Below, one piece after another: positions 1 through 41,439 of a DNA stretch of 41,439 nucleotides; within the stretch, counting starts at the first letter, position 1, and every line of letters begins with the position of its first letter. The stretch is from a virus. The notes beneath the pieces were generated by a model, which saw only the letters and a program-made list of their open reading frames with translations, had not been told where the DNA came from and did not search any database. The position numbers and the translations under genes are program-made. Where the stretch lies: IMG/VR virus record IMGVR_UViG_3300037313_000557, positions 1-41,439 of that record; one strand, given 5' to 3'.

Positions 1-127
1 GTGTTGAATGCCAGCGGACAGTGCTTTTCTCTCTACGACACTCTCGCGCCAATCTACTTCGGAAGTGTAAAGCTTATCAGCGGCGGCGGATATGGCACGA
101 TTGTTGTCAATGGCGCGTCGTCTATCG
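1..127. repeat. terminal direct repeat, copy 1 (identical to 41313..41439); circular-closure overlap
   Basis: Bases 1-127 read identical to 41313-41439, and an ORF continues in frame across the join. Confidence 0.9.
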
Positions 128-918
128 GCTTTGACGATGTTAATGCGATCGGCCCGAACTTCGGTGGCGCCGCGTCCGGATCGCATATCTTTGTCCACGA
201 TAATGGCGCCGTCGCATCCCTGCTAAACGCTGCATACAAGATCACGGGCGGGGCGCCGGACGCTCATATTTGGTGCGCGGGCAATGGTTCCGCCAGCCAT
301 GAAGGTAACACTATCACAGTAACTGGAGCGCCAACGATAGCGAATTGGTATGCAACCGTTAGCGGTGGCTATCTCCAGGCGTTCAACAATACCGTTGTCG
401 GGTCATTCACGGGGCGCAAATATTACGCTGCTGCGGGTGGCATCCTGAACACACTCAACCAGGCCGAGAGCGTCATCCCCGGAACGGCCGGTCTGCTCAG
501 CAGCGGCGGCATCCTCCAGACCAGTGCTGGAGCCTTTAAAACGGACGCGTTGACGGTCGCCACCATAAACGGAAACTCAATCACTTCCCCTGGCATCTAT
601 TCGCCAACCGTTACCGCAGTTAGTGGCTCGTTCGCCATAACACCGACTGCGTCCCTTACGTATTCTGTACAAAACGGCGTAGTTACGGTGAGCGGAACGG
701 TTAATGTTGCTGCTAGTGGCGTCGGCACAGCTACTGGCGGAATTCTCATAACTCCTCCCGTGACATCAAATTCTGCGGGCGCTGGCGATGTCTTTAATAC
801 CACATCCGGCGCATCCATGCCTTGCGTCTACAACCTTGGAGGGGATCAGAAGATAAGGATTGTCGGAAACCCTACAAATAGCACGTATTATACTCTTAGT
901 ATATCGTGGCACGCTTGA
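1..918 (+). CDS. tailspike/tail fibre protein 1, 3' part (same ORF as 40716..41439)
   Basis: The frame is open from the window edge to TGA at 916-918 and matches the frame of the 40716 ORF through the 127-nt overlap. Composition is Gly/Ser/Thr/Val-rich and beta-rich. Confidence 0.75.
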   Translation: MLNASGQCFSLYDTLAPIYFGSVKLISGGGYGTIVVNGASSIGFDDVNAIGPNFGGAASGSHIFVHDNGAVASLLNAAYKITGGAPDAHIWCAGNGSASHEGNTITVTGAPTIANWYATVSGGYLQAFNNTVVGSFTGRKYYAAAGGILNTLNQAESVIPGTAGLLSSGGILQTSAGAFKTDALTVATINGNSITSPGIYSPTVTAVSGSFAITPTASLTYSVQNGVVTVSGTVNVAASGVGTATGGILITPPVTSNSAGAGDVFNTTSGASMPCVYNLGGDQKIRIVGNPTNSTYYTLSISWHA

Positions 919-937
919 TAAAGAGAATGGTTGTTAA

Positions 938-3097
938 ATGACTGCTATTAGCATCACTTTTCCAGGAAATATACCACAGGTCGCTAGCGCGAGCGCGCTT
1001 AGGGCTGTGCCGTCAAGTTATATTGAAAGTGACGCTCTTTATTACGTCCCCGCCCTGACCGCCATTTTCCGCTGGGACCCGTCGTCCATGGCGGTTGATA
1101 ATGGCATCAACGTTATTCGCCCCAATGATATTGGGGGAAGCTCCGGGCGATGGCTGGATGCTTTGGCTACTGCGGCCGGCAGTGACGAAGCCTATGTCTG
1201 GCGTTCCAACAATCTGTCAGATCTGCCCGATTTTCCGCTCGCGCGTACAAATCTTGGCCTCGGTGACATGGCCATCCAGGACGCGGAGAACGTGGCGATC
1301 ACCGGCGGGTCAATTGCCGGCATCGTTGACCTGGCTGTAGCGGACGGTGGCACAGGGTCTTCGACCGCAACGGGCGCTCGCGCCAATCTCGCAGCAGCTA
1401 AGTCCGGCGCGAACAGCGATATCACGTCGCTGACCGGTCTAACGACTCCCCTAAGCGTTGCTCAGGGCGGAACGGGCATTACGGTCACGAAACCGACAAA
1501 TCGCGCTCCATATCCGTCCGACGACACTGTCGTAGGATATTCAGCAGGCGACCTATGGGGGATGAAAGACGGCACGCAATATATGTGCTCGGCGCCACAG
1601 GCTGGTAAGGCTGTTTGGGCTGTAAACGATCTAAGCAATGTGCCGATGGGGCGCCAGACGCTTCCGCTTGATCGTGTCACTGGCGCGTCGTTAGCGTTCG
1701 CCCCCTGGAAGCTTCGAGCCGCATACGCAGGTGCTTGTTTTCAAGTGAAGCGGAGCAGTGACAGTACTACGCTAGATATTGGTTTTGTGTGGGACAGTGT
1801 GCGGAAGGTGTATGTCGCAGACTGGGAAGCTGCCGACAATTTCATCAATGATGGGTCAGTGACCGCATGGTATTCGATCATCTATGACCAAAGCGGCAAC
1901 GGATACCATCTAACTGAAGTCGCCGGAAAGCAAGTCCTTATAAATCAGACAATTGGCAACACGCGCAATGACATTAATGGCTTGCGTACGATTAGTTTTT
2001 GGGGTGGTTCGGTAACAGCCATGGCGATACCGGTTGGGCACTCGGTAAGCCGGCAAAATTGTACGGTAATCTCCGCCGGCTGCGTATCTGCTTCGGGGCA
2101 CGGTAACGCGATCTGCGAACTGGGTAATGATGCGAGCTATCTTAATCGGTTGCTGCTCACCACGATTGTCCGCGACGGCCGGGTACAACCGATCGGCAAC
2201 ACGAACCTAATCGGCACCCGGCTTGAAAGCAGTCCGCATGTCGTAGGCGCCGGGTTTGGCAGCAGCTCCAGCGACTATATGTGCAACGACGATACAGCCA
2301 CGGCAGGCAGTTTATCCGCACAGACGCTCACCGGCGGTTTCGTAGGTTACGCTAACGGAGGCGGCTATACCTATTGGGGCGATTACGCCGCATTCATCGT
2401 TTACCCGACGAAGCGGACGACTGCCGAGATGCAGACTCTTCGGCAATGCATCAGTCGTGTGGTACGCATAGCGCCGCAACCGCGCGACCGCCTCATCCTA
2501 GTTGGGGACAGCATCACTGTCGGGGCAGACGCCGCTGCCCAGCCATGGTGGCGCCAGATTATTCCAATGCTCGACCGCGATTTCAAGGTTTTCAACAATG
2601 CCCTTGAAGGAGATACCGCCGTCGCAGCAATCGCTGGCGTCGCTGTCCAGGTAACCAGTTCGGTAAAAGCGGGCGTCAGGAATGTAGTTTCCTATGCCTA
2701 CGGCACTAATGATCTTGCTGCGTTATCTGCTACGAATGGGGATGCCGCCAATGCAACGACGGTCCAGACTCGCATTCAGGCGCATTGCGCCGCTATCAAG
2801 GCGGCAAACCCGACCGTAAAGATCGTTGTCGCAACGATCCTTCCTCGTAACAACAGCTTCACCGGCGGCCAGACTAATACGAGCTTCGAAGCCTCCCGCC
2901 TGCTGATCAATGCTTGGCTGCGATCGAACTACGCAACGTTCGCGGACGCGCTGGCTGATTATGGAGGCGACCCATATATCGGACAGTACGCCAACGTTGC
3001 CGACGCGACATGGATCAACGGCAGTCTTCATCCGAAGGCTCGCGGCCACGCCTATATGGGCGCTTACCTAGCTGCTGCGATCAACGGTCTAGGGTGA
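938..3097 (+). CDS. tail fibre/tailspike protein 2 with C-terminal SGNH (GDSL-type) esterase domain
   Basis: 719-aa ORF whose N-terminal ~65 aa are paralogous to tail fibre 1. It has fibre-like repeats (TNLGLG, ADGGTGSSTATGARANLAA, VAQGGTGIT). The C-terminus carries SGNH blocks LILVGDSITVG, YGTND and GSLHPKARGH. Confidence 0.75.
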   Translation: MTAISITFPGNIPQVASASALRAVPSSYIESDALYYVPALTAIFRWDPSSMAVDNGINVIRPNDIGGSSGRWLDALATAAGSDEAYVWRSNNLSDLPDFPLARTNLGLGDMAIQDAENVAITGGSIAGIVDLAVADGGTGSSTATGARANLAAAKSGANSDITSLTGLTTPLSVAQGGTGITVTKPTNRAPYPSDDTVVGYSAGDLWGMKDGTQYMCSAPQAGKAVWAVNDLSNVPMGRQTLPLDRVTGASLAFAPWKLRAAYAGACFQVKRSSDSTTLDIGFVWDSVRKVYVADWEAADNFINDGSVTAWYSIIYDQSGNGYHLTEVAGKQVLINQTIGNTRNDINGLRTISFWGGSVTAMAIPVGHSVSRQNCTVISAGCVSASGHGNAICELGNDASYLNRLLLTTIVRDGRVQPIGNTNLIGTRLESSPHVVGAGFGSSSSDYMCNDDTATAGSLSAQTLTGGFVGYANGGGYTYWGDYAAFIVYPTKRTTAEMQTLRQCISRVVRIAPQPRDRLILVGDSITVGADAAAQPWWRQIIPMLDRDFKVFNNALEGDTAVAAIAGVAVQVTSSVKAGVRNVVSYAYGTNDLAALSATNGDAANATTVQTRIQAHCAAIKAANPTVKIVVATILPRNNSFTGGQTNTSFEASRLLINAWLRSNYATFADALADYGGDPYIGQYANVADATWINGSLHPKARGHAYMGAYLAAAINGLG

Positions 3098-3438
3098 TGC
3101 CCACCAGCGACTCCCCTGCCGTGGACCAAACGAGCCTATTGCTGGGTGAGGTACGCGGCCAACTTCGCGAGCTCATCCACACAATGAACAACACGGCGCA
3201 GAAGGTCGACGCGATCGGCACGAGGGTTGCAGCGTTGGGCGAGCTTCCTGCGGTGGTAGCCGAGAACAAAGCAGAGATCGCGGCCTTGGGGGTGCGGGTC
3301 GACACGCTGGAGCGCGTTCGCGACGAACGCAAGGGCGCCGAAGGTATGGTGGCGCTCATTCTCAAATCACCTGCACTCGGCTGGCTGGCAGGCGCCGTCG
3401 TTGCCGTGTGGGCGCTGCTCAAGGGAGCGAAGATGTGA
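3097..3438 (+). CDS. membrane-anchored coiled-coil protein; candidate holin or lysis-associated protein
   Basis: The ATG overlaps the upstream TGA (TGATG). The helical heptad-like middle is followed by a C-terminal TM segment, LGWLAGAVVAVWALL. It sits directly upstream of the endolysin. Confidence 0.35.
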   Translation: MPTSDSPAVDQTSLLLGEVRGQLRELIHTMNNTAQKVDAIGTRVAALGELPAVVAENKAEIAALGVRVDTLERVRDERKGAEGMVALILKSPALGWLAGAVVAVWALLKGAKM

Positions 3439-3905
3439 CCGACGCAGACCTCATCCCCGACGATTACTGGCCGATGCTGGCGCAGATCGAGAGCGGCAAT
3501 CGCCCGTATATCAAGGCGCCCACGTCCAGCGGATCGGGTCTGTACCAGTTCATTCGATCGACGTGGATCGGCGAAGGCGGCCAGTGGGGCAACAATCCTG
3601 CTCTGGCATTCGGCGGTTTGAAGCCAAGTCCTGAGGAACAGACAGCGCGCGCCAGGACGTTCTCGGCAAAGAACGTGGCGATCCTGAAAGCCAAAGGCAT
3701 CCCGATCAACAAGGCGTCGCTCTACGCCGCGCACTTCTTTGGCGCTGGCATGGCTGCGCAAGTGATTAAGGCGGACGTGACGGCGCGCGCGGACCTGATT
3801 GCCGGGGAGGCGGCCACGAAAGCCAATCCGTCGATCCTGAAGGGCAAGACGGTCGGACAGTTTCTGTCTTGGCTGCATGCGAAGACCGGAGATTGGGCGC
3901 GGTGA
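3435..3905 (+). CDS. endolysin, lytic transglycosylase (SLT/lysozyme-like) type
   Basis: The GTG is preceded by AAGGGAG and overlaps the upstream stop. Motifs MLAQIESGN (catalytic Glu context) and SGSGLYQF are present. An alternative GTG start lies at 3408. Confidence 0.7.
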   Translation: MTDADLIPDDYWPMLAQIESGNRPYIKAPTSSGSGLYQFIRSTWIGEGGQWGNNPALAFGGLKPSPEEQTARARTFSAKNVAILKAKGIPINKASLYAAHFFGAGMAAQVIKADVTARADLIAGEAATKANPSILKGKTVGQFLSWLHAKTGDWAR

Positions 3906-4129
3906 CTAAGCTCCACGTCCTCACAGCCGAGCTGCAGGGCAGAGATATCGTAAAGCTTCTGGAGGACTGCCTCGCGGAAGCTCGGGAAGGCACGTTCTCC
4001 TCGATCGCGGTAGCGATAGTCGAACGCGACGGCTGCACCCGCGCAGCGTGGAGCAATGCGCCTTCCTACGGGCTCCTGATCGGCGCCGTCGCCCGATTGC
4101 AGCACGACATTATCGAGGCAGGATCATGA
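3902..4129 (+). CDS. hypothetical protein in lysis cassette
   Basis: GTGA overlap with the endolysin stop and ATGA overlap with the next gene. I recognise no motif. Confidence 0.5.
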   Translation: MTKLHVLTAELQGRDIVKLLEDCLAEAREGTFSSIAVAIVERDGCTRAAWSNAPSYGLLIGAVARLQHDIIEAGS

Positions 4130-4356
4130 CCCCCCGAGAGCAGCTAATCGCCTACCTCGCCACCCTGAGCGCACTTGTGATCGTGTTCGTCGCAGCGTTG
4201 GTAGCGGCCGGCGCTGGCGTCAGCATCACCGAAAGCTTCGCGCTGGGTACCATCACCGGTGGCTTGATCGGCGTCCTACGCATCCCCTCTCAGCAGCAGC
4301 GGGCGACGGGAACTACCGAAAGCGGAGATGTGAACGTCACGGGAGACAAGTCGTGA
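4126..4356 (+). CDS. two-TM small membrane protein; candidate class II holin
   Basis: 76 aa with two hydrophobic segments (LATLSALVIVFVAALVAAGAGV and FALGTITGGLIGVL) and a charged C-terminus. It lies immediately upstream of the spanins. Confidence 0.5.
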   Translation: MTPREQLIAYLATLSALVIVFVAALVAAGAGVSITESFALGTITGGLIGVLRIPSQQQRATGTTESGDVNVTGDKS

Positions 4357-4694
4357 TCTGGGATTTCATCAAAGCTCGATGGCCGTTTTTCGTGGGTGGT
4401 ATAGTGATCGGGCTTGTCATTATCCTGCTGGCGACCTGTCACCGCGATAACGGTGCTGGAAGGCAAGCTGAGCAAACCACGCGCTCTGGCGATGCCCTGT
4501 CAAACGCAGCGGCCAATGCGATCGACACTCTCCAGAACCGCACCGCGACCGACGATTCGATCAACGCGGCAACTGACAATGCCATGAAGGAAATCGGAAA
4601 TGCACAAAGTCCTGACGATGTTCGCTCCGCTGTTCTTGCTGGCGTGTGCGCATCAGCCAGTCATCGTTCAGACCCCGCCTGCCGCGTGCAGTAA
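4353..4694 (+). CDS. i-spanin (Rz-like)
   Basis: N-terminal TM segment FFVGGIVIGLVIILLA followed by a periplasmic polar/helical region. The lipoprotein gene overlaps its 3' end in another frame. Confidence 0.65.
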   Translation: MIWDFIKARWPFFVGGIVIGLVIILLATCHRDNGAGRQAEQTTRSGDALSNAAANAIDTLQNRTATDDSINAATDNAMKEIGNAQSPDDVRSAVLAGVCASASHRSDPACRVQ

Positions 4695-4935
4695 GCTCAT
4701 CCCAAGCGGCTGGAAGGATGGCGTGGAAGCAACTCCGGTCCCGGCCAATGCGGATATGTCGGATATGCTCGGCAAGCCTCTGACGGCGGCTATGGCGGCA
4801 GCAATCATAGGCCCGTGGGCCGGCGCTTACGTCGGAATGTCGGGACAGCTCGATAAGGCCAATGGGCGGACTGCGGACACCATCAGCATTGTGGGTGTTT
4901 GTGAGGGCCAGGCGAACGCGGCGCGCGCAAAGTGA
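4600..4935 (+). CDS. o-spanin (Rz1-like outer-membrane lipoprotein)
   Basis: The signal peptide has a lipobox (LFLLAC). The gene starts inside the i-spanin gene in a different frame, which is the overlapped spanin architecture. Confidence 0.65.
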   Translation: MHKVLTMFAPLFLLACAHQPVIVQTPPAACSKLIPSGWKDGVEATPVPANADMSDMLGKPLTAAMAAAIIGPWAGAYVGMSGQLDKANGRTADTISIVGVCEGQANAARAK

Positions 4936-4985
4936 TCGAGGCGCCGTGGACACGAGGCTAGTAGCGACTCAAGCAGAATGCCCAC

Positions 4986-5011
4986 GGCTGGTTATGGGTG
5001 AACCGGCGTTT
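4986..5011 (+). terminator. candidate intrinsic terminator after the lysis cassette
   Basis: Imperfect stem GGCTGGTT/AACCGGC with a 7-nt loop, followed by GTTT. It sits in the convergent gap between 4935 and 5029. Confidence 0.25.
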
Positions 5012-5028
5012 CCAACAAGTCCAGGGGA

Positions 5029-5274
5029 CTATTCGACCTGCTCTAGTCCGCACAGGTGGCAGCGGCGCTCAGCCTTGATGTGTACGACAGAGTCCCGGAC
5101 CATGCCGTCAGTTACAGGGATGGCGCTGAATGGGATATCCGGACGCAGCGCCGTTCGGTGCCACGGCGACCAGTCATGGCCGATAACGTCGCAGCTACCG
5201 GGCGCGTTGCGGATGTTATCCGCCAGACCGTTGAGCAGCGTTAGATAGAGATGGCGTCGGTCAGCATCTTCCAT
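5029..5274 (-). CDS. hypothetical protein (accessory arm)
   Basis: 81-aa ORF preceded by a 252-bp non-coding gap that contains AAGGAG and also a TTGCGT-N17-TAAGGT-N6-ATG arrangement. Confidence 0.5.
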   Translation of the reverse strand: MEDADRRHLYLTLLNGLADNIRNAPGSCDVIGHDWSPWHRTALRPDIPFSAIPVTDGMVRDSVVHIKAERRCHLCGLEQVE

Positions 5275-5526
5275 CCCCGAACCTTACTCCTTTCCTCTAC
5301 CGAACGCAACTTGACGGGGAGGGGTGTGCGTGGTACGCAGGAACCCGCTGCGGCGATGTGGTCAAGACACATTCCGATGGTTGTTCCCGCGCTCTGGTGA
5401 CTCGTCCGGGGTTTCCGCCAGAGAAAGTAGCCAATGCCTGTAAGCGCAGGCCGAAACGGGTTGCCAGTTCTGATCTGGCCCGCAGCTATTTCATTGTTGG
5501 ATTCGCGCCGGCAAACAGCCCGCTGC

Positions 5527-5832
5527 CTACCGTCTCACCAAGTCCAGCAACGTCTGTGATATACCGTGCTGCCCTCTATCATCCCAATATCTGGCAGCAG
5601 AACCGGCAGCATCCTCAAGCGCGGCGGCTTCCGTTAGACCCTTCCCGAGCCATTGGGGTTGAGCCCCGTCACCGTCACGTCGTCCGGCATGAACGACAGC
5701 CTCCCAAGCGCCATCTTTCGGATAGGTCCGCCACTGCATCTTGAGATCGCGGCGCCGGCATATACCCACCAAGGGGCCAAGGATCGTATCGAAGTCTAGC
5801 ATGGCATCTAGTGACGCCTGATTCCCCAACAT
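5527..5832 (-). CDS. hypothetical protein
   Basis: 101-aa ORF with plausible composition. The start is uncertain; there is an internal Met at MLDFDT. Confidence 0.45.
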   Translation of the reverse strand: MLGNQASLDAMLDFDTILGPLVGICRRRDLKMQWRTYPKDGAWEAVVHAGRRDGDGAQPQWLGKGLTEAAALEDAAGSAARYWDDRGQHGISQTLLDLVRR

Positions 5833-5914
5833 TTCAAGCGGCGGTACAATCTCTCCACCCCATACCCCACCATCCCTATACCTATTAGACCGATTAGGAT
5901 TTGAGCGGGGAGCA

Positions 5915-6094
5915 TTAGGCTTCCAGTTGCCGGCCGATACCGTTCATGGCCAGCACAATAGCTGCTACCAATAGCAGCAGCTTGGCCGCGCCAGAGAGCG
6001 GGTTCGCGAGCGCCACGTAGGCCACTCCGGCAGCCATAGCCCATAAGATCAGCGTGCCGATCCACAAACCCAGCGAAAACGGCCTAAGGCTCAT
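5915..6094 (-). CDS. small two-TM membrane protein (59 aa)
   Basis: Hand translation gives MSLRPFSLGLWIGTLILWAMAAGVAYVALANPLSGAAKLLLLVAAIVLAMNGIGRQLEA. It is just under the ORF-track length cutoff and is preferred over the Arg/Gly-rich alternative frame 5808..6065. Confidence 0.5.
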   Translation of the reverse strand: MSLRPFSLGLWIGTLILWAMAAGVAYVALANPLSGAAKLLLLVAAIVLAMNGIGRQLEA

Positions 6095-6124
6095 GCGGCC
6101 TTCTCGTCATTGGGTGGGGACATT

Positions 6125-6307
6125 CTAGATGGTCGCGCGAGCAATCGCGACCCACGATTCCAGCATCCCGACGACGGTTTGGTCATCGATCTGCTCAAGC
6201 TCGTTGCCGATGCCGCGCCGATCGCGAATATCCTCCGCGATGCCCGCAATCGTGCGCTCGATACTGTCGCCCGCCTGCAACTCCGCGAGCTTCTCCCAAT
6301 AGTCCAT
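6125..6307 (-). CDS. hypothetical acidic helical protein
   Basis: 60-aa ORF (MDYWEKLAELQAGDSIERTIAGIAEDIRD...) with realistic composition, unlike the overlapping 6091..6378 frame. Confidence 0.5.
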   Translation of the reverse strand: MDYWEKLAELQAGDSIERTIAGIAEDIRDRRGIGNELEQIDDQTVVGMLESWVAIARATI

Positions 6308-6326
6308 CCCTCAATCCCTTCGTGTT

Positions 6327-6542
6327 TCAGCCAGAGGTGGAAAGCTCGACCTCTACCGGGTTGAGCTGATCCCGCCACCAGTCGGCTGCCAGCCCCTGCT
6401 CTTCATAGCCTCCCTCGATCATCGTGCGTGCCATATCTAGCGCCTTGTTGCGCCATTCGATCTCGCGCTTTAGACGCCGCTCTAACCCCGCTGCATAGCT
6501 GCTTGGCTCAAACGGCGGGTTGCCTCGCTTATTCGGGTCCAT
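6327..6542 (-). CDS. hypothetical protein
   Basis: 71-aa ORF with realistic composition (RLKREIEWRNKALDMARTMIEGGYEE). Confidence 0.55.
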   Translation of the reverse strand: MDPNKRGNPPFEPSSYAAGLERRLKREIEWRNKALDMARTMIEGGYEEQGLAADWWRDQLNPVEVELSTSG

Positions 6543-6623
6543 GGCCCACCTCCAGCATCATCCCTTCTCTACCGATAGCATGGGGACCTACCCTCTCGCG
6601 CTCGTCTGTCGTGGTCATGGGCA

Positions 6624-6896
6624 TCAATCCGCCCCCGAGCAGCAAGGGCCGATCCAGCTCTTCCCTGTGCCAAGCGGCGGCTCGACGCCATCCCAGCTCA
6701 TCCACGATCTGTGCCACGGACCCGAGTCGCATGCCGAGCAATGCCGATAGTTATGTGGTCGCGCCTTCACGTCTGCAATCAGCAACGCGCGATCCCACTT
6801 GGTCCGCACGACCTCTGGTGGCCTAGCGCCTCGACGGATTTCCACGTCGGCGAATATTGAGCGGATGGTTCCGACCAAGCCTAGCTCACTCCCCAT
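6624..6896 (-). CDS. hypothetical protein (frame uncertain in its 3' half)
   Basis: The ATG overlaps the end of the upstream gene. The first ~50 aa look protein-like, but the second half is Trp/Cys-rich and competes with frame 6529..6741. Confidence 0.3.
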   Translation of the reverse strand: MGSELGLVGTIRSIFADVEIRRGARPPEVVRTKWDRALLIADVKARPHNYRHCSACDSGPWHRSWMSWDGVEPPLGTGKSWIGPCCSGAD

Positions 6897-7857
6897 CGCT
6901 ACCCTCCGCTGGCTGGAGTGCGGCTGGGTCGATCCCGGGACGCATGCGAGTATCGGTGCCGGAGATCGCGGCGTGCCAGTTAGCGAGTGCGGCTGCGGTG
7001 CTGATCGTGTGATGCAGGGCCTTGTTCGTGTCGCCGGCGATTTGCGCGGTCGCGGCTTTTTGCGCGAGATAGCCGATGAGCCAAAACCAATCGAGCGGCG
7101 CTTTGCCTGCATCATGCTCTGCGCCCCAACGATCGCGCTGGTGAGCAGCCTCTAGCGGGACGCCGGCCATGAAGTCAGCAGTCTCTGGGGAATTGATGAC
7201 CTCGTCGCGGATAGCCTCCCTCATCCGCGCCGCGTCGGTGGAGGGGGATGCAGACCCCTCCCCACTGGTAGGGGCGTTGAGGGCGGCGAGAGCCTCTTTG
7301 GCCTTGACGCTGCACACAAACAGAGCGGTGCTAGCAAAACGCGCCTGGGGGTCCCACTTGTCATAAGCTTCCGCGATCTCAGTCAGAGTCGCCCTCACGC
7401 TTTCCACCTCCCCCACCGGCTGTACGCGTTCCGGCGGAGGGGCTGCGGAGATCATGGCGCGCCAAATGTCCTCAGCATCGCACCGCTCAGCGGCAATAAC
7501 CATCTCCAGCGTCGGCTCCCTCGGCACCACCACCATCCCTTCCCCAAGGCGGGGGTTGATCATGGCCAAAGCCACATCGGCGAGCGCCAGCCAATATTCT
7601 TGGACCTCGGGCGAGCTATCGAAGAACGCGGGCGCCTCGGTTTCGCCGGCTATCGTGCGTGGCTCGACAGCATCGCACAACTCGTCGGCAAGCTCGAACC
7701 GCGTAACGGCCTGGCGGGGGTCGGAGCGCTCTAGGGCGTCGGAAATGGTGCGCTTGACGCTAGCAATGCGCGCCTGGCGTTCGTCCCCGTCCAGATCGTT
7801 GAAAGGCGGCTCCATTTGCAGAGCGCACCGGATGGCGTGTTCGAAGGCCTCAGTCAT
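6886..7857 (-). CDS. hypothetical 323-aa protein; C-terminal helical domain possibly related to MazG-like/dNTP pyrophosphohydrolase folds
   Basis: Start chosen at MTEAFEH, which overlaps the upstream stop. The C-terminal pattern HQRDRWG..H..GK..DW...GYLA.KA....GD..KALHH....AAALANWH loosely recalls all-alpha NTP-pyrophosphohydrolase-like phage proteins. Confidence 0.4.
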   Translation of the reverse strand: MTEAFEHAIRCALQMEPPFNDLDGDERQARIASVKRTISDALERSDPRQAVTRFELADELCDAVEPRTIAGETEAPAFFDSSPEVQEYWLALADVALAMINPRLGEGMVVVPREPTLEMVIAAERCDAEDIWRAMISAAPPPERVQPVGEVESVRATLTEIAEAYDKWDPQARFASTALFVCSVKAKEALAALNAPTSGEGSASPSTDAARMREAIRDEVINSPETADFMAGVPLEAAHQRDRWGAEHDAGKAPLDWFWLIGYLAQKAATAQIAGDTNKALHHTISTAAALANWHAAISGTDTRMRPGIDPAALQPAEGSDGE

Positions 7858-8248
7858 TGTTCGCTCCTGGGATGAGGGCAGAGAGGTTGCGGGCAGCGTC
7901 CAACCCACAAGTGCAGGGAGGTGCGCCCAATGCCCAACTGCGTTGATAGATCGCGCATCCGACGCTGTGCGAGGTGAACGGGAGTAGTGCGGCATGTCCC
8001 CGTTCGATCCCCGCGCGCTCACCGGCTGCGAAGGCGGAGAGACGTTGGCGGGCCATTCCCTGGACCCACGGATGGTGGTCGCGATTGCCCGACAGAATAT
8101 CCGCTTCGATTGCTGGCATTAGCGTATGACAGGAGACGACAGCCTCCCGATCGTCCTGCGTCACGCGCAGCCCCGCTTCGTTAGTTGGCATGGTGGGGTC
8201 GGCGCGTTCCACCTCGGTTACTGTCACCGGTAAAGGGCTATCGGTCAT
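7850..8248 (-). CDS. hypothetical protein with QxDR(E/D)A-type domain (paralogous segment in 15818..16474)
   Basis: Start at MTDSPLPV, immediately after repeat copy 1. The segment VTQDDREAVV...ILSGNRDHHPWVQGMARQRL parallels IQADRDAAADW...DLPIAFAKHRI in the other gene. Confidence 0.5.
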   Translation of the reverse strand: MTDSPLPVTVTEVERADPTMPTNEAGLRVTQDDREAVVSCHTLMPAIEADILSGNRDHHPWVQGMARQRLSAFAAGERAGIERGHAALLPFTSHSVGCAIYQRSWALGAPPCTCGLDAARNLSALIPGANND

Positions 8249-9050
8249 TGAGGGTGTCCTGATTGGGGTTGGGCGATGCCTGACGGCCCGCGCTGTCGTG
8301 AACGGAGCCGCAAGCGTCTCCGCCCTTCGGGCTTCCATCGCTATCGCGCCATGCCACCTCGGCCCAAAACCGGGTGCTGAAATGGCCAGTTTTCCTATGG
8401 CACCGATCGCACTCGCAGTAGACATACCGGCCTCTTGGCCCATTGCCTTTCCATGCATCGACGTTACCGCCGCATCGGCAGATTAGATTCTCGCGCGAGG
8501 GATGGTCGCCGGATGGCGGAGACGCGTCGGCGGCATAGGTTCGCCGTTCAACGATATGGCTGATCGTTGTCAGATCCGTTCCGAGCAGATCAGCGATCCC
8601 CCTCCGCGAAATTCCAGCCGCCGCTATGTCGCGAATGATTGCGACCTGCCGATCGGTGAATTTGCTTTTGCAGGATTCAGCGCCGGCACGGTTGGTGCCG
8701 TGTGAAAACTTGTGAGCGGCGTTCTCTTTCGCTGAACACCACTTCAGGTTGTCGACGCGGTTGTTTAGCGGATCGCCATCCAAATGGGCGCCCTGGGCGT
8801 TCGCTGGGCGCGGGCCCGAGAATGCCTCAAGTACGAGCGAATGAACGGAAACAAACCGCCTTTTGTGTCCTACATGGAGACCGACCGTGCGATAACCCCT
8901 CCGCAGCCAGGGGATGAGGACTTGCAGGGTTCGGGCATTTCTAACCCGCCCGATAGACGATACCTCATAGGCACCTTCGTGCCGTGGGACTGCTCGCCAA
9001 CTTTCATCGGTTGGCCCCAGGTCACGCTCACCCACGCGCGCCTCCCTCAT
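8238..9050 (-). CDS. HNH homing-type endonuclease (NUMOD4-like N-terminus, HNH, HTH) fused to a Lar-like zinc-ribbon segment
   Basis: WRAVPRHEGAYEVSSIGRVRN is NUMOD4-like, HLDGDPLNNRVDNLKW is an HNH motif, and ISRRGIADLLGTDLTTISHIV is an HTH. The C-terminal CRCGG-x17-CECDRCH...AEVAWRD matches the Lar restriction-alleviation pattern. The last ~30 codons read through repeat copy 1. Confidence 0.65.
   Translation of the reverse strand: MREARVGERDLGPTDESWRAVPRHEGAYEVSSIGRVRNARTLQVLIPWLRRGYRTVGLHVGHKRRFVSVHSLVLEAFSGPRPANAQGAHLDGDPLNNRVDNLKWCSAKENAAHKFSHGTNRAGAESCKSKFTDRQVAIIRDIAAAGISRRGIADLLGTDLTTISHIVERRTYAADASPPSGDHPSRENLICRCGGNVDAWKGNGPRGRYVYCECDRCHRKTGHFSTRFWAEVAWRDSDGSPKGGDACGSVHDSAGRQASPNPNQDTLNDR
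8249..8335 (-). repeat. structured intercistronic repeat, copy 1
   Basis: The minus-strand core CCCGAAGGGCGGAGACGCTTGCGGCTCCGTTCACGA...CGCCCAAC ends at the ATG of the 7850..8248 gene. Confidence 0.7.
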
Positions 9051-9252
9051 TCGAGGGGTTGGGGAGAGGGCGTCCGTAGTTTGGCGGGTAGCGATCGAGA
9101 ATGGGACGGGCGATGGCAGCCCCGCGCTCCGCGAAGTCGCCTATTGCCTTGGCGCGATCGACGGCGCGGTCATTGAGATATGCCGCGTGCATCTGCTCGA
9201 TCACGCTATGAAGCTGCGAAATGGCCGCAACGAGCCTCTTGCGCTCGCTCAT
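9028..9252 (-). CDS. hypothetical helical protein
   Basis: 74-aa ORF whose ATG lies immediately after repeat copy 2. It overlaps the HNH gene start by 23 nt. Confidence 0.5.
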   Translation of the reverse strand: MSERKRLVAAISQLHSVIEQMHAAYLNDRAVDRAKAIGDFAERGAAIARPILDRYPPNYGRPLPNPSNEGGARG

Positions 9253-9393
9253 TCACACCCTCCCGCATTCAGGGTGTCTGGAATAGGGCTACTGAGGTTG
9301 GGCGTCTCGGCTTCGCCGACCGCGTCACTCGGCAGAGCCGGAGCCGCATGCGCGTCTCCGCCCTTCGGGCGAGTACCGCATGACGCGATCACG
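9253..9393 (-). repeat. structured intercistronic repeat, copy 2
   Basis: Minus strand reads GCGTGATCGCGTCA...CTCGCCCGAAGGGCGGAGACGCGCATGCGGCTCC...GACGCCCAACC...ATG. It spans from the upstream stop codon to the downstream start codon. Confidence 0.75.
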
Positions 9394-9613
9394 CGACGAA
9401 CGCCGGCTGGCCATCGCGGGGCAGCCACGAAATGCCAACCCAGCCGCGCTCCGGCCGATGCGTGACGCCAGCCTTGTCAACGACCCGATGAGTCGTCCCG
9501 CGATCGTCGGTGATGACGTGGAGCCCGGCGGGCTCGGCGATGGTGAACGTGGCGCCGTTCGCAAAGGTGTAGGTGCGCGAAGCTTCTGACGAGATATCGA
9601 TTGCGTTGTTCAT
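9389..9613 (-). CDS. hypothetical protein
   Basis: 74 aa starting at MNNAIDISS, with ATGA overlap to the upstream gene. Its stop TGA lies inside the conserved start of repeat copy 2. Confidence 0.5.
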   Translation of the reverse strand: MNNAIDISSEASRTYTFANGATFTIAEPAGLHVITDDRGTTHRVVDKAGVTHRPERGWVGISWLPRDGQPAFVA

Positions 9614-10095
9614 GCTGCATTCCTTTCGAGGATGATCAGTTTGTTCCACTTCGTGACCCCGCAGCGCCGCCATCCGGCACGCAGAAAACAGAACCCCGGA
9701 TTGCTTGAGCCGATGGCGCGGGGATTGACGTAGGTGTAATGGCGCTCGCCCGGCCAGCGGGCATCCGCAACGGCGTCGGCCTCCGTGATCAGCCACGAAG
9801 AAAGGCCAGCACCCTCATTCCGAAAAATGGCGCAGTTGACGCCTTGCTGCCCATCGCCGCTGATGAACTTGCGCCATACGAACAAAGCGCGCCGACAGGC
9901 TGTTACGAGAACGAGCTTCTCACCGGGGCCGACAAACAGTTTCGGCTCGCGCCCATCCGCATAACGCTTTCGGCTATAGTGTCTGTCGAAGAACTCACGC
10001 GCTTCGTCGTCACCATCCTTGATGGCCCGCCACACAGGAGGGCAAAAAAGGTGCCCTTGCCGTTCAGGCCATGAAACAGATGCAGCGACGGTCAC
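9610..10095 (-). CDS. hypothetical 161-aa protein; possible acyltransferase-like (GNAT/Mom-like?) fold
   Basis: GTG start; this is the first gene downstream of the attP candidate. The pattern HYS...G.NCAIFRNEG..LSS.LI.EA...A...W...R.YTYV.P..I.S.NPG.CF..AGW looks like a conserved enzyme family, but I cannot name it with certainty. Confidence 0.35.
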   Translation of the reverse strand: MTVAASVSWPERQGHLFCPPVWRAIKDGDDEAREFFDRHYSRKRYADGREPKLFVGPGEKLVLVTACRRALFVWRKFISGDGQQGVNCAIFRNEGAGLSSWLITEADAVADARWPGERHYTYVNPRAIGSSNPGFCFLRAGWRRCGVTKWNKLIILERNAA

Positions 10096-10208
10096 TGTGC
10101 CGACTCCTGTGCCCGGATGTTCTTCGCGAACAGGCGGGGAACGCGGTTGCTTCGGCTAGGACTTCTGCGGGTTTGGGAGATTTCTGCGGTGTTGCGGTGT
10201 TCTCTGCT

Positions 10209-10253
10209 AGCGGTTTTCAAGACCGCTGCAATCGACCGCTCTGCCACCTCTCC
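10209..10253 (-). other. tRNA-Ser(UGA) 5' fragment (acceptor 5' strand, D arm, anticodon arm); candidate attP core
   Basis: Minus strand reads GGAGAGG-TG-GCAG-AGCGGTCGA-TTGC-A-GCGGT-CTTGAAA-ACCGC. The D-loop GG and the U33/UGA/A37 loop are canonical. No variable arm, T arm or 3' acceptor follows. Confidence 0.7.
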
Positions 10254-10281
10254 AAACTCTCGGATTTCCGCCGTGAAACGG

Positions 10282-10309
10282 ACTATAGCACATCCAGAAA
10301 CCGCTGCAA
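10282..10309 (-). promoter_or_regulatory. near-consensus sigma70-type promoter TTGCAG-N16-TATAGT, pointing into the tRNA fragment
   Basis: -35 at 10309-10304 and -10 at 10287-10282, read on the minus strand. It lies between the int stop (10331) and the tRNA 5' end (10253). Confidence 0.5.
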
Positions 10310-10330
10310 GTGTGCCGTCGTTTGTGCCGT

Positions 10331-11356
10331 CTACTTTTTGACCGCTTCCGCATTCTCCGGCGTGAGATACGCCAGATATTCCTCCGTCTGCCCGATCGTG
10401 CTGTGCCCCAATAGCTGTTGCAGCGTGTAGATCGACCCACCGTTTTCCAGATAGCGGATGGCGTACTCGTGGCGCAGATCGTGGAAGCGCATGTGCAGTA
10501 ATCGCCGCCCTTCGCGCTGTACCATCTTTTGTGCCCGGTGCCTGATCTCCCGCCACATCTCCGTCACCCGCTTGTACGGGCCGCCGTTGCGCGTCACGAA
10601 CAGATAACCGCACCGATGCTCGGGTTGCCGGTTGACGATCGCCAGGGCCTCGCCAGTGAGCGGCACGACCCGGAAGCGGTGCTTGGTCATCCATAGCTGC
10701 ATCTTGCCCCCACGGGCATCCACAGCCTTCAGGGTGGCCAGTTCGTCCATCCTGGCGCCCGTAAGCAGGGCCAGCCGGCACAAGTCGCCGAATGTTCCGT
10801 GCATCCGGGCAAAGTACGCCTCTATATCCTCCGCTGGTGGACGGATATAGGTGTTGCGCTTTTCCCGACGCGGCTTCTTTGGCAGCAATGAAACTGGGTT
10901 GATCTCCGGCCAGCCGTCCAGTTCTTTCACATGGTCGGCTATTCCCGACACAACGGAGAGGTAGCGGTTGATCGTCGCGGTTCCAGAGCCGGCAGCGCGC
11001 CGAGTCTCGATGAAGCTTTGCAGCGCAACCTTGTCCACCTGATCCCAGAAGTGTTCGCCGAAATAGGCGTCCAGTACGGTGAGCAGCTTGGCATAACCCC
11101 GAAGCGTTTTCGGCTTCCATTCGCCAGCTTCCAGCCACAGCGCCGCTGCTTCCCGAAAGGTATGCCGGATCGTGCCGTGATAGGGTGATCGACCTTTCAG
11201 CCATTGCTCAAGGCGCCTTTCAGCTTCCGCTCGATCGCGAGTTTTAAGGGATTGTCGAAACTCCCGCCCGTTGACGGTGACACGCGCATAGAAAACGCCG
11301 CCTCGTGCGTAGAGGCGATCCGGTTCTCGTTTGCTGCTTCGTTTGCGCGCACCCAT
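10331..11356 (-). CDS. int: tyrosine integrase
   Basis: 341 aa with an N-terminal arm-type domain (LYARGGVFYARVTVNGREFRQSL). The C-terminal catalytic signature is HDLRHEYA...LLGHSTIGQTEEY. Confidence 0.9.
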   Translation of the reverse strand: MGARKRSSKREPDRLYARGGVFYARVTVNGREFRQSLKTRDRAEAERRLEQWLKGRSPYHGTIRHTFREAAALWLEAGEWKPKTLRGYAKLLTVLDAYFGEHFWDQVDKVALQSFIETRRAAGSGTATINRYLSVVSGIADHVKELDGWPEINPVSLLPKKPRREKRNTYIRPPAEDIEAYFARMHGTFGDLCRLALLTGARMDELATLKAVDARGGKMQLWMTKHRFRVVPLTGEALAIVNRQPEHRCGYLFVTRNGGPYKRVTEMWREIRHRAQKMVQREGRRLLHMRFHDLRHEYAIRYLENGGSIYTLQQLLGHSTIGQTEEYLAYLTPENAEAVKK

Positions 11357-11508
11357 GCCCGGAGCCTCATCCTATCAAATGACCAGCACCCACCTAGCTT
11401 GGCGGCGCTCCAAATTTCTCCCCTTGCTGCAAGACTCTGCAAGGTGCGTTCGGTCAACCCCGTAATGAGGCGCGCCTCCTTCACGTTGCAGCGCTCGGCC
11501 TGGGTCAT
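11197..11508 (-). CDS. xis: excisionase / AlpA-type HTH DNA-binding protein
   Basis: VKEARLITGLTERTLQSLAARGEIWSAAKLGGCWSFDRMRLRAWV matches the MerR-like excisionase fold pattern. The ORF tail overlaps int by 160 nt. Confidence 0.65.
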   Translation of the reverse strand: MTQAERCNVKEARLITGLTERTLQSLAARGEIWSAAKLGGCWSFDRMRLRAWVRANEAANENRIASTHEAAFSMRVSPSTGGSFDNPLKLAIERKLKGALSNG

Positions 11509-11702
11509 CCCTGAATGCCTTCCGGCTCATCGGGCATAGGAGCCCAAGCCTTGGGTGAGCAGGGCCATGCACCCGGCGCCGACTGCCAGCCGAACGTGTT
11601 GTTGTAACGACCCGTCACGATCTTGTAGCGGGCCTTCGGGCCGTTCCAGAGCATGACAGTTGTTCCGTCCTTCGGGGCGGAGATCATCGTTCGCCAGTTC
11701 AT
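11505..11702 (-). CDS. hypothetical protein (DUF551-like pattern)
   Basis: 65 aa. WRTMISAPKDGTTVMLW resembles a common small phage protein motif. ATGA overlaps on both sides. Confidence 0.5.
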   Translation of the reverse strand: MNWRTMISAPKDGTTVMLWNGPKARYKIVTGRYNNTFGWQSAPGAWPCSPKAWAPMPDEPEGIQG

Positions 11703-11851
11703 GGCTTATCGTCTCCCTGAATGTCCTTGGGGGGAGGGGGTGTCTCCTGGGCTTGGGCTGCGCGCGCCTTTATGCGGGCCTTCCGCTGGCGCTCTTGCCG
11801 CTCCCAAAAGGTTTCGCGGAACTGATCGTTGAACCTGTGCCAGTCGCTCAC
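11699..11851 (-). CDS. small basic hypothetical protein (50 aa)
   Basis: Hand translation from a GTG (GTGA overlap) gives VSDWHRFNDQFRETFWERQERQRKARIKARAAQAQETPPPPKDIQGDDKP. It ends in an ATGA overlap. Confidence 0.4.
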   Translation of the reverse strand: MSDWHRFNDQFRETFWERQERQRKARIKARAAQAQETPPPPKDIQGDDKP

Positions 11852-12012
11852 AACCCCGCCCTCCGCTTGATCCTCTGTAACCTGGGATATGCTTTTGCTC
11901 GACGGAGCCAGCGTTCATTGGCGAGAGGATCTAGGGCAAGCATCTGCCGGCGTACGGATAGTACATGGGCTTCATGCTCGAAATTGGGGAGGCGGGTGTG
12001 GAGGGCGGTCAT
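11848..12012 (-). CDS. small hypothetical protein (54 aa)
   Basis: Hand translation from an ATG (ATGA overlap with 12009 stop) gives MTALHTRLPNFEHEAHVLSVRRQMLALDPLANERWLRRAKAYPRLQRIKRRAGL. Confidence 0.4.
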   Translation of the reverse strand: MTALHTRLPNFEHEAHVLSVRRQMLALDPLANERWLRRAKAYPRLQRIKRRAGL

Positions 12013-12290
12013 TGCCGCGCCCTCGCTATCTCGGCGTCTTCCTCAGCGTCCATCGCAATACGCATTTCAGCATATTGCTGCGCGCCACTCTTCTCGTAGA
12101 CATAGTGCGGATGCTGCGTAATATCATACCGGAAAAGGTGCTGCATCAGGTGAGCCGCCGTTTCGTTCGCGACTTGATGCGAGACGCCCGCTGCATCCAT
12201 GATCGGCATGGCGATGTTGCAATGCCACGCCCACGCCAGTTCAGGATTGGCGGCCATCTCTGCGATAAGAGATTCAATGCCAGTCGTCAT
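12009..12290 (-). CDS. hypothetical protein
   Basis: ORF 12009..12317. The start is probably at MTTGIESL (12290); composition is realistic. Confidence 0.5.
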   Translation of the reverse strand: MTTGIESLIAEMAANPELAWAWHCNIAMPIMDAAGVSHQVANETAAHLMQHLFRYDITQHPHYVYEKSGAQQYAEMRIAMDAEEDAEIARARQ

Positions 12291-12368
12291 GTCATTTACC
12301 TTTCTGGGCCGGAACACCGGGGGCGATATCCCGGCCCTTGGCGCTAGCGGTATTGCTGCGCTTCGAAG

Positions 12369-12806
12369 TCATGCTGCAAAGCTTTCGATGGCTTCGCGTA
12401 AATCGTTGTCAGCAACAGGCAGCCACCAGCGTTGGACGGCAGCAATCGCCTGTTCGTAGAATGCTTCGAAATCGTCCTGCGCCATGTTCTCGAAAGCGAT
12501 GCTGTCGGGCACGAACACTTCCCGTTCGGCCTTCGGGTGCAGCAGCTTCCATGACCCGTAGCCAAGCACGGCCTTCAGCCCGAGCAATGCGTCATCGGCC
12601 GATGAGAACTCGTCTCGGTTGTCTGCCAGCAATGCCAGGAGCGCGAACAGCTTGCGGTGATGACCGGGATTGCGCGGGCGCCTGCCCTTCAACTCTACGG
12701 TCTTGCCGATCGCGGTCTTTGCGTGGAACTCGCGCGCCGCTGCCGAGACGGGTTGGAACCCCTGAAGCGTCTTGCGGTAGTGCAATGGTGCGAACCGGTC
12801 AGCCAT
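12369..12806 (-). CDS. hypothetical protein of the recombination module (DUF1367-like?)
   Basis: 145 aa with the pattern RNPGHHRKLFALLALL...SIAFENMAQDDFEAFY. It is adjacent to the Ref-like/SSB/annealase genes. Confidence 0.45.
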   Translation of the reverse strand: MADRFAPLHYRKTLQGFQPVSAAAREFHAKTAIGKTVELKGRRPRNPGHHRKLFALLALLADNRDEFSSADDALLGLKAVLGYGSWKLLHPKAEREVFVPDSIAFENMAQDDFEAFYEQAIAAVQRWWLPVADNDLREAIESFAA

Positions 12807-13194
12807 CGTTGCCAGCCTCCATCTTGCCTTTCCACGCGCGGCCCATCGGCGTGCCTTCCAGCCATTCGAGCCAGTAGGCTGTGACTACATCGCGACCGTC
12901 AAAGGCGTATTTCCGTTGAAACTCTGGCCAGCCGAGCCGGTCGGTTTGCTCGGCGTGGGCGCCGTCGCACATCGGCATCGCGGCGGAATCCGAAACCTTC
13001 GTGCCCATGCCCTTGTCGCCCCATGGGTCGAAGTGGCATGCGCGCACCTTGCCCTCGCAGACGTGCGATCGGCTCTGCACCGAGATAAAGCAGGGGCGAC
13101 CGCGCAACCATTTCAGGAACGGCTCGCAACGCTTCCAGCTATCGGCGCGATGGCTGTTGTCGACCCGGCGACGAAAGGCAGCGCGACCAAACAC
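12799..13194 (-). CDS. DUF968 / P1 Ref-like putative HNH-type nuclease
   Basis: Pattern WLRGRPC...C.G.V.ACHF...GDKGMGTKVSDSAAMPMCDGAH. GTG start in a TAGTG overlap with the ssb stop; a TTG alternative lies at 13206. Confidence 0.45.
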   Translation of the reverse strand: MFGRAAFRRRVDNSHRADSWKRCEPFLKWLRGRPCFISVQSRSHVCEGKVRACHFDPWGDKGMGTKVSDSAAMPMCDGAHAEQTDRLGWPEFQRKYAFDGRDVVTAYWLEWLEGTPMGRAWKGKMEAGNDG

Positions 13195-13568
13195 TAGAAA
13201 GGGCAATCGTCGTTGAGTTCGTCGTGCTGTTGCGGACTTCCGCGACCGGCCTCCGATCCGCGATCGGAATTACCCGGCGCCCGGTTCACAAAGTCCAGGT
13301 CATTCACGCGAACGTTAAGCTGGGTCTTTCCTTCGTACTCGCTGACGGAGAATTCACCCGAGGCGAAGACACGGACACCCTTGAGCAGCTTGCCGTTCAG
13401 TGTCTCGGCACGCTTGCCCCAGACGGAGCAGCGAAACCAGTTGGTAGAGGCCCGCTCGCCCCAGCCCTGCTGAACACCGACGTTGAAGGACAACACCTTG
13501 TCGCCTTGCTGGGTGGTGCGAAACTCAGCGTCCCGACCTATGTTGCCCGAAATTGCGATGATCTGCAT
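13194..13568 (-). CDS. ssb: single-stranded DNA-binding protein
   Basis: OB-fold pattern (ISGNIGRDAEFRTT..G..V.SF.V...W...S.NWFRCSVWGKRAE), a Gly/Ser-rich linker and an acidic tail DELNDDCPF. Confidence 0.85.
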   Translation of the reverse strand: MQIIAISGNIGRDAEFRTTQQGDKVLSFNVGVQQGWGERASTNWFRCSVWGKRAETLNGKLLKGVRVFASGEFSVSEYEGKTQLNVRVNDLDFVNRAPGNSDRGSEAGRGSPQQHDELNDDCPF

Positions 13569-13573
13569 GTCTG

Positions 13574-14323
13574 TTATCCTGCGTTGAGATAGGTGGGAGC
13601 GTTGAAGTCGATGCGAAGCCGCGCGACCAATGCCAGCAACGGTTCGTACTCGTCTGGCAGGCTGTCGCCGCCGTGGAGCAGCTGCGGAGCGTCACGCTCT
13701 AGCTGAGCGAACAGTTCGACCGTTTCCTTGCTCGCCATGAGGGCTTCCAGCATGTCCATATCGCCACAGCCGCGAGCATCGCGGTCGAACGCCTTTACAG
13801 CGGTCCACAGCGCCGTTTTGGACGTGTAGGGGCCGTCGAGCTTGACCCGCTTGGCTGGTTGATCGTTGGCCGGCGGGTGGAACTCGCGCTCCATGTCTGC
13901 GACGTATTTGTTGTCATCGAACTTGCCGAGGAACACGTCAGCATTGAAGCCCAGTTGCGATAGGCCCTTGGTAACCGCGTCCGTGGTCGCCTTCTTGGGC
14001 GCATCCTTGTCCACGTTGCCCTTGCGGTCGCGGACGGTCGTGCTGCCGTATATCGGGCCGAACGTGTTTTGCCGCGTACCGTGCCACAGGGTGACAGGCA
14101 CGATGACCAAGCCGTCCTCGAATATCGGGCGATCAGACGTGTAGCCCCAGCCCTCTCCGATCGGGCCGAACACGCGGGTTGCCTCTCGGATCTGATAGTG
14201 GGCGTCGATCGCGGTGAACTTGCGACCGAACTCGACGGGCTTGGTGTGCTTCGGGTCGGTCTTTTCGACCGCTGCCCAAATCCGCATGTTATCGGGCTCG
14301 GGTGTGGCTGCCTTGGTAGCCAT
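13574..14323 (-). CDS. Rad52-like single-strand annealing protein
   Basis: FTAIDAHYQIREATRVFGPIGEGWGY and KKATTDAVTKGLSQLGFNADVFLGKFDDNKY match the Rad52/Sak-type signature (K.A.TDA.K..L...G). Confidence 0.65.
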   Translation of the reverse strand: MATKAATPEPDNMRIWAAVEKTDPKHTKPVEFGRKFTAIDAHYQIREATRVFGPIGEGWGYTSDRPIFEDGLVIVPVTLWHGTRQNTFGPIYGSTTVRDRKGNVDKDAPKKATTDAVTKGLSQLGFNADVFLGKFDDNKYVADMEREFHPPANDQPAKRVKLDGPYTSKTALWTAVKAFDRDARGCGDMDMLEALMASKETVELFAQLERDAPQLLHGGDSLPDEYEPLLALVARLRIDFNAPTYLNAG

Positions 14324-14539
14324 TGTTCAGGACTCCATGGATGGGGAGGGAGAAGAGGGGGTAAGCTCGTCGCGCTCGATCTCTGTCGGATAAGCGCTGT
14401 ACGTCGGGATCGCCTCTGCGGTGACACGAAGCGGCATTCGCCAAGTAAATCCCCGGCATCACCTCCACTCCACCATAAGAAGAACAACGAGACATACCGC
14501 GAGACACGGAATCAGTTCTTTGATCCATGAGCGCATCTC

Positions 14540-15274
14540 TCACCCCTCCCCGCGATGTGGAGCGGTGGGCACGAACGGCGTATCTAATATCTTCTCCATG
14601 CGCTTGGTCGGATCGCTGATTGGGCGCGTATCGGCGGGTTGCTGAGAGAGGGCGGCGGGCAGGACGTTCAACGTCGCCCGGAATTCATCCGCTGCATCCA
14701 GCATGGCTTTGACGCGATGCGATGGCTCTCCGCACGACCAAGCTGAATAGCACTTGTCGAGAAAGCGCTCGCCGACTGCCAGCGCCTCCCTCAACCGATC
14801 GTCCCCACTATCCGAGAGAGGGGGTTGGGAAAGGGCGCGGAACGTCTCGGGGTCGCCTGCCTTCATAGCAGCGCGGATCGCAACGCGAGGATCGTGGGAA
14901 TACTCTTCGGCAATCACCCGCTCGCGCGGCTCGGCCTGCCAGTGCCCGACAACGCGCCACGCAACGTCGACATCATCGCCGCCGGTAGGAACGTCGAAGC
15001 TGCGCAAATCCCAGCATTCGTCGCGGATAGCGTTGAGCAGATCGGTGTCGCTCGGCTCACCCACCCCCGTAGAGGCTGGCTTGGGGGTGTAGGCGATAAT
15101 GTCAGGGCCTCCGCTCGGGCTAGCCCATTCAAGCGGGGGAGTGTACATCTCGCCGTCATCGCAAAGCACCCATCCTCCATCCCAATCATCCGGCGCGCTA
15201 TCGCCGCCATGCCAAGGCACCATGCCCTCAGGGATCGCAGCCGCTTCCTTGCGGTCAGGAATGTCTTTGCTCAC
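14540..15274 (-). CDS. hypothetical acidic protein
   Basis: GTG start in a GTGA overlap with the upstream stop. 244 aa with no recognised motif. The long N-terminal extension in the ORF track is Arg-rich and unlikely to be real. Confidence 0.5.
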   Translation of the reverse strand: MSKDIPDRKEAAAIPEGMVPWHGGDSAPDDWDGGWVLCDDGEMYTPPLEWASPSGGPDIIAYTPKPASTGVGEPSDTDLLNAIRDECWDLRSFDVPTGGDDVDVAWRVVGHWQAEPRERVIAEEYSHDPRVAIRAAMKAGDPETFRALSQPPLSDSGDDRLREALAVGERFLDKCYSAWSCGEPSHRVKAMLDAADEFRATLNVLPAALSQQPADTRPISDPTKRMEKILDTPFVPTAPHRGEG

Positions 15275-15621
15275 TTGTCTTCTCCCTCTTTGAGGGGTGC
15301 GCCGTGAAGGTCGGTCAGAAACGCGCGGCACAGCTGCGCGACAGTTCGGTCTCCGTAACCACGCTGCCATGTGCGAACATGACACCTGCCGCCGGCAACG
15401 GTATCTAGGCGCGTGTAGGTGTCTTCCATTTGAATCGTGACGATGCCACGGAAGTCCACGAAGTCGCCCTGCCACCAGCATCCAACTTCGTTATTGTGCG
15501 TCGACAGGCGCAACATTCCGGCCTCAGGGCAGAAGTCGTAGTCCTGATGCTCATCGACAACGCGGACTGATTGGTTGACGCGGCTCGCAGCAGCAGGCGC
15601 GCGGCCAGACTCGCTTTTCAT
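15271..15621 (-). CDS. hypothetical protein
   Basis: 116-aa ORF coupled on both sides. Confidence 0.5.
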   Translation of the reverse strand: MKSESGRAPAAASRVNQSVRVVDEHQDYDFCPEAGMLRLSTHNNEVGCWWQGDFVDFRGIVTIQMEDTYTRLDTVAGGRCHVRTWQRGYGDRTVAQLCRAFLTDLHGAPLKEGEDK

Positions 15622-15821
15622 TCCCTATTCCCTTCTATGTGATGACGAGCGCGGAGGGCGTTCCCGATCTCGACGCGTGCGTTCCAGACTGCGCAAAGCA
15701 GTTCGACGGTCTCGCGGGCTCCGGCGATTACCCAGCCGCCCGTCGGCCAGACGCCGAACTTAATCGTCTTCGGCCCCGCCGCCCTCTCCAGCCTCTCAGC
15801 TAGTTCAAGTAACCCGGTCAT
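15618..15821 (-). CDS. hypothetical protein
   Basis: 67-aa ORF with ATGA overlaps. Confidence 0.5.
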   Translation of the reverse strand: MTGLLELAERLERAAGPKTIKFGVWPTGGWVIAGARETVELLCAVWNARVEIGNALRARHHIEGNRE

Positions 15822-16474
15822 GGTTGCACCTTGGCGAGGGTCCGCTTGGCTTTACGCAGATCGGCCCACGTGATCTTCGTTGCCGCGATCGTGTCGTCTA
15901 TGTCTTCGTGGTCAGCCGCATTGCTGATCGTGCACGCGTCCGCGAACGGCTCCAACGCCTCCACCAATTCCCTGATTATATCGGAACGAGTGTCGGGGGT
16001 TTTGGCCTTGGCCGACTCTTGCGCCGCCTCCCAAATCCGGTTGTGGTGCTTCGATATGCGAACGCTGATCTCGTTCAGCGGCAAGTCGATATCCATGCAC
16101 CCGCCGCCAGTTGCGTGCGATATGACGCACCGCAGCTTGCTTTTCAGCTCGTCAAATTCGTCGAAACGGGTGTCGGTGCGTTCGATCAGACGAGCTACTT
16201 CTTCGACCTTCGCGGGCCAGTCTCGTCCGCACAGATCATTGACGATACGTTCCGCCACCTTCGCAGCAGCTTCCCGCATTACCGCTTCACCGGTAGAGGG
16301 TGGGGTGTGGGCTATGCGGTGTTTAGCGAAGGCGATCGGCAGATCATGCTCTACGCGGTCGGAGCGGACATCTCCGCAAAAGCCCCAATCGTAGCTCTGC
16401 GTCGACATCCAATCTGCCGCAGCATCACGATCAGCCTGGATCACCAGCACCGCTTCGGTAGCTTGTTCTGTCAT
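15818..16474 (-). CDS. hypothetical protein with QADRDAAA-type N-terminal domain
   Basis: Start at MTEQATEAV (ATGA overlap). IQADRDAAADW...PIAFAKHRIAH parallels the 7850..8248 product. Confidence 0.55.
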   Translation of the reverse strand: MTEQATEAVLVIQADRDAAADWMSTQSYDWGFCGDVRSDRVEHDLPIAFAKHRIAHTPPSTGEAVMREAAAKVAERIVNDLCGRDWPAKVEEVARLIERTDTRFDEFDELKSKLRCVISHATGGGCMDIDLPLNEISVRISKHHNRIWEAAQESAKAKTPDTRSDIIRELVEALEPFADACTISNAADHEDIDDTIAATKITWADLRKAKRTLAKVQP

Positions 16475-16749
16475 GATTGTTCTCCGCGAGCGCGAGCCGT
16501 GCCGACCGCCTCGTAAAGCGACCACGCCACCTTCTTGATTGGCTCTAGCGACATGGCGCGTTCGGCCACGTTGCCGTCAGGGCAACGCAAATCCATGATC
16601 GCCTTGTTTATGTCGGCGAATGAGCCGGACCCTTCGAATGCGGCCGGACGGCTGGTCATTGCGACCATGTAGAGTGCGCCGAGACTGCGCACGGTTGCCT
16701 TGCCAGAAGCGATTTCCGCTTCGATCATTGAAAGTGCATAGTCACTCAC
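16471..16749 (-). CDS. hypothetical protein
   Basis: 92 aa, GTG start in a GTGA overlap. Confidence 0.5.
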   Translation of the reverse strand: MSDYALSMIEAEIASGKATVRSLGALYMVAMTSRPAAFEGSGSFADINKAIMDLRCPDGNVAERAMSLEPIKKVAWSLYEAVGTARARGEQS

Positions 16750-16913
16750 TGCGATTGACCTTTGCTGTTATGCAGCCGCCAGAACCGTGCCCGAGCATCA
16801 TCGAAGCCCTCTCCGGTGAGAGCGGTTGCCGCGAGGTCGTCCCAGGCATTGCTGAGAGCCTTCACGCGGATCACTTCGCGGTGAATGTCTGCTTCCACGC
16901 TCTCTTGAAGCAT
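16746..16913 (-). CDS. hypothetical small protein (55 aa)
   Basis: Start at MLQESVEADI, immediately after repeat copy 3. The upstream part of ORF 16746..17051 is repeat-derived. Confidence 0.45.
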   Translation of the reverse strand: MLQESVEADIHREVIRVKALSNAWDDLAATALTGEGFDDARARFWRLHNSKGQSQ

Positions 16914-17027
16914 GAGGGGTTCTCCGATGGGGTGGTTTGGGCGTCTGCCTTCGGCACCGCGCCACTCGTGAATGGAGCCAGCAAGCTGTCTCCACCCTCC
17001 GGGCGAGTGTCGACTGACGCGATCACG
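16914..17027 (-). repeat. structured intercistronic repeat, copy 3
   Basis: Minus strand reads GCGTGATCGCGTCA...CTCGCCCGGAGGGTGGAGACAGCTTGCTGGCTCCATTCACGA...GACGCCCAAACC...ATG. The RNA ligase stop TGA lies in the conserved 5' end. Confidence 0.75.
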
Positions 17028-17559
17028 CTGCCAAACTCTTCGGCTGCTCATCCTTTTCGAGCGTGCGCTTGAAACCGAAGTTTCCGGCGACGTGGAAAAG
17101 GACGATCCCCTCCGGCTTCATGAACCCAGGTGCCGCAACGCTTCCGCATAACCTGAGGCGCGCCAGCGCTTCTTCTGCAGCGGCAGTGTGAAACGGGCCT
17201 TGGTAAAGTACCGGCACGACGCCACAGCACGCGGGCCGCGCGTCTGACCAACGGGCTGTATTGAACAGCGAAAAGCGCTTGTCTCCGTTCGACAGGCCAT
17301 AGCCGCGCTGGATACCAGAGCCCCACCATTCGCCGAAGTGGCGGCCGGGTCCGAGTTCACGCAATTCCTCTTCGTGAGCGAACGCCCACCGCGCGAAGCC
17401 GTGGTTATCCGCTTCCGGGGTGATCCAGCGCGACCGCGAGCCGACGTACATTTTGCCATCGTCATCGAACGCGATCTGCCCGTTGGTGCCGTCGATCTTC
17501 TCCGTGATGATAATCTCTCGGGCAAGGCGCGGCATCTTTGGAAATTCCAAGAAGTCCAT
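17023..17559 (-). CDS. compact ATP-dependent RNA ligase family protein (nucleotidyltransferase domain only, 178 aa)
   Basis: Motif I TEKIDGTN, motif III-like HFGEWWG, motif IV PEGIVLF and motif V GFKRTLEKD. Start chosen at MDFLEFPK. Confidence 0.7.
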   Translation of the reverse strand: MDFLEFPKMPRLAREIIITEKIDGTNGQIAFDDDGKMYVGSRSRWITPEADNHGFARWAFAHEEELRELGPGRHFGEWWGSGIQRGYGLSNGDKRFSLFNTARWSDARPACCGVVPVLYQGPFHTAAAEEALARLRLCGSVAAPGFMKPEGIVLFHVAGNFGFKRTLEKDEQPKSLAA

Positions 17560-17560
17560 A

Positions 17561-17782
17561 CTATTTCTCCATGCGATAGTGGGAGGCGCCCGGCAGGGCC
17601 GAGACAACTTGTTGGCTCGGGGTCGAAGACCCGCCAGAACGGCGTGAGCAAGGCGAGCGCATCGCCCGCTCTTCCATCATTTCCTCATACCCCTTCCGAG
17701 CAACATTCCCCTGAGATTCCAACCATCTCTGATTAGGACCAGGAGCATTGAGGCTATCGAACAGATGATCGATGAAGGTCAT
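17561..17782 (-). CDS. hypothetical protein
   Basis: 73-aa ORF. The second half is Ser/Arg-rich, so the reading is less certain. Confidence 0.4.
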   Translation of the reverse strand: MTFIDHLFDSLNAPGPNQRWLESQGNVARKGYEEMMEERAMRSPCSRRSGGSSTPSQQVVSALPGASHYRMEK

Positions 17783-18024
17783 GCCTCACCGCCCTTCGCG
17801 CGCTCGACCAGCATGGCGTCGGCAAGCGTGCTAGCGACCTCAACGACCCAGCTTTCCTGTGCTCGGACTTGGGTCAGCGTTCCCGAGCCGTCGAACATCG
17901 CGGGGTTCGAGCAAAGACCGTTTAGAGCCTGCCCCGCGAAATAGTCGCGAAGGGTCATGCCGCTGCGATCGTCGGTGTACGCGCTGAAATCGTTCTGCGG
18001 AAATGCCGGCTGATTGTGGGCCAT
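17779..18024 (-). CDS. hypothetical protein (common phage small-protein pattern GMTLRDYFAGQAL)
   Basis: ATG in a TGATG overlap, preceded by GGGAGGA. Confidence 0.55.
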   Translation of the reverse strand: MAHNQPAFPQNDFSAYTDDRSGMTLRDYFAGQALNGLCSNPAMFDGSGTLTQVRAQESWVVEVASTLADAMLVERAKGGEA

Positions 18025-18212
18025 CAAATCCTCCCATATCCACGGTTGAGCGGCTTACCGGCTGCCCAGTCCACGACGGCGGCAGTGTGAATGCGGCAGA
18101 CATGACTATGTCCGGTGGCTGGCGTCGGCTCCCAATTGTCGAGATCGCAGTTGCACCGCATCGACTTGGCCCGCTCTGTCGCGTACTCGCGCATTGTCGG
18201 CTTATCGCTCAT
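18024..18212 (-). CDS. hypothetical Cys/His-containing small protein
   Basis: 62 aa. It ends with PLNRGYGRI, encoded by a 17-nt junction repeat. Confidence 0.5.
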   Translation of the reverse strand: MSDKPTMREYATERAKSMRCNCDLDNWEPTPATGHSHVCRIHTAAVVDWAAGKPLNRGYGRI

Positions 18213-18457
18213 GATAAATATCCACGGTTGAGCGCCCGATCGGACGCAAAGAAGGGATCGACCGGATCAAGCTTTGCAGCGATCTCAGCCGCCCGCTCGT
18301 TGGCCTGGAAGGCTTCCTCTGTTTCCTGCCAGAGGGTCAGGTCGATGATGGAGAGGCATTCAAGACACGTTCCGTCTTCAGCCATCTCTGACATTGCTGT
18401 GCAGGTAGGGCAGTAACGGAGAGCGTTGTGTGCCGTGATGTGCGCGGGGGCGTTCAT
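18209..18457 (-). CDS. zinc-ribbon small protein
   Basis: CPTC-x12-CLEC. It ends with ALNRGYLS, encoded by the same 17-nt junction repeat. Start at MNAPAH (ATGA overlap). Confidence 0.5.
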   Translation of the reverse strand: MNAPAHITAHNALRYCPTCTAMSEMAEDGTCLECLSIIDLTLWQETEEAFQANERAAEIAAKLDPVDPFFASDRALNRGYLS

Positions 18458-19014
18458 TGCCCGCGAGCCTTTGCGCACACGCGGCTAGCCCGACATCCGC
18501 CACAATCATCGAAATGCGCAAATTCCGGCGCACCTTCGCACCAGCCCTCGCACAATTGATCCGCGTAGGAAGCCAGCGCCTCATACATATCTGGCGCAGC
18601 GGCGATCAGGCGGGCGTCTGGATGGTCTATTTCTCGGATGTCGTATCGGTAAACTGACGCATCGCCGTCAGCTTCCTTAAAGCCCCGGGCAGTGCCATCG
18701 CCGACCGCGAACGAAACCAGCTCAGCGGCGGGCCGCATAATGTTGCCGACGCAGAATGTTGGCTGCGCGCCGTTCATCCCGTAACGGCTGAAACCCATAA
18801 TGTACCGGCGACCGCGATCGGGCGTAGCGAGATAGACGCCGCCGCTGCGATTACCAAACCAAGCCCACGGCCCCGGCGTAAAGCCGCGCGATGGGATTGA
18901 AGCCTCTGGTCGAGACGGCGAAGCTGGCTCGATCGGCGCAGCCGACGAAAGCCCGGTCAGCAACGCCGACGCGCCCTTATCCTGCCCCTCTTCTAGGTGG
19001 GAGTGAGCGGTCAT
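18454..19014 (-). CDS. hypothetical protein
   Basis: ATG in an ATGA overlap. Contains PGPW and LIAAAPDMYEAL, motifs seen in many small phage proteins. Confidence 0.5.
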   Translation of the reverse strand: MTAHSHLEEGQDKGASALLTGLSSAAPIEPASPSRPEASIPSRGFTPGPWAWFGNRSGGVYLATPDRGRRYIMGFSRYGMNGAQPTFCVGNIMRPAAELVSFAVGDGTARGFKEADGDASVYRYDIREIDHPDARLIAAAPDMYEALASYADQLCEGWCEGAPEFAHFDDCGGCRASRVCAKARGQ

Positions 19015-19196
19015 GCCGAAGCCCACAGAGCAGAGCGGCCAGCTTTGGAAACGGGCTCGCCGTCATCGCCGCAGCCATCACCGGAGCAGTCCGGGCATTC
19101 GCCAACGTCCGTCTCAAGGTACGGATCGTCGCATTGCGGATCGTGGCGGAAAAGACGCCCTTCGATGCAGCGTAGATCGCCCTTCACGCGACCCAC
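19011..19196 (-). CDS. Cys-rich small protein (CPDCSGDGCG, DnaJ-like zinc-finger pattern)
   Basis: 61-aa ORF from a GTG; the start is uncertain. Confidence 0.4.
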   Translation of the reverse strand: MGRVKGDLRCIEGRLFRHDPQCDDPYLETDVGECPDCSGDGCGDDGEPVSKAGRSALWASA

Positions 19197-19399
19197 TCCG
19201 GCTTGTGCACGATCTTGGTAGCGACACGATCATTCGCCACGTCGTAGAGGTAGGCGACAGCATCGTCGTTTGCGAGCATCACGATCGCCACCATGTTCTC
19301 ACGGGCGTAGCGCTTGGCGGCGCGATCGACACTCCGACGAGGAGCCATAGCGGCCCACTCGCGAGTGGTTTTTACGAAAGGGGCGGAACGAACGAACAT
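19184..19399 (-). CDS. first gene of the leftward early operon; hypothetical, with an Arg-rich segment
   Basis: ATG preceded by GGAGG. The segment MAPRRSVDRAAKRYAREN is basic. Position is analogous to lambda N, but I recognise no homology. Confidence 0.5.
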   Translation of the reverse strand: MFVRSAPFVKTTREWAAMAPRRSVDRAAKRYARENMVAIVMLANDDAVAYLYDVANDRVATKIVHKPEWVA

Positions 19400-19438
19400 G
19401 GCCTTGAGCCTCCAACACTCTGATCGTGTTGAAGGGGG

Positions 19439-19506
19439 TTTATATGCGCATACTCATATCGTCAAGCACATTTTATGCGCTAACGCATTTTTATGCGCTT
19501 TTACGC
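19439..19506 (-). promoter_or_regulatory. OL/PL-like region: leftward promoter candidate TTGACG-N15-TATAAA flanked by ATGCG-N4-CGCAT operator-like sites
   Basis: Operator-like sites: ATGCGCATACTCAT at 19444-19457, ATGCGCTAACGCAT at 19475-19488, and the half-site ATGCGC at 19493. -35 on the minus strand at 19465-19460. The 15-nt spacer is short, so the exact promoter is uncertain. Confidence 0.5.
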
Positions 19507-19513
19507 TTTTGGG

Positions 19514-20188
19514 CTATTCGGGGCGGTAGCTACCCTTGACGATCGCCATGACGACCGTTTCAACAATCCCATCCTCGCGACTACCTATCTCGATAGGCGC
19601 CTGAAAACCGGGGTTGAAGGAGCGGGGGACAAGCCACTCCTTATCGCCATCGCGGACATACTCTTTGACGGTAGACTCATACTCGCCGTCAACGCGCTGC
19701 CGAACGACGATTACCCTCTGTCCATTCATCGGAACCAAGCCAGTTCCGATCGTGGAGACGCAATCCAGGATAGTGCCCGGAGGGTAAACCATATTCATGC
19801 TCTCGCCATCGACTCGCAAACCGTATCGCGATTCCTTTGGCGCCGAGAAATGATCACCGCCTGTATAGGGCTGCCATTCGCCCTCATCCCACTGCACAGC
19901 TTCTCTCCACACGCCGGCCGCTACAGCCCCCTTCACAAATAATCTGGGTCCATTTAGCGCCGCGCCGTCGAAGTCTGCGCCGATTAACTGCCGCAAGTCT
20001 ATACCCATTCTGCCAGCCATGCTCGCCAAGGCCGATGGATCGGGCACAGATCCTTTTTCCCAACGAGACACGCTACCTTGCGTCACGCCGAATTGCTCAC
20101 CGAACTCTTGCTGGTTGAGCCCGAGCGACTGCCGGAATTTCCGAATTTTCGTTGCGAGGTCATCAACCATGCGTGGCCGGTACAACAT
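19514..20188 (-). CDS. CI-like repressor (XRE HTH plus S24 LexA-type autopeptidase domain)
   Basis: HTH IRKFRQSLGLNQQEFGEQFGVTQGSVSRWEKG. C-terminal RVDGESMNMVYPPGTILD (Ser nucleophile context) with a downstream Lys. Start at 20188 or 20170. Confidence 0.85.
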   Translation of the reverse strand: MLYRPRMVDDLATKIRKFRQSLGLNQQEFGEQFGVTQGSVSRWEKGSVPDPSALASMAGRMGIDLRQLIGADFDGAALNGPRLFVKGAVAAGVWREAVQWDEGEWQPYTGGDHFSAPKESRYGLRVDGESMNMVYPPGTILDCVSTIGTGLVPMNGQRVIVVRQRVDGEYESTVKEYVRDGDKEWLVPRSFNPGFQAPIEIGSREDGIVETVVMAIVKGSYRPE

Positions 20189-20226
20189 GGTCCGTTGTGG
20201 ACCAAACTCGCCGACGCATAATTTGC

Positions 20227-20262
20227 TTGCACTACTCATGCGCATGCGCATATATTCGCGAC
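20227..20262 (+). promoter_or_regulatory. OR/PR-like region: TTGCAC-N18-TATATT overlapped by the perfect palindrome ATGCGCATGCGCAT (20238-20251)
   Basis: The -10 at 20251-20256 ends 6 nt before the cro ATG at 20263, which implies a leaderless cro transcript. The palindrome matches the ATGCG-N4-CGCAT sites next to PL. Confidence 0.55.
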
Positions 20263-20442
20263 ATGGAACAGGCAAACCCGCTCAAGCTGCGTCGCAAGGG
20301 ACTCGGCCTTAGTCAAGCCCAGCTCGCAGCCATCCTGAAAGTCGATCAAACGACGATCTCCCGCGCGGAGAACGCGCCCATACCCGATCCAAGGTACGAA
20401 CTCGCCCTGCAAGCCATCGCGGCGCAGCAGGCTGCCGTATGA
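20263..20442 (+). CDS. Cro-like XRE-family HTH repressor
   Basis: 59 aa with LGLSQAQLAAILKVDQTTISRAE. Divergent from the CI-like gene. Confidence 0.75.
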   Translation: MEQANPLKLRRKGLGLSQAQLAAILKVDQTTISRAENAPIPDPRYELALQAIAAQQAAV

Positions 20443-20999
20443 GGAGGGTTTATTTCATCAAGCCTATAGGCATGGACGGCCCGATCAAGATCGGATGCAG
20501 TCAGCAGCCGCAGGGCAGGGCGAGCAACCTTGAGACTTGGTCGCCGTTCGCGCTGGAAGTTGTGGCCGAGATCGACGCGGGCCACGGATTCCAGTTGGAG
20601 CATAGATTCCACGCGGCGTTCGAACATCTTCATCAACGGCGCGAGTGGTTTCATCCCGGCCCCGATTTGCTGACGGTTATCGCAGCCATCCGCGCTGGCA
20701 CGTTCGATGTTGGCAGTCTGCCCGACCCGAAGCGGATCGACAATCCGCGCCGCAAAGCGGTTCGGGCGCCACTGAAATATAATCCAGCCGCCCGGCCGGA
20801 CGCGACCGTTTATCCACTGTTGCGCGAGATAGACGCATTCACGCGCGCTCACGGTCTTTCGCCGTCGAAGTTCGGCATGGACGCCGTTGGCGATCCCAAG
20901 CTGGTTGGTGAGCTGAGCGTAGGACGCGAGCCCCGCATGTCCACGATCGCGAAACTGCGGACGTACATGGCGTCGTTTGCCCAGGCTGCAGCAGCATGA
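20439..20999 (+). CDS. GIY-YIG / T5orf172 (MUG113)-like domain protein
   Basis: N-terminus VYFIKPIGMDGPIKIGCSQQPQGRASNL...EHRFHAAFEHLHQRREWF fits the T5orf172/GIY-YIG-like pattern. ATGA overlap with cro. Confidence 0.55.
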   Translation: MRRVYFIKPIGMDGPIKIGCSQQPQGRASNLETWSPFALEVVAEIDAGHGFQLEHRFHAAFEHLHQRREWFHPGPDLLTVIAAIRAGTFDVGSLPDPKRIDNPRRKAVRAPLKYNPAARPDATVYPLLREIDAFTRAHGLSPSKFGMDAVGDPKLVGELSVGREPRMSTIAKLRTYMASFAQAAAA

Positions 21000-21032
21000 C
21001 CGATACCCGCCCGGCAGCACCGGCGGAAACTC

Positions 21033-21072
21033 CCGGCGGGGTGTGCCCACCCCCTTTTCAACACCCCGCCGG
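21033..21072 (+). terminator. 12-bp perfect inverted repeat hairpin (terminator or protein-binding site)
   Basis: CCGGCGGGGTGT (21033-21044), a 16-nt loop, then ACACCCCGCCGG (21061-21072). No clear U-tract follows. Confidence 0.35.
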
Positions 21073-21105
21073 TCCTTGTCTCACTCAACATGACGGAGAA
21101 GCCTG

Positions 21106-21282
21106 ATGGCTGACTTCTGGAGCATCGTGATCGGCGTGTTCGGCACGGCCTTCGTGCTTGGCGGAGTCTATGGCCTCATCGAGCTTGCCGATGCCCGCCA
21201 GCACGCGCGCTACCGCCGCGCTCAGCGAGATGGGGTCAAGGCTAGGGGCTTCATCGATCATTTCGGAGGTGCATCTAAATGA
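21106..21282 (+). CDS. small single-TM protein (58 aa)
   Basis: Hand translation gives MADFWSIVIGVFGTAFVLGGVYGLIELADARQHARYRRAQRDGVKARGFIDHFGGASK. GGAG lies 7 nt upstream, and there is an ATGA overlap downstream. Confidence 0.5.
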   Translation: MADFWSIVIGVFGTAFVLGGVYGLIELADARQHARYRRAQRDGVKARGFIDHFGGASK

Positions 21283-21755
21283 CGCCCCGTGGAGAAACAG
21301 CGGACTTTGAGCCGATCATTTCCCGCAACGTCGCTGGCCGCCAGATCGGTGACGCATTGCGCAGGTTCGTCGGTCGTGGCCGCGACTGGTCGGTCAAGCA
21401 GCTAGCGAACCGTTCTGGCGTGGCAGATCGGTTGATTGAGGCCGCGATGGCCGATCCCGAGAAAACGACCGAATGGCGCGCACTGAAGGCTGAACACATT
21501 TTCAGCATCATGGCGGTTCTCGGCGCGGACTTCACCGGGGCCGTGATCGAACTGATGAGCCAGGGCGCTTTCGATATCCCCGAAGACGATGGGACGCCGC
21601 CGGCAGAGATCGCCGCAGACAACGCGGAGGACAATGCAACGCTGACCCGCGCGGCGCTCGATAACGTCCTTGACGGTGACGAGAAGCCGCAAATCCGGGT
21701 CGTCAGTTCGCGGATGATCTCGCGCGGCATGAAGCTTCGGAGGATGGTGGCATGA
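21279..21755 (+). CDS. hypothetical protein with possible HTH (WSVKQLANRSGVADRLIEAAM)
   Basis: 158-aa ORF with an acidic C-terminal half. Confidence 0.5.
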   Translation: MTPRGETADFEPIISRNVAGRQIGDALRRFVGRGRDWSVKQLANRSGVADRLIEAAMADPEKTTEWRALKAEHIFSIMAVLGADFTGAVIELMSQGAFDIPEDDGTPPAEIAADNAEDNATLTRAALDNVLDGDEKPQIRVVSSRMISRGMKLRRMVA

Positions 21756-22018
21756 ACTCAATGACAGCAGCGTATATTGAGCAACTTGGCATTCCGGATA
21801 CGCTTGAGCGCGCCGTCCACGAGCGCAATTGCTGGGTGGAAACGGCAGCGCAGTTCTCTCGAAACGAGGACTATTATCGCGGTCTGCTAGACGAGATCGC
21901 AGTCTATATCGGCAAAGAAGCATGGAAAGCTGAAGACGGTACGATCATAGACGATGAGCCTTGCCGGGCTCGAATCCCGTCGCTGGTTGCGGCCTTGATC
22001 CAAAGGCTCCCGGCATGA
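21752..22018 (+). CDS. hypothetical protein
   Basis: 88-aa ORF with ATGA overlaps. Confidence 0.5.
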   Translation: MNSMTAAYIEQLGIPDTLERAVHERNCWVETAAQFSRNEDYYRGLLDEIAVYIGKEAWKAEDGTIIDDEPCRARIPSLVAALIQRLPA

Positions 22019-22161
22019 TCTCCCATCTCATAGCCTCCTATCGCCAACGCAAAGCCATGAAGCGCTTGGACGAGTTGGTTCAGCAAACGCTCTCCAGCTA
22101 CGAGCATCGCCAATACCTGGCCCGCCGCGCCGCTGCCTTGAAGGGGAGGGCGCGGGCATGA
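22015..22161 (+). CDS. small basic hypothetical protein (48 aa)
   Basis: Start at MISHLIASYRQRK, with ATGA overlaps on both sides. Confidence 0.4.
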   Translation: MISHLIASYRQRKAMKRLDELVQQTLSSYEHRQYLARRAAALKGRARA

Positions 22162-22307
22162 TTCAGACCAAGGCCATTCGCGCCTACGAGGACACCAAGC
22201 GTCGCCAGTGGCTCGCCCCGGTTCTCTGGAAGGACTGCGGACAATGGGATCAGCTTGGGGAGTGGGAACACCGCGTCCGCAGCTGGAACCGGAAGGGCGC
22301 GCGGTGA
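22158..22307 (+). CDS. small hypothetical protein (49 aa)
   Basis: Hand translation gives MIQTKAIRAYEDTKRRQWLAPVLWKDCGQWDQLGEWEHRVRSWNRKGAR. Coupled on both sides. Confidence 0.4.
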   Translation: MIQTKAIRAYEDTKRRQWLAPVLWKDCGQWDQLGEWEHRVRSWNRKGAR

Positions 22308-22642
22308 GCAAGTACGGCGCCAAGAAAACCGAATGCCTCCACGGGCATAGGCACGACAGCGGCCGAGAGGCAAAGCGCTGCAACGAACTGCATCTGCTTG
22401 AGCGGGCGCATGAGATCATGTCGCTCCAGATTCAGCCCAGGTTCGAATTCGTCATATCCGGCAAGCCCGTGATGATGAAGAACCACCAAGCCGCGCGGTT
22501 CACCGGCGACTTCGCTTACGTCGAGGTAAAATCACAAAAGCAGGTGGTCGAGGACAGCAAGGGCTTCGTCGTGCGGGACTATCCCCTACGCGCCGCCATC
22601 TTCCGTCACCTGTTCCCTCAAATCGAACTGAGGGAAGTATGA
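22304..22642 (+). CDS. DUF1064-like protein (putative nuclease/resolvase-type phage protein)
   Basis: SKYGAKKTECLHGHRHDSGREAKRCNELHLLERAHEIMSLQIQPRFEF matches the DUF1064 signature (KYGNKK...FDS..E..R...L.LL...G.I..L..Q..F). GTG start in a GTGA overlap. Confidence 0.6.
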   Translation: MSKYGAKKTECLHGHRHDSGREAKRCNELHLLERAHEIMSLQIQPRFEFVISGKPVMMKNHQAARFTGDFAYVEVKSQKQVVEDSKGFVVRDYPLRAAIFRHLFPQIELREV

Positions 22643-22857
22643 CGGCCGCAGACCGCGTCATAGAGAACGCCGCCAGAGCGTGGAGCGTCCCGGTTGCTGA
22701 GCTGCTCGGCCCAGGCAAGCGCCAGCGTCTTTGCTGGGCTCGCTGGTCAGCCATGGGCGCCCTTAGCGACATGGGTTGGTCTACGCCCGCCATCGGCCGT
22801 GCGCTCAACCGTGACCATACGACCGTTCTCTACGGTCTTGGGCGTCTCAAAAGATGA
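22639..22857 (+). CDS. DnaA C-terminal (domain IV)-like HTH protein
   Basis: The pattern VAELLGPGKRQRLCWARWSAMGALSDMGWSTPAIGRALNRDHTTVLYGL resembles the DnaA DNA-binding domain (R....AR..AMYL......S...IG..F..RDHTTV). Confidence 0.6.
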   Translation: MTAADRVIENAARAWSVPVAELLGPGKRQRLCWARWSAMGALSDMGWSTPAIGRALNRDHTTVLYGLGRLKR

Positions 22858-23792
22858 AGGAATTCGCCGGAGCGTTTTGGGCCGCGCTCCGAGGTAAGCG
22901 AAACGCGGCCCCTCATACAGTCGAGAAGGAATATAGCATGGCTACCCAGTTATTCAAACCTGAAACGGGCACTCCGGCTTGGTTCATGGACTGCGTAGAA
23001 CGATCCAAGGCTGGACCGTTCATCGAGGTCACGACGCTTTCGCCGCCGCTTGCGAAAGCGATGCTCCAGCAGAATTTCGACAACCGTTCGATCCGACAGG
23101 TCAAGGTTACGCAATATGCTGCGGATATGGCGGAAGGCCGCTGGGCGATGAACGGCGAGCCGATCATTGTCGCTGTGGATGGCAAGCTCAACGACGGGCA
23201 ACATAGGTGTCTTGCGAACCTAGAGGCCAACGCCGAAGTTCCTGTCGTTATCATGTTCGGTATCGACCGCGAAACCCGTTTGACTGTCGATCAGGGTGGC
23301 GCCCGAACCGCTGGCGACTTCCTATCAATGGAGGGCGTTGCGAATGGTCCCGCCGCCGCTGCTATCGCACGCATGGTGATCGCTTTCGAGCGCAACGATG
23401 GAAAGGGGCTGGGTAATGGGAGCCACATCACCAGCGCTGAGATCCGCGACCGTGTTTACCAAGACCCGGCGATCGCCGAGGCGACTACGTTCGGACACAC
23501 CAATGCCCATTACGCGCGGCGGTTCATGCCAGGCTCGTTGATCGGGTTTGCCTATTACATCCTGACACGCATCAACCCCACTGAGGGGAAAACCTTTCTG
23601 GAGCGTGTGTGTCGTGGGGACGGTCTGCGACTACGTGACCCGGCCTACACCCTTCGTGAGAAGCTGGTTGGGGAATCGAGCCGCGACCGTCGGGCGGCTA
23701 TGATCTTCAAGGCGTGGAACTTCCATCGCCGTGGAATGAAGGTTTCGGCAAGTAGCCTGACCTCCACGTTGCCGTTCCCGGCGCTGCTGTGA
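22854..23792 (+). CDS. ParB/Srx-fold protein with DGQHR motif
   Basis: NRSIRQVKVTQYAADMAEGRWAMNGEPIIVAVDGKLNDGQHRCLA. The start is either 22854 (ATGA overlap) or 22938 (AGAAGGA RBS). Confidence 0.55.
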   Translation: MKEFAGAFWAALRGKRNAAPHTVEKEYSMATQLFKPETGTPAWFMDCVERSKAGPFIEVTTLSPPLAKAMLQQNFDNRSIRQVKVTQYAADMAEGRWAMNGEPIIVAVDGKLNDGQHRCLANLEANAEVPVVIMFGIDRETRLTVDQGGARTAGDFLSMEGVANGPAAAAIARMVIAFERNDGKGLGNGSHITSAEIRDRVYQDPAIAEATTFGHTNAHYARRFMPGSLIGFAYYILTRINPTEGKTFLERVCRGDGLRLRDPAYTLREKLVGESSRDRRAAMIFKAWNFHRRGMKVSASSLTSTLPFPALL

Positions 23793-24475
23793 TGACGACG
23801 CTTCATAGCATCCGAGTTGAAGACATCCAGATTGGGGAGCGCCATAGGGCGCTCTCCAACGAGGCGGTGGCTCGGCTTGCGCAATCTCTTGGCGACATTG
23901 GCCTGCGTCAGCCGATCAGCGTCCGCCTGGTTGAAGAAATGGTGGTCGAGGGAGACTTGACCGCTGGCGTTCCTGTGCTTGTAGCGGGTGCTCATCGTCT
24001 GGCCGCCGCCAAGGCGTTGAGCTGGTCACACATCGACTGCATCGAGGTAGATGACGACGCGATCAAGGCCGAGATGTGGGAGATTGCGGAGAACCTTCAC
24101 CGGCTCGACCTTACGAAAGAACAGCGGGACGAACATATCCGGCGGTACGCCGAATTGCTCGAAGAGCATCGCGAGGTTTCGCGACAAAGTGACGCGAAAC
24201 CTTTGTCTGGTCCTAAGGGCGGCCGACCCCAAGGGGTAGCCTCGCAGGTTGCCGAGGAAACCGGGTTGAGCGTTCGCACCGTCCAGCGCGCACTCAACCC
24301 GAAGCCGCCAGCGGAAGTTATTCCTATCAGCGTCCGATCTGAGCAGGATGTAATTCTGGCGCAGGCCAATGCGATTATTGCCGCTTGGAACCGTGCAAGC
24401 CCTGAGGCTCGTGCCATCGCTATGGACCAGATGGACGGCGGCCCTGTGTTCGACAGGAGCGCCGCCGGCCGATGA
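23789..24475 (+). CDS. ParB N-terminal domain protein with C-terminal HTH
   Basis: IRVEDIQIGERHRALSNEAVARLAQSLGDIGLRQPISV...LVAGAHRLAAAKALSWSHIDC is a ParB-like pattern. HTH VAEETGLSVRTVQRAL. Confidence 0.65.
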   Translation: MMTTLHSIRVEDIQIGERHRALSNEAVARLAQSLGDIGLRQPISVRLVEEMVVEGDLTAGVPVLVAGAHRLAAAKALSWSHIDCIEVDDDAIKAEMWEIAENLHRLDLTKEQRDEHIRRYAELLEEHREVSRQSDAKPLSGPKGGRPQGVASQVAEETGLSVRTVQRALNPKPPAEVIPISVRSEQDVILAQANAIIAAWNRASPEARAIAMDQMDGGPVFDRSAAGR

Positions 24476-25272
24476 GCGTCCGCGTCATGACCGCAGTATG
24501 GGATATACCCCTGTCAGACAGCGAGAAGATTGTACTTCTCGCGCTGGCGGACTGCGCCAATGACGAAGGGCATTGCTGGCCTTCCATGGCTACGCTCGCC
24601 CGCAAGTGCAGCAAGTCCGATCGCACTGTCCAAGCCGCCATCAAATCACTGGTCGACGCTGGCCATCTGACGCGCCGCGAGGTTCCAGGAAAGGGCTGCA
24701 ATTACACCGTCCACCCCCGAAGCGGCTTCACCCCCGAAGCGGCTTCACCCCCGAAGGGAGCGACAGGGACCCCCGAAGCGGCTTCGGACAAACCGTCAAA
24801 GAACCATCATATCGGAGATTCTAACGAATCTCCTCGCGGGCGAAACGCGGGAAAGCATTTGCTTCCGAAAGACTGGAAGCTGCCGGCGATCGCAGATCTA
24901 CCTCCGAAAGCGCGCGCCTGTGCCGAGCTTTGGACAAAGGAAAGCTACGAAACCCACGGTGAGGCGTTCACGAGCTACTGGTGGGCGCGCCGCGGTATGT
25001 ACAGCGATTGGGACCTGACCTGGGGCAACCGGGTCATAGCCCTGCATAGCCAGGTAATGCGCGACCAAAAGTTCGGGAATGCGCCGCCGACAGAGGCAGG
25101 CCGCACGAACTCGGCCAAATCAATGACCATCGAAGAGCAGCGTGCCTACATCGAGCACGTCGCCCAGAAGTTCGGCCGAATGAATCCGGACGCCACGCCG
25201 CCGGCAGAGCGCATTGGCAAGCCAATCACGCTCGCATCGCTAGCCGCGGCTCAAGTCGGAGGGCATCACTGA
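24472..25272 (+). CDS. replication-initiator-like winged-HTH protein (lambda O-type position)
   Basis: LSDSEKIVLLALADCANDEGHCWPSMATLARKCSKSDRTVQAAIKSLVDAGHL is typical of phage replication/HTH_36-type proteins. The gene contains internal iteron-like repeats. Confidence 0.55.
   Translation: MSVRVMTAVWDIPLSDSEKIVLLALADCANDEGHCWPSMATLARKCSKSDRTVQAAIKSLVDAGHLTRREVPGKGCNYTVHPRSGFTPEAASPPKGATGTPEAASDKPSKNHHIGDSNESPRGRNAGKHLLPKDWKLPAIADLPPKARACAELWTKESYETHGEAFTSYWWARRGMYSDWDLTWGNRVIALHSQVMRDQKFGNAPPTEAGRTNSAKSMTIEEQRAYIEHVAQKFGRMNPDATPPAERIGKPITLASLAAAQVGGHH
24713..24785. repeat. iteron-like direct repeats ACCCCCGAAGCGGCTTC (three full copies plus one partial); candidate origin
   Basis: Full copies at 24713-24729, 24730-24746 and 24769-24785; a partial copy at 24747-24758. 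Each contains the palindrome GAAGCGGCTTC. A relatively AT-rich stretch follows at 24790-24830. Confidence 0.6.
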
Positions 25273-25469
25273 TGAGCCCGAACTCAGGCCAGAAGCCAGA
25301 CATTGGCGATGTCCCAATCGATATCCAGTTCCGCAATGGCCAGATCAAGCGCGGGGTGAAGGCCGAGCAATATCGCTGGAAGTCATGGAACTGGGGCGAG
25401 AGCGATTGGGACATCGTCCGCTGGCAATACGCCACTGCCTCCGCTCCGCACAAGGACATGGCCGCATGA
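25272..25469 (+). CDS. hypothetical Trp-rich small protein
   Basis: 65-aa ORF with a TGATG overlap. Confidence 0.45.
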   Translation: MSPNSGQKPDIGDVPIDIQFRNGQIKRGVKAEQYRWKSWNWGESDWDIVRWQYATASAPHKDMAA

Positions 25470-25506
25470 CCCATCCCTACACCCTGGCATATCGAGAGAG
25501 GTAGAG

Positions 25507-25800
25507 ATGCCGAAACCAACGCTCTCTGTCCCCGACGACTTCGCCACATACGCTTCGATCGAAGGCAACCTGAAGCTCCGCAAGCGATACAATGTCGGGG
25601 GAGCAACAATCGAGCGTTGGCGTGCAACCATCGGTGCTCGGTATAATCGCCCGCCTATGCCCAAAAAGATACCGATCGCGACCAAGAAGCGCATTCGGCG
25701 TCGGTGGGAAGCACAGGAGCAAATCGAGGATCTGGACGACTTCGGTATCGATGACATCGCCCGGAGTTTCGACCTCAAGTCATTCGCATTGGAGTGGTAA
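25507..25800 (+). CDS. hypothetical basic protein, possible DNA-binding
   Basis: 97 aa with GAGAGG upstream. Basic centre KKIPIATKKRIRRRW. It is the last sizeable gene before the packaging genes. Confidence 0.5.
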   Translation: MPKPTLSVPDDFATYASIEGNLKLRKRYNVGGATIERWRATIGARYNRPPMPKKIPIATKKRIRRRWEAQEQIEDLDDFGIDDIARSFDLKSFALEW

Positions 25801-25802
25801 GC

Positions 25803-25943
25803 ATGATCGGCTTGGTTTTCCTCATCGCAGCGCTGGTGCTCTTCATCGTTGACGCGATCGGGGTCAGCACTCGCATTAACCTCCAGTCCGCCGGCCTCGC
25901 GTGCCTGGTTGCAGCGATGTTGGCAGGGAAGGCTACGTTCTGA
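25803..25943 (+). CDS. small two-TM membrane protein (46 aa)
   Basis: Hand translation gives MIGLVFLIAALVLFIVDAIGVSTRINLQSAGLACLVAAMLAGKATF. Confidence 0.4.
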   Translation: MIGLVFLIAALVLFIVDAIGVSTRINLQSAGLACLVAAMLAGKATF

Positions 25944-26098
25944 TGGCTGACGATCGCCTTGAGGAACTGAAGCACAAGCTCGCCGCCTCCGAGCGCATGG
26001 GCAGCGGCTATAAGGACCGTATCGAAGCACTCAAGCTGCAGATTGCCGATCTGGAAGGGGGTGATCAGACGATTGCGGGCGAGGGCAAGCAGGGCTGA
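25943..26098 (+). CDS. small coiled-coil protein (51 aa)
   Basis: Starts MADDRLEELKHKLAASERMGSGYKDRIEALKLQIADLEGG, with a TGATG overlap. Confidence 0.4.
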   Translation: MADDRLEELKHKLAASERMGSGYKDRIEALKLQIADLEGGDQTIAGEGKQG

Positions 26099-26103
26099 TC
26101 TGT

Positions 26104-26433
26104 ATGGCATATCAGAAAGGACAATCTGGCAACCCCGGCGGCAGGCCAAAGATCGTCTTAGCGAACGGCAAGAGCCTCCGCGACCTAGCGCGCGAGCATA
26201 CGCAGGAATGCATTGAGGCTCTTGTTGGCATCGTCCGGGAAAGCGATAACGATACTGCCCGACGTAGCGCGGCTACGGATCTGCTTGATCGCGGCTGGGG
26301 TAAGCCGACCCAGCCGCTGAGTGGTGACGACAGCATGCCGCCTTTGGCATTGGGTAGCGCACCGGATGCGGTCATTGCCTGGCTTGCCGCTCAATCTCTT
26401 GGCGATGATGCTGAGACAACCAACCAAGGATGA
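26104..26433 (+). CDS. terminase small subunit-like protein (DUF5681-type N-terminus)
   Basis: QKGQSGNPGGRPK motif, located directly upstream of the large terminase. Confidence 0.55.
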   Translation: MAYQKGQSGNPGGRPKIVLANGKSLRDLAREHTQECIEALVGIVRESDNDTARRSAATDLLDRGWGKPTQPLSGDDSMPPLALGSAPDAVIAWLAAQSLGDDAETTNQG

Positions 26434-27817
26434 TATCCTTGCAGCGCGGGCGGAATTAGCCAAGCGCCAGTTCTTTGCCAGAAAGCGCGCGCCATGGTCG
26501 AAGCAGTTCGACGTTCCGGCGCGGTACAAGGGCGCGCACGGTGGTCGTGCCAGTGGCAAGAGTCACGATTTCGCCGAGCGGCTTATTGAACGCTGCCTGA
26601 GGGGCAAGACGCGCGCCGTCTGCATCCGCGAAGTTCAGAACAGCCTCAAGGAATCGGTGAGGCAGCTCATTATTGACAAGCTGCAAGCGTTTGGGCTGGG
26701 GGCGCAGTTTGAGGCTCTAGATGCTGAGATACGCGGGCCCAACGGATCCCTCATTATCTTTCGAGGGATGCAATCGTACAACGCGGAGACGATCAAATCC
26801 CTTGAGGGATACGACATTGCGTGGGTTGAAGAGGCGCAAACGCTTAGCAAGACATCGCTCAAGATGCTTCGCCCGACAATCCGCGCGCCAGGATCCGAGA
26901 TTTGGGCGACGTGGAACCCACGCCACGACACGGACGCAATCGACGTATTGTTGCGTGGAGCATCGCCACCTCGCAACGCGATAGTTCGCCAGGTCAACTA
27001 CAGCGATAACCCGTGGCTTCCAGACGAGATGCTGGAGGAAATGGAGGATGACAGGGCTCGTGATCCTGACGAGGCCGCACACATCTGGGATGGCGCATAC
27101 GAGATAATCACCGAGGGTTCGTATTACGCGTCACTGCTGGCCGCTGCTGAGAAAGAGGGCCGGATTGGTTACTATCCATACGATCCAGCGCTGCCCGTAT
27201 TGACTGCTTGGGACATCGGCATGGACGACTACACGGCCATTTGGTTCTTGCAGGAGAACGGCAGCGAGGTGCGCGCGATCGACTATTTCGAGACGAGTGG
27301 GGAAGGTGTTCCGGAGATCATCAAGCAAGCCCTGTTTGAGCTTGTCCCGCCCAATGAACGCCAACGCGAAATGGAGGTAGAGCGCGAAGTCCCGTTCATT
27401 CGATATGGCAGGCACTTCCTGCCACATGACGTAGCTGTCAGAGAATGGGGGCCGGGGCGATCACGCCTAGCCACGCTGCGCGAGCATGGCGTGAAGGATG
27501 TCAATGTCGGCATTGCGGCAGGGCCAGCGGAGCGCGTCAACGCTGGGCGCACGCTGTTCCCGCACATGCGCTTCAACAAAGCCACTTGCGATGTCGGCAT
27601 CAAGCGGTTGCGCAATTACTCGCGCAAGAAGAACCGCACCATGGAAACATACGGTGGCCCGCTACATGATGACAACAGCCACGGCGCCGATGCCTTTGGC
27701 GAGTTTGCGGTCAACTGCCATCTGACAAGGATCATGGCTAAGCCGAAACGGCTAGACCCACCATCGGGCGACTATCGGCCGAAGCGACGCGCAAATAGTG
27801 GAAGCGCCTGGGGCTAG
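26405..27817 (+). CDS. terL: terminase large subunit (PBSX/Terminase_3-like)
   Basis: Walker A context YKGAHGGRASGKSH, followed by VCIREVQ and WVEEAQ. The C-terminal nuclease-type region has FLPHD and DDNSHGADAF. The start (26405/26408) is uncertain. Confidence 0.85.
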   Translation: MMLRQPTKDDILAARAELAKRQFFARKRAPWSKQFDVPARYKGAHGGRASGKSHDFAERLIERCLRGKTRAVCIREVQNSLKESVRQLIIDKLQAFGLGAQFEALDAEIRGPNGSLIIFRGMQSYNAETIKSLEGYDIAWVEEAQTLSKTSLKMLRPTIRAPGSEIWATWNPRHDTDAIDVLLRGASPPRNAIVRQVNYSDNPWLPDEMLEEMEDDRARDPDEAAHIWDGAYEIITEGSYYASLLAAAEKEGRIGYYPYDPALPVLTAWDIGMDDYTAIWFLQENGSEVRAIDYFETSGEGVPEIIKQALFELVPPNERQREMEVEREVPFIRYGRHFLPHDVAVREWGPGRSRLATLREHGVKDVNVGIAAGPAERVNAGRTLFPHMRFNKATCDVGIKRLRNYSRKKNRTMETYGGPLHDDNSHGADAFGEFAVNCHLTRIMAKPKRLDPPSGDYRPKRRANSGSAWG

Positions 27818-27825
27818 TCATAGGC

Positions 27826-27851
27826 GAAAATACGCCATGACTATGCCTGAA
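27826..27851 (+). promoter_or_regulatory. late-region motif copy A: GAAAAT-N5-(A)TGACTATGCCTGAA
   Basis: The 14-mer TGACTATGCCTGAA is at 27838-27851. It includes the probable portal ATG (27837) and lies 20 nt after the terL stop. Confidence 0.5.
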
Positions 27852-29828
27852 CCGATTGACGAGAACCGCGACGGCATCGCGATTAGCGGCGCGTCTGACA
27901 CGCTACCCAAATACATCATCGGCACACCGCCTTCGATAGATTCGCTGCGTAAGCGCCGAGATGATGCCGCCAGCGATCCGAACGGGCGTAGGGCGAGGTC
28001 TAAGCTCAGCCGCGCATATTTCGATGGCAAAGGCCAGTTGAGCAGCCAAGTGCTCGCCGTTCTTGAGTTGCGAAAGCAGCCTCAGATATACACGAACCGC
28101 GTCCGTCCTGCTGTCAATGGCGTGCTTGGCGTACTCGAGAATGCGCGCTCTGATCCGCAGGCCTATCCGCGTAACCCAAATGATCAGGACAGCGCAGATG
28201 TGGTTACGAAGGTGCTGCGGTTTGTGGCGGACCAATCCGATTTCGCCGACATCAAGCAGGACGTGGCCGAAAACTTTCTTATCGAAGGCACTGGCGCGTG
28301 CATCATTGAAATGGACGGCGATGACATCGTTCCGACGCAAATTCGCTGGGAAGAATTCTATTGCGACCGATATTCTCGCCGCAATGACCGCAAGGATGCC
28401 CGGTTCATGGGCATCGCCAAGTGGGTCGATGTCGATCAGGTCAACAACAACCCGCGCTGGCAGCAGGCGATTTCCGACTATGGCAACATCATGCAGCCGG
28501 CGTCCAATGGCGCGTGGTCGAGCGATTTCGAGGACAGGGGTGATCAGGGGTTAGGCTGGATCAACACGCGCCGCCGTCGCGTCCTCTTGTGCGAGGAATA
28601 CGCGATCGAGCAAGGCGAGTGGAAGCGTCTCGTCTATATCGGCGCCTGCGTGCTGGAGTACGGCCCGAGCCCGTATCTCGACGAGAAGCGTCAGCCGTGC
28701 AATCCGATCGAGGTAGCGGCCTGCTACGTTGACGAGAACAACGACGCATACGGCATTGTAGATGACATGATGCCGCTGCAAGACGAGATCAATGCGTCGC
28801 GGTCACGGTCGTTGCATCTGATGAACTCGCGCCAGGTTCAAAACACCGACCCGACTGCCCCACCGATCGATGCCGGACTAGTACGTGACGAAGCGGCCAA
28901 GGCAGACGGCATCATTCCGATGGGCTGGCAGGTCATCCCGACGCAGGACATGACGCAAGCAAACATGCTGCGCAATCAGGAAGCCAAGGGCGAGATCGAG
29001 CGCATGGGACCGACGCCTGCGGTACTCGGCCGGCAAGAGAGTGCCGGGCAGTCGGGACGAGCACGACTTGTATCGCAGCAGGCCGGGCTTACCGAACTTG
29101 CCCGTCCGATTGCTCGCCTCAATAATTGGGAATTGCGAGTATATCGCCAAATCTGGCTGCGCGCGAAGCAGTTCAAGACGGATCCGTGGTTTATCCGCGT
29201 TACCGATGACGCGAGGGCACCTGAGTTCCTGACGGTCAATGAGCCGCAGATGGGCATGGTGATGCAACCTGTGGTGGGGCCAGATGGTCAGCCAGTCATC
29301 AATCCAGAGACGGGACAACCCGCAGTGCAGCCGTCAATGGGCATTGTGGGAATGAAACATCGCCTTGCCGAGCTTGACGTTGACATCATTCTGGACACGG
29401 TAGCCGACACCGCGACCCTTGCGCAGGAAGTATGGGCAGAGCTTGTCCAGTTGGTCGGGCAGGCTGGCGGGCTCCAAGTGGTCTATACGCCGGCATTCGA
29501 GCTGATGATCGAGGCCAGCCCGCTAGCCGACAAATCGCGCGTCATCGAGCTGATCAAGAAGGGTCGGCAGGAGATGGAGCAGAATCAGGTCCAGCAGCTT
29601 ACCCAGCAGTTGCAGGGCCTTCAGCAGCAGCTTGAGCAGATGGGTCAGGCGTTGAACCAGAAGCGCCAGATCAGTGACGCGGAAGCCGCTGCCAACGTGG
29701 ACAAGATCACCGCCGACACCTCGCTGACCCATGCCAAGCGTGAGGCGCAACAAGTCGATACGGAGCGGTCTGTTCTGGGGATCATGTCAGGCCACGAAAT
29801 CCCGCCGGCACAGCCCGGAACCGCTTGA
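27837..29828 (+). CDS. portal protein
   Basis: About 663 aa, directly after terL. It has an acidic N-terminus and a Gln-rich C-terminal coiled coil (QQLTQQLQGLQQQLEQMGQAL) like the barrel of P22-type portals. An alternative GTG lies at 27798. Confidence 0.75.
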   Translation: MTMPEPIDENRDGIAISGASDTLPKYIIGTPPSIDSLRKRRDDAASDPNGRRARSKLSRAYFDGKGQLSSQVLAVLELRKQPQIYTNRVRPAVNGVLGVLENARSDPQAYPRNPNDQDSADVVTKVLRFVADQSDFADIKQDVAENFLIEGTGACIIEMDGDDIVPTQIRWEEFYCDRYSRRNDRKDARFMGIAKWVDVDQVNNNPRWQQAISDYGNIMQPASNGAWSSDFEDRGDQGLGWINTRRRRVLLCEEYAIEQGEWKRLVYIGACVLEYGPSPYLDEKRQPCNPIEVAACYVDENNDAYGIVDDMMPLQDEINASRSRSLHLMNSRQVQNTDPTAPPIDAGLVRDEAAKADGIIPMGWQVIPTQDMTQANMLRNQEAKGEIERMGPTPAVLGRQESAGQSGRARLVSQQAGLTELARPIARLNNWELRVYRQIWLRAKQFKTDPWFIRVTDDARAPEFLTVNEPQMGMVMQPVVGPDGQPVINPETGQPAVQPSMGIVGMKHRLAELDVDIILDTVADTATLAQEVWAELVQLVGQAGGLQVVYTPAFELMIEASPLADKSRVIELIKKGRQEMEQNQVQQLTQQLQGLQQQLEQMGQALNQKRQISDAEAAANVDKITADTSLTHAKREAQQVDTERSVLGIMSGHEIPPAQPGTA

Positions 29829-29850
29829 CGCCCTAACTCGCCGCACCGGA

Positions 29851-29875
29851 CAATATTGTCGTGACTATGCCTGAA
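29851..29875 (+). promoter_or_regulatory. late-region motif copy B: CAATAT-N4-(G)TGACTATGCCTGAA
   Basis: The 14-mer is at 29862-29875 in the portal-scaffold gap. TTGACG lies at 29825-29830 upstream. Confidence 0.5.
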
Positions 29876-29983
29876 AGGCGCATGGCCATGTTCGGGGTGA
29901 TGGCCCCGTCAACAAACCATCCCTGCCACCGGGGCGCGGGTGCTGCGTAATGTCGCCGACGACACAGGCGAGGAAGGGTAAGG

Positions 29984-30748
29984 ATGGAAGGCGAAATCGA
30001 AGCGATGTTCCGCGCGGAAGCAGAGGGAGCTACCCCCGAGCAAGTGACGGAGCCCATCGTAGAGACGGCACCGGAAGCACCTACTGTTGAGCCTGTTGCT
30101 CAGCCTGAGGAGCAGCCGGAACCTTCGCCGGAGCCGATTCCTGAAGTCGATGCGCCAAAGGAAACCAAGCAAGTCCCGCTTGCGACGTTTTTGGACCAGC
30201 GCGACGAACTCAAGGAGGTCAGGCGCCGGTTGGCAGAGTTCGAAGCGTCAACGCGCGAACGCCCTGCTGCACCAAGCCCTTTTGATGATCCAGAGGGCTA
30301 TGCAGCGTATACTCAACAGGTCGTTGACGAGCGCCTGACGCAAGAGCGTTTCGCGATGAGCGACATGTTCGCGCGGCAGCAGCATGGGGCAGAGACGGTG
30401 GACAGTGCGGTGGAGTGGGCACAATCCCGTGCCCAGAGTGACCCGGCTTTCGCCATGTCCTACATGCGACAGCAGAATCCCATCGATTGGATCGTCCAGC
30501 AGCACCGCCAGAGCGAGGTGTTGGGGCAGATCGGCAATCGGCCATTGGATGACTTTATCCAGGACTACATCGCCAAGAACCCCGGCAAATTCGCTTCGGC
30601 ATCGGTTTCGGCAATCCCTGTCGAAACCGCCATGCAACCGGCTCCAAAGCCGCAGGCGCCGCCGAAGTCGATAGCGGGTGATGCAAGTCCAACCGCGAGC
30701 GCGCCGGCCGATCCGTCTGCATTTTGGAGCTTCCTCGATAGGAAGTAA
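29984..30748 (+). CDS. scaffolding protein
   Basis: 254 aa, acidic, with a Pro/Glu-rich N-terminus and a helical body. It sits between portal and capsid genes and has a strong RBS (GGAAGGGTAAGG). Confidence 0.6.
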   Translation: MEGEIEAMFRAEAEGATPEQVTEPIVETAPEAPTVEPVAQPEEQPEPSPEPIPEVDAPKETKQVPLATFLDQRDELKEVRRRLAEFEASTRERPAAPSPFDDPEGYAAYTQQVVDERLTQERFAMSDMFARQQHGAETVDSAVEWAQSRAQSDPAFAMSYMRQQNPIDWIVQQHRQSEVLGQIGNRPLDDFIQDYIAKNPGKFASASVSAIPVETAMQPAPKPQAPPKSIAGDASPTASAPADPSAFWSFLDRK

Positions 30749-30750
30749 CA

Positions 30751-31917
30751 ATGGCAGAAGTCGTCCTTGCCAATGCGCTGCAAGTTCAGCGCTGGAGCGA
30801 AGACCTAACGGTCGAATATATCCGCGAATCTGGCCTGATGCCCTACATGGGCACCGAAGGCACTTCAATTATCCGCGTCCGCAACGAACTGAAGAATGGC
30901 GCGGGCGACACGATCAACTTTCCGTTGCTCCAGCGCATCAAGGGGCGCGGCGTCGTCGGCTCCGAAGTGCTCAAGGGCAACGAAGCTGATCTGGGCCTCG
31001 CCAACACGGCGGTCACGGTCAACTGGAAGCGCAATGCGGTCAAGCTGCCCAAGTCCACGACGTTCCGCACGCCGCTGGACCTCTGGAACGCTGCAAAGCC
31101 ACAGCTTCGTTCGTGGTCGGCGGAGGCCCTCCGCGACGATACGCTGACGGCGTTTCAGTCGGTCATCGTCCCCGGCACGTTGGATGCGCAGGGCCTTCCG
31201 GGCACTGACACCAGCGTCAGCTACGCGCTCGCGACCGCGAGCCAGCGCAATACGTTCCTTGTGAACAACTCGGATCGTATCGTGATGGGAAACGCCCGCG
31301 CGAATATTTCGTCTGGCAACTGGGCGACATCGCTCGGTAACGTCACCACTGCGTCGGGCCAGTCGTCGGCTGCTCATCTTCGCTTGCTCAAGCAAATCGC
31401 GAAGAATGCGGGCCAGACCGTTCCAGCCGGTTCTACCACGGGCTACACCACCAACATTCGCCCGTACAAGTCGGACATGACGGCCGGCCGGGAGTGGTTT
31501 GTCTATTTCGTCGGCACGCGCGAGTTTGGCGTGCTGTCGCAGGATACCGCGATCCTGAATGCCAACCTCTACGCTCGCCCGCGTGAAGATGGCGCGGTGG
31601 ATAAGAACCCGCTCTTTCAGGATGGTGATCTGGTCTACCAGGGCATCCTCATTCGCGAAGTGCCGGAGATCGACAATCAGATCCTCGCGGGCGCGGGCGG
31701 CTCGGGTGCTGACTTGGCGTTCGGCTACTTCTGCGGCCAATCGGCGGTAGCGGTGGCTTATGGCCAGAACCCGAAGCTGATCGAGGACAAGGACGAGGAC
31801 TACGGTTTCCGTCCGGCTATCGCGATCGAGGAGCTTCGCGGCCTCGCTAAAACGAGCTTCGGCGGTGTCCAGTACGGCATGGTCGAGTCCATCACCGCCG
31901 TCCCGGCCCTGGCATAA
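30751..31917 (+). CDS. major capsid protein, N4-gp56 / DUF4043-type
   Basis: The pattern QRWSEDL...YMGTEGTSIIRV...GAGDTINFPLLQRIKGRGVVGSEVLKGNEADL matches the N-terminal signature of that capsid family. Confidence 0.75.
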   Translation: MAEVVLANALQVQRWSEDLTVEYIRESGLMPYMGTEGTSIIRVRNELKNGAGDTINFPLLQRIKGRGVVGSEVLKGNEADLGLANTAVTVNWKRNAVKLPKSTTFRTPLDLWNAAKPQLRSWSAEALRDDTLTAFQSVIVPGTLDAQGLPGTDTSVSYALATASQRNTFLVNNSDRIVMGNARANISSGNWATSLGNVTTASGQSSAAHLRLLKQIAKNAGQTVPAGSTTGYTTNIRPYKSDMTAGREWFVYFVGTREFGVLSQDTAILNANLYARPREDGAVDKNPLFQDGDLVYQGILIREVPEIDNQILAGAGGSGADLAFGYFCGQSAVAVAYGQNPKLIEDKDEDYGFRPAIAIEELRGLAKTSFGGVQYGMVESITAVPALA

Positions 31918-31930
31918 GGAGTAACTGACA

Positions 31931-32374
31931 GTGGCTAACTATCTCAGCCTCGAAACCACTCCTCCCGTCTACCCGATTTCGGGTGTTGGATTGGGTGGGC
32001 GCACGACCCATTGGGCGCGCGGCACATACACGATCTCAGCCGCTCTTGCCGCGTCGGATACGATCCAGTTGTTCGACTTGCCACGCAATGCGCGTGTCCT
32101 GTCTGGCGGTTTCATCAAGTCGGACGACCTCGATACGGGTGGCGCCGCTATCCGCATAAACGTCGGCGATGCAGGCTCGGCGAGTCGCTATTTCTCGGCG
32201 TCCGCAGCGGCCAGTACGGGCGCCGTTGATACCACGATGGCGTTTACCGGAGTGGATTACCTCAACACGGCAAAGACCCGCGTGTTCGCGACGGTTTCGG
32301 TGGCTCCGACCACCGGCGCCACGACCGGCACGATCACGGTTATGCTGCCGTATATTGTCGAGGAGCCGGCATAA
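31931..32374 (+). CDS. putative head decoration/cement protein
   Basis: 147-aa beta-rich protein directly after the capsid gene. GTG start with AAGGAG upstream. Confidence 0.4.
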   Translation: MANYLSLETTPPVYPISGVGLGGRTTHWARGTYTISAALAASDTIQLFDLPRNARVLSGGFIKSDDLDTGGAAIRINVGDAGSASRYFSASAAASTGAVDTTMAFTGVDYLNTAKTRVFATVSVAPTTGATTGTITVMLPYIVEEPA

Positions 32375-32748
32375 TGTCCAACTTCAAGGCGACGTGGCTG
32401 GGTGATACCGATCCCGGCGCACAGATCATCTTCATGGGCGATCTGCGCTTCATCAAGGGCGAGCCAACCACCGTCCCGGCAGACCATGAGTTTGCCGAGA
32501 TGATCAAGGGCAACCCGATCTTTTCGACCGAGGGCAAGGCGGAGGCTGTCAAGGCAGACGAGCCATCGGAAGATGAGCAGAACGCGGCTGCGGAACATGG
32601 GACCGTCAAGGGCCACCTGAAGGCTCAACTGAAGCTGCGCGGCGTTGAAGTGAGGGGCAATCCTTCAGAAGAGACGCTGCGCGCCAAGTTGGCGGAGGCG
32701 ACGAAGGACGAAACGTCCCCGCCCGCGATCGGAAACATGGTACTTTAA
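32374..32748 (+). CDS. hypothetical virion-module protein
   Basis: 124 aa with TAATG overlaps on both sides. Confidence 0.45.
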   Translation: MSNFKATWLGDTDPGAQIIFMGDLRFIKGEPTTVPADHEFAEMIKGNPIFSTEGKAEAVKADEPSEDEQNAAAEHGTVKGHLKAQLKLRGVEVRGNPSEETLRAKLAEATKDETSPPAIGNMVL

Positions 32749-33377
32749 TGGCGACCTGCCGTCACGTGATCAACGGTGCGCTGCGCAAGCTCGGAAGGCT
32801 TGGTGGCGGTCGTGAACCACGGACGGCAGACGCTACCGACGCACTGGCGGCGCTCCAGGGGCTTTACCTCTCCTGGATCGCTTCCGGCGCGTTTGGCCGT
32901 CTTCGGGATGTGATCGCGGACGCCGACATTACGGCGGCGGAAAATTGCCGCATCATTCGCGATGAAACTGTCGTGACCGTCACCCTGCCGGAGGTCGTGC
33001 CTAACTATTGCGACCCCCTGCCCTATAATCTGGAGACGGATTATTACGCGACCAGTCCGGTGGACGGCACAAACCGCCCTCCCCGCGATGGTTCGGTGAT
33101 CCAGATCAAGGACACTGTTGGCGGACAGGTTGCGAGCTACGTCTATGACGGCACGCTGCGCGAATGGACGCAGATCGAGCTATTGCAGATGGACAGCGAA
33201 GCGCCGCGCTCTGTTACGGACCCTGAGGGGCTGTCAGCGGTGCTAGCGATGGAGCTGGCGGACACGTTCGGCGCAGAGATCGGCCAGGCCACGCTAAGGC
33301 AGGCCGGACGCTTTACGATCGCCATGATCAACAACCCCTCCTCTCCCCGGCGCGAAGCTGCCGGGGTGTACATGTGA
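32748..33377 (+). CDS. P22 gp4-like head-to-tail adaptor (tail accessory factor)
   Basis: The N-terminus INGALRKLGRLGGGREPRTADATDALAALQGLYLSW parallels the P22 gp4 N-terminus (VRAALRKLGV...DA...L......W). Its position before the gp10-like gene also fits. Confidence 0.6.
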   Translation: MATCRHVINGALRKLGRLGGGREPRTADATDALAALQGLYLSWIASGAFGRLRDVIADADITAAENCRIIRDETVVTVTLPEVVPNYCDPLPYNLETDYYATSPVDGTNRPPRDGSVIQIKDTVGGQVASYVYDGTLREWTQIELLQMDSEAPRSVTDPEGLSAVLAMELADTFGAEIGQATLRQAGRFTIAMINNPSSPRREAAGVYM

Positions 33378-33383
33378 TCGCCC

Positions 33384-34718
33384 ATGCCGATCGTACCCCT
33401 AGGGCTCGGCGCGTATAAGCGATCGTCAGGGTTCGTCCCCGAAGTGCAGCTCCGCAACTTCTATCTTGAGCAGGATGTAACCGGCATCAGTCCCGACAAG
33501 ACGTTGCGGGTGCAGCGCCCCGGGCTGACTGCCTATCGCACGCTTCCTGGCGCCATTCGCGGGCTTAATTTCCGCGAGGCGACGGGAGAGACGTTCGCGG
33601 TCGCGGGCGGCACGCTCTACAATAGCGACACGGCATCGGGAGGAATTGCGGGTATCGACCAAACGCCGATGGTTTCGACGCCGTTCGGCTTGTTCATTGC
33701 GGGCGGTGGAACGCTCTACACCTACGATATAGCTCTATCGAGCATCGCCTTGCCCGATGATGCGCCGGACGGCGGTACAGTGCAGGATATCGACCAATTG
33801 GACGCCTATGTCCTGGTGCTTTTGCCAAGCGGGCGGTTCTATTGGATCGTTCCTGGCGCAACGACGATCGACCCGCTGAATTTCGCGACGGCGGAAAGCC
33901 TGCCGGATGGAGCGATGGCTATTCGACGGCTGGGGGATGAATTCATAATCCTCGGTACGCAGGGCGCGGAGATATGGCAGGCCACCGGCGACCCTGACGC
34001 GCCATTCCAGCGCGCTACGGGGCGTGGATACGAAAAGGGCTGCCTCTACCGCGATACGGTCGTCCGCTTCGACAACACGCTAGTTTGGGTAACCGATCAG
34101 TATGAGGTCTGTCGCGCGTCGGCGGTTCCTGAGGTGATTAGTGACCCCGCCCTTTCCGATCGCATTCGGCGCGCGACCGGCGATTGCTCGGCAATGACAT
34201 TCGCGATCGATGGGCATGACTTATGGCTCCTGCGTATTCCAGGCCAGGGAACATTTGCTTACGATGCCCTGACCAAAGCGTGGAGCGAGTTCGCGACCTA
34301 TCAGGAAAGCGTGTGGCGCCCTTGGGTGAGCATTCAGCATGACGGGCTGATTTTGGTCGGCTCGTCGGTTGACGGGAAAATCTATGAGGTAGATCCCGAA
34401 AGCGCGACCGATGACGGCGTGATGATCGAGCGCATAGTCAGCGCGACTGTCGGGCTCAATGCCAAGCCGCCGCGCAACGACAGCGTTTCGATCGGGGTAG
34501 GTTGCTCGGGCGATACGACGATCAGACTGCGGTGGAAGGACGGCCAGGACGACTTCCCAGCCTATTATGACGAGATCGAAGCGCGCGCGCCATTCGACGT
34601 GGCGCAATTGTGGCGGCTCGGCCAACCCGACCAGCCCTATAGGACGCTGGAAATAAGCTGCGTTGCGGCCGAGAAGATCAGCCTGTTCGGCATGATTGCT
34701 AACGATGCGTGGGCCTGA
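33384..34718 (+). CDS. P22 gp10-like tail hub / packaged-DNA stabilisation protein
   Basis: 444 aa. MPIVPLG..., NFATAESLPDGAMAIRRLGDEFIILGTQGAEIWQATG and MTFAIDGHDLWLLRIPGQGTFAYD parallel remembered P22 gp10 segments. Confidence 0.65.
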   Translation: MPIVPLGLGAYKRSSGFVPEVQLRNFYLEQDVTGISPDKTLRVQRPGLTAYRTLPGAIRGLNFREATGETFAVAGGTLYNSDTASGGIAGIDQTPMVSTPFGLFIAGGGTLYTYDIALSSIALPDDAPDGGTVQDIDQLDAYVLVLLPSGRFYWIVPGATTIDPLNFATAESLPDGAMAIRRLGDEFIILGTQGAEIWQATGDPDAPFQRATGRGYEKGCLYRDTVVRFDNTLVWVTDQYEVCRASAVPEVISDPALSDRIRRATGDCSAMTFAIDGHDLWLLRIPGQGTFAYDALTKAWSEFATYQESVWRPWVSIQHDGLILVGSSVDGKIYEVDPESATDDGVMIERIVSATVGLNAKPPRNDSVSIGVGCSGDTTIRLRWKDGQDDFPAYYDEIEARAPFDVAQLWRLGQPDQPYRTLEISCVAAEKISLFGMIANDAWA

Positions 34719-35329
34719 TGGCTGACTTTGTCCGCATTCCGGCACTGAGCCAGCGCAACCCGGCGGTCGATAAAGACGGGCGGTTTACCAATGTCACGCT
34801 ACGGACGTTGAACGATGCTTTGGAGGGGCTGGCAACCGCCATCAATGCCATTGCCGCGCTCCCCGAGATACAGGCCGCGCTGGCCGCACTGGACGCGGCT
34901 ACGGCGGCAGCTCAAGCGGCGGCAGACAATGCCAACGCGGCGGCTACGGCAACCACCAACGCAACGTCCCTCGCTAATAGCTATGTGTCGGGATTGACCC
35001 TCACCGCCACGGACGCGGGTTCGAGCGCTACGATCACTATTTCCGCCCATACCCGCGTATATGGCGATGGCGCTTCCGTTAGCGTGTCCGGGGGTTCTTT
35101 GACCGGGTTGGCCTACGACACGACTTATTACATCTATTACGATCAGCCCAGTCGCGCCGGTGGCTCTGTCACCTATCAAAGCACAACCGATCCTACGTTA
35201 GCGGCGCAAACCGGTGATAGGCATGTCGTTGGTTCCACCAACACACCGCTGGCAGCAGGCGCGCCGATCGACGGAAATCCGGTGCTCCCGCCAGGGTCAG
35301 GCGCCATCCTGCACAAAGAGCTCCTATGA
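34718..35329 (+). CDS. tail needle (P22 gp26-like) coiled-coil protein
   Basis: MADF... start in a TGATG overlap, followed by an Ala-rich coiled coil and a beta-rich C-terminal knob. Position after the gp10-like gene fits. Confidence 0.5.
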   Translation: MADFVRIPALSQRNPAVDKDGRFTNVTLRTLNDALEGLATAINAIAALPEIQAALAALDAATAAAQAAADNANAAATATTNATSLANSYVSGLTLTATDAGSSATITISAHTRVYGDGASVSVSGGSLTGLAYDTTYYIYYDQPSRAGGSVTYQSTTDPTLAAQTGDRHVVGSTNTPLAAGAPIDGNPVLPPGSGAILHKELL

Positions 35330-35757
35330 TCCGTCGCGTCCTGGATCCAGATATCGTCAACACTATCGCGAATGAAGGCAGCGTGCGCGAGATGATGTTT
35401 CTCGGCATGACATACCCGTTGCATGACCTCGATTTTTCGGATTGCATCGAAAACCAGCAAAACGTCTGCCTGATCGACAACAAGGGCTTTTGCTCCATTT
35501 TTCAGTGGAGCGCGCCCGGCGTCTATGAATGCCATATCATGGCGCCAAAGGCAGCGCGAGGAGTCTCATGCATGGCGTCGGCGCACGAAATGCTGGCCTT
35601 CATGAAGCAGATGGGCGCTAGAATGGTTTGGGGTCGCCCTTCGATCTACAATCGGGCCGCCATATGCTTTATCCGCCGAATGGGCCTGAAAGCGGCCGGT
35701 TTCGGTCAGGATGCTGCGGCTGGTGACGTGCAGTATTTCGTGACGGAGGACTTGTAG
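35326..35757 (+). CDS. hypothetical protein at the P22 gp14-equivalent position (possible acetyltransferase-like fold)
   Basis: 143-aa ORF. The pattern ECHIMAPKAARG...NRAAICFIRRMGLKAAG loosely resembles GNAT-like phage proteins. Confidence 0.35.
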   Translation: MIRRVLDPDIVNTIANEGSVREMMFLGMTYPLHDLDFSDCIENQQNVCLIDNKGFCSIFQWSAPGVYECHIMAPKAARGVSCMASAHEMLAFMKQMGARMVWGRPSIYNRAAICFIRRMGLKAAGFGQDAAAGDVQYFVTEDL

Positions 35758-36494
35758 TGCCGCCTGTAGTCATCGCAGCAGGAATCGCGGCCGGCGGATC
35801 GATCCTTGGGGGCGCTATCGCTTCCGGGAGCGCCAGCAAGGCGGCAAAAGCGCAGCAATCCGTTGCGCAGCAGCAGATCGCCGCCAACAATGAGAACCGA
35901 CAGTTCATCACCGGGCTTGAGCAGCCGAACATCGATCGCGGCAATTGGGCTGGTGACACCTATGCCGGATTGCTCGGCAAGGGCGACGCGGCTAGTTCAC
36001 AAAAAGCGCTGGATACTTGGCGAAATTCGATCAGCTATCAGGACTTGCTCAAGACCGGCATGGATGCCGTCAACAGCAACGCCTATGCGCGCGGACTTGG
36101 TGATAGTGGAGCTACGTACAAAGCGCTTCAGGCGAAGGGCCAGTCTCTCGCAAACCAGACGCAGGGCATTTATATGTCCAACCTCAACAACCTGATCCAG
36201 ACGGGCAATAGCGCGATCGGGAACGTGGCCGGGGTGGCGACCCAGACGACGGGCGCGAATAACGCGGCATTGCAGGGCAGCGCCGATGCTCAATCGAACG
36301 CGGCCCTAATGTCGGGTGCTGGTTGGCAAAACGCGATCAAGAACCTGACGAACATCGGGTCCAGTCTTGCGACGAGCTTCGGCGGCGGTTCGCACACCTC
36401 CGGGGCGCCGATCAGCGCGACGATGCCGGGCTATGGGGCATTCAACCCGATGCAGCCCATCGGTTATTTCGGGGGCAACGGCTTTGGCGGTTGA
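35757..36494 (+). CDS. ejection/internal virion protein (P22 gp7-equivalent position)
   Basis: 245 aa with an N-terminal hydrophobic Gly/Ala segment and a low-complexity Gly/Ala/Asn/Gln-rich body. TAGTG overlap. Confidence 0.5.
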   Translation: MPPVVIAAGIAAGGSILGGAIASGSASKAAKAQQSVAQQQIAANNENRQFITGLEQPNIDRGNWAGDTYAGLLGKGDAASSQKALDTWRNSISYQDLLKTGMDAVNSNAYARGLGDSGATYKALQAKGQSLANQTQGIYMSNLNNLIQTGNSAIGNVAGVATQTTGANNAALQGSADAQSNAALMSGAGWQNAIKNLTNIGSSLATSFGGGSHTSGAPISATMPGYGAFNPMQPIGYFGGNGFGG

Positions 36495-38256
36495 TTGGCA
36501 GCTCGGTCGGCCTGAAGGTGGTCCATACGACTACCTCCAGAGCCTCCAGCAGATGGGCCAGATTGCGGCTCAGAAGCAGGCGCTCGGCCAAAATCAATAC
36601 AATTTCAACCGTCAGCGCGTGGCCGATCAACAGCGTCCGCAGATACTCCAACAGGCGCGTGGTGGGGATTATGCCGGCGCTCAGAACACCGCATTTGCCA
36701 ATGGCGATATGGATGCGATCAAGTTCGTCAGCGGGCTTCAGGAAACGCAGCGCGCCCAGCTCGGCCAGCATGCTGACGCAATCGCAGCTGTGGCGGCGAA
36801 TCTGGCTAAGCTTCCGGCTGATCAGCGGCGAGCAGCTTTGGCTGCTGCCGCGCCCGGTTTGCAGCGCTTCGGCTTTACGCCCGACGAAATCGCAGCGGCC
36901 GATGTGAGCGACGCAGGATTGACTGGGTATATTTCGGCAGCCTCCTCCACCAAGAGTGCGCTCGAAAGCTACTATGACAGCCAGAAGCCGCTTACCGTCG
37001 CGGACGGTGCACAGGTGTTCGGCGCAACCCCAATGGGTGGCGGTCAGCGCCCGCTTATCGCTGAGAACGTCAAGGACCCGCCAAAGCCGGATTACGTCCT
37101 TGATACCGAAACCGGGCAATGGCTGCTCAAGCCGGGGACGGGTAGCGCTGGTGTGCCAGGGGCTATCCCAGGCTATGGGGCCATGGCTCCATCTACGGGG
37201 GGAGGTGATCTAGTATCTCGGATGATCCCGATTACTTTGGGAAGCGAGGGCGGGGGATCGCTCACCAATCCCAAGACCAGCCCAAAGGGCGCGCGCGGAC
37301 CGATGCAGGTCATGCCGGGCACGAACGTCAGTCCAGGTTTCGGGGTGGCGCCGGCCGCTGACAATAGCGAAGCGGAGCGCGCTCGGGTTGGTCGGGATTA
37401 TCTGGCAGCCATGATGGAGCGCTATAACGGCGATCCGGCGAAGGCTTGGGCTGCGTATAATGCGGGGCCAGGTCGGGTTGACCGCTTGATCGCGAAGAAT
37501 GGCGACCGCTGGATGTTCGGACTGCCGCAAGAGACGCAAGACTATGTTCAAAAGAACATGGCCGCACTCGGACGCAATCCCGCCCAACCAACCGCGTCCG
37601 TGTCTCCGACCGGCCTTCCCACTGCGATCTATGCGCGGCCTCCTAAGCGGAAAGATGCTCCTGCCGGCTATGAGTATGGCGAGGACGGCAAGGCGCTGCG
37701 TCCGATTCCAGGCGGCCCCGCAGATCCAAACACGCCGACCTCACGCAATGTGCAAAGCAATCGCAAGGCCGAGACTGACTACCGCAAAGAGTTCGAGCAG
37801 CGGCAGGATGTCAAGTCGTTCATTACGGCTCGGAACCAGTATTATGCGCTGCGGAAAACGGCACTCAATCCGAACGCAACGGCAGCCGATGATATTTCTT
37901 CGGTCTATTCATTCATGAAAGCGCTCGATCCGCAGTCGGTTGTTCGCGAGGGTGAGTTTGCGACCGCACAGAACGCTACCGGCGTTCCCGACCGCATGAA
38001 GAATTATTACAACCAGATGCTGAAGGGCACGCGCCTAAACGCCAATCAGCGGCAGGATATGGTCAACACCGCATACCGCAATTATTCAGTCATGCGCGAC
38101 AACTACAACAACGTTGCGACCCAATATCGCGGCTACGCGCAGTCGGCGGGCGTCAACCCGGACAATGTCGCGCGTACCTATACCATCGATGAAAAGAAAC
38201 CCAACGCGTCGCGTCCACAGCCCAAGCCGGGCTGGAAGATCGTGGAGCGTAAATAA
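36484..38256 (+). CDS. ejection/internal virion protein with lytic transglycosylase (SLT) domain
   Basis: LGSEGGGS...GARGPMQVMPGT...YLAAMMERYNGDPAKAWAAYNAGPGRV is an SLT signature. The start is uncertain (TTG at 36484 or ATG at 36553). Confidence 0.65.
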   Translation: MAVDWQLGRPEGGPYDYLQSLQQMGQIAAQKQALGQNQYNFNRQRVADQQRPQILQQARGGDYAGAQNTAFANGDMDAIKFVSGLQETQRAQLGQHADAIAAVAANLAKLPADQRRAALAAAAPGLQRFGFTPDEIAAADVSDAGLTGYISAASSTKSALESYYDSQKPLTVADGAQVFGATPMGGGQRPLIAENVKDPPKPDYVLDTETGQWLLKPGTGSAGVPGAIPGYGAMAPSTGGGDLVSRMIPITLGSEGGGSLTNPKTSPKGARGPMQVMPGTNVSPGFGVAPAADNSEAERARVGRDYLAAMMERYNGDPAKAWAAYNAGPGRVDRLIAKNGDRWMFGLPQETQDYVQKNMAALGRNPAQPTASVSPTGLPTAIYARPPKRKDAPAGYEYGEDGKALRPIPGGPADPNTPTSRNVQSNRKAETDYRKEFEQRQDVKSFITARNQYYALRKTALNPNATAADDISSVYSFMKALDPQSVVREGEFATAQNATGVPDRMKNYYNQMLKGTRLNANQRQDMVNTAYRNYSVMRDNYNNVATQYRGYAQSAGVNPDNVARTYTIDEKKPNASRPQPKPGWKIVERK

Positions 38257-40193
38257 TGGCCCGCAAGCTCTCCGTCACCGCACCGAACGGCAAGACGTAC
38301 GATATTGAGGCCCCGGACAATGCGACGGACGATGAGATTCACGCTGAGGTGTTGCGCGTGCATCCTGAAGCGGCAGGGATGGATGCTTCCGGTGATCCAT
38401 CGTCTGACATCATCGCCAGCATGGCGGCCCCAGACTCCGGTGGAACTTCTGTTGGCCCTGACGGCAAGATGGTGGTCGATATCGTCGGCGGCCATCTGCC
38501 CTCGCCAGGCGAGGAAGGGTACGACGCCTATATCAAGGCTGGGTATCAGACCGACCCGCAAGGCAACATTGTTCCGAAAGAGCCAGACCAACGCCCGGTA
38601 TCGCAGTCGCAGGGTTTTTCGGAGGGATTCGAAAAGCCAGCAAACAATGCGGCGGATTGGGTCACGACTGGCCTCAACAAGACCATCCCATCCGCGCGCG
38701 ATATAGCTACAGGGAACCTCGATCTTTCGATGCTCGCCGACCCCTCCGCGCTGATCAAAGGTGCTCTTGGTGGTCTGTCGTATGCGGGTGCGGCGCTTGA
38801 GGGCAACGGCAACCTGCAAGCCGGTGATGCCATCAACAAGTTCGGTGCAGAGACGCTGGGCATGGCGCCAAGCATACAGGCCGCGCGTGATACGCAACAG
38901 CAGGCCCGCGACCGGTCCCCCTATCAGAGCGGAGGGCTCGGGAAGTTCGCCGGTGAGCTAACCGGGGCAGTACTGTTGAGCCGTCTGCCAGGCGGGGCAT
39001 TTTCGCAAGGCGCCCAGGGCGGCGCGTTGCTGACGGATACGCCGAACGATGCGCTGGGCGTGGCCAAGGATGCCGCGATCGGCGGGACGGTCGGGAAGGC
39101 GGGTGCGGCAGTTCTAGGGGCCGCCGGACGTGCTGCGGCCCCGGCGATCAATGACGGGCTGCGCACACTGCTGGATGCCGGCATCCGCGTGACGCCTGGA
39201 CAGGCCGCGCGTGCCGGCGGGGGGTTCGGTCGGGTCATAGGCGGCGTTGAAGATAAGGCCATGTCTCGGCCATTCGTCGGCGGGATGATCACCAATGCCC
39301 GCAATCAGTCGCTGGACGATTTTGCGCGCGCTACGATCAATCGCAGCGTAGAACCGATCGGCGCGAAGCTCCCCGATAGCATTTCGCTGGAAACGACCGC
39401 TGGGGCTCGCAGTGCCGTGCGCTGGGCTGGGGACAAACTGTCCGATGCGTTTGAGCAGATTAAGCCGCGCATCCGCGTGCAGGCAAACGATCCGGCGTTT
39501 CTGGACGATCTCACGACCGTCCGAAACGATCTCGTGTCTGACATGCATCCCGCCCGGATCAAGCAATATGACAACATCCTGAAGGGGCTCGGTCGGTTCT
39601 GGCAGGACGGAACGGAGCTTTCTGGACAAGCATATAAGGATGTCGAAAGCCGGCTGACGCGCAATATCAATCAGTTTGCTCGCGGCGATGGCGATCAGCA
39701 GCAGCTTTCGCGTGCCTTGGAGAGCGTGCGCGATGCCTTGACGGACCTTGCTGAGCGCCAAAACCCTGACGTTGCAGCGACCCTTAAATCGCTCAACACG
39801 GGCTGGAAGTCGCTCACGCAAGTTGAGCGTGCGGCAGGAACGAGCAAGGGGTTGCCGACGCCTGCCGGGTATAGCCAAGCCGTGAAGATGAGCAGCGATA
39901 CGGTCCGGCGTCGTGGCTATTCGCGCGGTACGGCGCTTAATCAGGATTTGAGCGACGCGGCGTCAGACATCTTGCCCAGCTCGATTGCCGATAGCGGCAC
40001 AGCCGGCCGAATTGGCGGCATCCGTGCCGGAGCGGTGGGTCTTGCACAAGCTCTGCCCTATCTGGCTGCGCAGAAAGTCACACCTCTGCTTCTGCGCCAG
40101 AACGGAGCGTCACCGGCGCTTGCGAAGCTGCTTGAATATGGCGCGCGCAGCGTTCCCTACGTAGCGCCCCCCTTGATAAGCCAATACCGATAG
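38256..40193 (+). CDS. large ejection/internal virion protein (P22 gp16-equivalent position)
   Basis: 645 aa with a TAATG overlap, a Gly/Ala-rich central hydrophobic region, and position as the last gene of the tail-machine block. Confidence 0.5.
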   Translation: MARKLSVTAPNGKTYDIEAPDNATDDEIHAEVLRVHPEAAGMDASGDPSSDIIASMAAPDSGGTSVGPDGKMVVDIVGGHLPSPGEEGYDAYIKAGYQTDPQGNIVPKEPDQRPVSQSQGFSEGFEKPANNAADWVTTGLNKTIPSARDIATGNLDLSMLADPSALIKGALGGLSYAGAALEGNGNLQAGDAINKFGAETLGMAPSIQAARDTQQQARDRSPYQSGGLGKFAGELTGAVLLSRLPGGAFSQGAQGGALLTDTPNDALGVAKDAAIGGTVGKAGAAVLGAAGRAAAPAINDGLRTLLDAGIRVTPGQAARAGGGFGRVIGGVEDKAMSRPFVGGMITNARNQSLDDFARATINRSVEPIGAKLPDSISLETTAGARSAVRWAGDKLSDAFEQIKPRIRVQANDPAFLDDLTTVRNDLVSDMHPARIKQYDNILKGLGRFWQDGTELSGQAYKDVESRLTRNINQFARGDGDQQQLSRALESVRDALTDLAERQNPDVAATLKSLNTGWKSLTQVERAAGTSKGLPTPAGYSQAVKMSSDTVRRRGYSRGTALNQDLSDAASDILPSSIADSGTAGRIGGIRAGAVGLAQALPYLAAQKVTPLLLRQNGASPALAKLLEYGARSVPYVAPPLISQYR

Positions 40194-40279
40194 GGACCGT
40201 CTGCGCCAACGGCGCGTATCTGCCCAAGCAGTCGTGATGATGGCTGCTGTGCCGGCAGCCAACGCAGAGCCCAGCGACA

Positions 40280-40648
40280 CTATTTCGGGCCTTGTGGGGC
40301 GCATGAACGATCGACATAGCGGATCGCTCGGCCTGTATACTCCCGGCGCGACCAGGCCCACGCGGTCATGTGCTTGTCGCCTCTGGTAACCAAAACGACC
40401 GCGTCGGCGCCAGCCTTTTGGGCTTCGCGGCGGAACTTGGCGAAAATCTTCCCGCGCGTGTCCGCATTGTAATCCTCCGTGACGTTGACCGATACCGGCT
40501 GGACGACGCGATAAGGGCAAGTCCGCACATCGGCGCTCGTGACCATTATGCCCCCATCAAAGGTTGCATCGTCGTTTCCGACCTCTTGAGCGAATGAAGG
40601 GAAAGTCAGCACGACCAGCATGGCGGTCGACAAGTGAATGAGCTTCAT
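40280..40648 (-). CDS. secreted/periplasmic moron protein (signal peptide MKLIHLSTAMLVVLTFPSFA)
   Basis: This is the only reverse-strand gene inside the late region. It has a cleavable-type signal peptide, and the C-terminal pattern REAQKAGADAVVLV loosely resembles small periplasmic stress/YbjQ or DUF1471-like proteins. Confidence 0.6.
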   Translation of the reverse strand: MKLIHLSTAMLVVLTFPSFAQEVGNDDATFDGGIMVTSADVRTCPYRVVQPVSVNVTEDYNADTRGKIFAKFRREAQKAGADAVVLVTRGDKHMTAWAWSRREYTGRAIRYVDRSCAPQGPK

Positions 40649-40679
40649 GCGGCGTTAGATAGCATGCCCCGCGTCGTTC

Positions 40680-40705
40680 TAAAATACCCCGTGACTATGC
40701 CTGAA
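40680..40705 (+). promoter_or_regulatory. late-region motif copy C: TAAAAT-N5-(G)TGACTATGCCTGAA
   Basis: The 14-mer is at 40692-40705, 11 nt upstream of the tail fibre 1 ATG. Here it forms the loop of a 7-bp hairpin, TACCCCG/CGGGGTA. Confidence 0.5.
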
Positions 40706-40715
40706 CGGGGTACAG

Positions 40716-41439
40716 ATGAGCGTCGTTGACATCACTTTTCCAGGCAACATTTCCCAAGTGGCGACGGCGGCTCTGTTGCGGACTGTGCCGTCAGCCTTCA
40801 TCAAAGGCGACGATCTGTATTACGTGCCCGAGGTGAAGGCCATCTTTGGCTGGGATGGCTCGTCACTGGCGAACGATGACGGCACCACGGTTCTGCGTCC
40901 AAACGACATTACGCCGCTTCAGATGGGGCGGTGGGTGCTCGCCATCGGTAAAGGATCGCCGGCAACAAACGCGCTGCAAGTCTCCACCGATGACGATTTT
41001 GTCGGCGCCTTTTACACGACAGTACAGGGGCTCGCGGATCGTACCAGAATCAGGCTAGCCGCAGACCTGCACATTTACGTGCGAACGGATGGAAGCGATA
41101 GCAATACTGGCCTTGCCGATAGCGCGGCCGGGTCAAAGCTGACCTGGCAAGCGGCGTTCGACCTCGCCGCGTCGTTCGATTTGAACGGTTTCAACATTAT
41201 TGTCGCGGCCGGTGCACAGAGCGGCGTGAGAACGTGGAACTTCAGCGAGATACAAGTAAGGCAGTTGGTGGGGAAAGGCCGCCTCTATGTAAGGGGCAAT
41301 GGCGATAACACCGTGTTGAATGCCAGCGGACAGTGCTTTTCTCTCTACGACACTCTCGCGCCAATCTACTTCGGAAGTGTAAAGCTTATCAGCGGCGGCG
41401 GATATGGCACGATTGTTGTCAATGGCGCGTCGTCTATCG
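40716..41439 (+). CDS. tailspike/tail fibre protein 1, 5' part (continues at 128..918 across the circular join; about 504 aa in total)
   Basis: ATG at 40716, with no stop before the window end. The N-terminus MSVVDITFPGNISQVATAALLRTVPSAFIKGDDLYYVP is paralogous to the N-terminus of the 938..3097 protein. The motif VRTDGSDSNTGL resembles the start of right-handed beta-helix (pectate-lyase-fold) depolymerases. Confidence 0.75.
   Translation, partial: MSVVDITFPGNISQVATAALLRTVPSAFIKGDDLYYVPEVKAIFGWDGSSLANDDGTTVLRPNDITPLQMGRWVLAIGKGSPATNALQVSTDDDFVGAFYTTVQGLADRTRIRLAADLHIYVRTDGSDSNTGLADSAAGSKLTWQAAFDLAASFDLNGFNIIVAAGAQSGVRTWNFSEIQVRQLVGKGRLYVRGNGDNTVLNASGQCFSLYDTLAPIYFGSVKLISGGGYGTIVVNGASSI
41313..41439. 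repeat. terminal direct repeat, copy 2 (identical to 1..127)
   Basis: Same comparison as copy 1. A length of 127 nt matches a commonly used maximum assembler k-mer. Confidence 0.9.

What the first reader, a model, noticed from the sequence alone, without database searches (positions are those of the whole stretch)
8249..17027. Three copies of a 90-140 nt structured intercistronic element in the leftward operon, with a covarying hairpin
**Location.** Copies at 8249-8335, 9253-9393 and 16914-17027 (minus strand) each occupy the gap between one gene's stop and the next gene's ATG. In copies 2 and 3 the upstream stop is the same TGA inside the conserved GCGTGATCGCGTCA.

**Shared core.** The core reads (T)CGCCC-GRA-GGGYGG, then GGAGA-stem-loop-stem-GCTCC, then RTTCACGA..GCGCGG, then a distal (GA)CGCCCAAC box.

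**Covariation.** The inner stem of the second hairpin differs between copies while keeping pairing: CGC/GCG in copy 2, CAG/CTG in copy 3, CG/CG with the same CTTG loop in copy 1. The first hairpin keeps pairing through a G-C to G-U change in copy 3.

**Evidence against coding.** Spacer lengths between conserved blocks are 28, 35 and 30 nt. These differences are not multiples of three, which argues against a conserved peptide.

**Alternative fold.** The distal CGCCC box could pair with GGGCG instead of the proximal CGCCC, giving two mutually exclusive folds.

**Possible functions.** Candidates include cis-acting antitermination RNA (put- or nut-like), RNase processing or stability elements, translational-coupling regulators, or recombination boundary sequences for module exchange. 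I do not recognise it as a described element.
Basis: seen in the sequence. Interest (0 to 1): 0.72.

Follow-up and report, generated by a model that had tools for sequence, protein, structure and literature searches.

The report
Folded element shared by phages and plasmids
The three repeats are real copies of an unannotated, roughly 85-base, tightly folded element that also occurs in thousands of conjugative plasmids (including F, beside its single-stranded-DNA promoters) and in many phages, and that probably works as folded single-stranded DNA rather than as part of the operon's mRNA.

Summary

**Structure.** Each copy folds into two stacked three-way junctions:
- A closing helix P0 pairs GCGNN with NNCGC.
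- A roughly 10-bp helix P1 carries a conserved A.G mismatch.
- Hairpins A, B and C follow, with an optional hairpin D.

Across 84 copies, 94.6% of cells are paired and 25 of 26 pairs show compensatory changes.

**Status.** The element is not in Rfam 15, and no paper I found contains its sequence.

**Distribution.** The family is very large. It occurs in Alphaproteobacteria and in several other phyla. It is in more than 4000 enterobacterial plasmids, including F. There it lies on the transferred (template) strand about 94 nt from Frpo1 and Frpo2.

**Orientation.** In viral contigs the element is sense in 35 cases and antisense in 34, with equal conservation. It often forms inverted pairs around single accessory genes. 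This argues against a cis-acting mRNA role such as antitermination, processing or translational coupling.

**Evidence for single-stranded DNA.**
- G.T pairs outnumber A.C by 32 to 7.
- C(GNA)G triloops dominate.
- DNA energy parameters recover the consensus better than RNA parameters (68% against 41%).
- In plasmids the element sits on the T-strand.

The mechanism is not shown. My best guess is a structure-specific signal for host replication or repair factors on exposed ssDNA, which also serves as a recombination joint.

The parts
16938..17022 (-). Copy 3, the best copy. P0 is 17020-17016 (GCGTC) pairing with 16945-16941 (GACGC). P1 is CACTCG/CGAGTG plus G.CG/CGC with an A.G mismatch. Hairpin A is CCC-GGA-GGG. 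Hairpin B is TGGAGACAG-CTTG-CTGGCTCCA. The linker is TTCA. Hairpin C is GCC-GAA-GGC. It starts directly after the TGA of the RNA-ligase gene.
   Evidence: Covariance model 85.2 bits, E 1.7e-20. The DNA-parameter MFE equals the consensus fold, z = -2.76.
9299..9388 (-). Copy 2. It has the same architecture, with an extra hairpin D (GGC-TCT-GCC) in place of the TTCA linker. P0 is GCGTC/GACGC. It lies between the stop of ORF 9389..9796 and the ATG at 9252.
   Evidence: Covariance model 50.2 bits, E 3.6e-11. The DNA-parameter MFE equals the consensus, z = -2.75. A near-identical orthologous copy is in L056 (90% over 154 nt).
8270..8349 (-). Copy 1. It belongs to the class with tandem G.A pairs in inner P1 (TGGAAG / CGACA). 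P0 is GCGAT/ATCGC. It lies inside the 3' end of ORF 8238..9050 and ends 23 nt before the next ATG (8247).
   Evidence: Covariance model 53.0 bits, E 6.5e-12. ORF read-through seen. 87.7% identical over 65 nt to Sphingopyxis phage VSN-002.
8486..8533 (+). Degenerate half copy (5' half only: GCGCGAGGGATGGTCGCCGGATGGCGGAGACGCG) on the opposite strand. With copy 1 it forms an inverted pair around the Zn-ribbon-encoding segment 8350-8485.
   Evidence: nhmmer E 3.4e-5. ARAGORN calls a pseudo 'tRNA-???' at 8501-8601 here.
17577..17637 (+). Degenerate copy that keeps hairpins A and B (CCC-GGCA-GGG; CCGAGACAA-CTTG-TTGGCTCGG) but lacks P1. It sits at the 5' end of the RNA-ligase gene and forms an inverted pair with copy 3.
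   Evidence: Covariance model 22.2 bits, E 0.0011 with filters off.
18884..18977 (+). Degenerate, fairly complete plus-strand copy inside ORF 18454..19026.
   Evidence: Covariance model 22.2 bits, E 0.0011. Borderline.
17023..17607 (-). RNA-ligase gene. It is an accessory cassette bracketed by copy 3 (sense, 3' end) and the degenerate copy at 17577-17637 (antisense, 5' end).
   Evidence: Pfam RNA_ligase, E 2.5e-15. Positions.
8238..9050 (-). NUMOD4 + HNH_3 homing-endonuclease-like ORF lying between copies 2 and 1. Its C-terminal third (Zn-ribbon CRCGG...CECDRC, then a tail encoded by copy 1) is separated from the HNH part by the antisense half copy.
   Evidence: Pfam HNH_3, E 1.8e-10; NUMOD4, E 7.4e-7. 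Translation.

Best explanation
**What it is.** The copies belong to a very large, unannotated family of roughly 80-95-nt elements. Each folds on one specific strand into two stacked three-way junctions:
- P0 closes the element.
- P1 carries a conserved A.G mismatch.
- Hairpin A is a minihairpin.
- Hairpin B has the near-invariant stem GGAGAC/GGCTCC with a second A.G mismatch.
- Hairpin C is variable.

**Where it sits.** The family marks the borders of accessory-gene cassettes in temperate phages, often as an inverted pair around one gene. In conjugative plasmids it lies on the transferred strand just beyond the single-stranded-DNA promoters.

**How it most likely works (inferred, not shown).** It acts as folded single-stranded DNA whenever its strand is exposed. 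That happens on T-strand entry in conjugation, and on the lagging-strand template or recombination intermediates in phage. A conserved host replication or repair factor then reads it as a structure-specific signal. My best guess is a priming or polymerase/RecA-handling signal of the 'ssi' kind.

**Side effect.** The conserved core gives unrelated mobile elements a common joint at which cassettes recombine.

**In this phage.** The three good copies lie on the coding strand of the leftward operon. With a replication initiator gene at 24.5-25.3 kb, that strand would be the lagging-strand template of a leftward fork. This last point is inference.
For: **Shown: the structure is real**
- 84 copies in 334 kb: 94.6% of cells paired against 70.6% in shuffles; 25 of 26 pairs with double changes; covariation score 0.497 against 0.124 shuffled and 0.03 or less when the partners are slid.
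- RNAalifold recovers P0, P1, B and C on an alignment that was not fitted to the structure. On that alignment 98.1% of cells pair, with covariation 0.436 against 0.159.

**Shown: the fold is strand-specific**
- G.T/T.G 32 against A.C/C.A 7.
- The sense strand is more stable than its complement in 78 of 84 copies under DNA parameters.

**Shown: no tie to the direction of transcription**
- Sense 35 against antisense 34 in viral contigs, with equal scores.
- An antisense copy in the annotated phage VSN-002.

**Shown: plasmid context**
- 4668 places in complete E. coli genomes, 4611 of them on plasmids.
- 4049 PLSDB plasmids, 3085 of them conjugative.
- In F, the copies at 58090-58174 and 63478-63562 lie on the template strand about 94 nt 3' of Frpo2 and Frpo1/ssiD.
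- Same strand relation in three more plasmids.
- In one alphaproteobacterial genome locus (L134) the element lies antisense-upstream of an ardA-like gene, and another (L129) holds an ssb-like gene nearby (protein names by my own reading of the translations, no family search).

**DNA-like features**
- C(GNA)G triloops close 60% of hairpin A and 37% of hairpin C. GNRA loops are 2% or less and UNCG loops are absent.
- DNA parameters recover 68% of consensus pairs against 41% with RNA parameters, p = 5e-11.
- For copies 2 and 3 the DNA-parameter MFE is exactly the consensus fold. The RNA-parameter MFE is not.

**Cassette bracketing and recombination**
- At least 16 inverted pairs around genes of 140-700 nt.
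- A chimeric copy in L080.
Against: - No experiment, and no tool result here, shows a single-stranded DNA state or a binding factor.
- Tailed phages inject double-stranded DNA, so exposure of the strand in the phage is assumed.
- The energy-model comparison and the loop statistics are indirect.
- The second, less well aligned set shows a weaker G.T excess (17 against 10).
- The experimentally defined Frpo/ssi fragments work without the element. That means the element is not needed for ssDNA promoter activity in vitro.
- Complementary-strand synthesis in F stalls at the Frpo stem, i.e. after passing the element. The element is therefore not the known roadblock.
- The strong sequence conservation of hairpin B is equally compatible with an RNA-protein interaction.
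- In bacterial genome loci the orientation is only moderately biased (AA 24, SS 11, AS 14).
Confidence: 0.4

Rival explanations
1. Cis-acting RNA element of the polycistronic mRNA. Transcribed as part of the leftward operon, it would act as an mRNA stabiliser or processing site, a put-like antiterminator, or a modulator of translational coupling at gene junctions.
For: - In this window all three good copies are sense and sit directly after stop codons.
- Hairpin B often carries the stable G(CUUG)C tetraloop.
- The G.U excess fits RNA as well as DNA.
- Stable structures at the 3' ends of cistrons are a known kind of stabiliser (own knowledge).
Against: - Sense 35 against antisense 34 in viral contigs, with equal conservation.
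- All six plasmid copies examined are antisense.
- The VSN-002 best copy is antisense.
- No terminator-like T-run.
- RNA parameters recover the consensus poorly (41%).
- GNRA and UNCG loops are nearly absent.
Confidence: 0.15
2. Selfish foldback or MITE-like repeat, or a pure module-boundary sequence. It would spread between mobile elements by recombination or an unknown enzyme (possibly the associated HNH endonucleases). It would be kept because it promotes cassette exchange, with no physiological role in the host element.
For: - Found in both orientations and at cassette borders.
- ORFs frequently read through it and gain element-encoded tails.
- Inverted pairs flank single genes, including two HNH genes.
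- A chimeric copy in L080.
- 98% identity over 50 nt between elements whose flanks are otherwise unrelated.
Against: - P0 covaries instead of being a conserved terminal inverted repeat.
- Copy number per replicon is low, 2-7.
- The core is conserved across phyla, and compensatory changes maintain every helix. That implies selection on the fold itself.
- Position and strand beside Frpo are fixed in plasmids.
- Most bracketed genes are not nucleases.
Confidence: 0.22
3. Independently expressed small RNA, for example an anti-defence decoy or regulator. It would be transcribed from its own or a nearby promoter on double-stranded DNA, with the polarity of the folded strand.
For: - Strand-specific fold.
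- Lies among anti-defence-type genes in plasmid leading regions.
- In double-stranded form, the -35/-10 arm of Frpo would point towards the element (inference).
Against: - No conserved sequence upstream of P0.
- No sigma-70-like promoter or intrinsic terminator at the window copies.
- No such RNA is named in the plasmid papers read.
- The loop repertoire is atypical for RNA.
Confidence: 0.12
4. A conserved short peptide or protein tail encoded by the repeat.
For: Open frames cross all three copies, for example ..PKGGDA.. and ..AIEARRAET...
Against: - Indels between conserved blocks are not multiples of three: 28, 35 and 30 nt.
- The distal box is read in different frames in copies 2 and 3.
- Substitutions are compensatory in helices rather than synonymous.
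Confidence: 0.01

Closest known systems
Frpo / ssi single-stranded-DNA promoters of conjugative plasmids (F ssiD = Frpo1, Frpo2; ColIb-P9 ssi1-3)
   Same: Both fold on the transferred strand in the leading region and are strand-specific. The plasmid relatives of the element lie about 94 nt from Frpo1 and Frpo2 in F, inside the same 92%-identical repeat unit.
   Different: - The element has no -35/-10/UP boxes.
- It is about 85 nt and branched, instead of a 300-nt hairpin.
- It is not contained in the published Frpo/ssi sequences.
- It has no sequence similarity to them.
- It also occurs in tailed phages, in both orientations.
Primase/primosome single-strand initiation signals: G4-type and phiX174-type ssi, and RSF1010 ssiA/ssiB (own knowledge)
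   Same: Compact multi-hairpin ssDNA structures of about 70-140 nt that act in one orientation. GC-rich minihairpins of the d(GCGAAGC) type are known from such origins. RSF1010 carries two such signals on opposite strands, like the inverted pairs here.
   Different: These signals are normally found at origins, not at the borders of many accessory genes.
Integron attC sites
   Same: Strand-specific folded ssDNA sites at the 3' ends of gene cassettes, with the structure maintained by compensatory change.
   Different: The element has no R''/L''-L'/R' boxes (RYYYAAC...GTTRRRY). It has a strongly conserved internal sequence and a branched fold. No integron integrase is nearby, and copies occur in both orientations.
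HK022 put and other processive-antitermination RNAs
   Same: Multi-hairpin elements of about 70-90 nt, repeated within early phage operons.
   Different: The orientation is independent of transcription, the plasmid copies are antisense, and there is no Rfam match.
Small interspersed repeats: REP/BIME, ERIC, Correia, Rickettsia palindromic elements; PeSL boundary repeats of T4-type phages (PMC2839356)
   Same: Intergenic, found in either orientation, sometimes read through by ORFs, and associated with cassette shuffling.
   Different: Those families are species-restricted and high in copy number. This one is low in copy number per replicon, spread across phyla on mobile elements, and has far stronger helix covariation.

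Membership tests
Any Rfam 15 family | Covariance-model match at or near the family threshold | tested here: not met
   - Whole window at gathering thresholds: 0 matches.
- Window 8200-9450 at E up to 10: only chance hits elsewhere.
- F plasmid 57.8-64.2 kb at E up to 1: only sok.
Frpo/ssi ssDNA promoter | Hairpin that reconstitutes -35 and -10 boxes | tested here: not met
   No sigma-70-like site on either strand at the copies. The helices are GC-rich and carry no TTGACA or TATAAT.
Frpo/ssi ssDNA promoter | Sequence homology to the known Frpo/ssi fragments | tested here: not met
   ssiD maps to L242 14004-13657 and 8614-8267, next to but not overlapping the element. The published sequences lack it.
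Frpo/ssi ssDNA promoter | Located on the transferred strand of the leading region | tested here: met
   Met for the plasmid relatives only: six of six copies in F, NZ_OW968291, NZ_CP054974 and NZ_CP077292. Not applicable to the phage window.
Primosome/primase ssi signal | Orientation-dependent, rifampicin-resistant priming of complementary-strand synthesis on ssDNA | not testable with these tools
   Needs an M13 ori(-) deletion complementation assay or an in vitro SSB + DnaG / PriA assay.
Integron attC | R''-L''...L'-R' boxes with a GTTRRRY core, and an integron integrase | tested here: not met
   The element ends are GCGNN / NNCGC and covary. No integrase-type domain was found among the left-operon proteins scanned.
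Intrinsic terminator | GC-rich hairpin followed by a T-run | tested here: not met
   0 terminator-like sites. The 3' flank reads CGCCCAAC.
tRNA / tmRNA | Cloverleaf recognised by ARAGORN | tested here: not met
   Nothing at the three copies. The only call is an odd 'tRNA-???' with a 4-nt anticodon at 8501-8601, over the degenerate half copy.
Cis-acting mRNA element (put-like, stabiliser, processing site) | Consistent sense orientation relative to the host operon | tested here: not met
   35 sense against 34 antisense with equal scores. The plasmid copies are antisense.
MITE-like transposable repeat | Conserved terminal inverted repeats and target-site duplications | tested here: inconclusive
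   The termini (P0) covary instead of being conserved. Target duplications and empty sites were not searched systematically.

The most novel reading that the evidence does not exclude
A new class of cis-acting single-stranded-DNA signal, a conserved 85-nt ssDNA 'aptamer'. It would be shared by tailed phages, ICEs and conjugative plasmids across bacterial phyla, and would sit unnoticed beside Frpo1 and Frpo2 of the F plasmid. A universal host factor would read it during DNA entry or replication, for example as a primase/primosome loading site, a barrier to RecA loading that limits SOS, or a decoy for ssDNA-sensing defence. It would double as the joint at which anti-defence and accessory cassettes are exchanged between phages and plasmids.
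Probability: 0.3. Interest if true: 0.9.

Novelty: new variant of a known kind. Interest (0 to 1): 0.8.

Why it matters
**If the family acts as folded ssDNA**
- It adds a second conserved cis element to the 'leading region' programme of conjugative plasmids, next to the ssDNA promoters now under active study.
- It links that programme to the early accessory regions of temperate phages.

**Testability**
- The question becomes directly testable in the best-known plasmid. F carries two copies at 58090-58174 and 63478-63562.
- Assays for conversion timing, zygotic induction and SOS already exist (PMC9849209; bioRxiv 10.64898/2026.01.09.698686).

**If it is instead an RNA**
- It is one of the most abundant unannotated structured RNAs on clinically important resistance plasmids.

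**Either way**
- The covariance model gives a marker for cassette borders in mobile elements.
- The shared core gives a plausible physical route for exchanging accessory and anti-defence genes between phages and plasmids.

Tried and rejected
- **Rfam.** Searches of the window and of the F plasmid gave no family.
- **tRNA/tmRNA.** Nothing at the copies.
- **Coding on the minus strand.** Open frames exist, but the indels break the frame.
- **Coding on the plus strand.** VSN-002 annotates the antisense element as the N-terminus of gene_19 (..VVNGAASVSA..), and the window has a similar plus-strand ORF. The frames diverge between copies, so I rejected this.
- **Promoter or terminator consensus.** None found.
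- **Membership of Frpo/ssi.** Rejected.
- **L080 as a deletion derivative of the c2-HNH-c1 region.** Its flanks are not homologous to the window. Only the chimeric nature of its element stands.
- **'Lar-like restriction alleviation' for the Zn-ribbon between copy 1 and the half copy.** This was my own reading. Neither Pfam nor PHROGs supports it.
- **Function of the bracketed cassette genes.** Apart from two HNH nucleases and a weak ATP-grasp hit there are no annotations, so the 'anti-defence cargo' idea could not be tested.
- **First GC3-only gene caller.** It was unreliable. I replaced it with a codon-usage caller that reproduces the VSN-002 annotation.
- **Alignment A3.** It contained one sequence I had edited by hand. 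I discarded it and never used it.
- **MAFFT alignments of many copies (A2, A4).** They misalign hairpin C and the one-base deletion of the G.A class. I therefore built the model from a clean six-sequence seed (A5).
- **First loose viral pattern scan.** About two thirds of its hits were chance and had to be filtered.
- **Literature searches by sequence and by topic.** None found a description of the element.

Full report
**The window**

The first and last 127 bases are identical, so this is a complete genome of about 41.3 kb. It is a P22-like temperate podovirus:
- Terminase_3, P22 portal, capsid and stabilisation protein on the right arm.
- A CI-type HTH/S24 repressor at 19514-20275.
- A leftward early operon with a Rad52-like annealase, SSB, DUF968, DUF1367, an RNA ligase and a NUMOD4-HNH_3 endonuclease.
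- A replication-initiator-like gene (HTH_36/DnaD_N) at 24472-25272 on the right arm.

My codon-usage gene caller reproduces the published annotation of phage VSN-002. It places every gene from about 5.0 to 20.3 kb on the minus strand.

**Checking the observation**

The three copies are there.
- GGAGAC-N6-10-GGCTCC occurs three times against 0.06 expected.
- The shared TGA in GCGTGATCGCGTCA holds, as do the covarying inner stem of the second hairpin and the spacer lengths of 28, 35 and 30 nt.
- The distal box is read in different frames in copies 2 and 3, so it is not a peptide.
- Copy 1 lies inside the 270-aa HNH ORF, which reads through it.

**The real structure**

A loose pattern scan of viral contigs contained dozens of true relatives.

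- **P0** is a closing helix, 5' GCGNN with 3' N'N'CGC. Observed forms include GCGTC/GACGC, GCGAT/ATCGC, GCGCT/AGCGC, GCGCA/TGCGC and GCAAA/TTTGC.
- **P1** is a roughly 10-bp helix with a conserved A.G mismatch, for example GGGATACCCA/TGGGTAGCCC or CACTCG/CGAGTG. In one class the inner part is replaced by tandem G.A pairs.
- **Hairpin A** is a minihairpin (CCC-GNA-GGG) inside P1.
- **Hairpin B** has the near-invariant stem CGGAGAC/GGCTCCG with a second A.G mismatch, also inside P1.
- **A TTCA linker** follows, or an extra hairpin D as in copy 2.
- **Hairpin C** lies after P1 and is variable.

I built a covariance model from a clean six-sequence seed. It found 84 copies in 334 kb of window plus viral loci. 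On that alignment:
- 94.6% of cells pair, against 70.6% in shuffles.
- 25 of 26 pairs show double changes.
- The covariation score is 0.497, against 0.124 shuffled and 0.03 or less with slid partners.

That alignment is fitted to the model, so I repeated the count on the unfitted MAFFT seed. It gave 98.1% paired and covariation 0.436 against 0.159. RNAalifold predicts P0, P1, B and C there de novo.

- The T in copy 3's GGGTG pairs with an A at the base of hairpin B, a C-G to T-A change. That pair is CG in 64 copies and UA in 10.
- The distal CGCCC box is the 3' strand of P0. It is not an alternative partner of GGGCG.

**More copies in the window**

With filters off, the model also finds degenerate plus-strand copies at 17577-17637 and 18884-18977. 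nhmmer finds a half copy at 8486-8533. Two accessory units are therefore bracketed by an inverted pair:
- Copy 3, the RNA-ligase gene, then 17577-17637.
- Copy 1, a Zn-ribbon segment, then 8486-8533.

**Orientation**

The only phage record with nucleotide similarity is Sphingopyxis phage VSN-002. There the best copy lies between ninB and gene_19 in the opposite orientation to an all-plus operon.

Across the viral loci, 35 copies are sense and 34 antisense to the surrounding genes, with the same model scores (p = 0.74).

At least 16 times the copies form a divergent inverted pair around a single 140-700-nt gene, with the 5' ends facing inward. This occurs in L001, L021, L023, L028 (twice), L034, L043 (twice), L046, L062, L085, L095, L105, L111, L117 and the window.
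- Two of the bracketed genes are HNH nucleases and one is weakly ATP-grasp-like. The rest have no annotation.
- ORFs often run through the element and acquire element-encoded tails.
- L080 carries a chimera: 98% identical to copy 2 over its 5' half and 87% identical to copy 1 over its 3' half, with mismatched P0 and P1. That is the expected product of recombination between copies.

An element that is equally frequent and equally conserved in both orientations cannot owe its conservation to a role in the operon's mRNA.

**Strand-specific fold and DNA-like features**

- G.T/T.G pairs outnumber A.C/C.A by 32 to 7. In the second, poorer alignment the ratio is 17 to 10.
- C(GNA)G triloops close 60% of hairpin A and 37% of hairpin C. 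GNRA loops are 2% or less and UNCG loops are absent.
- From my own knowledge, C(GNA)G triloops are the signature of unusually stable DNA minihairpins of the d(GCGAAGC) type, while structured RNAs favour GNRA and UNCG loops.
- With DNA parameters the MFE of copies 2 and 3 is exactly the comparative structure (z = -2.75 and -2.76), and the complementary strands fold less well. With RNA parameters the MFE departs from it.
- Over all 84 copies, DNA parameters recover 68% of consensus pairs against 41% for RNA (p = 5e-11). The sense strand is the more stable one in 78 of 84.

**The family outside phages**

It also appears in records labelled Enterobacterales, Fibrobacter, Terriglobia, Gemmatimonadetes, Myxococcales and Veillonellaceae, with P0 and P1 still covarying. 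Many of those records are metagenome bins.

The enterobacterial version occurs as follows:
- 4668 times in complete E. coli genomes, 4611 of them on plasmids, a median of two per genome, never annotated.
- In 4049 PLSDB plasmids, 3085 of them conjugative.

It lies in the leading region.
- In F the copies are at 58090-58174 and 63478-63562 on the strand opposite to ssb, psiB and the other leading genes.
- Each is about 94 nt 3' of Frpo2 and Frpo1/ssiD on that strand. This is the transferred strand that serves as template for zygotic transcription (PMC11541004, PMC9849209).
- The same relation holds in NZ_OW968291 (two copies), NZ_CP054974 and NZ_CP077292.
- Among the alphaproteobacterial genome loci examined, one (L134) has the element antisense-upstream of an ardA-like gene (my own reading of the translation), another (L129) lies in a leading-region-like context with an ssb-like gene nearby, and another (L143) is a prophage.

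The published Frpo/ssi sequences do not contain the element. Only one low-confidence 'Frpo*' candidate region happens to end in it. The papers on ssDNA promoters that I read do not describe it. Searching the literature for its sequence found nothing.

**How it most likely works**

Shown:
- A strongly selected, strand-specific fold.
- Independence from the direction of transcription in phages.
- A fixed position on the transferred strand beside ssDNA promoters in plasmids.
- Bracketing of accessory cassettes.
- Recombinant copies.

Inferred: the active form is single-stranded DNA. It would be exposed on T-strand entry in conjugation. In the phage it would be exposed on the lagging-strand template or in recombination intermediates. 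The three good copies would lie on the lagging-strand template of a fork moving left from the replication gene at about 25 kb.

The near-invariant hairpin B stem and the two conserved A.G mismatches suggest recognition by a factor present in all these hosts. Candidates are an ssi-type priming or primosome signal, or a barrier to RecA loading next to the primer made at Frpo.

Two published facts limit the options:
- Frpo/ssi fragments work without the element.
- Complementary-strand synthesis in F stalls at the Frpo stem after passing the element.

The element is therefore neither the promoter nor the known roadblock. I give the ssDNA reading a confidence of 0.4. The rivals are a selfish or boundary repeat (0.22), an mRNA element (0.15), an independent small RNA (0.12) and a peptide (0.01).

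**Novelty**

I found no name, no Rfam family and no annotation for it, although it sits in the most studied plasmid. I file it as a new variant of a known kind, the folded single-strand signals of mobile elements such as Frpo/ssi, sso and attC. It fails the defining tests of each of these that could be run here.

Noticed in passing
window 1-127 and 41313-41439: The two ends of the window are 100% identical over 127 nt. The window is a complete genome with a terminal overlap (assembly circularity or a direct terminal repeat).
   Followed up: no
window 9023-9068; L056 895-940: A 46-nt stretch is 100% identical between otherwise diverged relatives: CTCCCCAACCCCTCGAATGAGGGAGGCGCGCGTGGGTGAGCGTG. 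It spans the end of one small gene and the RBS and start of the next. The genes on both sides differ, so this is a second kind of module-junction sequence.
   Followed up: partly
window 8238-9050 (-): A NUMOD4-HNH_3 endonuclease ORF continues in frame, without a stop, through the antisense half copy, a Zn-ribbon (CRCGG...CECDRC) and copy 1. It may be a fusion created by element insertions. My 'Lar-like' reading of the Zn-ribbon found no support in Pfam or PHROGs.
   Followed up: partly
window 8501-8601 (+): ARAGORN reports an odd 101-nt 'tRNA-???' with a 4-base anticodon. It overlaps the degenerate half copy and is probably an artefact of the element's branched fold.
   Followed up: partly
L056 172-726: In a relative of the window, a different upstream gene (its translation looks DUF2493/SLOG-like by my own reading, no family search) has no stop before the c2-type element. 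It reads through the element to a stop overlapping the next ATG, giving a 50-aa element-encoded tail.
   Followed up: no
L242 (F plasmid NC_002483) 57807-58163 (-): RefSeq annotates a 'hypothetical protein' that starts inside the element and runs through a polypurine (GAAGAGGAA) tract just 3' of it. This is probably a spurious ORF. A purine-rich tract also follows the second F copy.
   Followed up: no
L129, L152, L153, L154, L163, L184, L201 (Sphingomonas spp.): A variant of the element about 115 nt long, with a large hairpin D, is identical with its flanks in the seven loci listed, six of them titled as different Sphingomonas strains or species. The one locus examined (L129) has an ssb-like gene upstream and a gene that looks DUF2493-like to me downstream. 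This suggests a recently spread conjugative element.
   Followed up: partly
L241 5740-5830: A long perfect inverted repeat (CATGGAGGAAATAAAGAGG...CCCCTTTATTTCCTCCATG) lies between the element and an antirestriction gene in an IncF-like plasmid. It is probably one of the recently described class 2 ssDNA promoters.
   Followed up: no
PP496355.1 22056-22103 (Microcystis phage Mvi-Yong1342-1): A cyanophage record matches the core of the element at 81% identity under a 'hypothetical protein'. This hints that the family reaches cyanobacterial phages.
   Followed up: no
L122, L168, L180, L183, L199, L209 (contigs L122-L199 titled Fibrobacter sp. MAG Mx356_bin10; L209 title not shown): At least five contigs of a single MAG (plus a sixth locus, L209, with the same sequence but no title shown) carry a distinct subtype with a TTTTCAAG hairpin B loop and a long hairpin D. 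The copy number in this genome is unusually high.
   Followed up: no

Follow-up and report, generated by a model that had tools for sequence, protein, structure and literature searches.

Positions 10328..10096 of the window (the whole 41,439-nt stretch analyzed, which is IMG/VR record IMGVR_UViG_3300037313_000557) are, with a probability of roughly 0.88, the attP of a complete circular ∼41.3-kb temperate Sphingomonadales phage that carries the 5′ half of tRNA-Ser(UGA), exchanges strands with its host in the anticodon arm, and probably drives the rebuilt tRNA from a phage promoter. A 127-bp terminal overlap points to a circular assembly and a complete phage, and the window encodes TerL, a portal, a major head protein, and a CI-like repressor. 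Comparisons of DNA and protein with deposited phage genomes revealed no cultured relative; at the DNA level the window matched nothing beyond a tRNA-like stretch of 46 nt, and at the protein level the best match to the integrase has ∼25% identity. Attachment sites that use the 5′ half of a tRNA gene are already known but rare, and the window represents a new clade of such sites.

The half tRNA occupies 10210..10253 on the minus strand and corresponds to canonical positions 1–43 of tRNA-Ser(UGA), as assigned from the sequence, the Rfam tRNA model, shuffled sequences, and a match to the lysogen of a relative (L001). It includes the acceptor 5′ strand, the D arm, and the whole anticodon arm, with the anticodon TGA at 10219-10217. 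The block stops exactly where the 3′ strand of the anticodon stem does, and the variable arm, T arm, and 3′ acceptor strand are all absent downstream of 10210. A preliminary description of this DNA had delimited a 45-nt block, 10253..10209 on the minus strand, which reads GGAGAGGTGGCAGAGCGGTCGATTGCAGCGGTCTTGAAAACCGCT. Its account of a tRNA-Ser half that runs through the anticodon stem stands, but the last T (10209) falls outside the tRNA; in lysogens the tRNA has a C next, which leaves 44 nt of tRNA (10253..10210). The block occurs once in the window, and none of 100 dinucleotide-preserving shuffles matched it at three or fewer mismatches. On the Rfam tRNA model (RF00005) it scores 23.1 bits, below the gathering score of 29, with true alignment limited to the first 48 model positions at the 5′ end, through the anticodon arm. 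A full tRNA was predicted to be absent and is: ARAGORN called no tRNA at the position of the block, no Rfam family reached its gathering score in the whole window, and no full cloverleaf was recovered. Elsewhere, an ARAGORN call of "tRNA-???" at 8501-8601 was rejected as a false positive, having a 4-base anticodon and no Rfam support.

The half tRNA adjoins a gene for a tyrosine integrase of 341 aa (10331..11356, minus strand; PF00589, 1.5e-18). The integrase stop codon (10333-10331) is 77 nt upstream of tRNA position 1 and on the same strand, in line with the distance of about 80 nt given earlier. The N-terminal domains of the integrase are SAM-like and DUF6538. Its catalytic set (R202, K225, H292, R295, H318, and Y327) is invariant in nine relatives, and the solved structures nearest to its catalytic domain are those of the integrases 5c6k/5dor and the HP1 integrase 1aih. 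Just upstream, an ORF that overlaps int (11197..11508, minus strand; PF12728 HTH_17, 2.8e-6) is a candidate excisionase or directionality factor, judged by position and fold family.

All four forms of the site (attP, attL, attR, and attB) are present among relatives, and a complete tRNA-Ser is restored at the int-proximal junction. Both attL and attR are on one 48-kb Sphingomonas lysogen contig, which is collinear with the window opened at 10210-10253 and encodes an integrase with 78% protein identity to that of the window. At attL of this contig (L014/L042, 885-928), the order is host promoter, host 5′ half, and phage P′ arm. At attR (L001, 7104-7193), int is followed by the phage promoter, the phage 5′ half, and the host 3′ half, which together yield a complete tRNA-Ser with a 5′ half identical to the half tRNA of the window. 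Breakpoints in blastn alignments between lysogen and window are exactly at 10210 and 10253, and the remaining genome is collinear. Two isolate genomes also have an attR, those of Sphingomonas baiyangensis L-1-4 w-11 (L015, 11122-11211; NZ_SWKR01000002.1, with int and tRNA inside 387147-408187) and Rhizorhabdus histidinilytica UM2 (L016, 11078-11167; NZ_FUYM01000001.1), and L044 is a second attL. Prophage junctions lie exactly in the block in four independent contigs, two of them from cultured strains. At attR in L001, L015, and L016, int is uninterrupted and the junction tRNAs score 58.5–63.2 bits on the Rfam tRNA model (gathering score of 29) and are called tRNA-Ser(tga) by ARAGORN.

Empty attB sites (L048-L050), reached via a host transglycosylase gene in the left flank, have an intact tRNA-Ser and the same left flank as the lysogen. 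Along the right flank (amidase gene, L001 7410-9053), the closest contig, L047, lacks a tRNA-Ser upstream. The preliminary description had proposed an attP with the 5′ half of tRNA-Ser(UGA) and without its 3′ part, a crossover in the anticodon arm, and a tRNA rebuilt just after int, and had pointed to tRNA-Ser(UGA) in the host or related genomes and to attL/attR junction reads as the places to look. The three attR, two attL, and three empty attB sites of relatives agree with this proposal, and the missing 3′ part is borne out by the Rfam alignment as well. None of the findings named in advance as contradicting it (no host tRNA-Ser gene sharing the block, junctions elsewhere in the phage genome, or a packaged remnant without recombination activity) was obtained. 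The junctions come from relatives with 71–78% integrase identity, as a lysogen of the exact window phage was not found; the att arms of L001 and L014 are nearly identical to those of the window.

The common core, GCAGCGGTCTTGAAAACCGC (10210..10229, minus strand), is the 20-bp anticodon stem-loop. In three-way and four-way alignments of att sites, it is identical in attP (window), attB (L048), attL (L014), and attR (L001), and as judged from these alignments strand exchange must take place within it. The anticodon loop, CTTGAAA (10215..10221, minus strand), is flanked by a 5-bp inverted repeat, GCGGT/ACCGC, and by the geometry summarized in PMC8371274 is the presumed 7-bp overlap region. An overlap of this kind fits the attP variants, which are mismatched solely in the 3′ stem strand (ACCTC in L006 and ACCGT in L008).

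We propose the following sequence of events, of which the anatomy of the site and, in relatives, the structure of the junctions and the restored tRNA are observed. The tyrosine integrase would recombine the phage anticodon stem-loop with the same 20 bp of the host tRNA-Ser(UGA), and strand exchange would presumably occur across the 7-nt anticodon loop. Because the 5′ part is carried by the phage, integration would part the remaining gene from the host's own promoter and 5′ half. The int-proximal junction would then hold an intact tRNA-Ser with a 5′ half from the phage and a 3′ half from the host, most likely driven in the lysogen by a phage sigma-70-type promoter (TTGCAG-N16-TGC-TATAGT). At the far end of the prophage, the host promoter and 5′ half, now orphaned, would face phage genes of unknown function.

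Patterns of variation are informative about the phage-borne half. A half tRNA is present beside int, in the same place, in at least 10–11 distinct attP-form relatives, which are metagenomic phages. Relatives differ from one another in three parts of the half, namely the acceptor strand, the D arm (where the D stem remains paired), and one or two positions of the anticodon stem; G1-G2, T8-G9, the D-loop GG, and the anticodon loop do not vary. In the subclade of the window, the phage-type D arm differs from that of the host by six substitutions, and the D stem, GCA/TGC in the phage versus GCC/GGC in the host, includes a compensatory pair. In three of three lysogens, the two acceptor strands, one from the phage and one from the host, are complementary (GGAGAGG/CCTCTCC in two and GGAGGGG/CCCCTCC in one). 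Acceptor pairing across the joint, the compensatory D-stem pair, and constrained variation among relatives argue that the phage half is functional.

A fragment that comprises tRNA positions 1–43 sets the window apart from a conventional attP, which has the 3′ portion of its target. Phage HP1, which integrates at tRNA-Leu, is an example of the anticodon-loop sublocation. Elements of this symmetric class of tyrosine-integrase elements (Williams 2002, as summarized in PMC8371274 and 10.1101/2020.11.02.365908) resemble the window phage in that int adjoins attP, the core is an inverted repeat with a 7-nt loop and 5-bp stem, and an intact tRNA is restored. They differ in carrying the 3′ part, from the crossover to the CCA end, which leaves the host promoter in charge, whereas the window phage carries the 5′ part. 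The pTN3-like integrases of Thermococcales, in contrast, have the 5′ half of tRNA-Leu as attB, 41 bp including the anticodon (Cossu et al. 2017, PMC5495485; PMC8371274). As in the window phage, their attP and attB share a tRNA 5′ half and the rebuilt tRNA, having lost its original promoter, relies on transcription from the element. However, the attP of pTN3 is inside the integrase ORF and integration splits int, the "suicidal" type known from pTN3 and SSV, whereas the attP of the window follows the int stop codon and leaves int intact. The hosts of pTN3-like elements are archaeal and those of the window phage clade are bacterial.

In bacteria, 5′-type sites are rare, with "very few exceptions" according to Williams 2002 as cited in PMC8371274. 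In Klebsiella, genomic islands occupy the 5′ end of the arg2 tRNA gene (10.1101/2020.11.02.365908). Like the window phage, they are bacterial elements that enter on the upstream side of a tRNA gene and substitute for its 5′ portion. Their recombination site takes in the D stem and D loop as well as the acceptor 5′ strand (D-loop sublocation), as opposed to the anticodon arm and 43 phage-borne positions in the window. Protein genes are entered in a comparable way, as by SXT at the 5′ end of prfC. Integrases specific to dusA likewise enter the 5′ end of their target and supply a new promoter and 5′ end (PMC4482086). These elements and the window phage alike replace the 5′ end of a target gene and supply its expression signals, but the window phage targets a tRNA gene, where the incoming 5′ part has to pair with the host 3′ half within a single folded RNA.

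The organization of the P′ side fits with promoter capture, in which the host tRNA promoter would read into phage genes. The first ORF downstream of attP (9610..10095, minus strand) encodes 161 aa, matches phrog_24928, which is of unknown function, and is co-oriented with the half tRNA, with a GTG start after AGGAG. The rest of the co-oriented gene block (5029..9609, minus strand), delimited from the ORF list and profile searches, would also be behind the host tRNA promoter in a lysogen. From the half tRNA to the first ORF, no intrinsic terminator was found; the sole candidate, a weak stem overlapping the start of the ORF, lacks a proper T tract. As the host tRNA promoter with its 5′ half points the same way as the phage ORFs, with no intrinsic terminator in between, we infer that transcripts may continue from one into the other. 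Searches of the downstream genes against Pfam, PHROGs, PADLOC, and NCBIfam recognized only an HNH/NUMOD4 homing endonuclease (8238-9050, minus strand, within the block), with no match to a defense system. The block had been labeled lysogenic-conversion genes, a label that found no support and that we dropped, as ORFs of unknown function and the HNH endonuclease are what it contains.

There is close to an even chance that the 5′-half attP is real but of no regulatory consequence, with transcripts from the displaced host promoter being terminated, degraded, or repressed at attL. Promoters of tRNA genes are strong, and harm could come of phage genes, the HNH endonuclease among them, being expressed constitutively. 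The ∼115-nt P′ arm is full of repeats of a protein-binding type that extend over the ribosome binding site and start of the first ORF and could block transcription. In addition, a different ORF starts at the equivalent place in the lysogen attL, so no specific cargo is conserved there. On the other hand, a weak stem is all that resembles a terminator, and in window and lysogen alike the ORF is co-oriented with the half tRNA and its start is preceded by AGGAG.

On the int side, the half tRNA is preceded by a promoter-like element, TTGCAG-N16-TATAGT (10282..10309, minus strand), which was delimited from sequence and conservation. The −35 (TTGCAG) is at 10309-10304, the spacer is 16 nt with a TGC extended −10 at 10290-10288, and the −10 (TATAGT) is at 10287-10282. 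The preliminary description identified the same element but overstated it as near-consensus. It scores 8/12 (−35, 3/6 versus TTGACA; −10, 5/6), plus the TGn extended −10, and a consensus promoter scan of 9000-11600 at a threshold of 9/12 called no promoter. We nevertheless retain the promoter reading because of its conservation in relatives. The −35, TGn, and TAnnnT are kept at 27–28 nt from tRNA +1 in nine sequences (the window, L001, L002, L004, L015, L038, L041, L046, and L010, the last with CATAGT), despite divergence among relatives of the leader between the element and tRNA +1. Locus L016 has a different promoter candidate. Conservation at a fixed distance suggests that the phage promoter most likely drives the rebuilt tRNA-Ser in the lysogen.

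We regard it as unlikely that the rebuilt tRNA-Ser is instead transcribed from the promoter of int or from promoters further upstream, with TTGCAG…TATAGT being conserved as part of an Int-binding P arm or as an operon promoter of the free phage. According to PMC8371274, pTN3-like elements express the recombinant tRNA from the promoter of the integrase gene, whereas the half tRNA of the window has a separate promoter-like element. In a distant clade (L008/L009 and L017; integrases 55–56% identical), the half tRNA is kept without a recognizable promoter, and the −35 of the window directly adjoins a conserved CGGCACA repeat; both would fit this reading. But int is normally kept low in lysogens and tRNA-Ser(UGA) needs steady expression, and a fixed spacing of 27–28 nt despite a diverging leader is the pattern expected of a tRNA promoter.

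Repeats are found in both arms of the site. The P arm has a pair of direct CGGCACA repeats, 12 nt apart (10311..10328, minus strand; 10328-10323 and 10316-10311), whose columns are invariant in an alignment of eight relatives. The P′ arm (10096..10209, minus strand) was delimited by its ∼94% identity to the DNA just after the host 5′ half at the lysogen attL, where the phage arm aligns with window 10209-10092. It has two copies of GGCACA (10113-10108 and 10101-10096) and a palindromic GTTCGCGAAGAAC (10131-10119). The four (C)GGCACA copies flank the core, two per arm, and are the densest cluster of this motif in the window. The P′ arm also has two copies of TTCTGCGG on the plus strand (10163-10170 and 10182-10189), or CCGCAGAA twice on the minus strand. 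These repeats are partly conserved and, together with a copy in opposite orientation at the tRNA 5′ end, make up part of an inverted repeat that surrounds the core. We suggest that the four (C)GGCACA copies are at least as good candidates for arm-type sites as the TTCTGCGG repeats. A search of viral contigs with the P′-arm pattern TGTTCGCGNNGAACANNNNNGCAC yielded six extra loci (L032-L037) that lack a half tRNA and look like chance matches.

It is distinctly improbable, though conceivable, that the half tRNA also acts as an RNA, such that a free-phage transcript led by the lone 5′ half is a structured leader or small RNA that regulates the downstream operon or mimics a tRNA fragment. A promoter in the attP form necessarily transcribes the half tRNA, and the RNA fold of 10275-10080 (196 nt) is mildly better than those of shuffles (z = −2.15). 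A leader segment is complementary to a P′ segment at a fixed offset, and versions of the two covary as a pair; however, inverted DNA binding sites for one protein explain this complementarity equally well. The consensus of sX4, a northern-blot-confirmed Xanthomonas sRNA (PMC3300014), holds a tRNA-Ser-like 5′ half, and the match of the block to the sX4 model (RF02223) is confined to that part and far below threshold (18.4 bits versus a gathering score of 70). Function as an att site suffices to account for conservation of the block. That the block is an inactive remnant, being host DNA from an imprecise excision or a decayed tRNA gene in a phage that integrates elsewhere or never, is scarcely credible: failure to find a lysogen of the exact phage would fit, but neither the position of the block in relatives, nor the four contigs with junctions in it, nor its end at the edge of the anticodon stem would.

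A more tentative proposal, which we consider doubtful, is that the phage exploits a reciprocal swap of promoters. In the free genome, a phage promoter of tRNA type would drive the half tRNA and leftward genes. In the lysogen, the same promoter would take over the host tRNA-Ser(UGA), which in the subclade of the window would also receive the phage-type D arm, while the growth-rate-tuned tRNA promoter of the host would serve prophage genes. If so, the phage would set how much of a host tRNA is made and with what sequence, and its accessory genes would be expressed in step with host physiology. The phage acceptor strand would also have to match the host 3′ half, which would make the tRNA half a determinant of host range.

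Nearly all phages and islands that target tRNA genes carry the 3′ part, and the standard explanation is that the host promoter stays in charge. That a well-populated bacterial clade, with at least 10–11 free forms, four junction contigs, and empty sites, does the opposite makes this rule testable. It raises the questions of what is needed of a promoter and 5′ half supplied by an element, how these co-evolve with the host 3′ half, and whether the displaced promoter drives prophage genes. There are also implications for detection, as programs that seek only displaced 3′ tRNA fragments will misplace the boundaries of such elements. Three prophage calls in IMG/VR are cut at the end of int or at most ∼80 nt past it, before the tRNA.

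On the minus strand of the window, 77 nt past the stop of the integrase gene (int) and on the same strand, a block at 10253..10209 reads GGAGAGGTGGCAGAGCGGTCGATTGCAGCGGTCTTGAAAACCGCT. It consists of an acceptor 5' strand (GGAGAGG), U8-G9, a class-II D arm (GCA-GAGCGGTCGAT-TGC), A26, and an anticodon arm (GCGGT-CTTGAAA-ACCGC) with anticodon TGA; the sequence downstream (TAGCAGAGAACACC...) is without a variable arm, T arm, or 3' acceptor strand. The window contains the block once, a match that chance would not be expected to produce. With the Rfam tRNA model, only its 5' part aligns (23.1 bits vs. a gathering score of 29). Sequence and alignment bear out the 5' half of tRNA-Ser(UGA) recognized in the preliminary description, with the end moved by one base: comparison with lysogens places the last tRNA-derived position at 10210 and assigns the final T (10209) to the phage arm. 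That description also expected the window to have no full tRNA, and ARAGORN calls none at the block position, nor does any family reach its gathering score in an Rfam search of the entire window. The "tRNA-???" that ARAGORN places at 8501-8601 (+), its anticodon being four bases long (aggt), runs antisense to the ORF of the HNH endonuclease, lacks Rfam support, and is probably a false positive.

Bases 1-127 are identical to 41313-41439, and the window is therefore a circularly closed phage assembly of about 41,312 bp rather than a fragment. It codes for a large terminase, portal, major head protein, head-closure protein, tail proteins, and a CI-like repressor, which together with circularity identifies a complete temperate phage genome in the free (attP) form. 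The tyrosine integrase (Int; 10331-11356, -) has PF00589, SAM-like, and DUF6538 domains and conserved catalytic R, K, H-x-x-R, H, and Y residues; its nearest solved structures are integrases 5c6k/5dor and HP1 integrase 1aih. An HTH_17 ORF just upstream (11197-11508, -) could be an excisionase gene. Its overlap with the int start (11356), about 160 nt in a different frame, is unusually long. No close Int was found in deposited phages, where the best match is 25% identical. Distant relatives (24-26% identity) occur in Pyrinomonadaceae/Acidobacteriota MAGs (L018-L027), and no tRNA was detected within roughly 21-kb stretches at the three loci checked (L018, L022, and L027).

Related loci (L-numbers) provide the other forms of the att site. 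Searching IMG/VR with Int yielded 10 close loci, six of which (L002, L004, L006, L008, L009, and L010) have the attP layout of the window, int and then the half tRNA only. In a lysogen (L001; Int 78% identical), a complete tRNA-Ser(tga) lies 80 nt past int on the same strand; L001 matches the window from int through ...GAAAACCGC and then continues into a normal variable arm, T arm, CCA, and unrelated DNA. A pattern covering the core and phage arm located attL (L014/L042) at the opposite end of the L001 contig (48,172 bp), where unrelated upstream DNA is followed by a slightly different tRNA-Ser 5' half and then ∼94% identity to window 10209-10092. In blastn comparisons of the window with both contig ends, alignments break exactly at 10210 and 10253 and are elsewhere collinear. 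The L001/L014 prophage is a window-type genome opened inside the half tRNA.

Across scanned genomes, the same junction of int to a complete tRNA-Ser(UGA) is present in Sphingomonas baiyangensis and Rhizorhabdus histidinilytica, and a free-form copy is present in a Novosphingobium MAG (L017). Further free-form relatives (L038, L041, L045, and L046) and an additional host-side junction (L044) were found. The host gene left of attL encodes a Sphingomonas lytic transglycosylase. At attB (L048-L050), an intact tRNA-Ser(tga) comes immediately after its 96%-identical homologue, and no prophage is present. In a four-way alignment, attL is B-O-P' and attR is P-O-B', where O is the common core, P the arm on the int side, and P' the far arm. 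Both junctions, which the preliminary description had proposed to look for, thus exist in contigs of relatives, and the host tRNA-Ser gene it postulated shares the core with attP; the att interpretation of the window site is supported. In S. baiyangensis (L015), a convergent tRNA-Ser(CGA) (11281-11370) lies 70 nt beyond the rebuilt tRNA-Ser(UGA) (11122-11211). IMG/VR prophage calls in three isolate genomes (L003, L005, and L007) stop either at the int end or no more than about 80 nt past it and leave out the tRNA junction; boundary callers may misplace the ends of 5'-type elements.

The core (10229..10210, -) reads GCAGCGGTCTTGAAAACCGC. Divergence between the host and phage D arms fixes its left edge, and on the right it stops where the anticodon stem ends on the 3' side. 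What attP, attB, attL, and attR have in common is hence the anticodon stem-loop, in support of the crossover in the anticodon arm suggested earlier. Within the core, a 7-nt loop is flanked by a perfect 5-bp inverted repeat, a geometry usually equated with an overlap region and core-type sites (PMC8371274). Free-form loci L006 (ACCTC) and L008 (ACCGT) have a mismatch or wobble in the 3' anticodon-stem strand only; exchange in the loop would leave this strand to be supplied by the host. We infer the exact cleavage positions within the core. In the Novosphingobium free form (L017, about 9964-10000), tRNA identity runs 5 nt further into the variable arm (ACCGC-CGTGG).

Lysogeny was predicted to restore a tRNA-Ser just after int, and a complete tRNA-Ser is at the junction in three lysogens. 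Rebuilt junction tRNAs score 58.5-63.2 bits with the Rfam tRNA model, and the phage acceptor strand pairs perfectly with the host 3' strand in all three, with a covarying pair (GGAGGGG/CCCCTCC) in S. baiyangensis. In the subclade of the window, L001, L002, and L004, the D arm differs from that of the host at six positions, two of which form a compensatory D-stem change (C12:G23 to A12:T23). Because its phage-type D arm differs from that of the host, the tRNA-Ser of the L001 lysogen is chimeric. Acceptor strands of relatives vary (GGAGAGG, GGAAGAG, GGATGGG, GGACAGG, GGAGGGA, GGAGGGG, and GGAAGGG), as do D-arm positions, with the D stem staying paired, and one or two anticodon-stem positions (L002, L006, and L008). 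All halves share G1-G2, U8-G9, the D-loop GG, and the same anticodon loop.

Ahead of the half tRNA is TTGCAG-N16-TATAGT, in which TGC forms an extended -10. The element described earlier is present, but "near-consensus" was too strong a term, as it matches the consensus at 8 of 12 positions and is below the promoter-scan threshold. The same -35/TGn/TAnnnT layout lies 27-28 nt from tRNA +1 in nine relatives; a fixed layout with a diverging intervening leader is read as selection for a tRNA promoter, and it is plausible that this promoter drives the rebuilt tRNA. The most distant clade (L008/L009 and L017) lacks the element, and a different candidate takes its place in R. histidinilytica (L016); in these, read-through from int is possible.

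About 113 nt beyond the host promoter and host 5' half at attL begins a co-oriented phage ORF with AGGAG ahead of it (equivalent ORF start in the window, 10095), with no convincing intrinsic terminator between the half tRNA and this first ORF. The structure therefore allows host-promoter read-through, making promoter capture by phage genes plausible from sequence. The first ORF differs between window and lysogen. Among genes from 10095 down to 5029, a function was assigned only to an HNH homing endonuclease and there was no defence-system match. The HNH/NUMOD4 gene (8238-9050, -) is in a block downstream of attP that is poorly conserved, as only short surrounding stretches match the related prophage.

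Two sets of repeats accompany the core. Each arm has two copies of (C)GGCACA that are 12 nt apart, and all copies share one orientation; they make up the window's densest cluster of the motif, and its columns are invariant in relatives. The TTCTGCGG copies noted earlier as possible arm-type sites belong to the P' arm. Several relatives carry the reverse complement of a P' copy, at a fixed offset, in the 14 nt whose last base is tRNA position 2. This inverted repeat, compared in the window, L002, L004, L006, L038, and L041, flanks the core (window 10257-10270 vs. 10163-10176; offset +48 from GGTC; consensus TTCTGCGGGTTTGG). It matches at 14/14 positions in L006, where it is perfect with a covarying AATT version, 13/14 in L038, 12/14 in L004, 11/14 in L002, and 10/14 in the window. 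The inverted repeat could represent paired protein-binding sites or an RNA stem existing only in the free phage. Int may use either set as its arm-type sites, with the second possibly bound by the HTH_17 protein or a host factor.

According to a review, a bacterial tRNA gene formed by recombination retains its original promoter, with very few exceptions (PMC8371274). The review also assigns 5'-half attB sites typically to pTN3-like integrases of archaea and calls them "seldomly encountered in bacteria" (PMC8371274, citing Williams 2002; see also PMC5495485). Unlike in pTN3, the attP here is outside int and has its own promoter-like element. Klebsiella islands at the 5' end of arg2, called a novel sublocation, use the D loop (bioRxiv 10.1101/2020.11.02.365908), whereas the anticodon arm is used here. 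In the Islander algorithm, a 5' fragment ahead of a tRNA gene is explicitly permitted (PMC4383910). Given these published 5'-type cases, the kind of site is already known, and the window represents a new, well-supported bacterial clade with a 5'-half tRNA att site, a finding of moderate novelty.

Window 10193-10256 (-) also has a weak match to Rfam sX4 (18.4 bits vs. a gathering score of 70), and the matched stretch of the sX4 consensus resembles the 5' half of a tRNA-Ser(CGA) whose D arm is similar. Northern blots have confirmed sX4 as a Xanthomonas sRNA, one that has its own start site (PMC3300014), so sX4 may be an orphan tRNA half that stayed behind at an att site and is transcribed.

What the first reader, a model, noticed from the sequence alone, without database searches (positions are those of the whole stretch)
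27826..40705. Perfectly conserved 14-mer TGACTATGCCTGAA, preceded by a -10-like hexamer, at three late-gene boundaries
The 14-mer occurs exactly three times that I can find:
- 27838-27851, at the portal start just after terL.
- 29862-29875, between portal and scaffold.
- 40692-40705, just upstream of tail fibre 1 and divergent from the moron.

Each copy is preceded by an A/T-rich hexamer with the key -10 positions (GAAAAT, CAATAT, TAAAAT). The hexamer lies 4-5 nt before an (A/G)TG that starts the motif. Copies A and C share 24 of 28 positions.

The spacing fits a promoter whose transcript begins at or next to the (A/G)TG. That would give a leaderless portal mRNA (MTMPEP...) and a conserved initial transcribed sequence. 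This sequence contains a -10-like GACTAT, the kind of element used for sigma-dependent promoter-proximal pausing in lambdoid late regulation.

No Q-like antiterminator is recognisable, so this may mark a phage-specific late-promoter or activator-site class. Alternatively it could be an RNA processing site or a recombination linker at module boundaries.
Basis: partly seen in the sequence, partly recalled or inferred. Interest (0 to 1): 0.62.

Follow-up and report, generated by a model that had tools for sequence, protein, structure and literature searches.

The report
Phage late promoters sharing a start-site box
The repeated 14-mer is the local form of an 11-base box that follows a promoter-like -10 hexamer at five late-gene module boundaries in this uncultured temperate phage and about 18 relatives, so it most likely marks a lineage-specific class of late promoters read by an unidentified phage factor.

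Summary
TGACTATGCCTGAA occurs exactly three times, on the + strand only.

Related phages show the conserved unit is shorter and two-part:
- a -10-type hexamer (NANNNT: TATAAT, TACAAT, GACAAT, GAAAAT, TAAAAT);
- 8-12 unconserved, G+C-rich bases;
- a near-invariant box, CTATGC(C/T)(T/C)RAW.

The window has five such sites, and each sits in the same place in the relatives:
- S0, inside a 97-aa HTH gene before terS;
- S1, at the portal start;
- S2, after the portal stop;
- S4, before the ejection genes;
- S3, before the tail-fibre genes.

At S0, synonymous positions are frozen to keep the hexamer and box. At S2, a covarying hairpin begins at the start point predicted from the hexamer. Both support real promoters that start 1-5 nt before the box.

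The box is absent from four alphaproteobacterial genomes and has no unusual 16S complementarity. It occurs only with the novel 97-aa HTH protein, my candidate binder (inferred).

No Q or AlpA homologue and no terminators were found.

Verdict: a new variant of phage late-promoter control; the mechanism is unproven.

The parts
25642..25665 (+). Site S0. It consists of the -10-type hexamer TATAAT (25642-25647), an 8-nt spacer and the box CTATGCCCAAA (25655-25665). It lies inside the 97-aa HTH gene, and the box ATG encodes the invariant Met51. It is the predicted promoter for the packaging genes (small ORFs, terS, terL).
   Evidence: Present at the same codons in 15 relatives. Third-codon positions are frozen: codon -1 is xCT in 15 of 15 despite four different amino acids; Asn is AAT in 14 of 15 where AAC is preferred elsewhere; Lys is AAA in 14 of 15 where AAG is preferred elsewhere.
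27826..27851 (+). Site S1. It consists of the hexamer GAAAAT (27826-27831), a 10-nt spacer and the box CTATGCCTGAA (27841-27851). The box ATG at 27843 is the portal start codon and has no Shine-Dalgarno sequence.
   Evidence: Portal alignments start at this Met in relatives. In L043, L049, L060 and L062 the box ATG instead opens a 6-codon uORF whose stop overlaps the portal ATG. In L046 and L048 the box is followed by an SD plus ATG.
29825..29875 (+). Site S2. It consists of the -35 element TTGACG (29825-29830, overlapping the portal stop), an 18-bp spacer, the hexamer GACAAT (29849-29854), an 11-nt spacer and the box CTATGCCTGAA (29865-29875). The predicted start is the G at 29861.
   Evidence: TTGACN-18-GA(C/A)AAT is found in most of the 15 genomes examined; L059 instead has CATAAT with no TTGAC at 18 bp. 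RNA begun at the 7th or 8th base after the hexamer starts with a hairpin at nt 1-2 in 14 of 15 genomes, and its stem covaries.
29861..29983 (+). Non-coding, structured leader of about 120 nt between S2 and the scaffold gene (29984-30748).
   Evidence: uORF length and frame are not conserved, ranging from 12 to 62 codons. There are conserved hairpins with compensatory changes, including one directly before the scaffold SD. No Rfam family matches.
35647..35672 (+). Site S4. It consists of the hexamer TACAAT (35647-35652), a 10-nt spacer and the degenerate box ATATGCTTTAT (35662-35672). It lies 85 nt before the first ejection-protein gene (35757).
   Evidence: A hexamer plus a box-like element lies in the same position, just before the homologous ejection gene, in all six genomes.
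40680..40711 (+). Site S3. It consists of the hexamer TAAAAT (40680-40685) and the box CTATGCCTGAA (40695-40705). The box is flanked by the inverted repeat ACCCCG (40686-40691) / CGGGGT (40706-40711), whose 3' arm is the SD of the tail-fibre gene (ATG at 40716).
   Evidence: The site precedes the tail-fibre gene in all six genomes. The inverted repeat covaries, for example CCCTGAA/TTCAGGG in G003.
25507..25800 (+). Gene for a 97-aa protein with an N-terminal HTH followed by a basic-then-acidic helix. It is the last gene before the packaging genes and is my candidate box-binding late regulator (inferred, not shown).
   Evidence: It is the only regulator-like gene shared by all box-bearing phages and is undetectable in 19 box-less relatives. 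It has no Pfam, PHROG or NCBIfam hit. The AF2 model has pLDDT 74 and no PDB fold match at E<0.8. Its HTH module recurs as 2-4 tandem copies in other proteins.

Best explanation
The five sites are the late promoters of this phage lineage, one in front of each late module:
- S0: packaging genes;
- S1: portal;
- S2: scaffold, capsid and head completion;
- S4: ejection proteins;
- S3: tail fibres and lysis.

Host sigma70-type RNA polymerase recognises the NANNNT hexamer as a -10 element. Only S2 has a good -35. Transcription starts 6-8 bp downstream of the hexamer, so the invariant box CTATGCYYRAW occupies roughly +2/+6 to +12/+16.

I take the box to be a duplex-DNA recognition site for a phage-encoded late factor that acts on polymerase at or just after initiation. 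The most likely factor is the conserved 97-aa HTH protein encoded immediately upstream. That would make these otherwise weak or silent promoters late-specific.

The ATG inside the box has been put to secondary use. It is the SD-less portal start, or the start of a 6-codon coupling uORF. At S0 it is an in-frame Met of the HTH gene.

Shown: the motif anatomy, its conservation, its strand and position bias, nucleotide-level selection at S0, and a hairpin that begins at the predicted start at S2.

Inferred: promoter activity, the start points, the identity of the factor, and whether it activates.
For: - Statistics and strand bias.
- The same five positions hold in six genomes, and S0-S2 hold in about 12 further contigs, despite 43-70% protein divergence and exchanged portal and terminase alleles.
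- The hexamer varies the way -10 elements do, with A2 and T6 fixed. The box is invariant and the spacer is free in both sequence and length, 8-12 nt.
- At S0, inside a gene, synonymous sites keep the hexamer T, the xCT before ATG, CCY and AAA, against the local codon preference.
- At S2, TTGACN-18-GACAAT is present. The 7th or 8th base after the hexamer is a G in 13 of 15 genomes. A covarying hairpin starts exactly there in 14 of 15.
- The box is paired in different registers in different genomes yet never changes. This argues for recognition as DNA rather than as a folded RNA.
- The box is not a host feature. AAT-N8-12-box gave 0 hits in four alphaproteobacterial genomes, and there is no special 16S complementarity.
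- The HTH-97 gene co-occurs with the box. It sits where late regulators usually sit in temperate phages, directly before terS; this last point is from established knowledge of lambda Q and RinA-type activators.
- A distant clade with HTH-97 at 47% identity carries a variant box, GGATATGCCCGAAA, at S1 and S2.
Against:
- A factor site just downstream of the start point is the usual place for a repressor, not an activator.
- The variable hexamer-to-box distance argues against a rigid activator-polymerase contact.
- Co-occurrence of HTH-97 with the box is confounded by shared ancestry.
- HTH-97 has no detectable relation to any known late regulator.
- S2 has a near-consensus -35 and might not need activation.
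- The invariant ATG, its use as the portal start, and the fixed 6-codon uORF point to a role in translation as well.
Confidence: 0.45

Rival explanations
1. The box works in RNA. It would be the 5'-proximal translation-initiation cassette of very short-leader late mRNAs (5'-N3-6-AUG-CCU-RAW). Ribosomes would load at the SD-less AUG, either to make the protein directly or, through a short uORF, to pass to the next start.
For: - The box AUG is the portal start in most genomes and has no SD.
- A uORF of exactly 6 codons, with its stop overlapping the portal ATG, is found in L043, L049, L060 and L062.
- The box AUG is in frame and invariant as Met-Pro-Lys in HTH-97.
- The predicted 5' ends at S0, S1 and S3 are unstructured, with the AUG at +4 to +7.
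- Nearby leftward genes look truly leaderless, so the host probably handles such mRNAs (inspection of the sequences).
Against: - At S2 the AUG is buried in the 5' hairpin. The uORF there is not conserved, and the scaffold gene has its own SD 120 nt downstream.
- In L046 and L048 the portal has its own SD after the box.
- Nothing known about translation explains why the two bases before and the seven after the AUG are invariant.
- There is no special 16S complementarity.
- The AUG is 9-13 nt from the hexamer, too far for a true leaderless start.
Confidence: 0.2
2. This is a Q/AlpA-like system. The core TATGCY would be a second -10-like element that holds sigma-bound polymerase in a promoter-proximal pause. 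A small phage protein would then load there and make polymerase resistant to termination.
For: - There are two tandem -10-like elements 8-12 nt apart, as in the late promoters of lambda, 21 and 82 (established knowledge; PMC6606751, PMC9191641).
- At S4 of G002 the upstream hexamer is itself TATGCT.
- A small HTH antiterminator has a precedent in AlpA (PMC9371919).
- Q21-like antitermination occurs in alphaproteobacterial phage-derived elements (bioRxiv 10.1101/2024.11.20.624540; PMC11150451).
- The regulator-like gene sits directly upstream.
Against: - 20 of 24 boxes have C, not T, at hexamer position 6.
- There is no separate conserved Q-binding element in the spacer.
- No intrinsic terminators follow the sites.
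- There are five sites per genome, where one would suffice.
- No Q or AlpA family hit and no fold match were found.
Confidence: 0.15
3. The box is an operator. A repressor bound just downstream of the start point would keep constitutive sigma70 late promoters shut in the lysogen or early in infection, in the manner of a roadblock or stoperator.
For: - The position, +2 to +13, is typical of repressor sites.
- The site is asymmetric, has a single orientation and occurs in several copies, like the stoperators of mycobacteriophage L5 (established knowledge).
- S2 has a near-consensus -35 and -10 and would need silencing.
- The variable spacing is compatible with simple occlusion.
Against: - There is no box at the early or immunity promoters around 18.4-19.5 kb, so the prophage repressor is not the binder.
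- No second repressor gene is conserved across the clade.
- The only conserved candidate lies at the end of the early operon, where activators normally lie.
Confidence: 0.12
4. The repeats are recombination linkers or gene-conversion tracts at module boundaries, with no role in expression.
For: - The sites lie at module boundaries.
- Within the window the three 14-mers, and 24 of 26 nt of S1 and S3, are identical, which suggests some homogenisation within the genome.
- The relatives are mosaic.
Against: - Similarity breakpoints between mosaic relatives lie about 100 nt or more from the boxes.
- The constant partner hexamer, the strand bias and the selection on synonymous sites at S0 are not expected of linkers.
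Confidence: 0.03

Closest known systems
Lambdoid late promoters PR' with their qut sites (Q of lambda, 21 and 82), and the P. aeruginosa AlpA/PalpB system
   Same: - A sigma70 promoter is followed within about 10 nt by a second conserved element in the initially transcribed region.
- The regulator gene lies directly upstream of the late genes.
- In the AlpA case the factor is a small HTH protein.
   Different: - There are five sites per genome instead of one.
- The box lacks the NANNNT signature in most copies.
- There is no separate factor-binding element between -35 and -10.
- No downstream terminators were found.
- The candidate protein is unrelated in sequence and in predicted fold.
Late or middle promoters defined by a -10 element plus a phage-specific box (T4 MotA box at -30, P1 Lpa box at -22, P2 Ogr and Mu C sites); from established knowledge
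   Same: - Several late promoters per genome share a host-type -10 element and a short box specific to the phage lineage.
- The box replaces a good -35.
- The box is read by a small phage regulator.
   Different: In those systems the box is upstream of the -10. Here it is downstream, overlapping the first transcribed bases and an ATG.
Mycobacteriophage L5 stoperators and Cluster K start-associated sequences (SAS); from established knowledge
   Same: - An asymmetric motif of 11-13 bp is repeated in one orientation relative to transcription.
- It sits at gene boundaries or gene starts.
- It is conserved across a phage cluster.
   Different: - Stoperators number about 30, match the repressor's operator at the early promoter, and are not paired with a -10.
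- SAS lie upstream of start codons and include the ribosome-binding site.
- Here there are five copies, confined to the late region, each 8-12 nt after a -10 hexamer and containing the start codon itself.
GafY-binding element of the Caulobacter crescentus GTA promoter (PMC11150451)
   Same: - Mutating ACTATG in the GafY element abolishes GafY binding, and the window's 14-mer contains ACTATG.
- The window encodes a 72-aa DnaA-domain-IV (GafY-like) protein at 22639-22857.
   Different: - The GafY element lies about 120 bp upstream of the start and works with IHF.
- The DnaA-IV gene is present only in the window and G001. It is absent from four complete genomes that carry the box.
- The A before CTATG is not conserved.
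- I treat this as a six-base coincidence.

Membership tests
Housekeeping-sigma (sigma70-type) promoter | -10 hexamer with A at position 2 and T at position 6 | tested here: met
   All the listed sites but one carry NANNNT (TATAAT, TACAAT, TACACT, TACGCT, GACAAT, GAAAAT, GATAAT, TAAAAT, TAAACT, TAGAAT, TAGACT, CATAAT). The one clear exception is TATAAC at S0 of L046/L048; the hexamers at S4 of G002, G003 and G005 were read by eye.
Housekeeping-sigma (sigma70-type) promoter | -35 hexamer 16-18 bp upstream | tested here: inconclusive
   S2 has TTGACN at 18 bp in most of the 15 genomes examined, with L059 the exception. S3 has only TAGATA. S0, S1 and S4 have none by inspection.
Housekeeping-sigma (sigma70-type) promoter | Transcript 5' end 6-8 nt after the -10 | not testable with these tools
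Indirect support comes from the covarying 5' hairpin at S2, which begins at the predicted +1 or +2.
Q/AlpA-type antitermination site | Q, AlpA or related antiterminator gene | tested here: not met
   No Pfam, PHROG or NCBIfam hit among the right-arm proteins. The HTH-97 model has no PDB match at E<0.8.
Q/AlpA-type antitermination site | -10-like NANNNT pause element in the initially transcribed region | tested here: inconclusive
   The core is TATGCC in 20 of 24 sites and TATGCT in 4 of 24. A2 is present, but T6 usually is not.
Q/AlpA-type antitermination site | Terminator downstream of the loading site | tested here: not met
   No convincing + strand intrinsic terminator lies after any site, and the count does not exceed that in shuffles. 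Rho-dependent sites cannot be tested.
Leaderless mRNA | Start codon at the transcript 5' end (-10 ends 6-8 nt before the ATG) | tested here: not met
   The ATG lies 9-13 nt after the hexamer, so a leader of 3-6 nt is predicted. The window's own (A/G)TG at the right distance is not conserved in relatives.
Leaderless mRNA | No Shine-Dalgarno sequence before the start codon | tested here: met
   The spacers before the box ATG are C-rich and lack GGAG-like runs.
Stoperator-type repressor sites (mycobacteriophage L5) | The same asymmetric site also serves as the operator at the repressor-controlled early promoter | tested here: not met
   No box-like sequence scoring 9 or more lies in the immunity or early region of any of the six genomes.
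GafY/GafA-controlled promoters of alphaproteobacterial GTAs | DnaA-domain-IV activator present wherever the site is present | tested here: not met
   PF08299 is found only in the window and G001. It is absent from complete genomes G002-G005, which carry the box.

The most novel reading that the evidence does not exclude
The 97-aa HTH protein founds a new class of small late regulators. It would recognise an 11-bp box placed in the first transcribed bases of every late promoter and would engage sigma-bound polymerase there. This is neither a classical upstream activator nor a single-site Q protein.

The first box lies inside the regulator's own gene. Late transcription from S0 would therefore also yield a near-leaderless mRNA for an HTH-less 47-aa C-terminal fragment (MPKK...ALEW, an arginine-rich then acidic helix). 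That fragment could feed back on the regulator or on polymerase.
Probability: 0.2. Interest if true: 0.75.

Novelty: new variant of a known kind. Interest (0 to 1): 0.55.

Why it matters
- **An unusual layout.** Phage late promoters with lineage-specific boxes are familiar. In the cases compared here (T4, P1, P2, Mu, lambda) the box lies upstream of or within the core promoter, or the system has a single Q-type site. Here the invariant box sits just after the start point, contains a working start codon, is repeated before every late module, and is embedded once in the coding sequence of the likely regulator.
- **A possible new regulator family.** If the 97-aa HTH protein binds the box, it defines a new regulator family and a new way of marking late transcripts.
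- **Practical use.** The box gives a transcription map for an uncultured phage group. It corrects the portal start from MTMPEP to MPEP. It also provides a short, testable promoter-and-regulator pair for alphaproteobacterial genetics.

Tried and rejected
- **Cultured relatives.** None were found by DNA or by HTH-97 protein search. The portal's best match among deposited phages is about 40% identical, in cyanophages.
- **Host feature.** AAT-N8-12-CTATGCCTRAW is absent from four alphaproteobacterial genomes.
- **16S rRNA pairing.** The best duplex energy is -11.9 kcal/mol, against a mean of -14.2 for shuffled boxes.
- **Known RNA families.** No Rfam family lies near the sites.
- **DnaA-domain-IV (GafY-like) protein as the binder.** Rejected because four complete box-bearing genomes lack it.
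- **RNA loop recognition (boxB/N-like).** The S2 and S3 hairpins are real, but the box sits in a loop, a stem or both depending on the genome, and the loops differ (GCCUA, GCCUGA, GAAA).
- **The box as the true -10, with the hexamer as a -35.** The spacing of 8-12 nt is too short and too variable. The portal ATG would also lie upstream of the start.
- **The box as an upstream activator site for a promoter further downstream.** No -10-like hexamer follows the box, and at S3 the gene begins 11 nt after the box.
- **Recombination linker.** Mosaic breakpoints do not coincide with the boxes.
- **Host identification through HTH-97.** No hit in 401 Sphingomonadales genomes. The host remains unknown. 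More distant portal relatives are prophages of Sphingomonadales and Caulobacterales.
- **Fold of HTH-97.** The model is moderate (pLDDT 74). The nearest PDB folds are generic HTH regulators such as KorA and sigma domain 4, all at E>0.8.


Full report
**What the window is**

The window is a complete viral contig. Bases 1-127 repeat at 41313-41439, and the record is classed as having direct terminal repeats. G+C is about 60%.

The late arm is P22-like in its order:
- a 97-aa HTH gene (25507-25800);
- small ORFs;
- a DUF5681 terS-like gene (26104-26433);
- terL (ending at 27817);
- portal (27843-29828);
- scaffold (29984-30748);
- major capsid protein (30751-31917);
- head-completion genes;
- three ejection-protein genes (35757-40193);
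- one leftward gene (40280-40648);
- tail-fibre genes that run across the contig ends, then lysis genes.

**Checking the observation**

The 14-mer occurs exactly three times, at the stated coordinates and on the + strand only. No further copy appears at up to three mismatches. The expectation at up to two mismatches is 0.16. The flanking hexamers are as described. Copies A and C share 24 of 26 bases.

**What is conserved**

The portal protein found nine related viral contigs. The 97-aa protein found 18, partly the same contigs. Three more came from exact protein look-ups. I fetched five relatives whole; four of them are complete genomes.

In these relatives the 14-mer as such is not conserved. 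A shorter two-part unit is:
- a hexamer of the form NANNNT;
- 8-12 unconserved, C/G-rich bases;
- the box C-TATGC-(C/T)-(T/C)-R-A-W.

In 24 aligned sites the seven positions CTATGC are invariant apart from the last being C or T. The spacer shows no conservation.

A weight matrix of the box separates true sites (13-22 bits) from background. Only two other positions in six genomes score above 12 bits, and both are the S4 sites of G002 and G004. No minus-strand hit exceeds 12 bits. Random first-order Markov sequences give 0.3-0.6 boxes per genome on both strands together. The late strand alone has 3-5.

A distant branch (L058 and L059, HTH protein 47% identical) carries the variant GGATATGCCCGAAA behind TAGAAT and CATAAT, at the portal start and the portal end.

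**Where the sites lie**

Mapping window proteins onto the six genomes shows five syntenic sites:
- S0, inside the HTH gene;
- S1, at the portal start;
- S2, just after the portal stop;
- S4, just before the first ejection-protein gene, where the box is degenerate;
- S3, in the divergent intergenic region before the tail-fibre genes.

In the window S0 is at 25642-25665 and S4 at 35647-35672. Each late module therefore has its own site.

**Evidence that the hexamer is a working -10 element**

1. The hexamer varies as -10 elements do. A2 and T6 are fixed, and positions 4 and 5 are mostly A.
2. S2 has TTGACN 18 bp upstream in most of the 15 genomes examined. L059 is the exception.
3. S0 lies in a coding sequence, so silent positions can be read.
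   - The Asn codon that supplies the hexamer's last base is AAT in 14 of 15 genomes. Asn elsewhere in the gene is mostly AAC.
   - The codon before the box ATG encodes Pro, Thr, Ala or His. It ends in T in 15 of 15 and is xCT in 14 of 15.
   - The Lys after Met-Pro is AAA in 14 of 15, although Lys elsewhere is mostly AAG.
   - Other fourfold-degenerate sites in the gene have 1.5-1.9 bits of entropy.
   - This is selection on the nucleotides, not on the protein.
4. At S2, the 7th base after the hexamer (the 8th where the spacer is 12) is a G in 13 of 15 genomes. RNA begun there folds into a hairpin whose first pair is nucleotide 1 or 2 in 14 of 15 genomes. The stem changes by compensatory substitutions:
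   - GCGGCUAU/AUAGCCGU;
   - GCCGCUAU/AUAGCGGU;
   - GUCGC/GCGAC;
   - GCGCCUAU/AUAGGUCGC;
   - AGCCUA/UAGGC.

A stem-loop flush with the 5' end is a known mRNA-stabilising device (established knowledge). That it begins at the start point predicted from the hexamer is hard to explain otherwise.

**What the box is not**

- It is not a general host signal. There were no hits in four alphaproteobacterial genomes.
- It does not pair unusually well with 16S rRNA.
- It matches no Rfam family.
- It is not a mosaic breakpoint.
- It is not a true leaderless start. The ATG lies 9-13 nt after the hexamer, giving predicted leaders of 3-6 nt. The window's own ATG or GTG at the 5' edge of the 14-mer is absent from relatives.
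- It is a poor sigma-dependent pause element. The core is TATGCC in 20 of 24 sites and so lacks the T at position 6.
- No + strand terminators follow the sites.

**DNA site or RNA signal?**

The ATG of the box is used in translation.
- It is the portal start in the window and most relatives.
- In L043, L049, L060 and L062 it opens a uORF of exactly six codons whose TGA overlaps the portal ATG.
- At S0 it is the invariant Met51 of the HTH protein.
- The predicted 5' ends at S0, S1 and S3 are unstructured.

At S2 the picture differs.
- The same box is buried in the terminal hairpin.
- Its uORF is not conserved.
- The scaffold gene has its own SD behind a structured 120-nt leader.
- In L046 and L048 the portal has its own SD after the box.

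The box is also paired in different registers in different genomes without ever changing.

A function common to all sites is therefore more likely to be read on DNA, or during initiation. I take the ATG to be a secondary use.

**Who reads it**

The right-arm genes are mosaic. Of the 13 window right-arm proteins tested, only the 97-aa HTH protein is present in all six genomes. It also retrieves every other box-bearing contig. It is undetectable in 19 more distant, box-less portal relatives, although this contrast is confounded by ancestry.

What is known about the protein:
- It has no Pfam, PHROG or NCBIfam match.
- The AF2 model (pLDDT 74) shows a three-helix HTH followed by a long basic-then-acidic helix.
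- There is no significant PDB fold match.
- A profile search shows that its N-terminal 45 residues are a module found in 2-4 tandem copies in about 240-aa proteins. These proteins hit generic HTH families weakly. This fits a monomeric reader of a short asymmetric site.
- Its gene lies directly before the packaging genes, where lambda Q and RinA-type activators lie in their phages (established knowledge).

A tempting lead was a 72-aa DnaA-domain-IV protein (22639-22857). This is the fold of the Caulobacter GTA activator GafY (PMC9632790), whose binding element is destroyed by mutating ACTATG (PMC11150451). But four complete box-bearing genomes lack this gene, so it cannot be the general binder.

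**Mechanism, with odds**

| Reading | Odds |
|---|---|
| Five late promoters whose start-site box is a DNA site for a phage late factor, probably HTH-97, acting on polymerase at or just after initiation | about 0.45 |
| RNA-level translation cassette | 0.20 |
| Q/AlpA-like pause-and-load antitermination | 0.15 |
| Operator for a late-gene repressor | 0.12 |
| Recombination linker | 0.03 |

The promoter reading as such, whatever the box does, I put at about 0.8.

**Unexplained**

In RNA read through from upstream, each box would be buried.
- At S1 in the window, the terL end GGCUAGUCAU pairs with AUGACUA-GCC.
- At S2, the spacer between -35 and -10 (CCCCGCUUCGGAC) pairs with GUUCGAGCGGGG downstream.
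- At S3, a covarying inverted repeat starts one base after TAAAAT and ends in the SD of the tail-fibre gene.

Locally started RNA would lack the upstream arm. This may distinguish read-through transcripts from locally initiated ones, but I could not test it.

**Comparison and novelty**

The system resembles lambdoid qut sites and AlpA in placing a second element in the first transcribed bases (PMC6606751, PMC9371919). It resembles T4, P1, P2 and Mu late promoters in pairing a host -10 with a phage box at several promoters (established knowledge). It resembles L5 stoperators and Cluster K start-associated sequences as an oriented motif at gene boundaries (established knowledge). It fails defining tests for each of these; see the membership table.

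Two earlier notes of this scan describe strand-specific late-boundary motifs in other phages, read as near-leaderless late promoters. They agree in kind but are not independent evidence.

I class the finding as a new variant of a known kind. No experiment or transcript data bear on it yet.

Noticed in passing
window 22639-22857 (+): A 72-aa stand-alone DnaA domain IV protein (PF08299, 43 bits, above the cut-off), the fold of the Caulobacter GTA activator GafY/HdaB. It overlaps the start of a 312-aa gene of unknown function (22854-23792). It is present only here and in the closest relative, G001.
   Followed up: partly
window 29861-29983 (+), and the same region in 13 relatives: The roughly 120-nt leader of the scaffold gene is non-coding and structured. 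A conserved hairpin UCGCC-GACGAYACA-GGCGA with compensatory changes sits directly before the SD. No Rfam family matches. It may autoregulate the scaffold gene, as in P22.
   Followed up: partly
window 40646-40670 (- strand); G002 and G005 at the equivalent place: The leftward gene next to S3 appears to be truly leaderless. A -10-like TATCTA, TATAGC or TATAGT, preceded by TGC, ends 6-7 nt before its ATG, and there is no SD.
   Followed up: no
L013 9804, 11929 and 17190 (Rhizorhabdus histidinilytica prophage): A more distant relative without HTH-97 or the box has its own repeat, GCTCTAAAGCA. In the portal-scaffold gap it lies 19 nt upstream of CATAAT. This may be a different late-promoter box in the same place.
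   Followed up: no
proteins P0043, P0047 and P0035: The N-terminal HTH module of the 97-aa protein occurs as 2-4 tandem repeats in about 180-250-aa proteins. These share a conserved C-terminal domain (GRAA..LR...PVYR....G....G..W..G...LT..E....A...G). The family is unannotated; one member is from Sphingomonas sp.
   Followed up: partly
proteins P0068 and P0078: Public gene calls include a 47-aa product equal to the C-terminal half of the HTH protein, starting at the box ATG. They also include a 46-aa natural deletion variant that lacks the recognition helix and the S0 region.
   Followed up: no
window 1-127 and 41313-41439: There is an exact 127-nt terminal overlap. The first tail-fibre gene (40716 onwards) continues at base 1 and ends at 918.
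   Followed up: yes
window about 11530-11539 (- strand): There is a single box-like CTATGCCCGA on the early strand without a credible -10 hexamer. It is probably a chance match.
   Followed up: no
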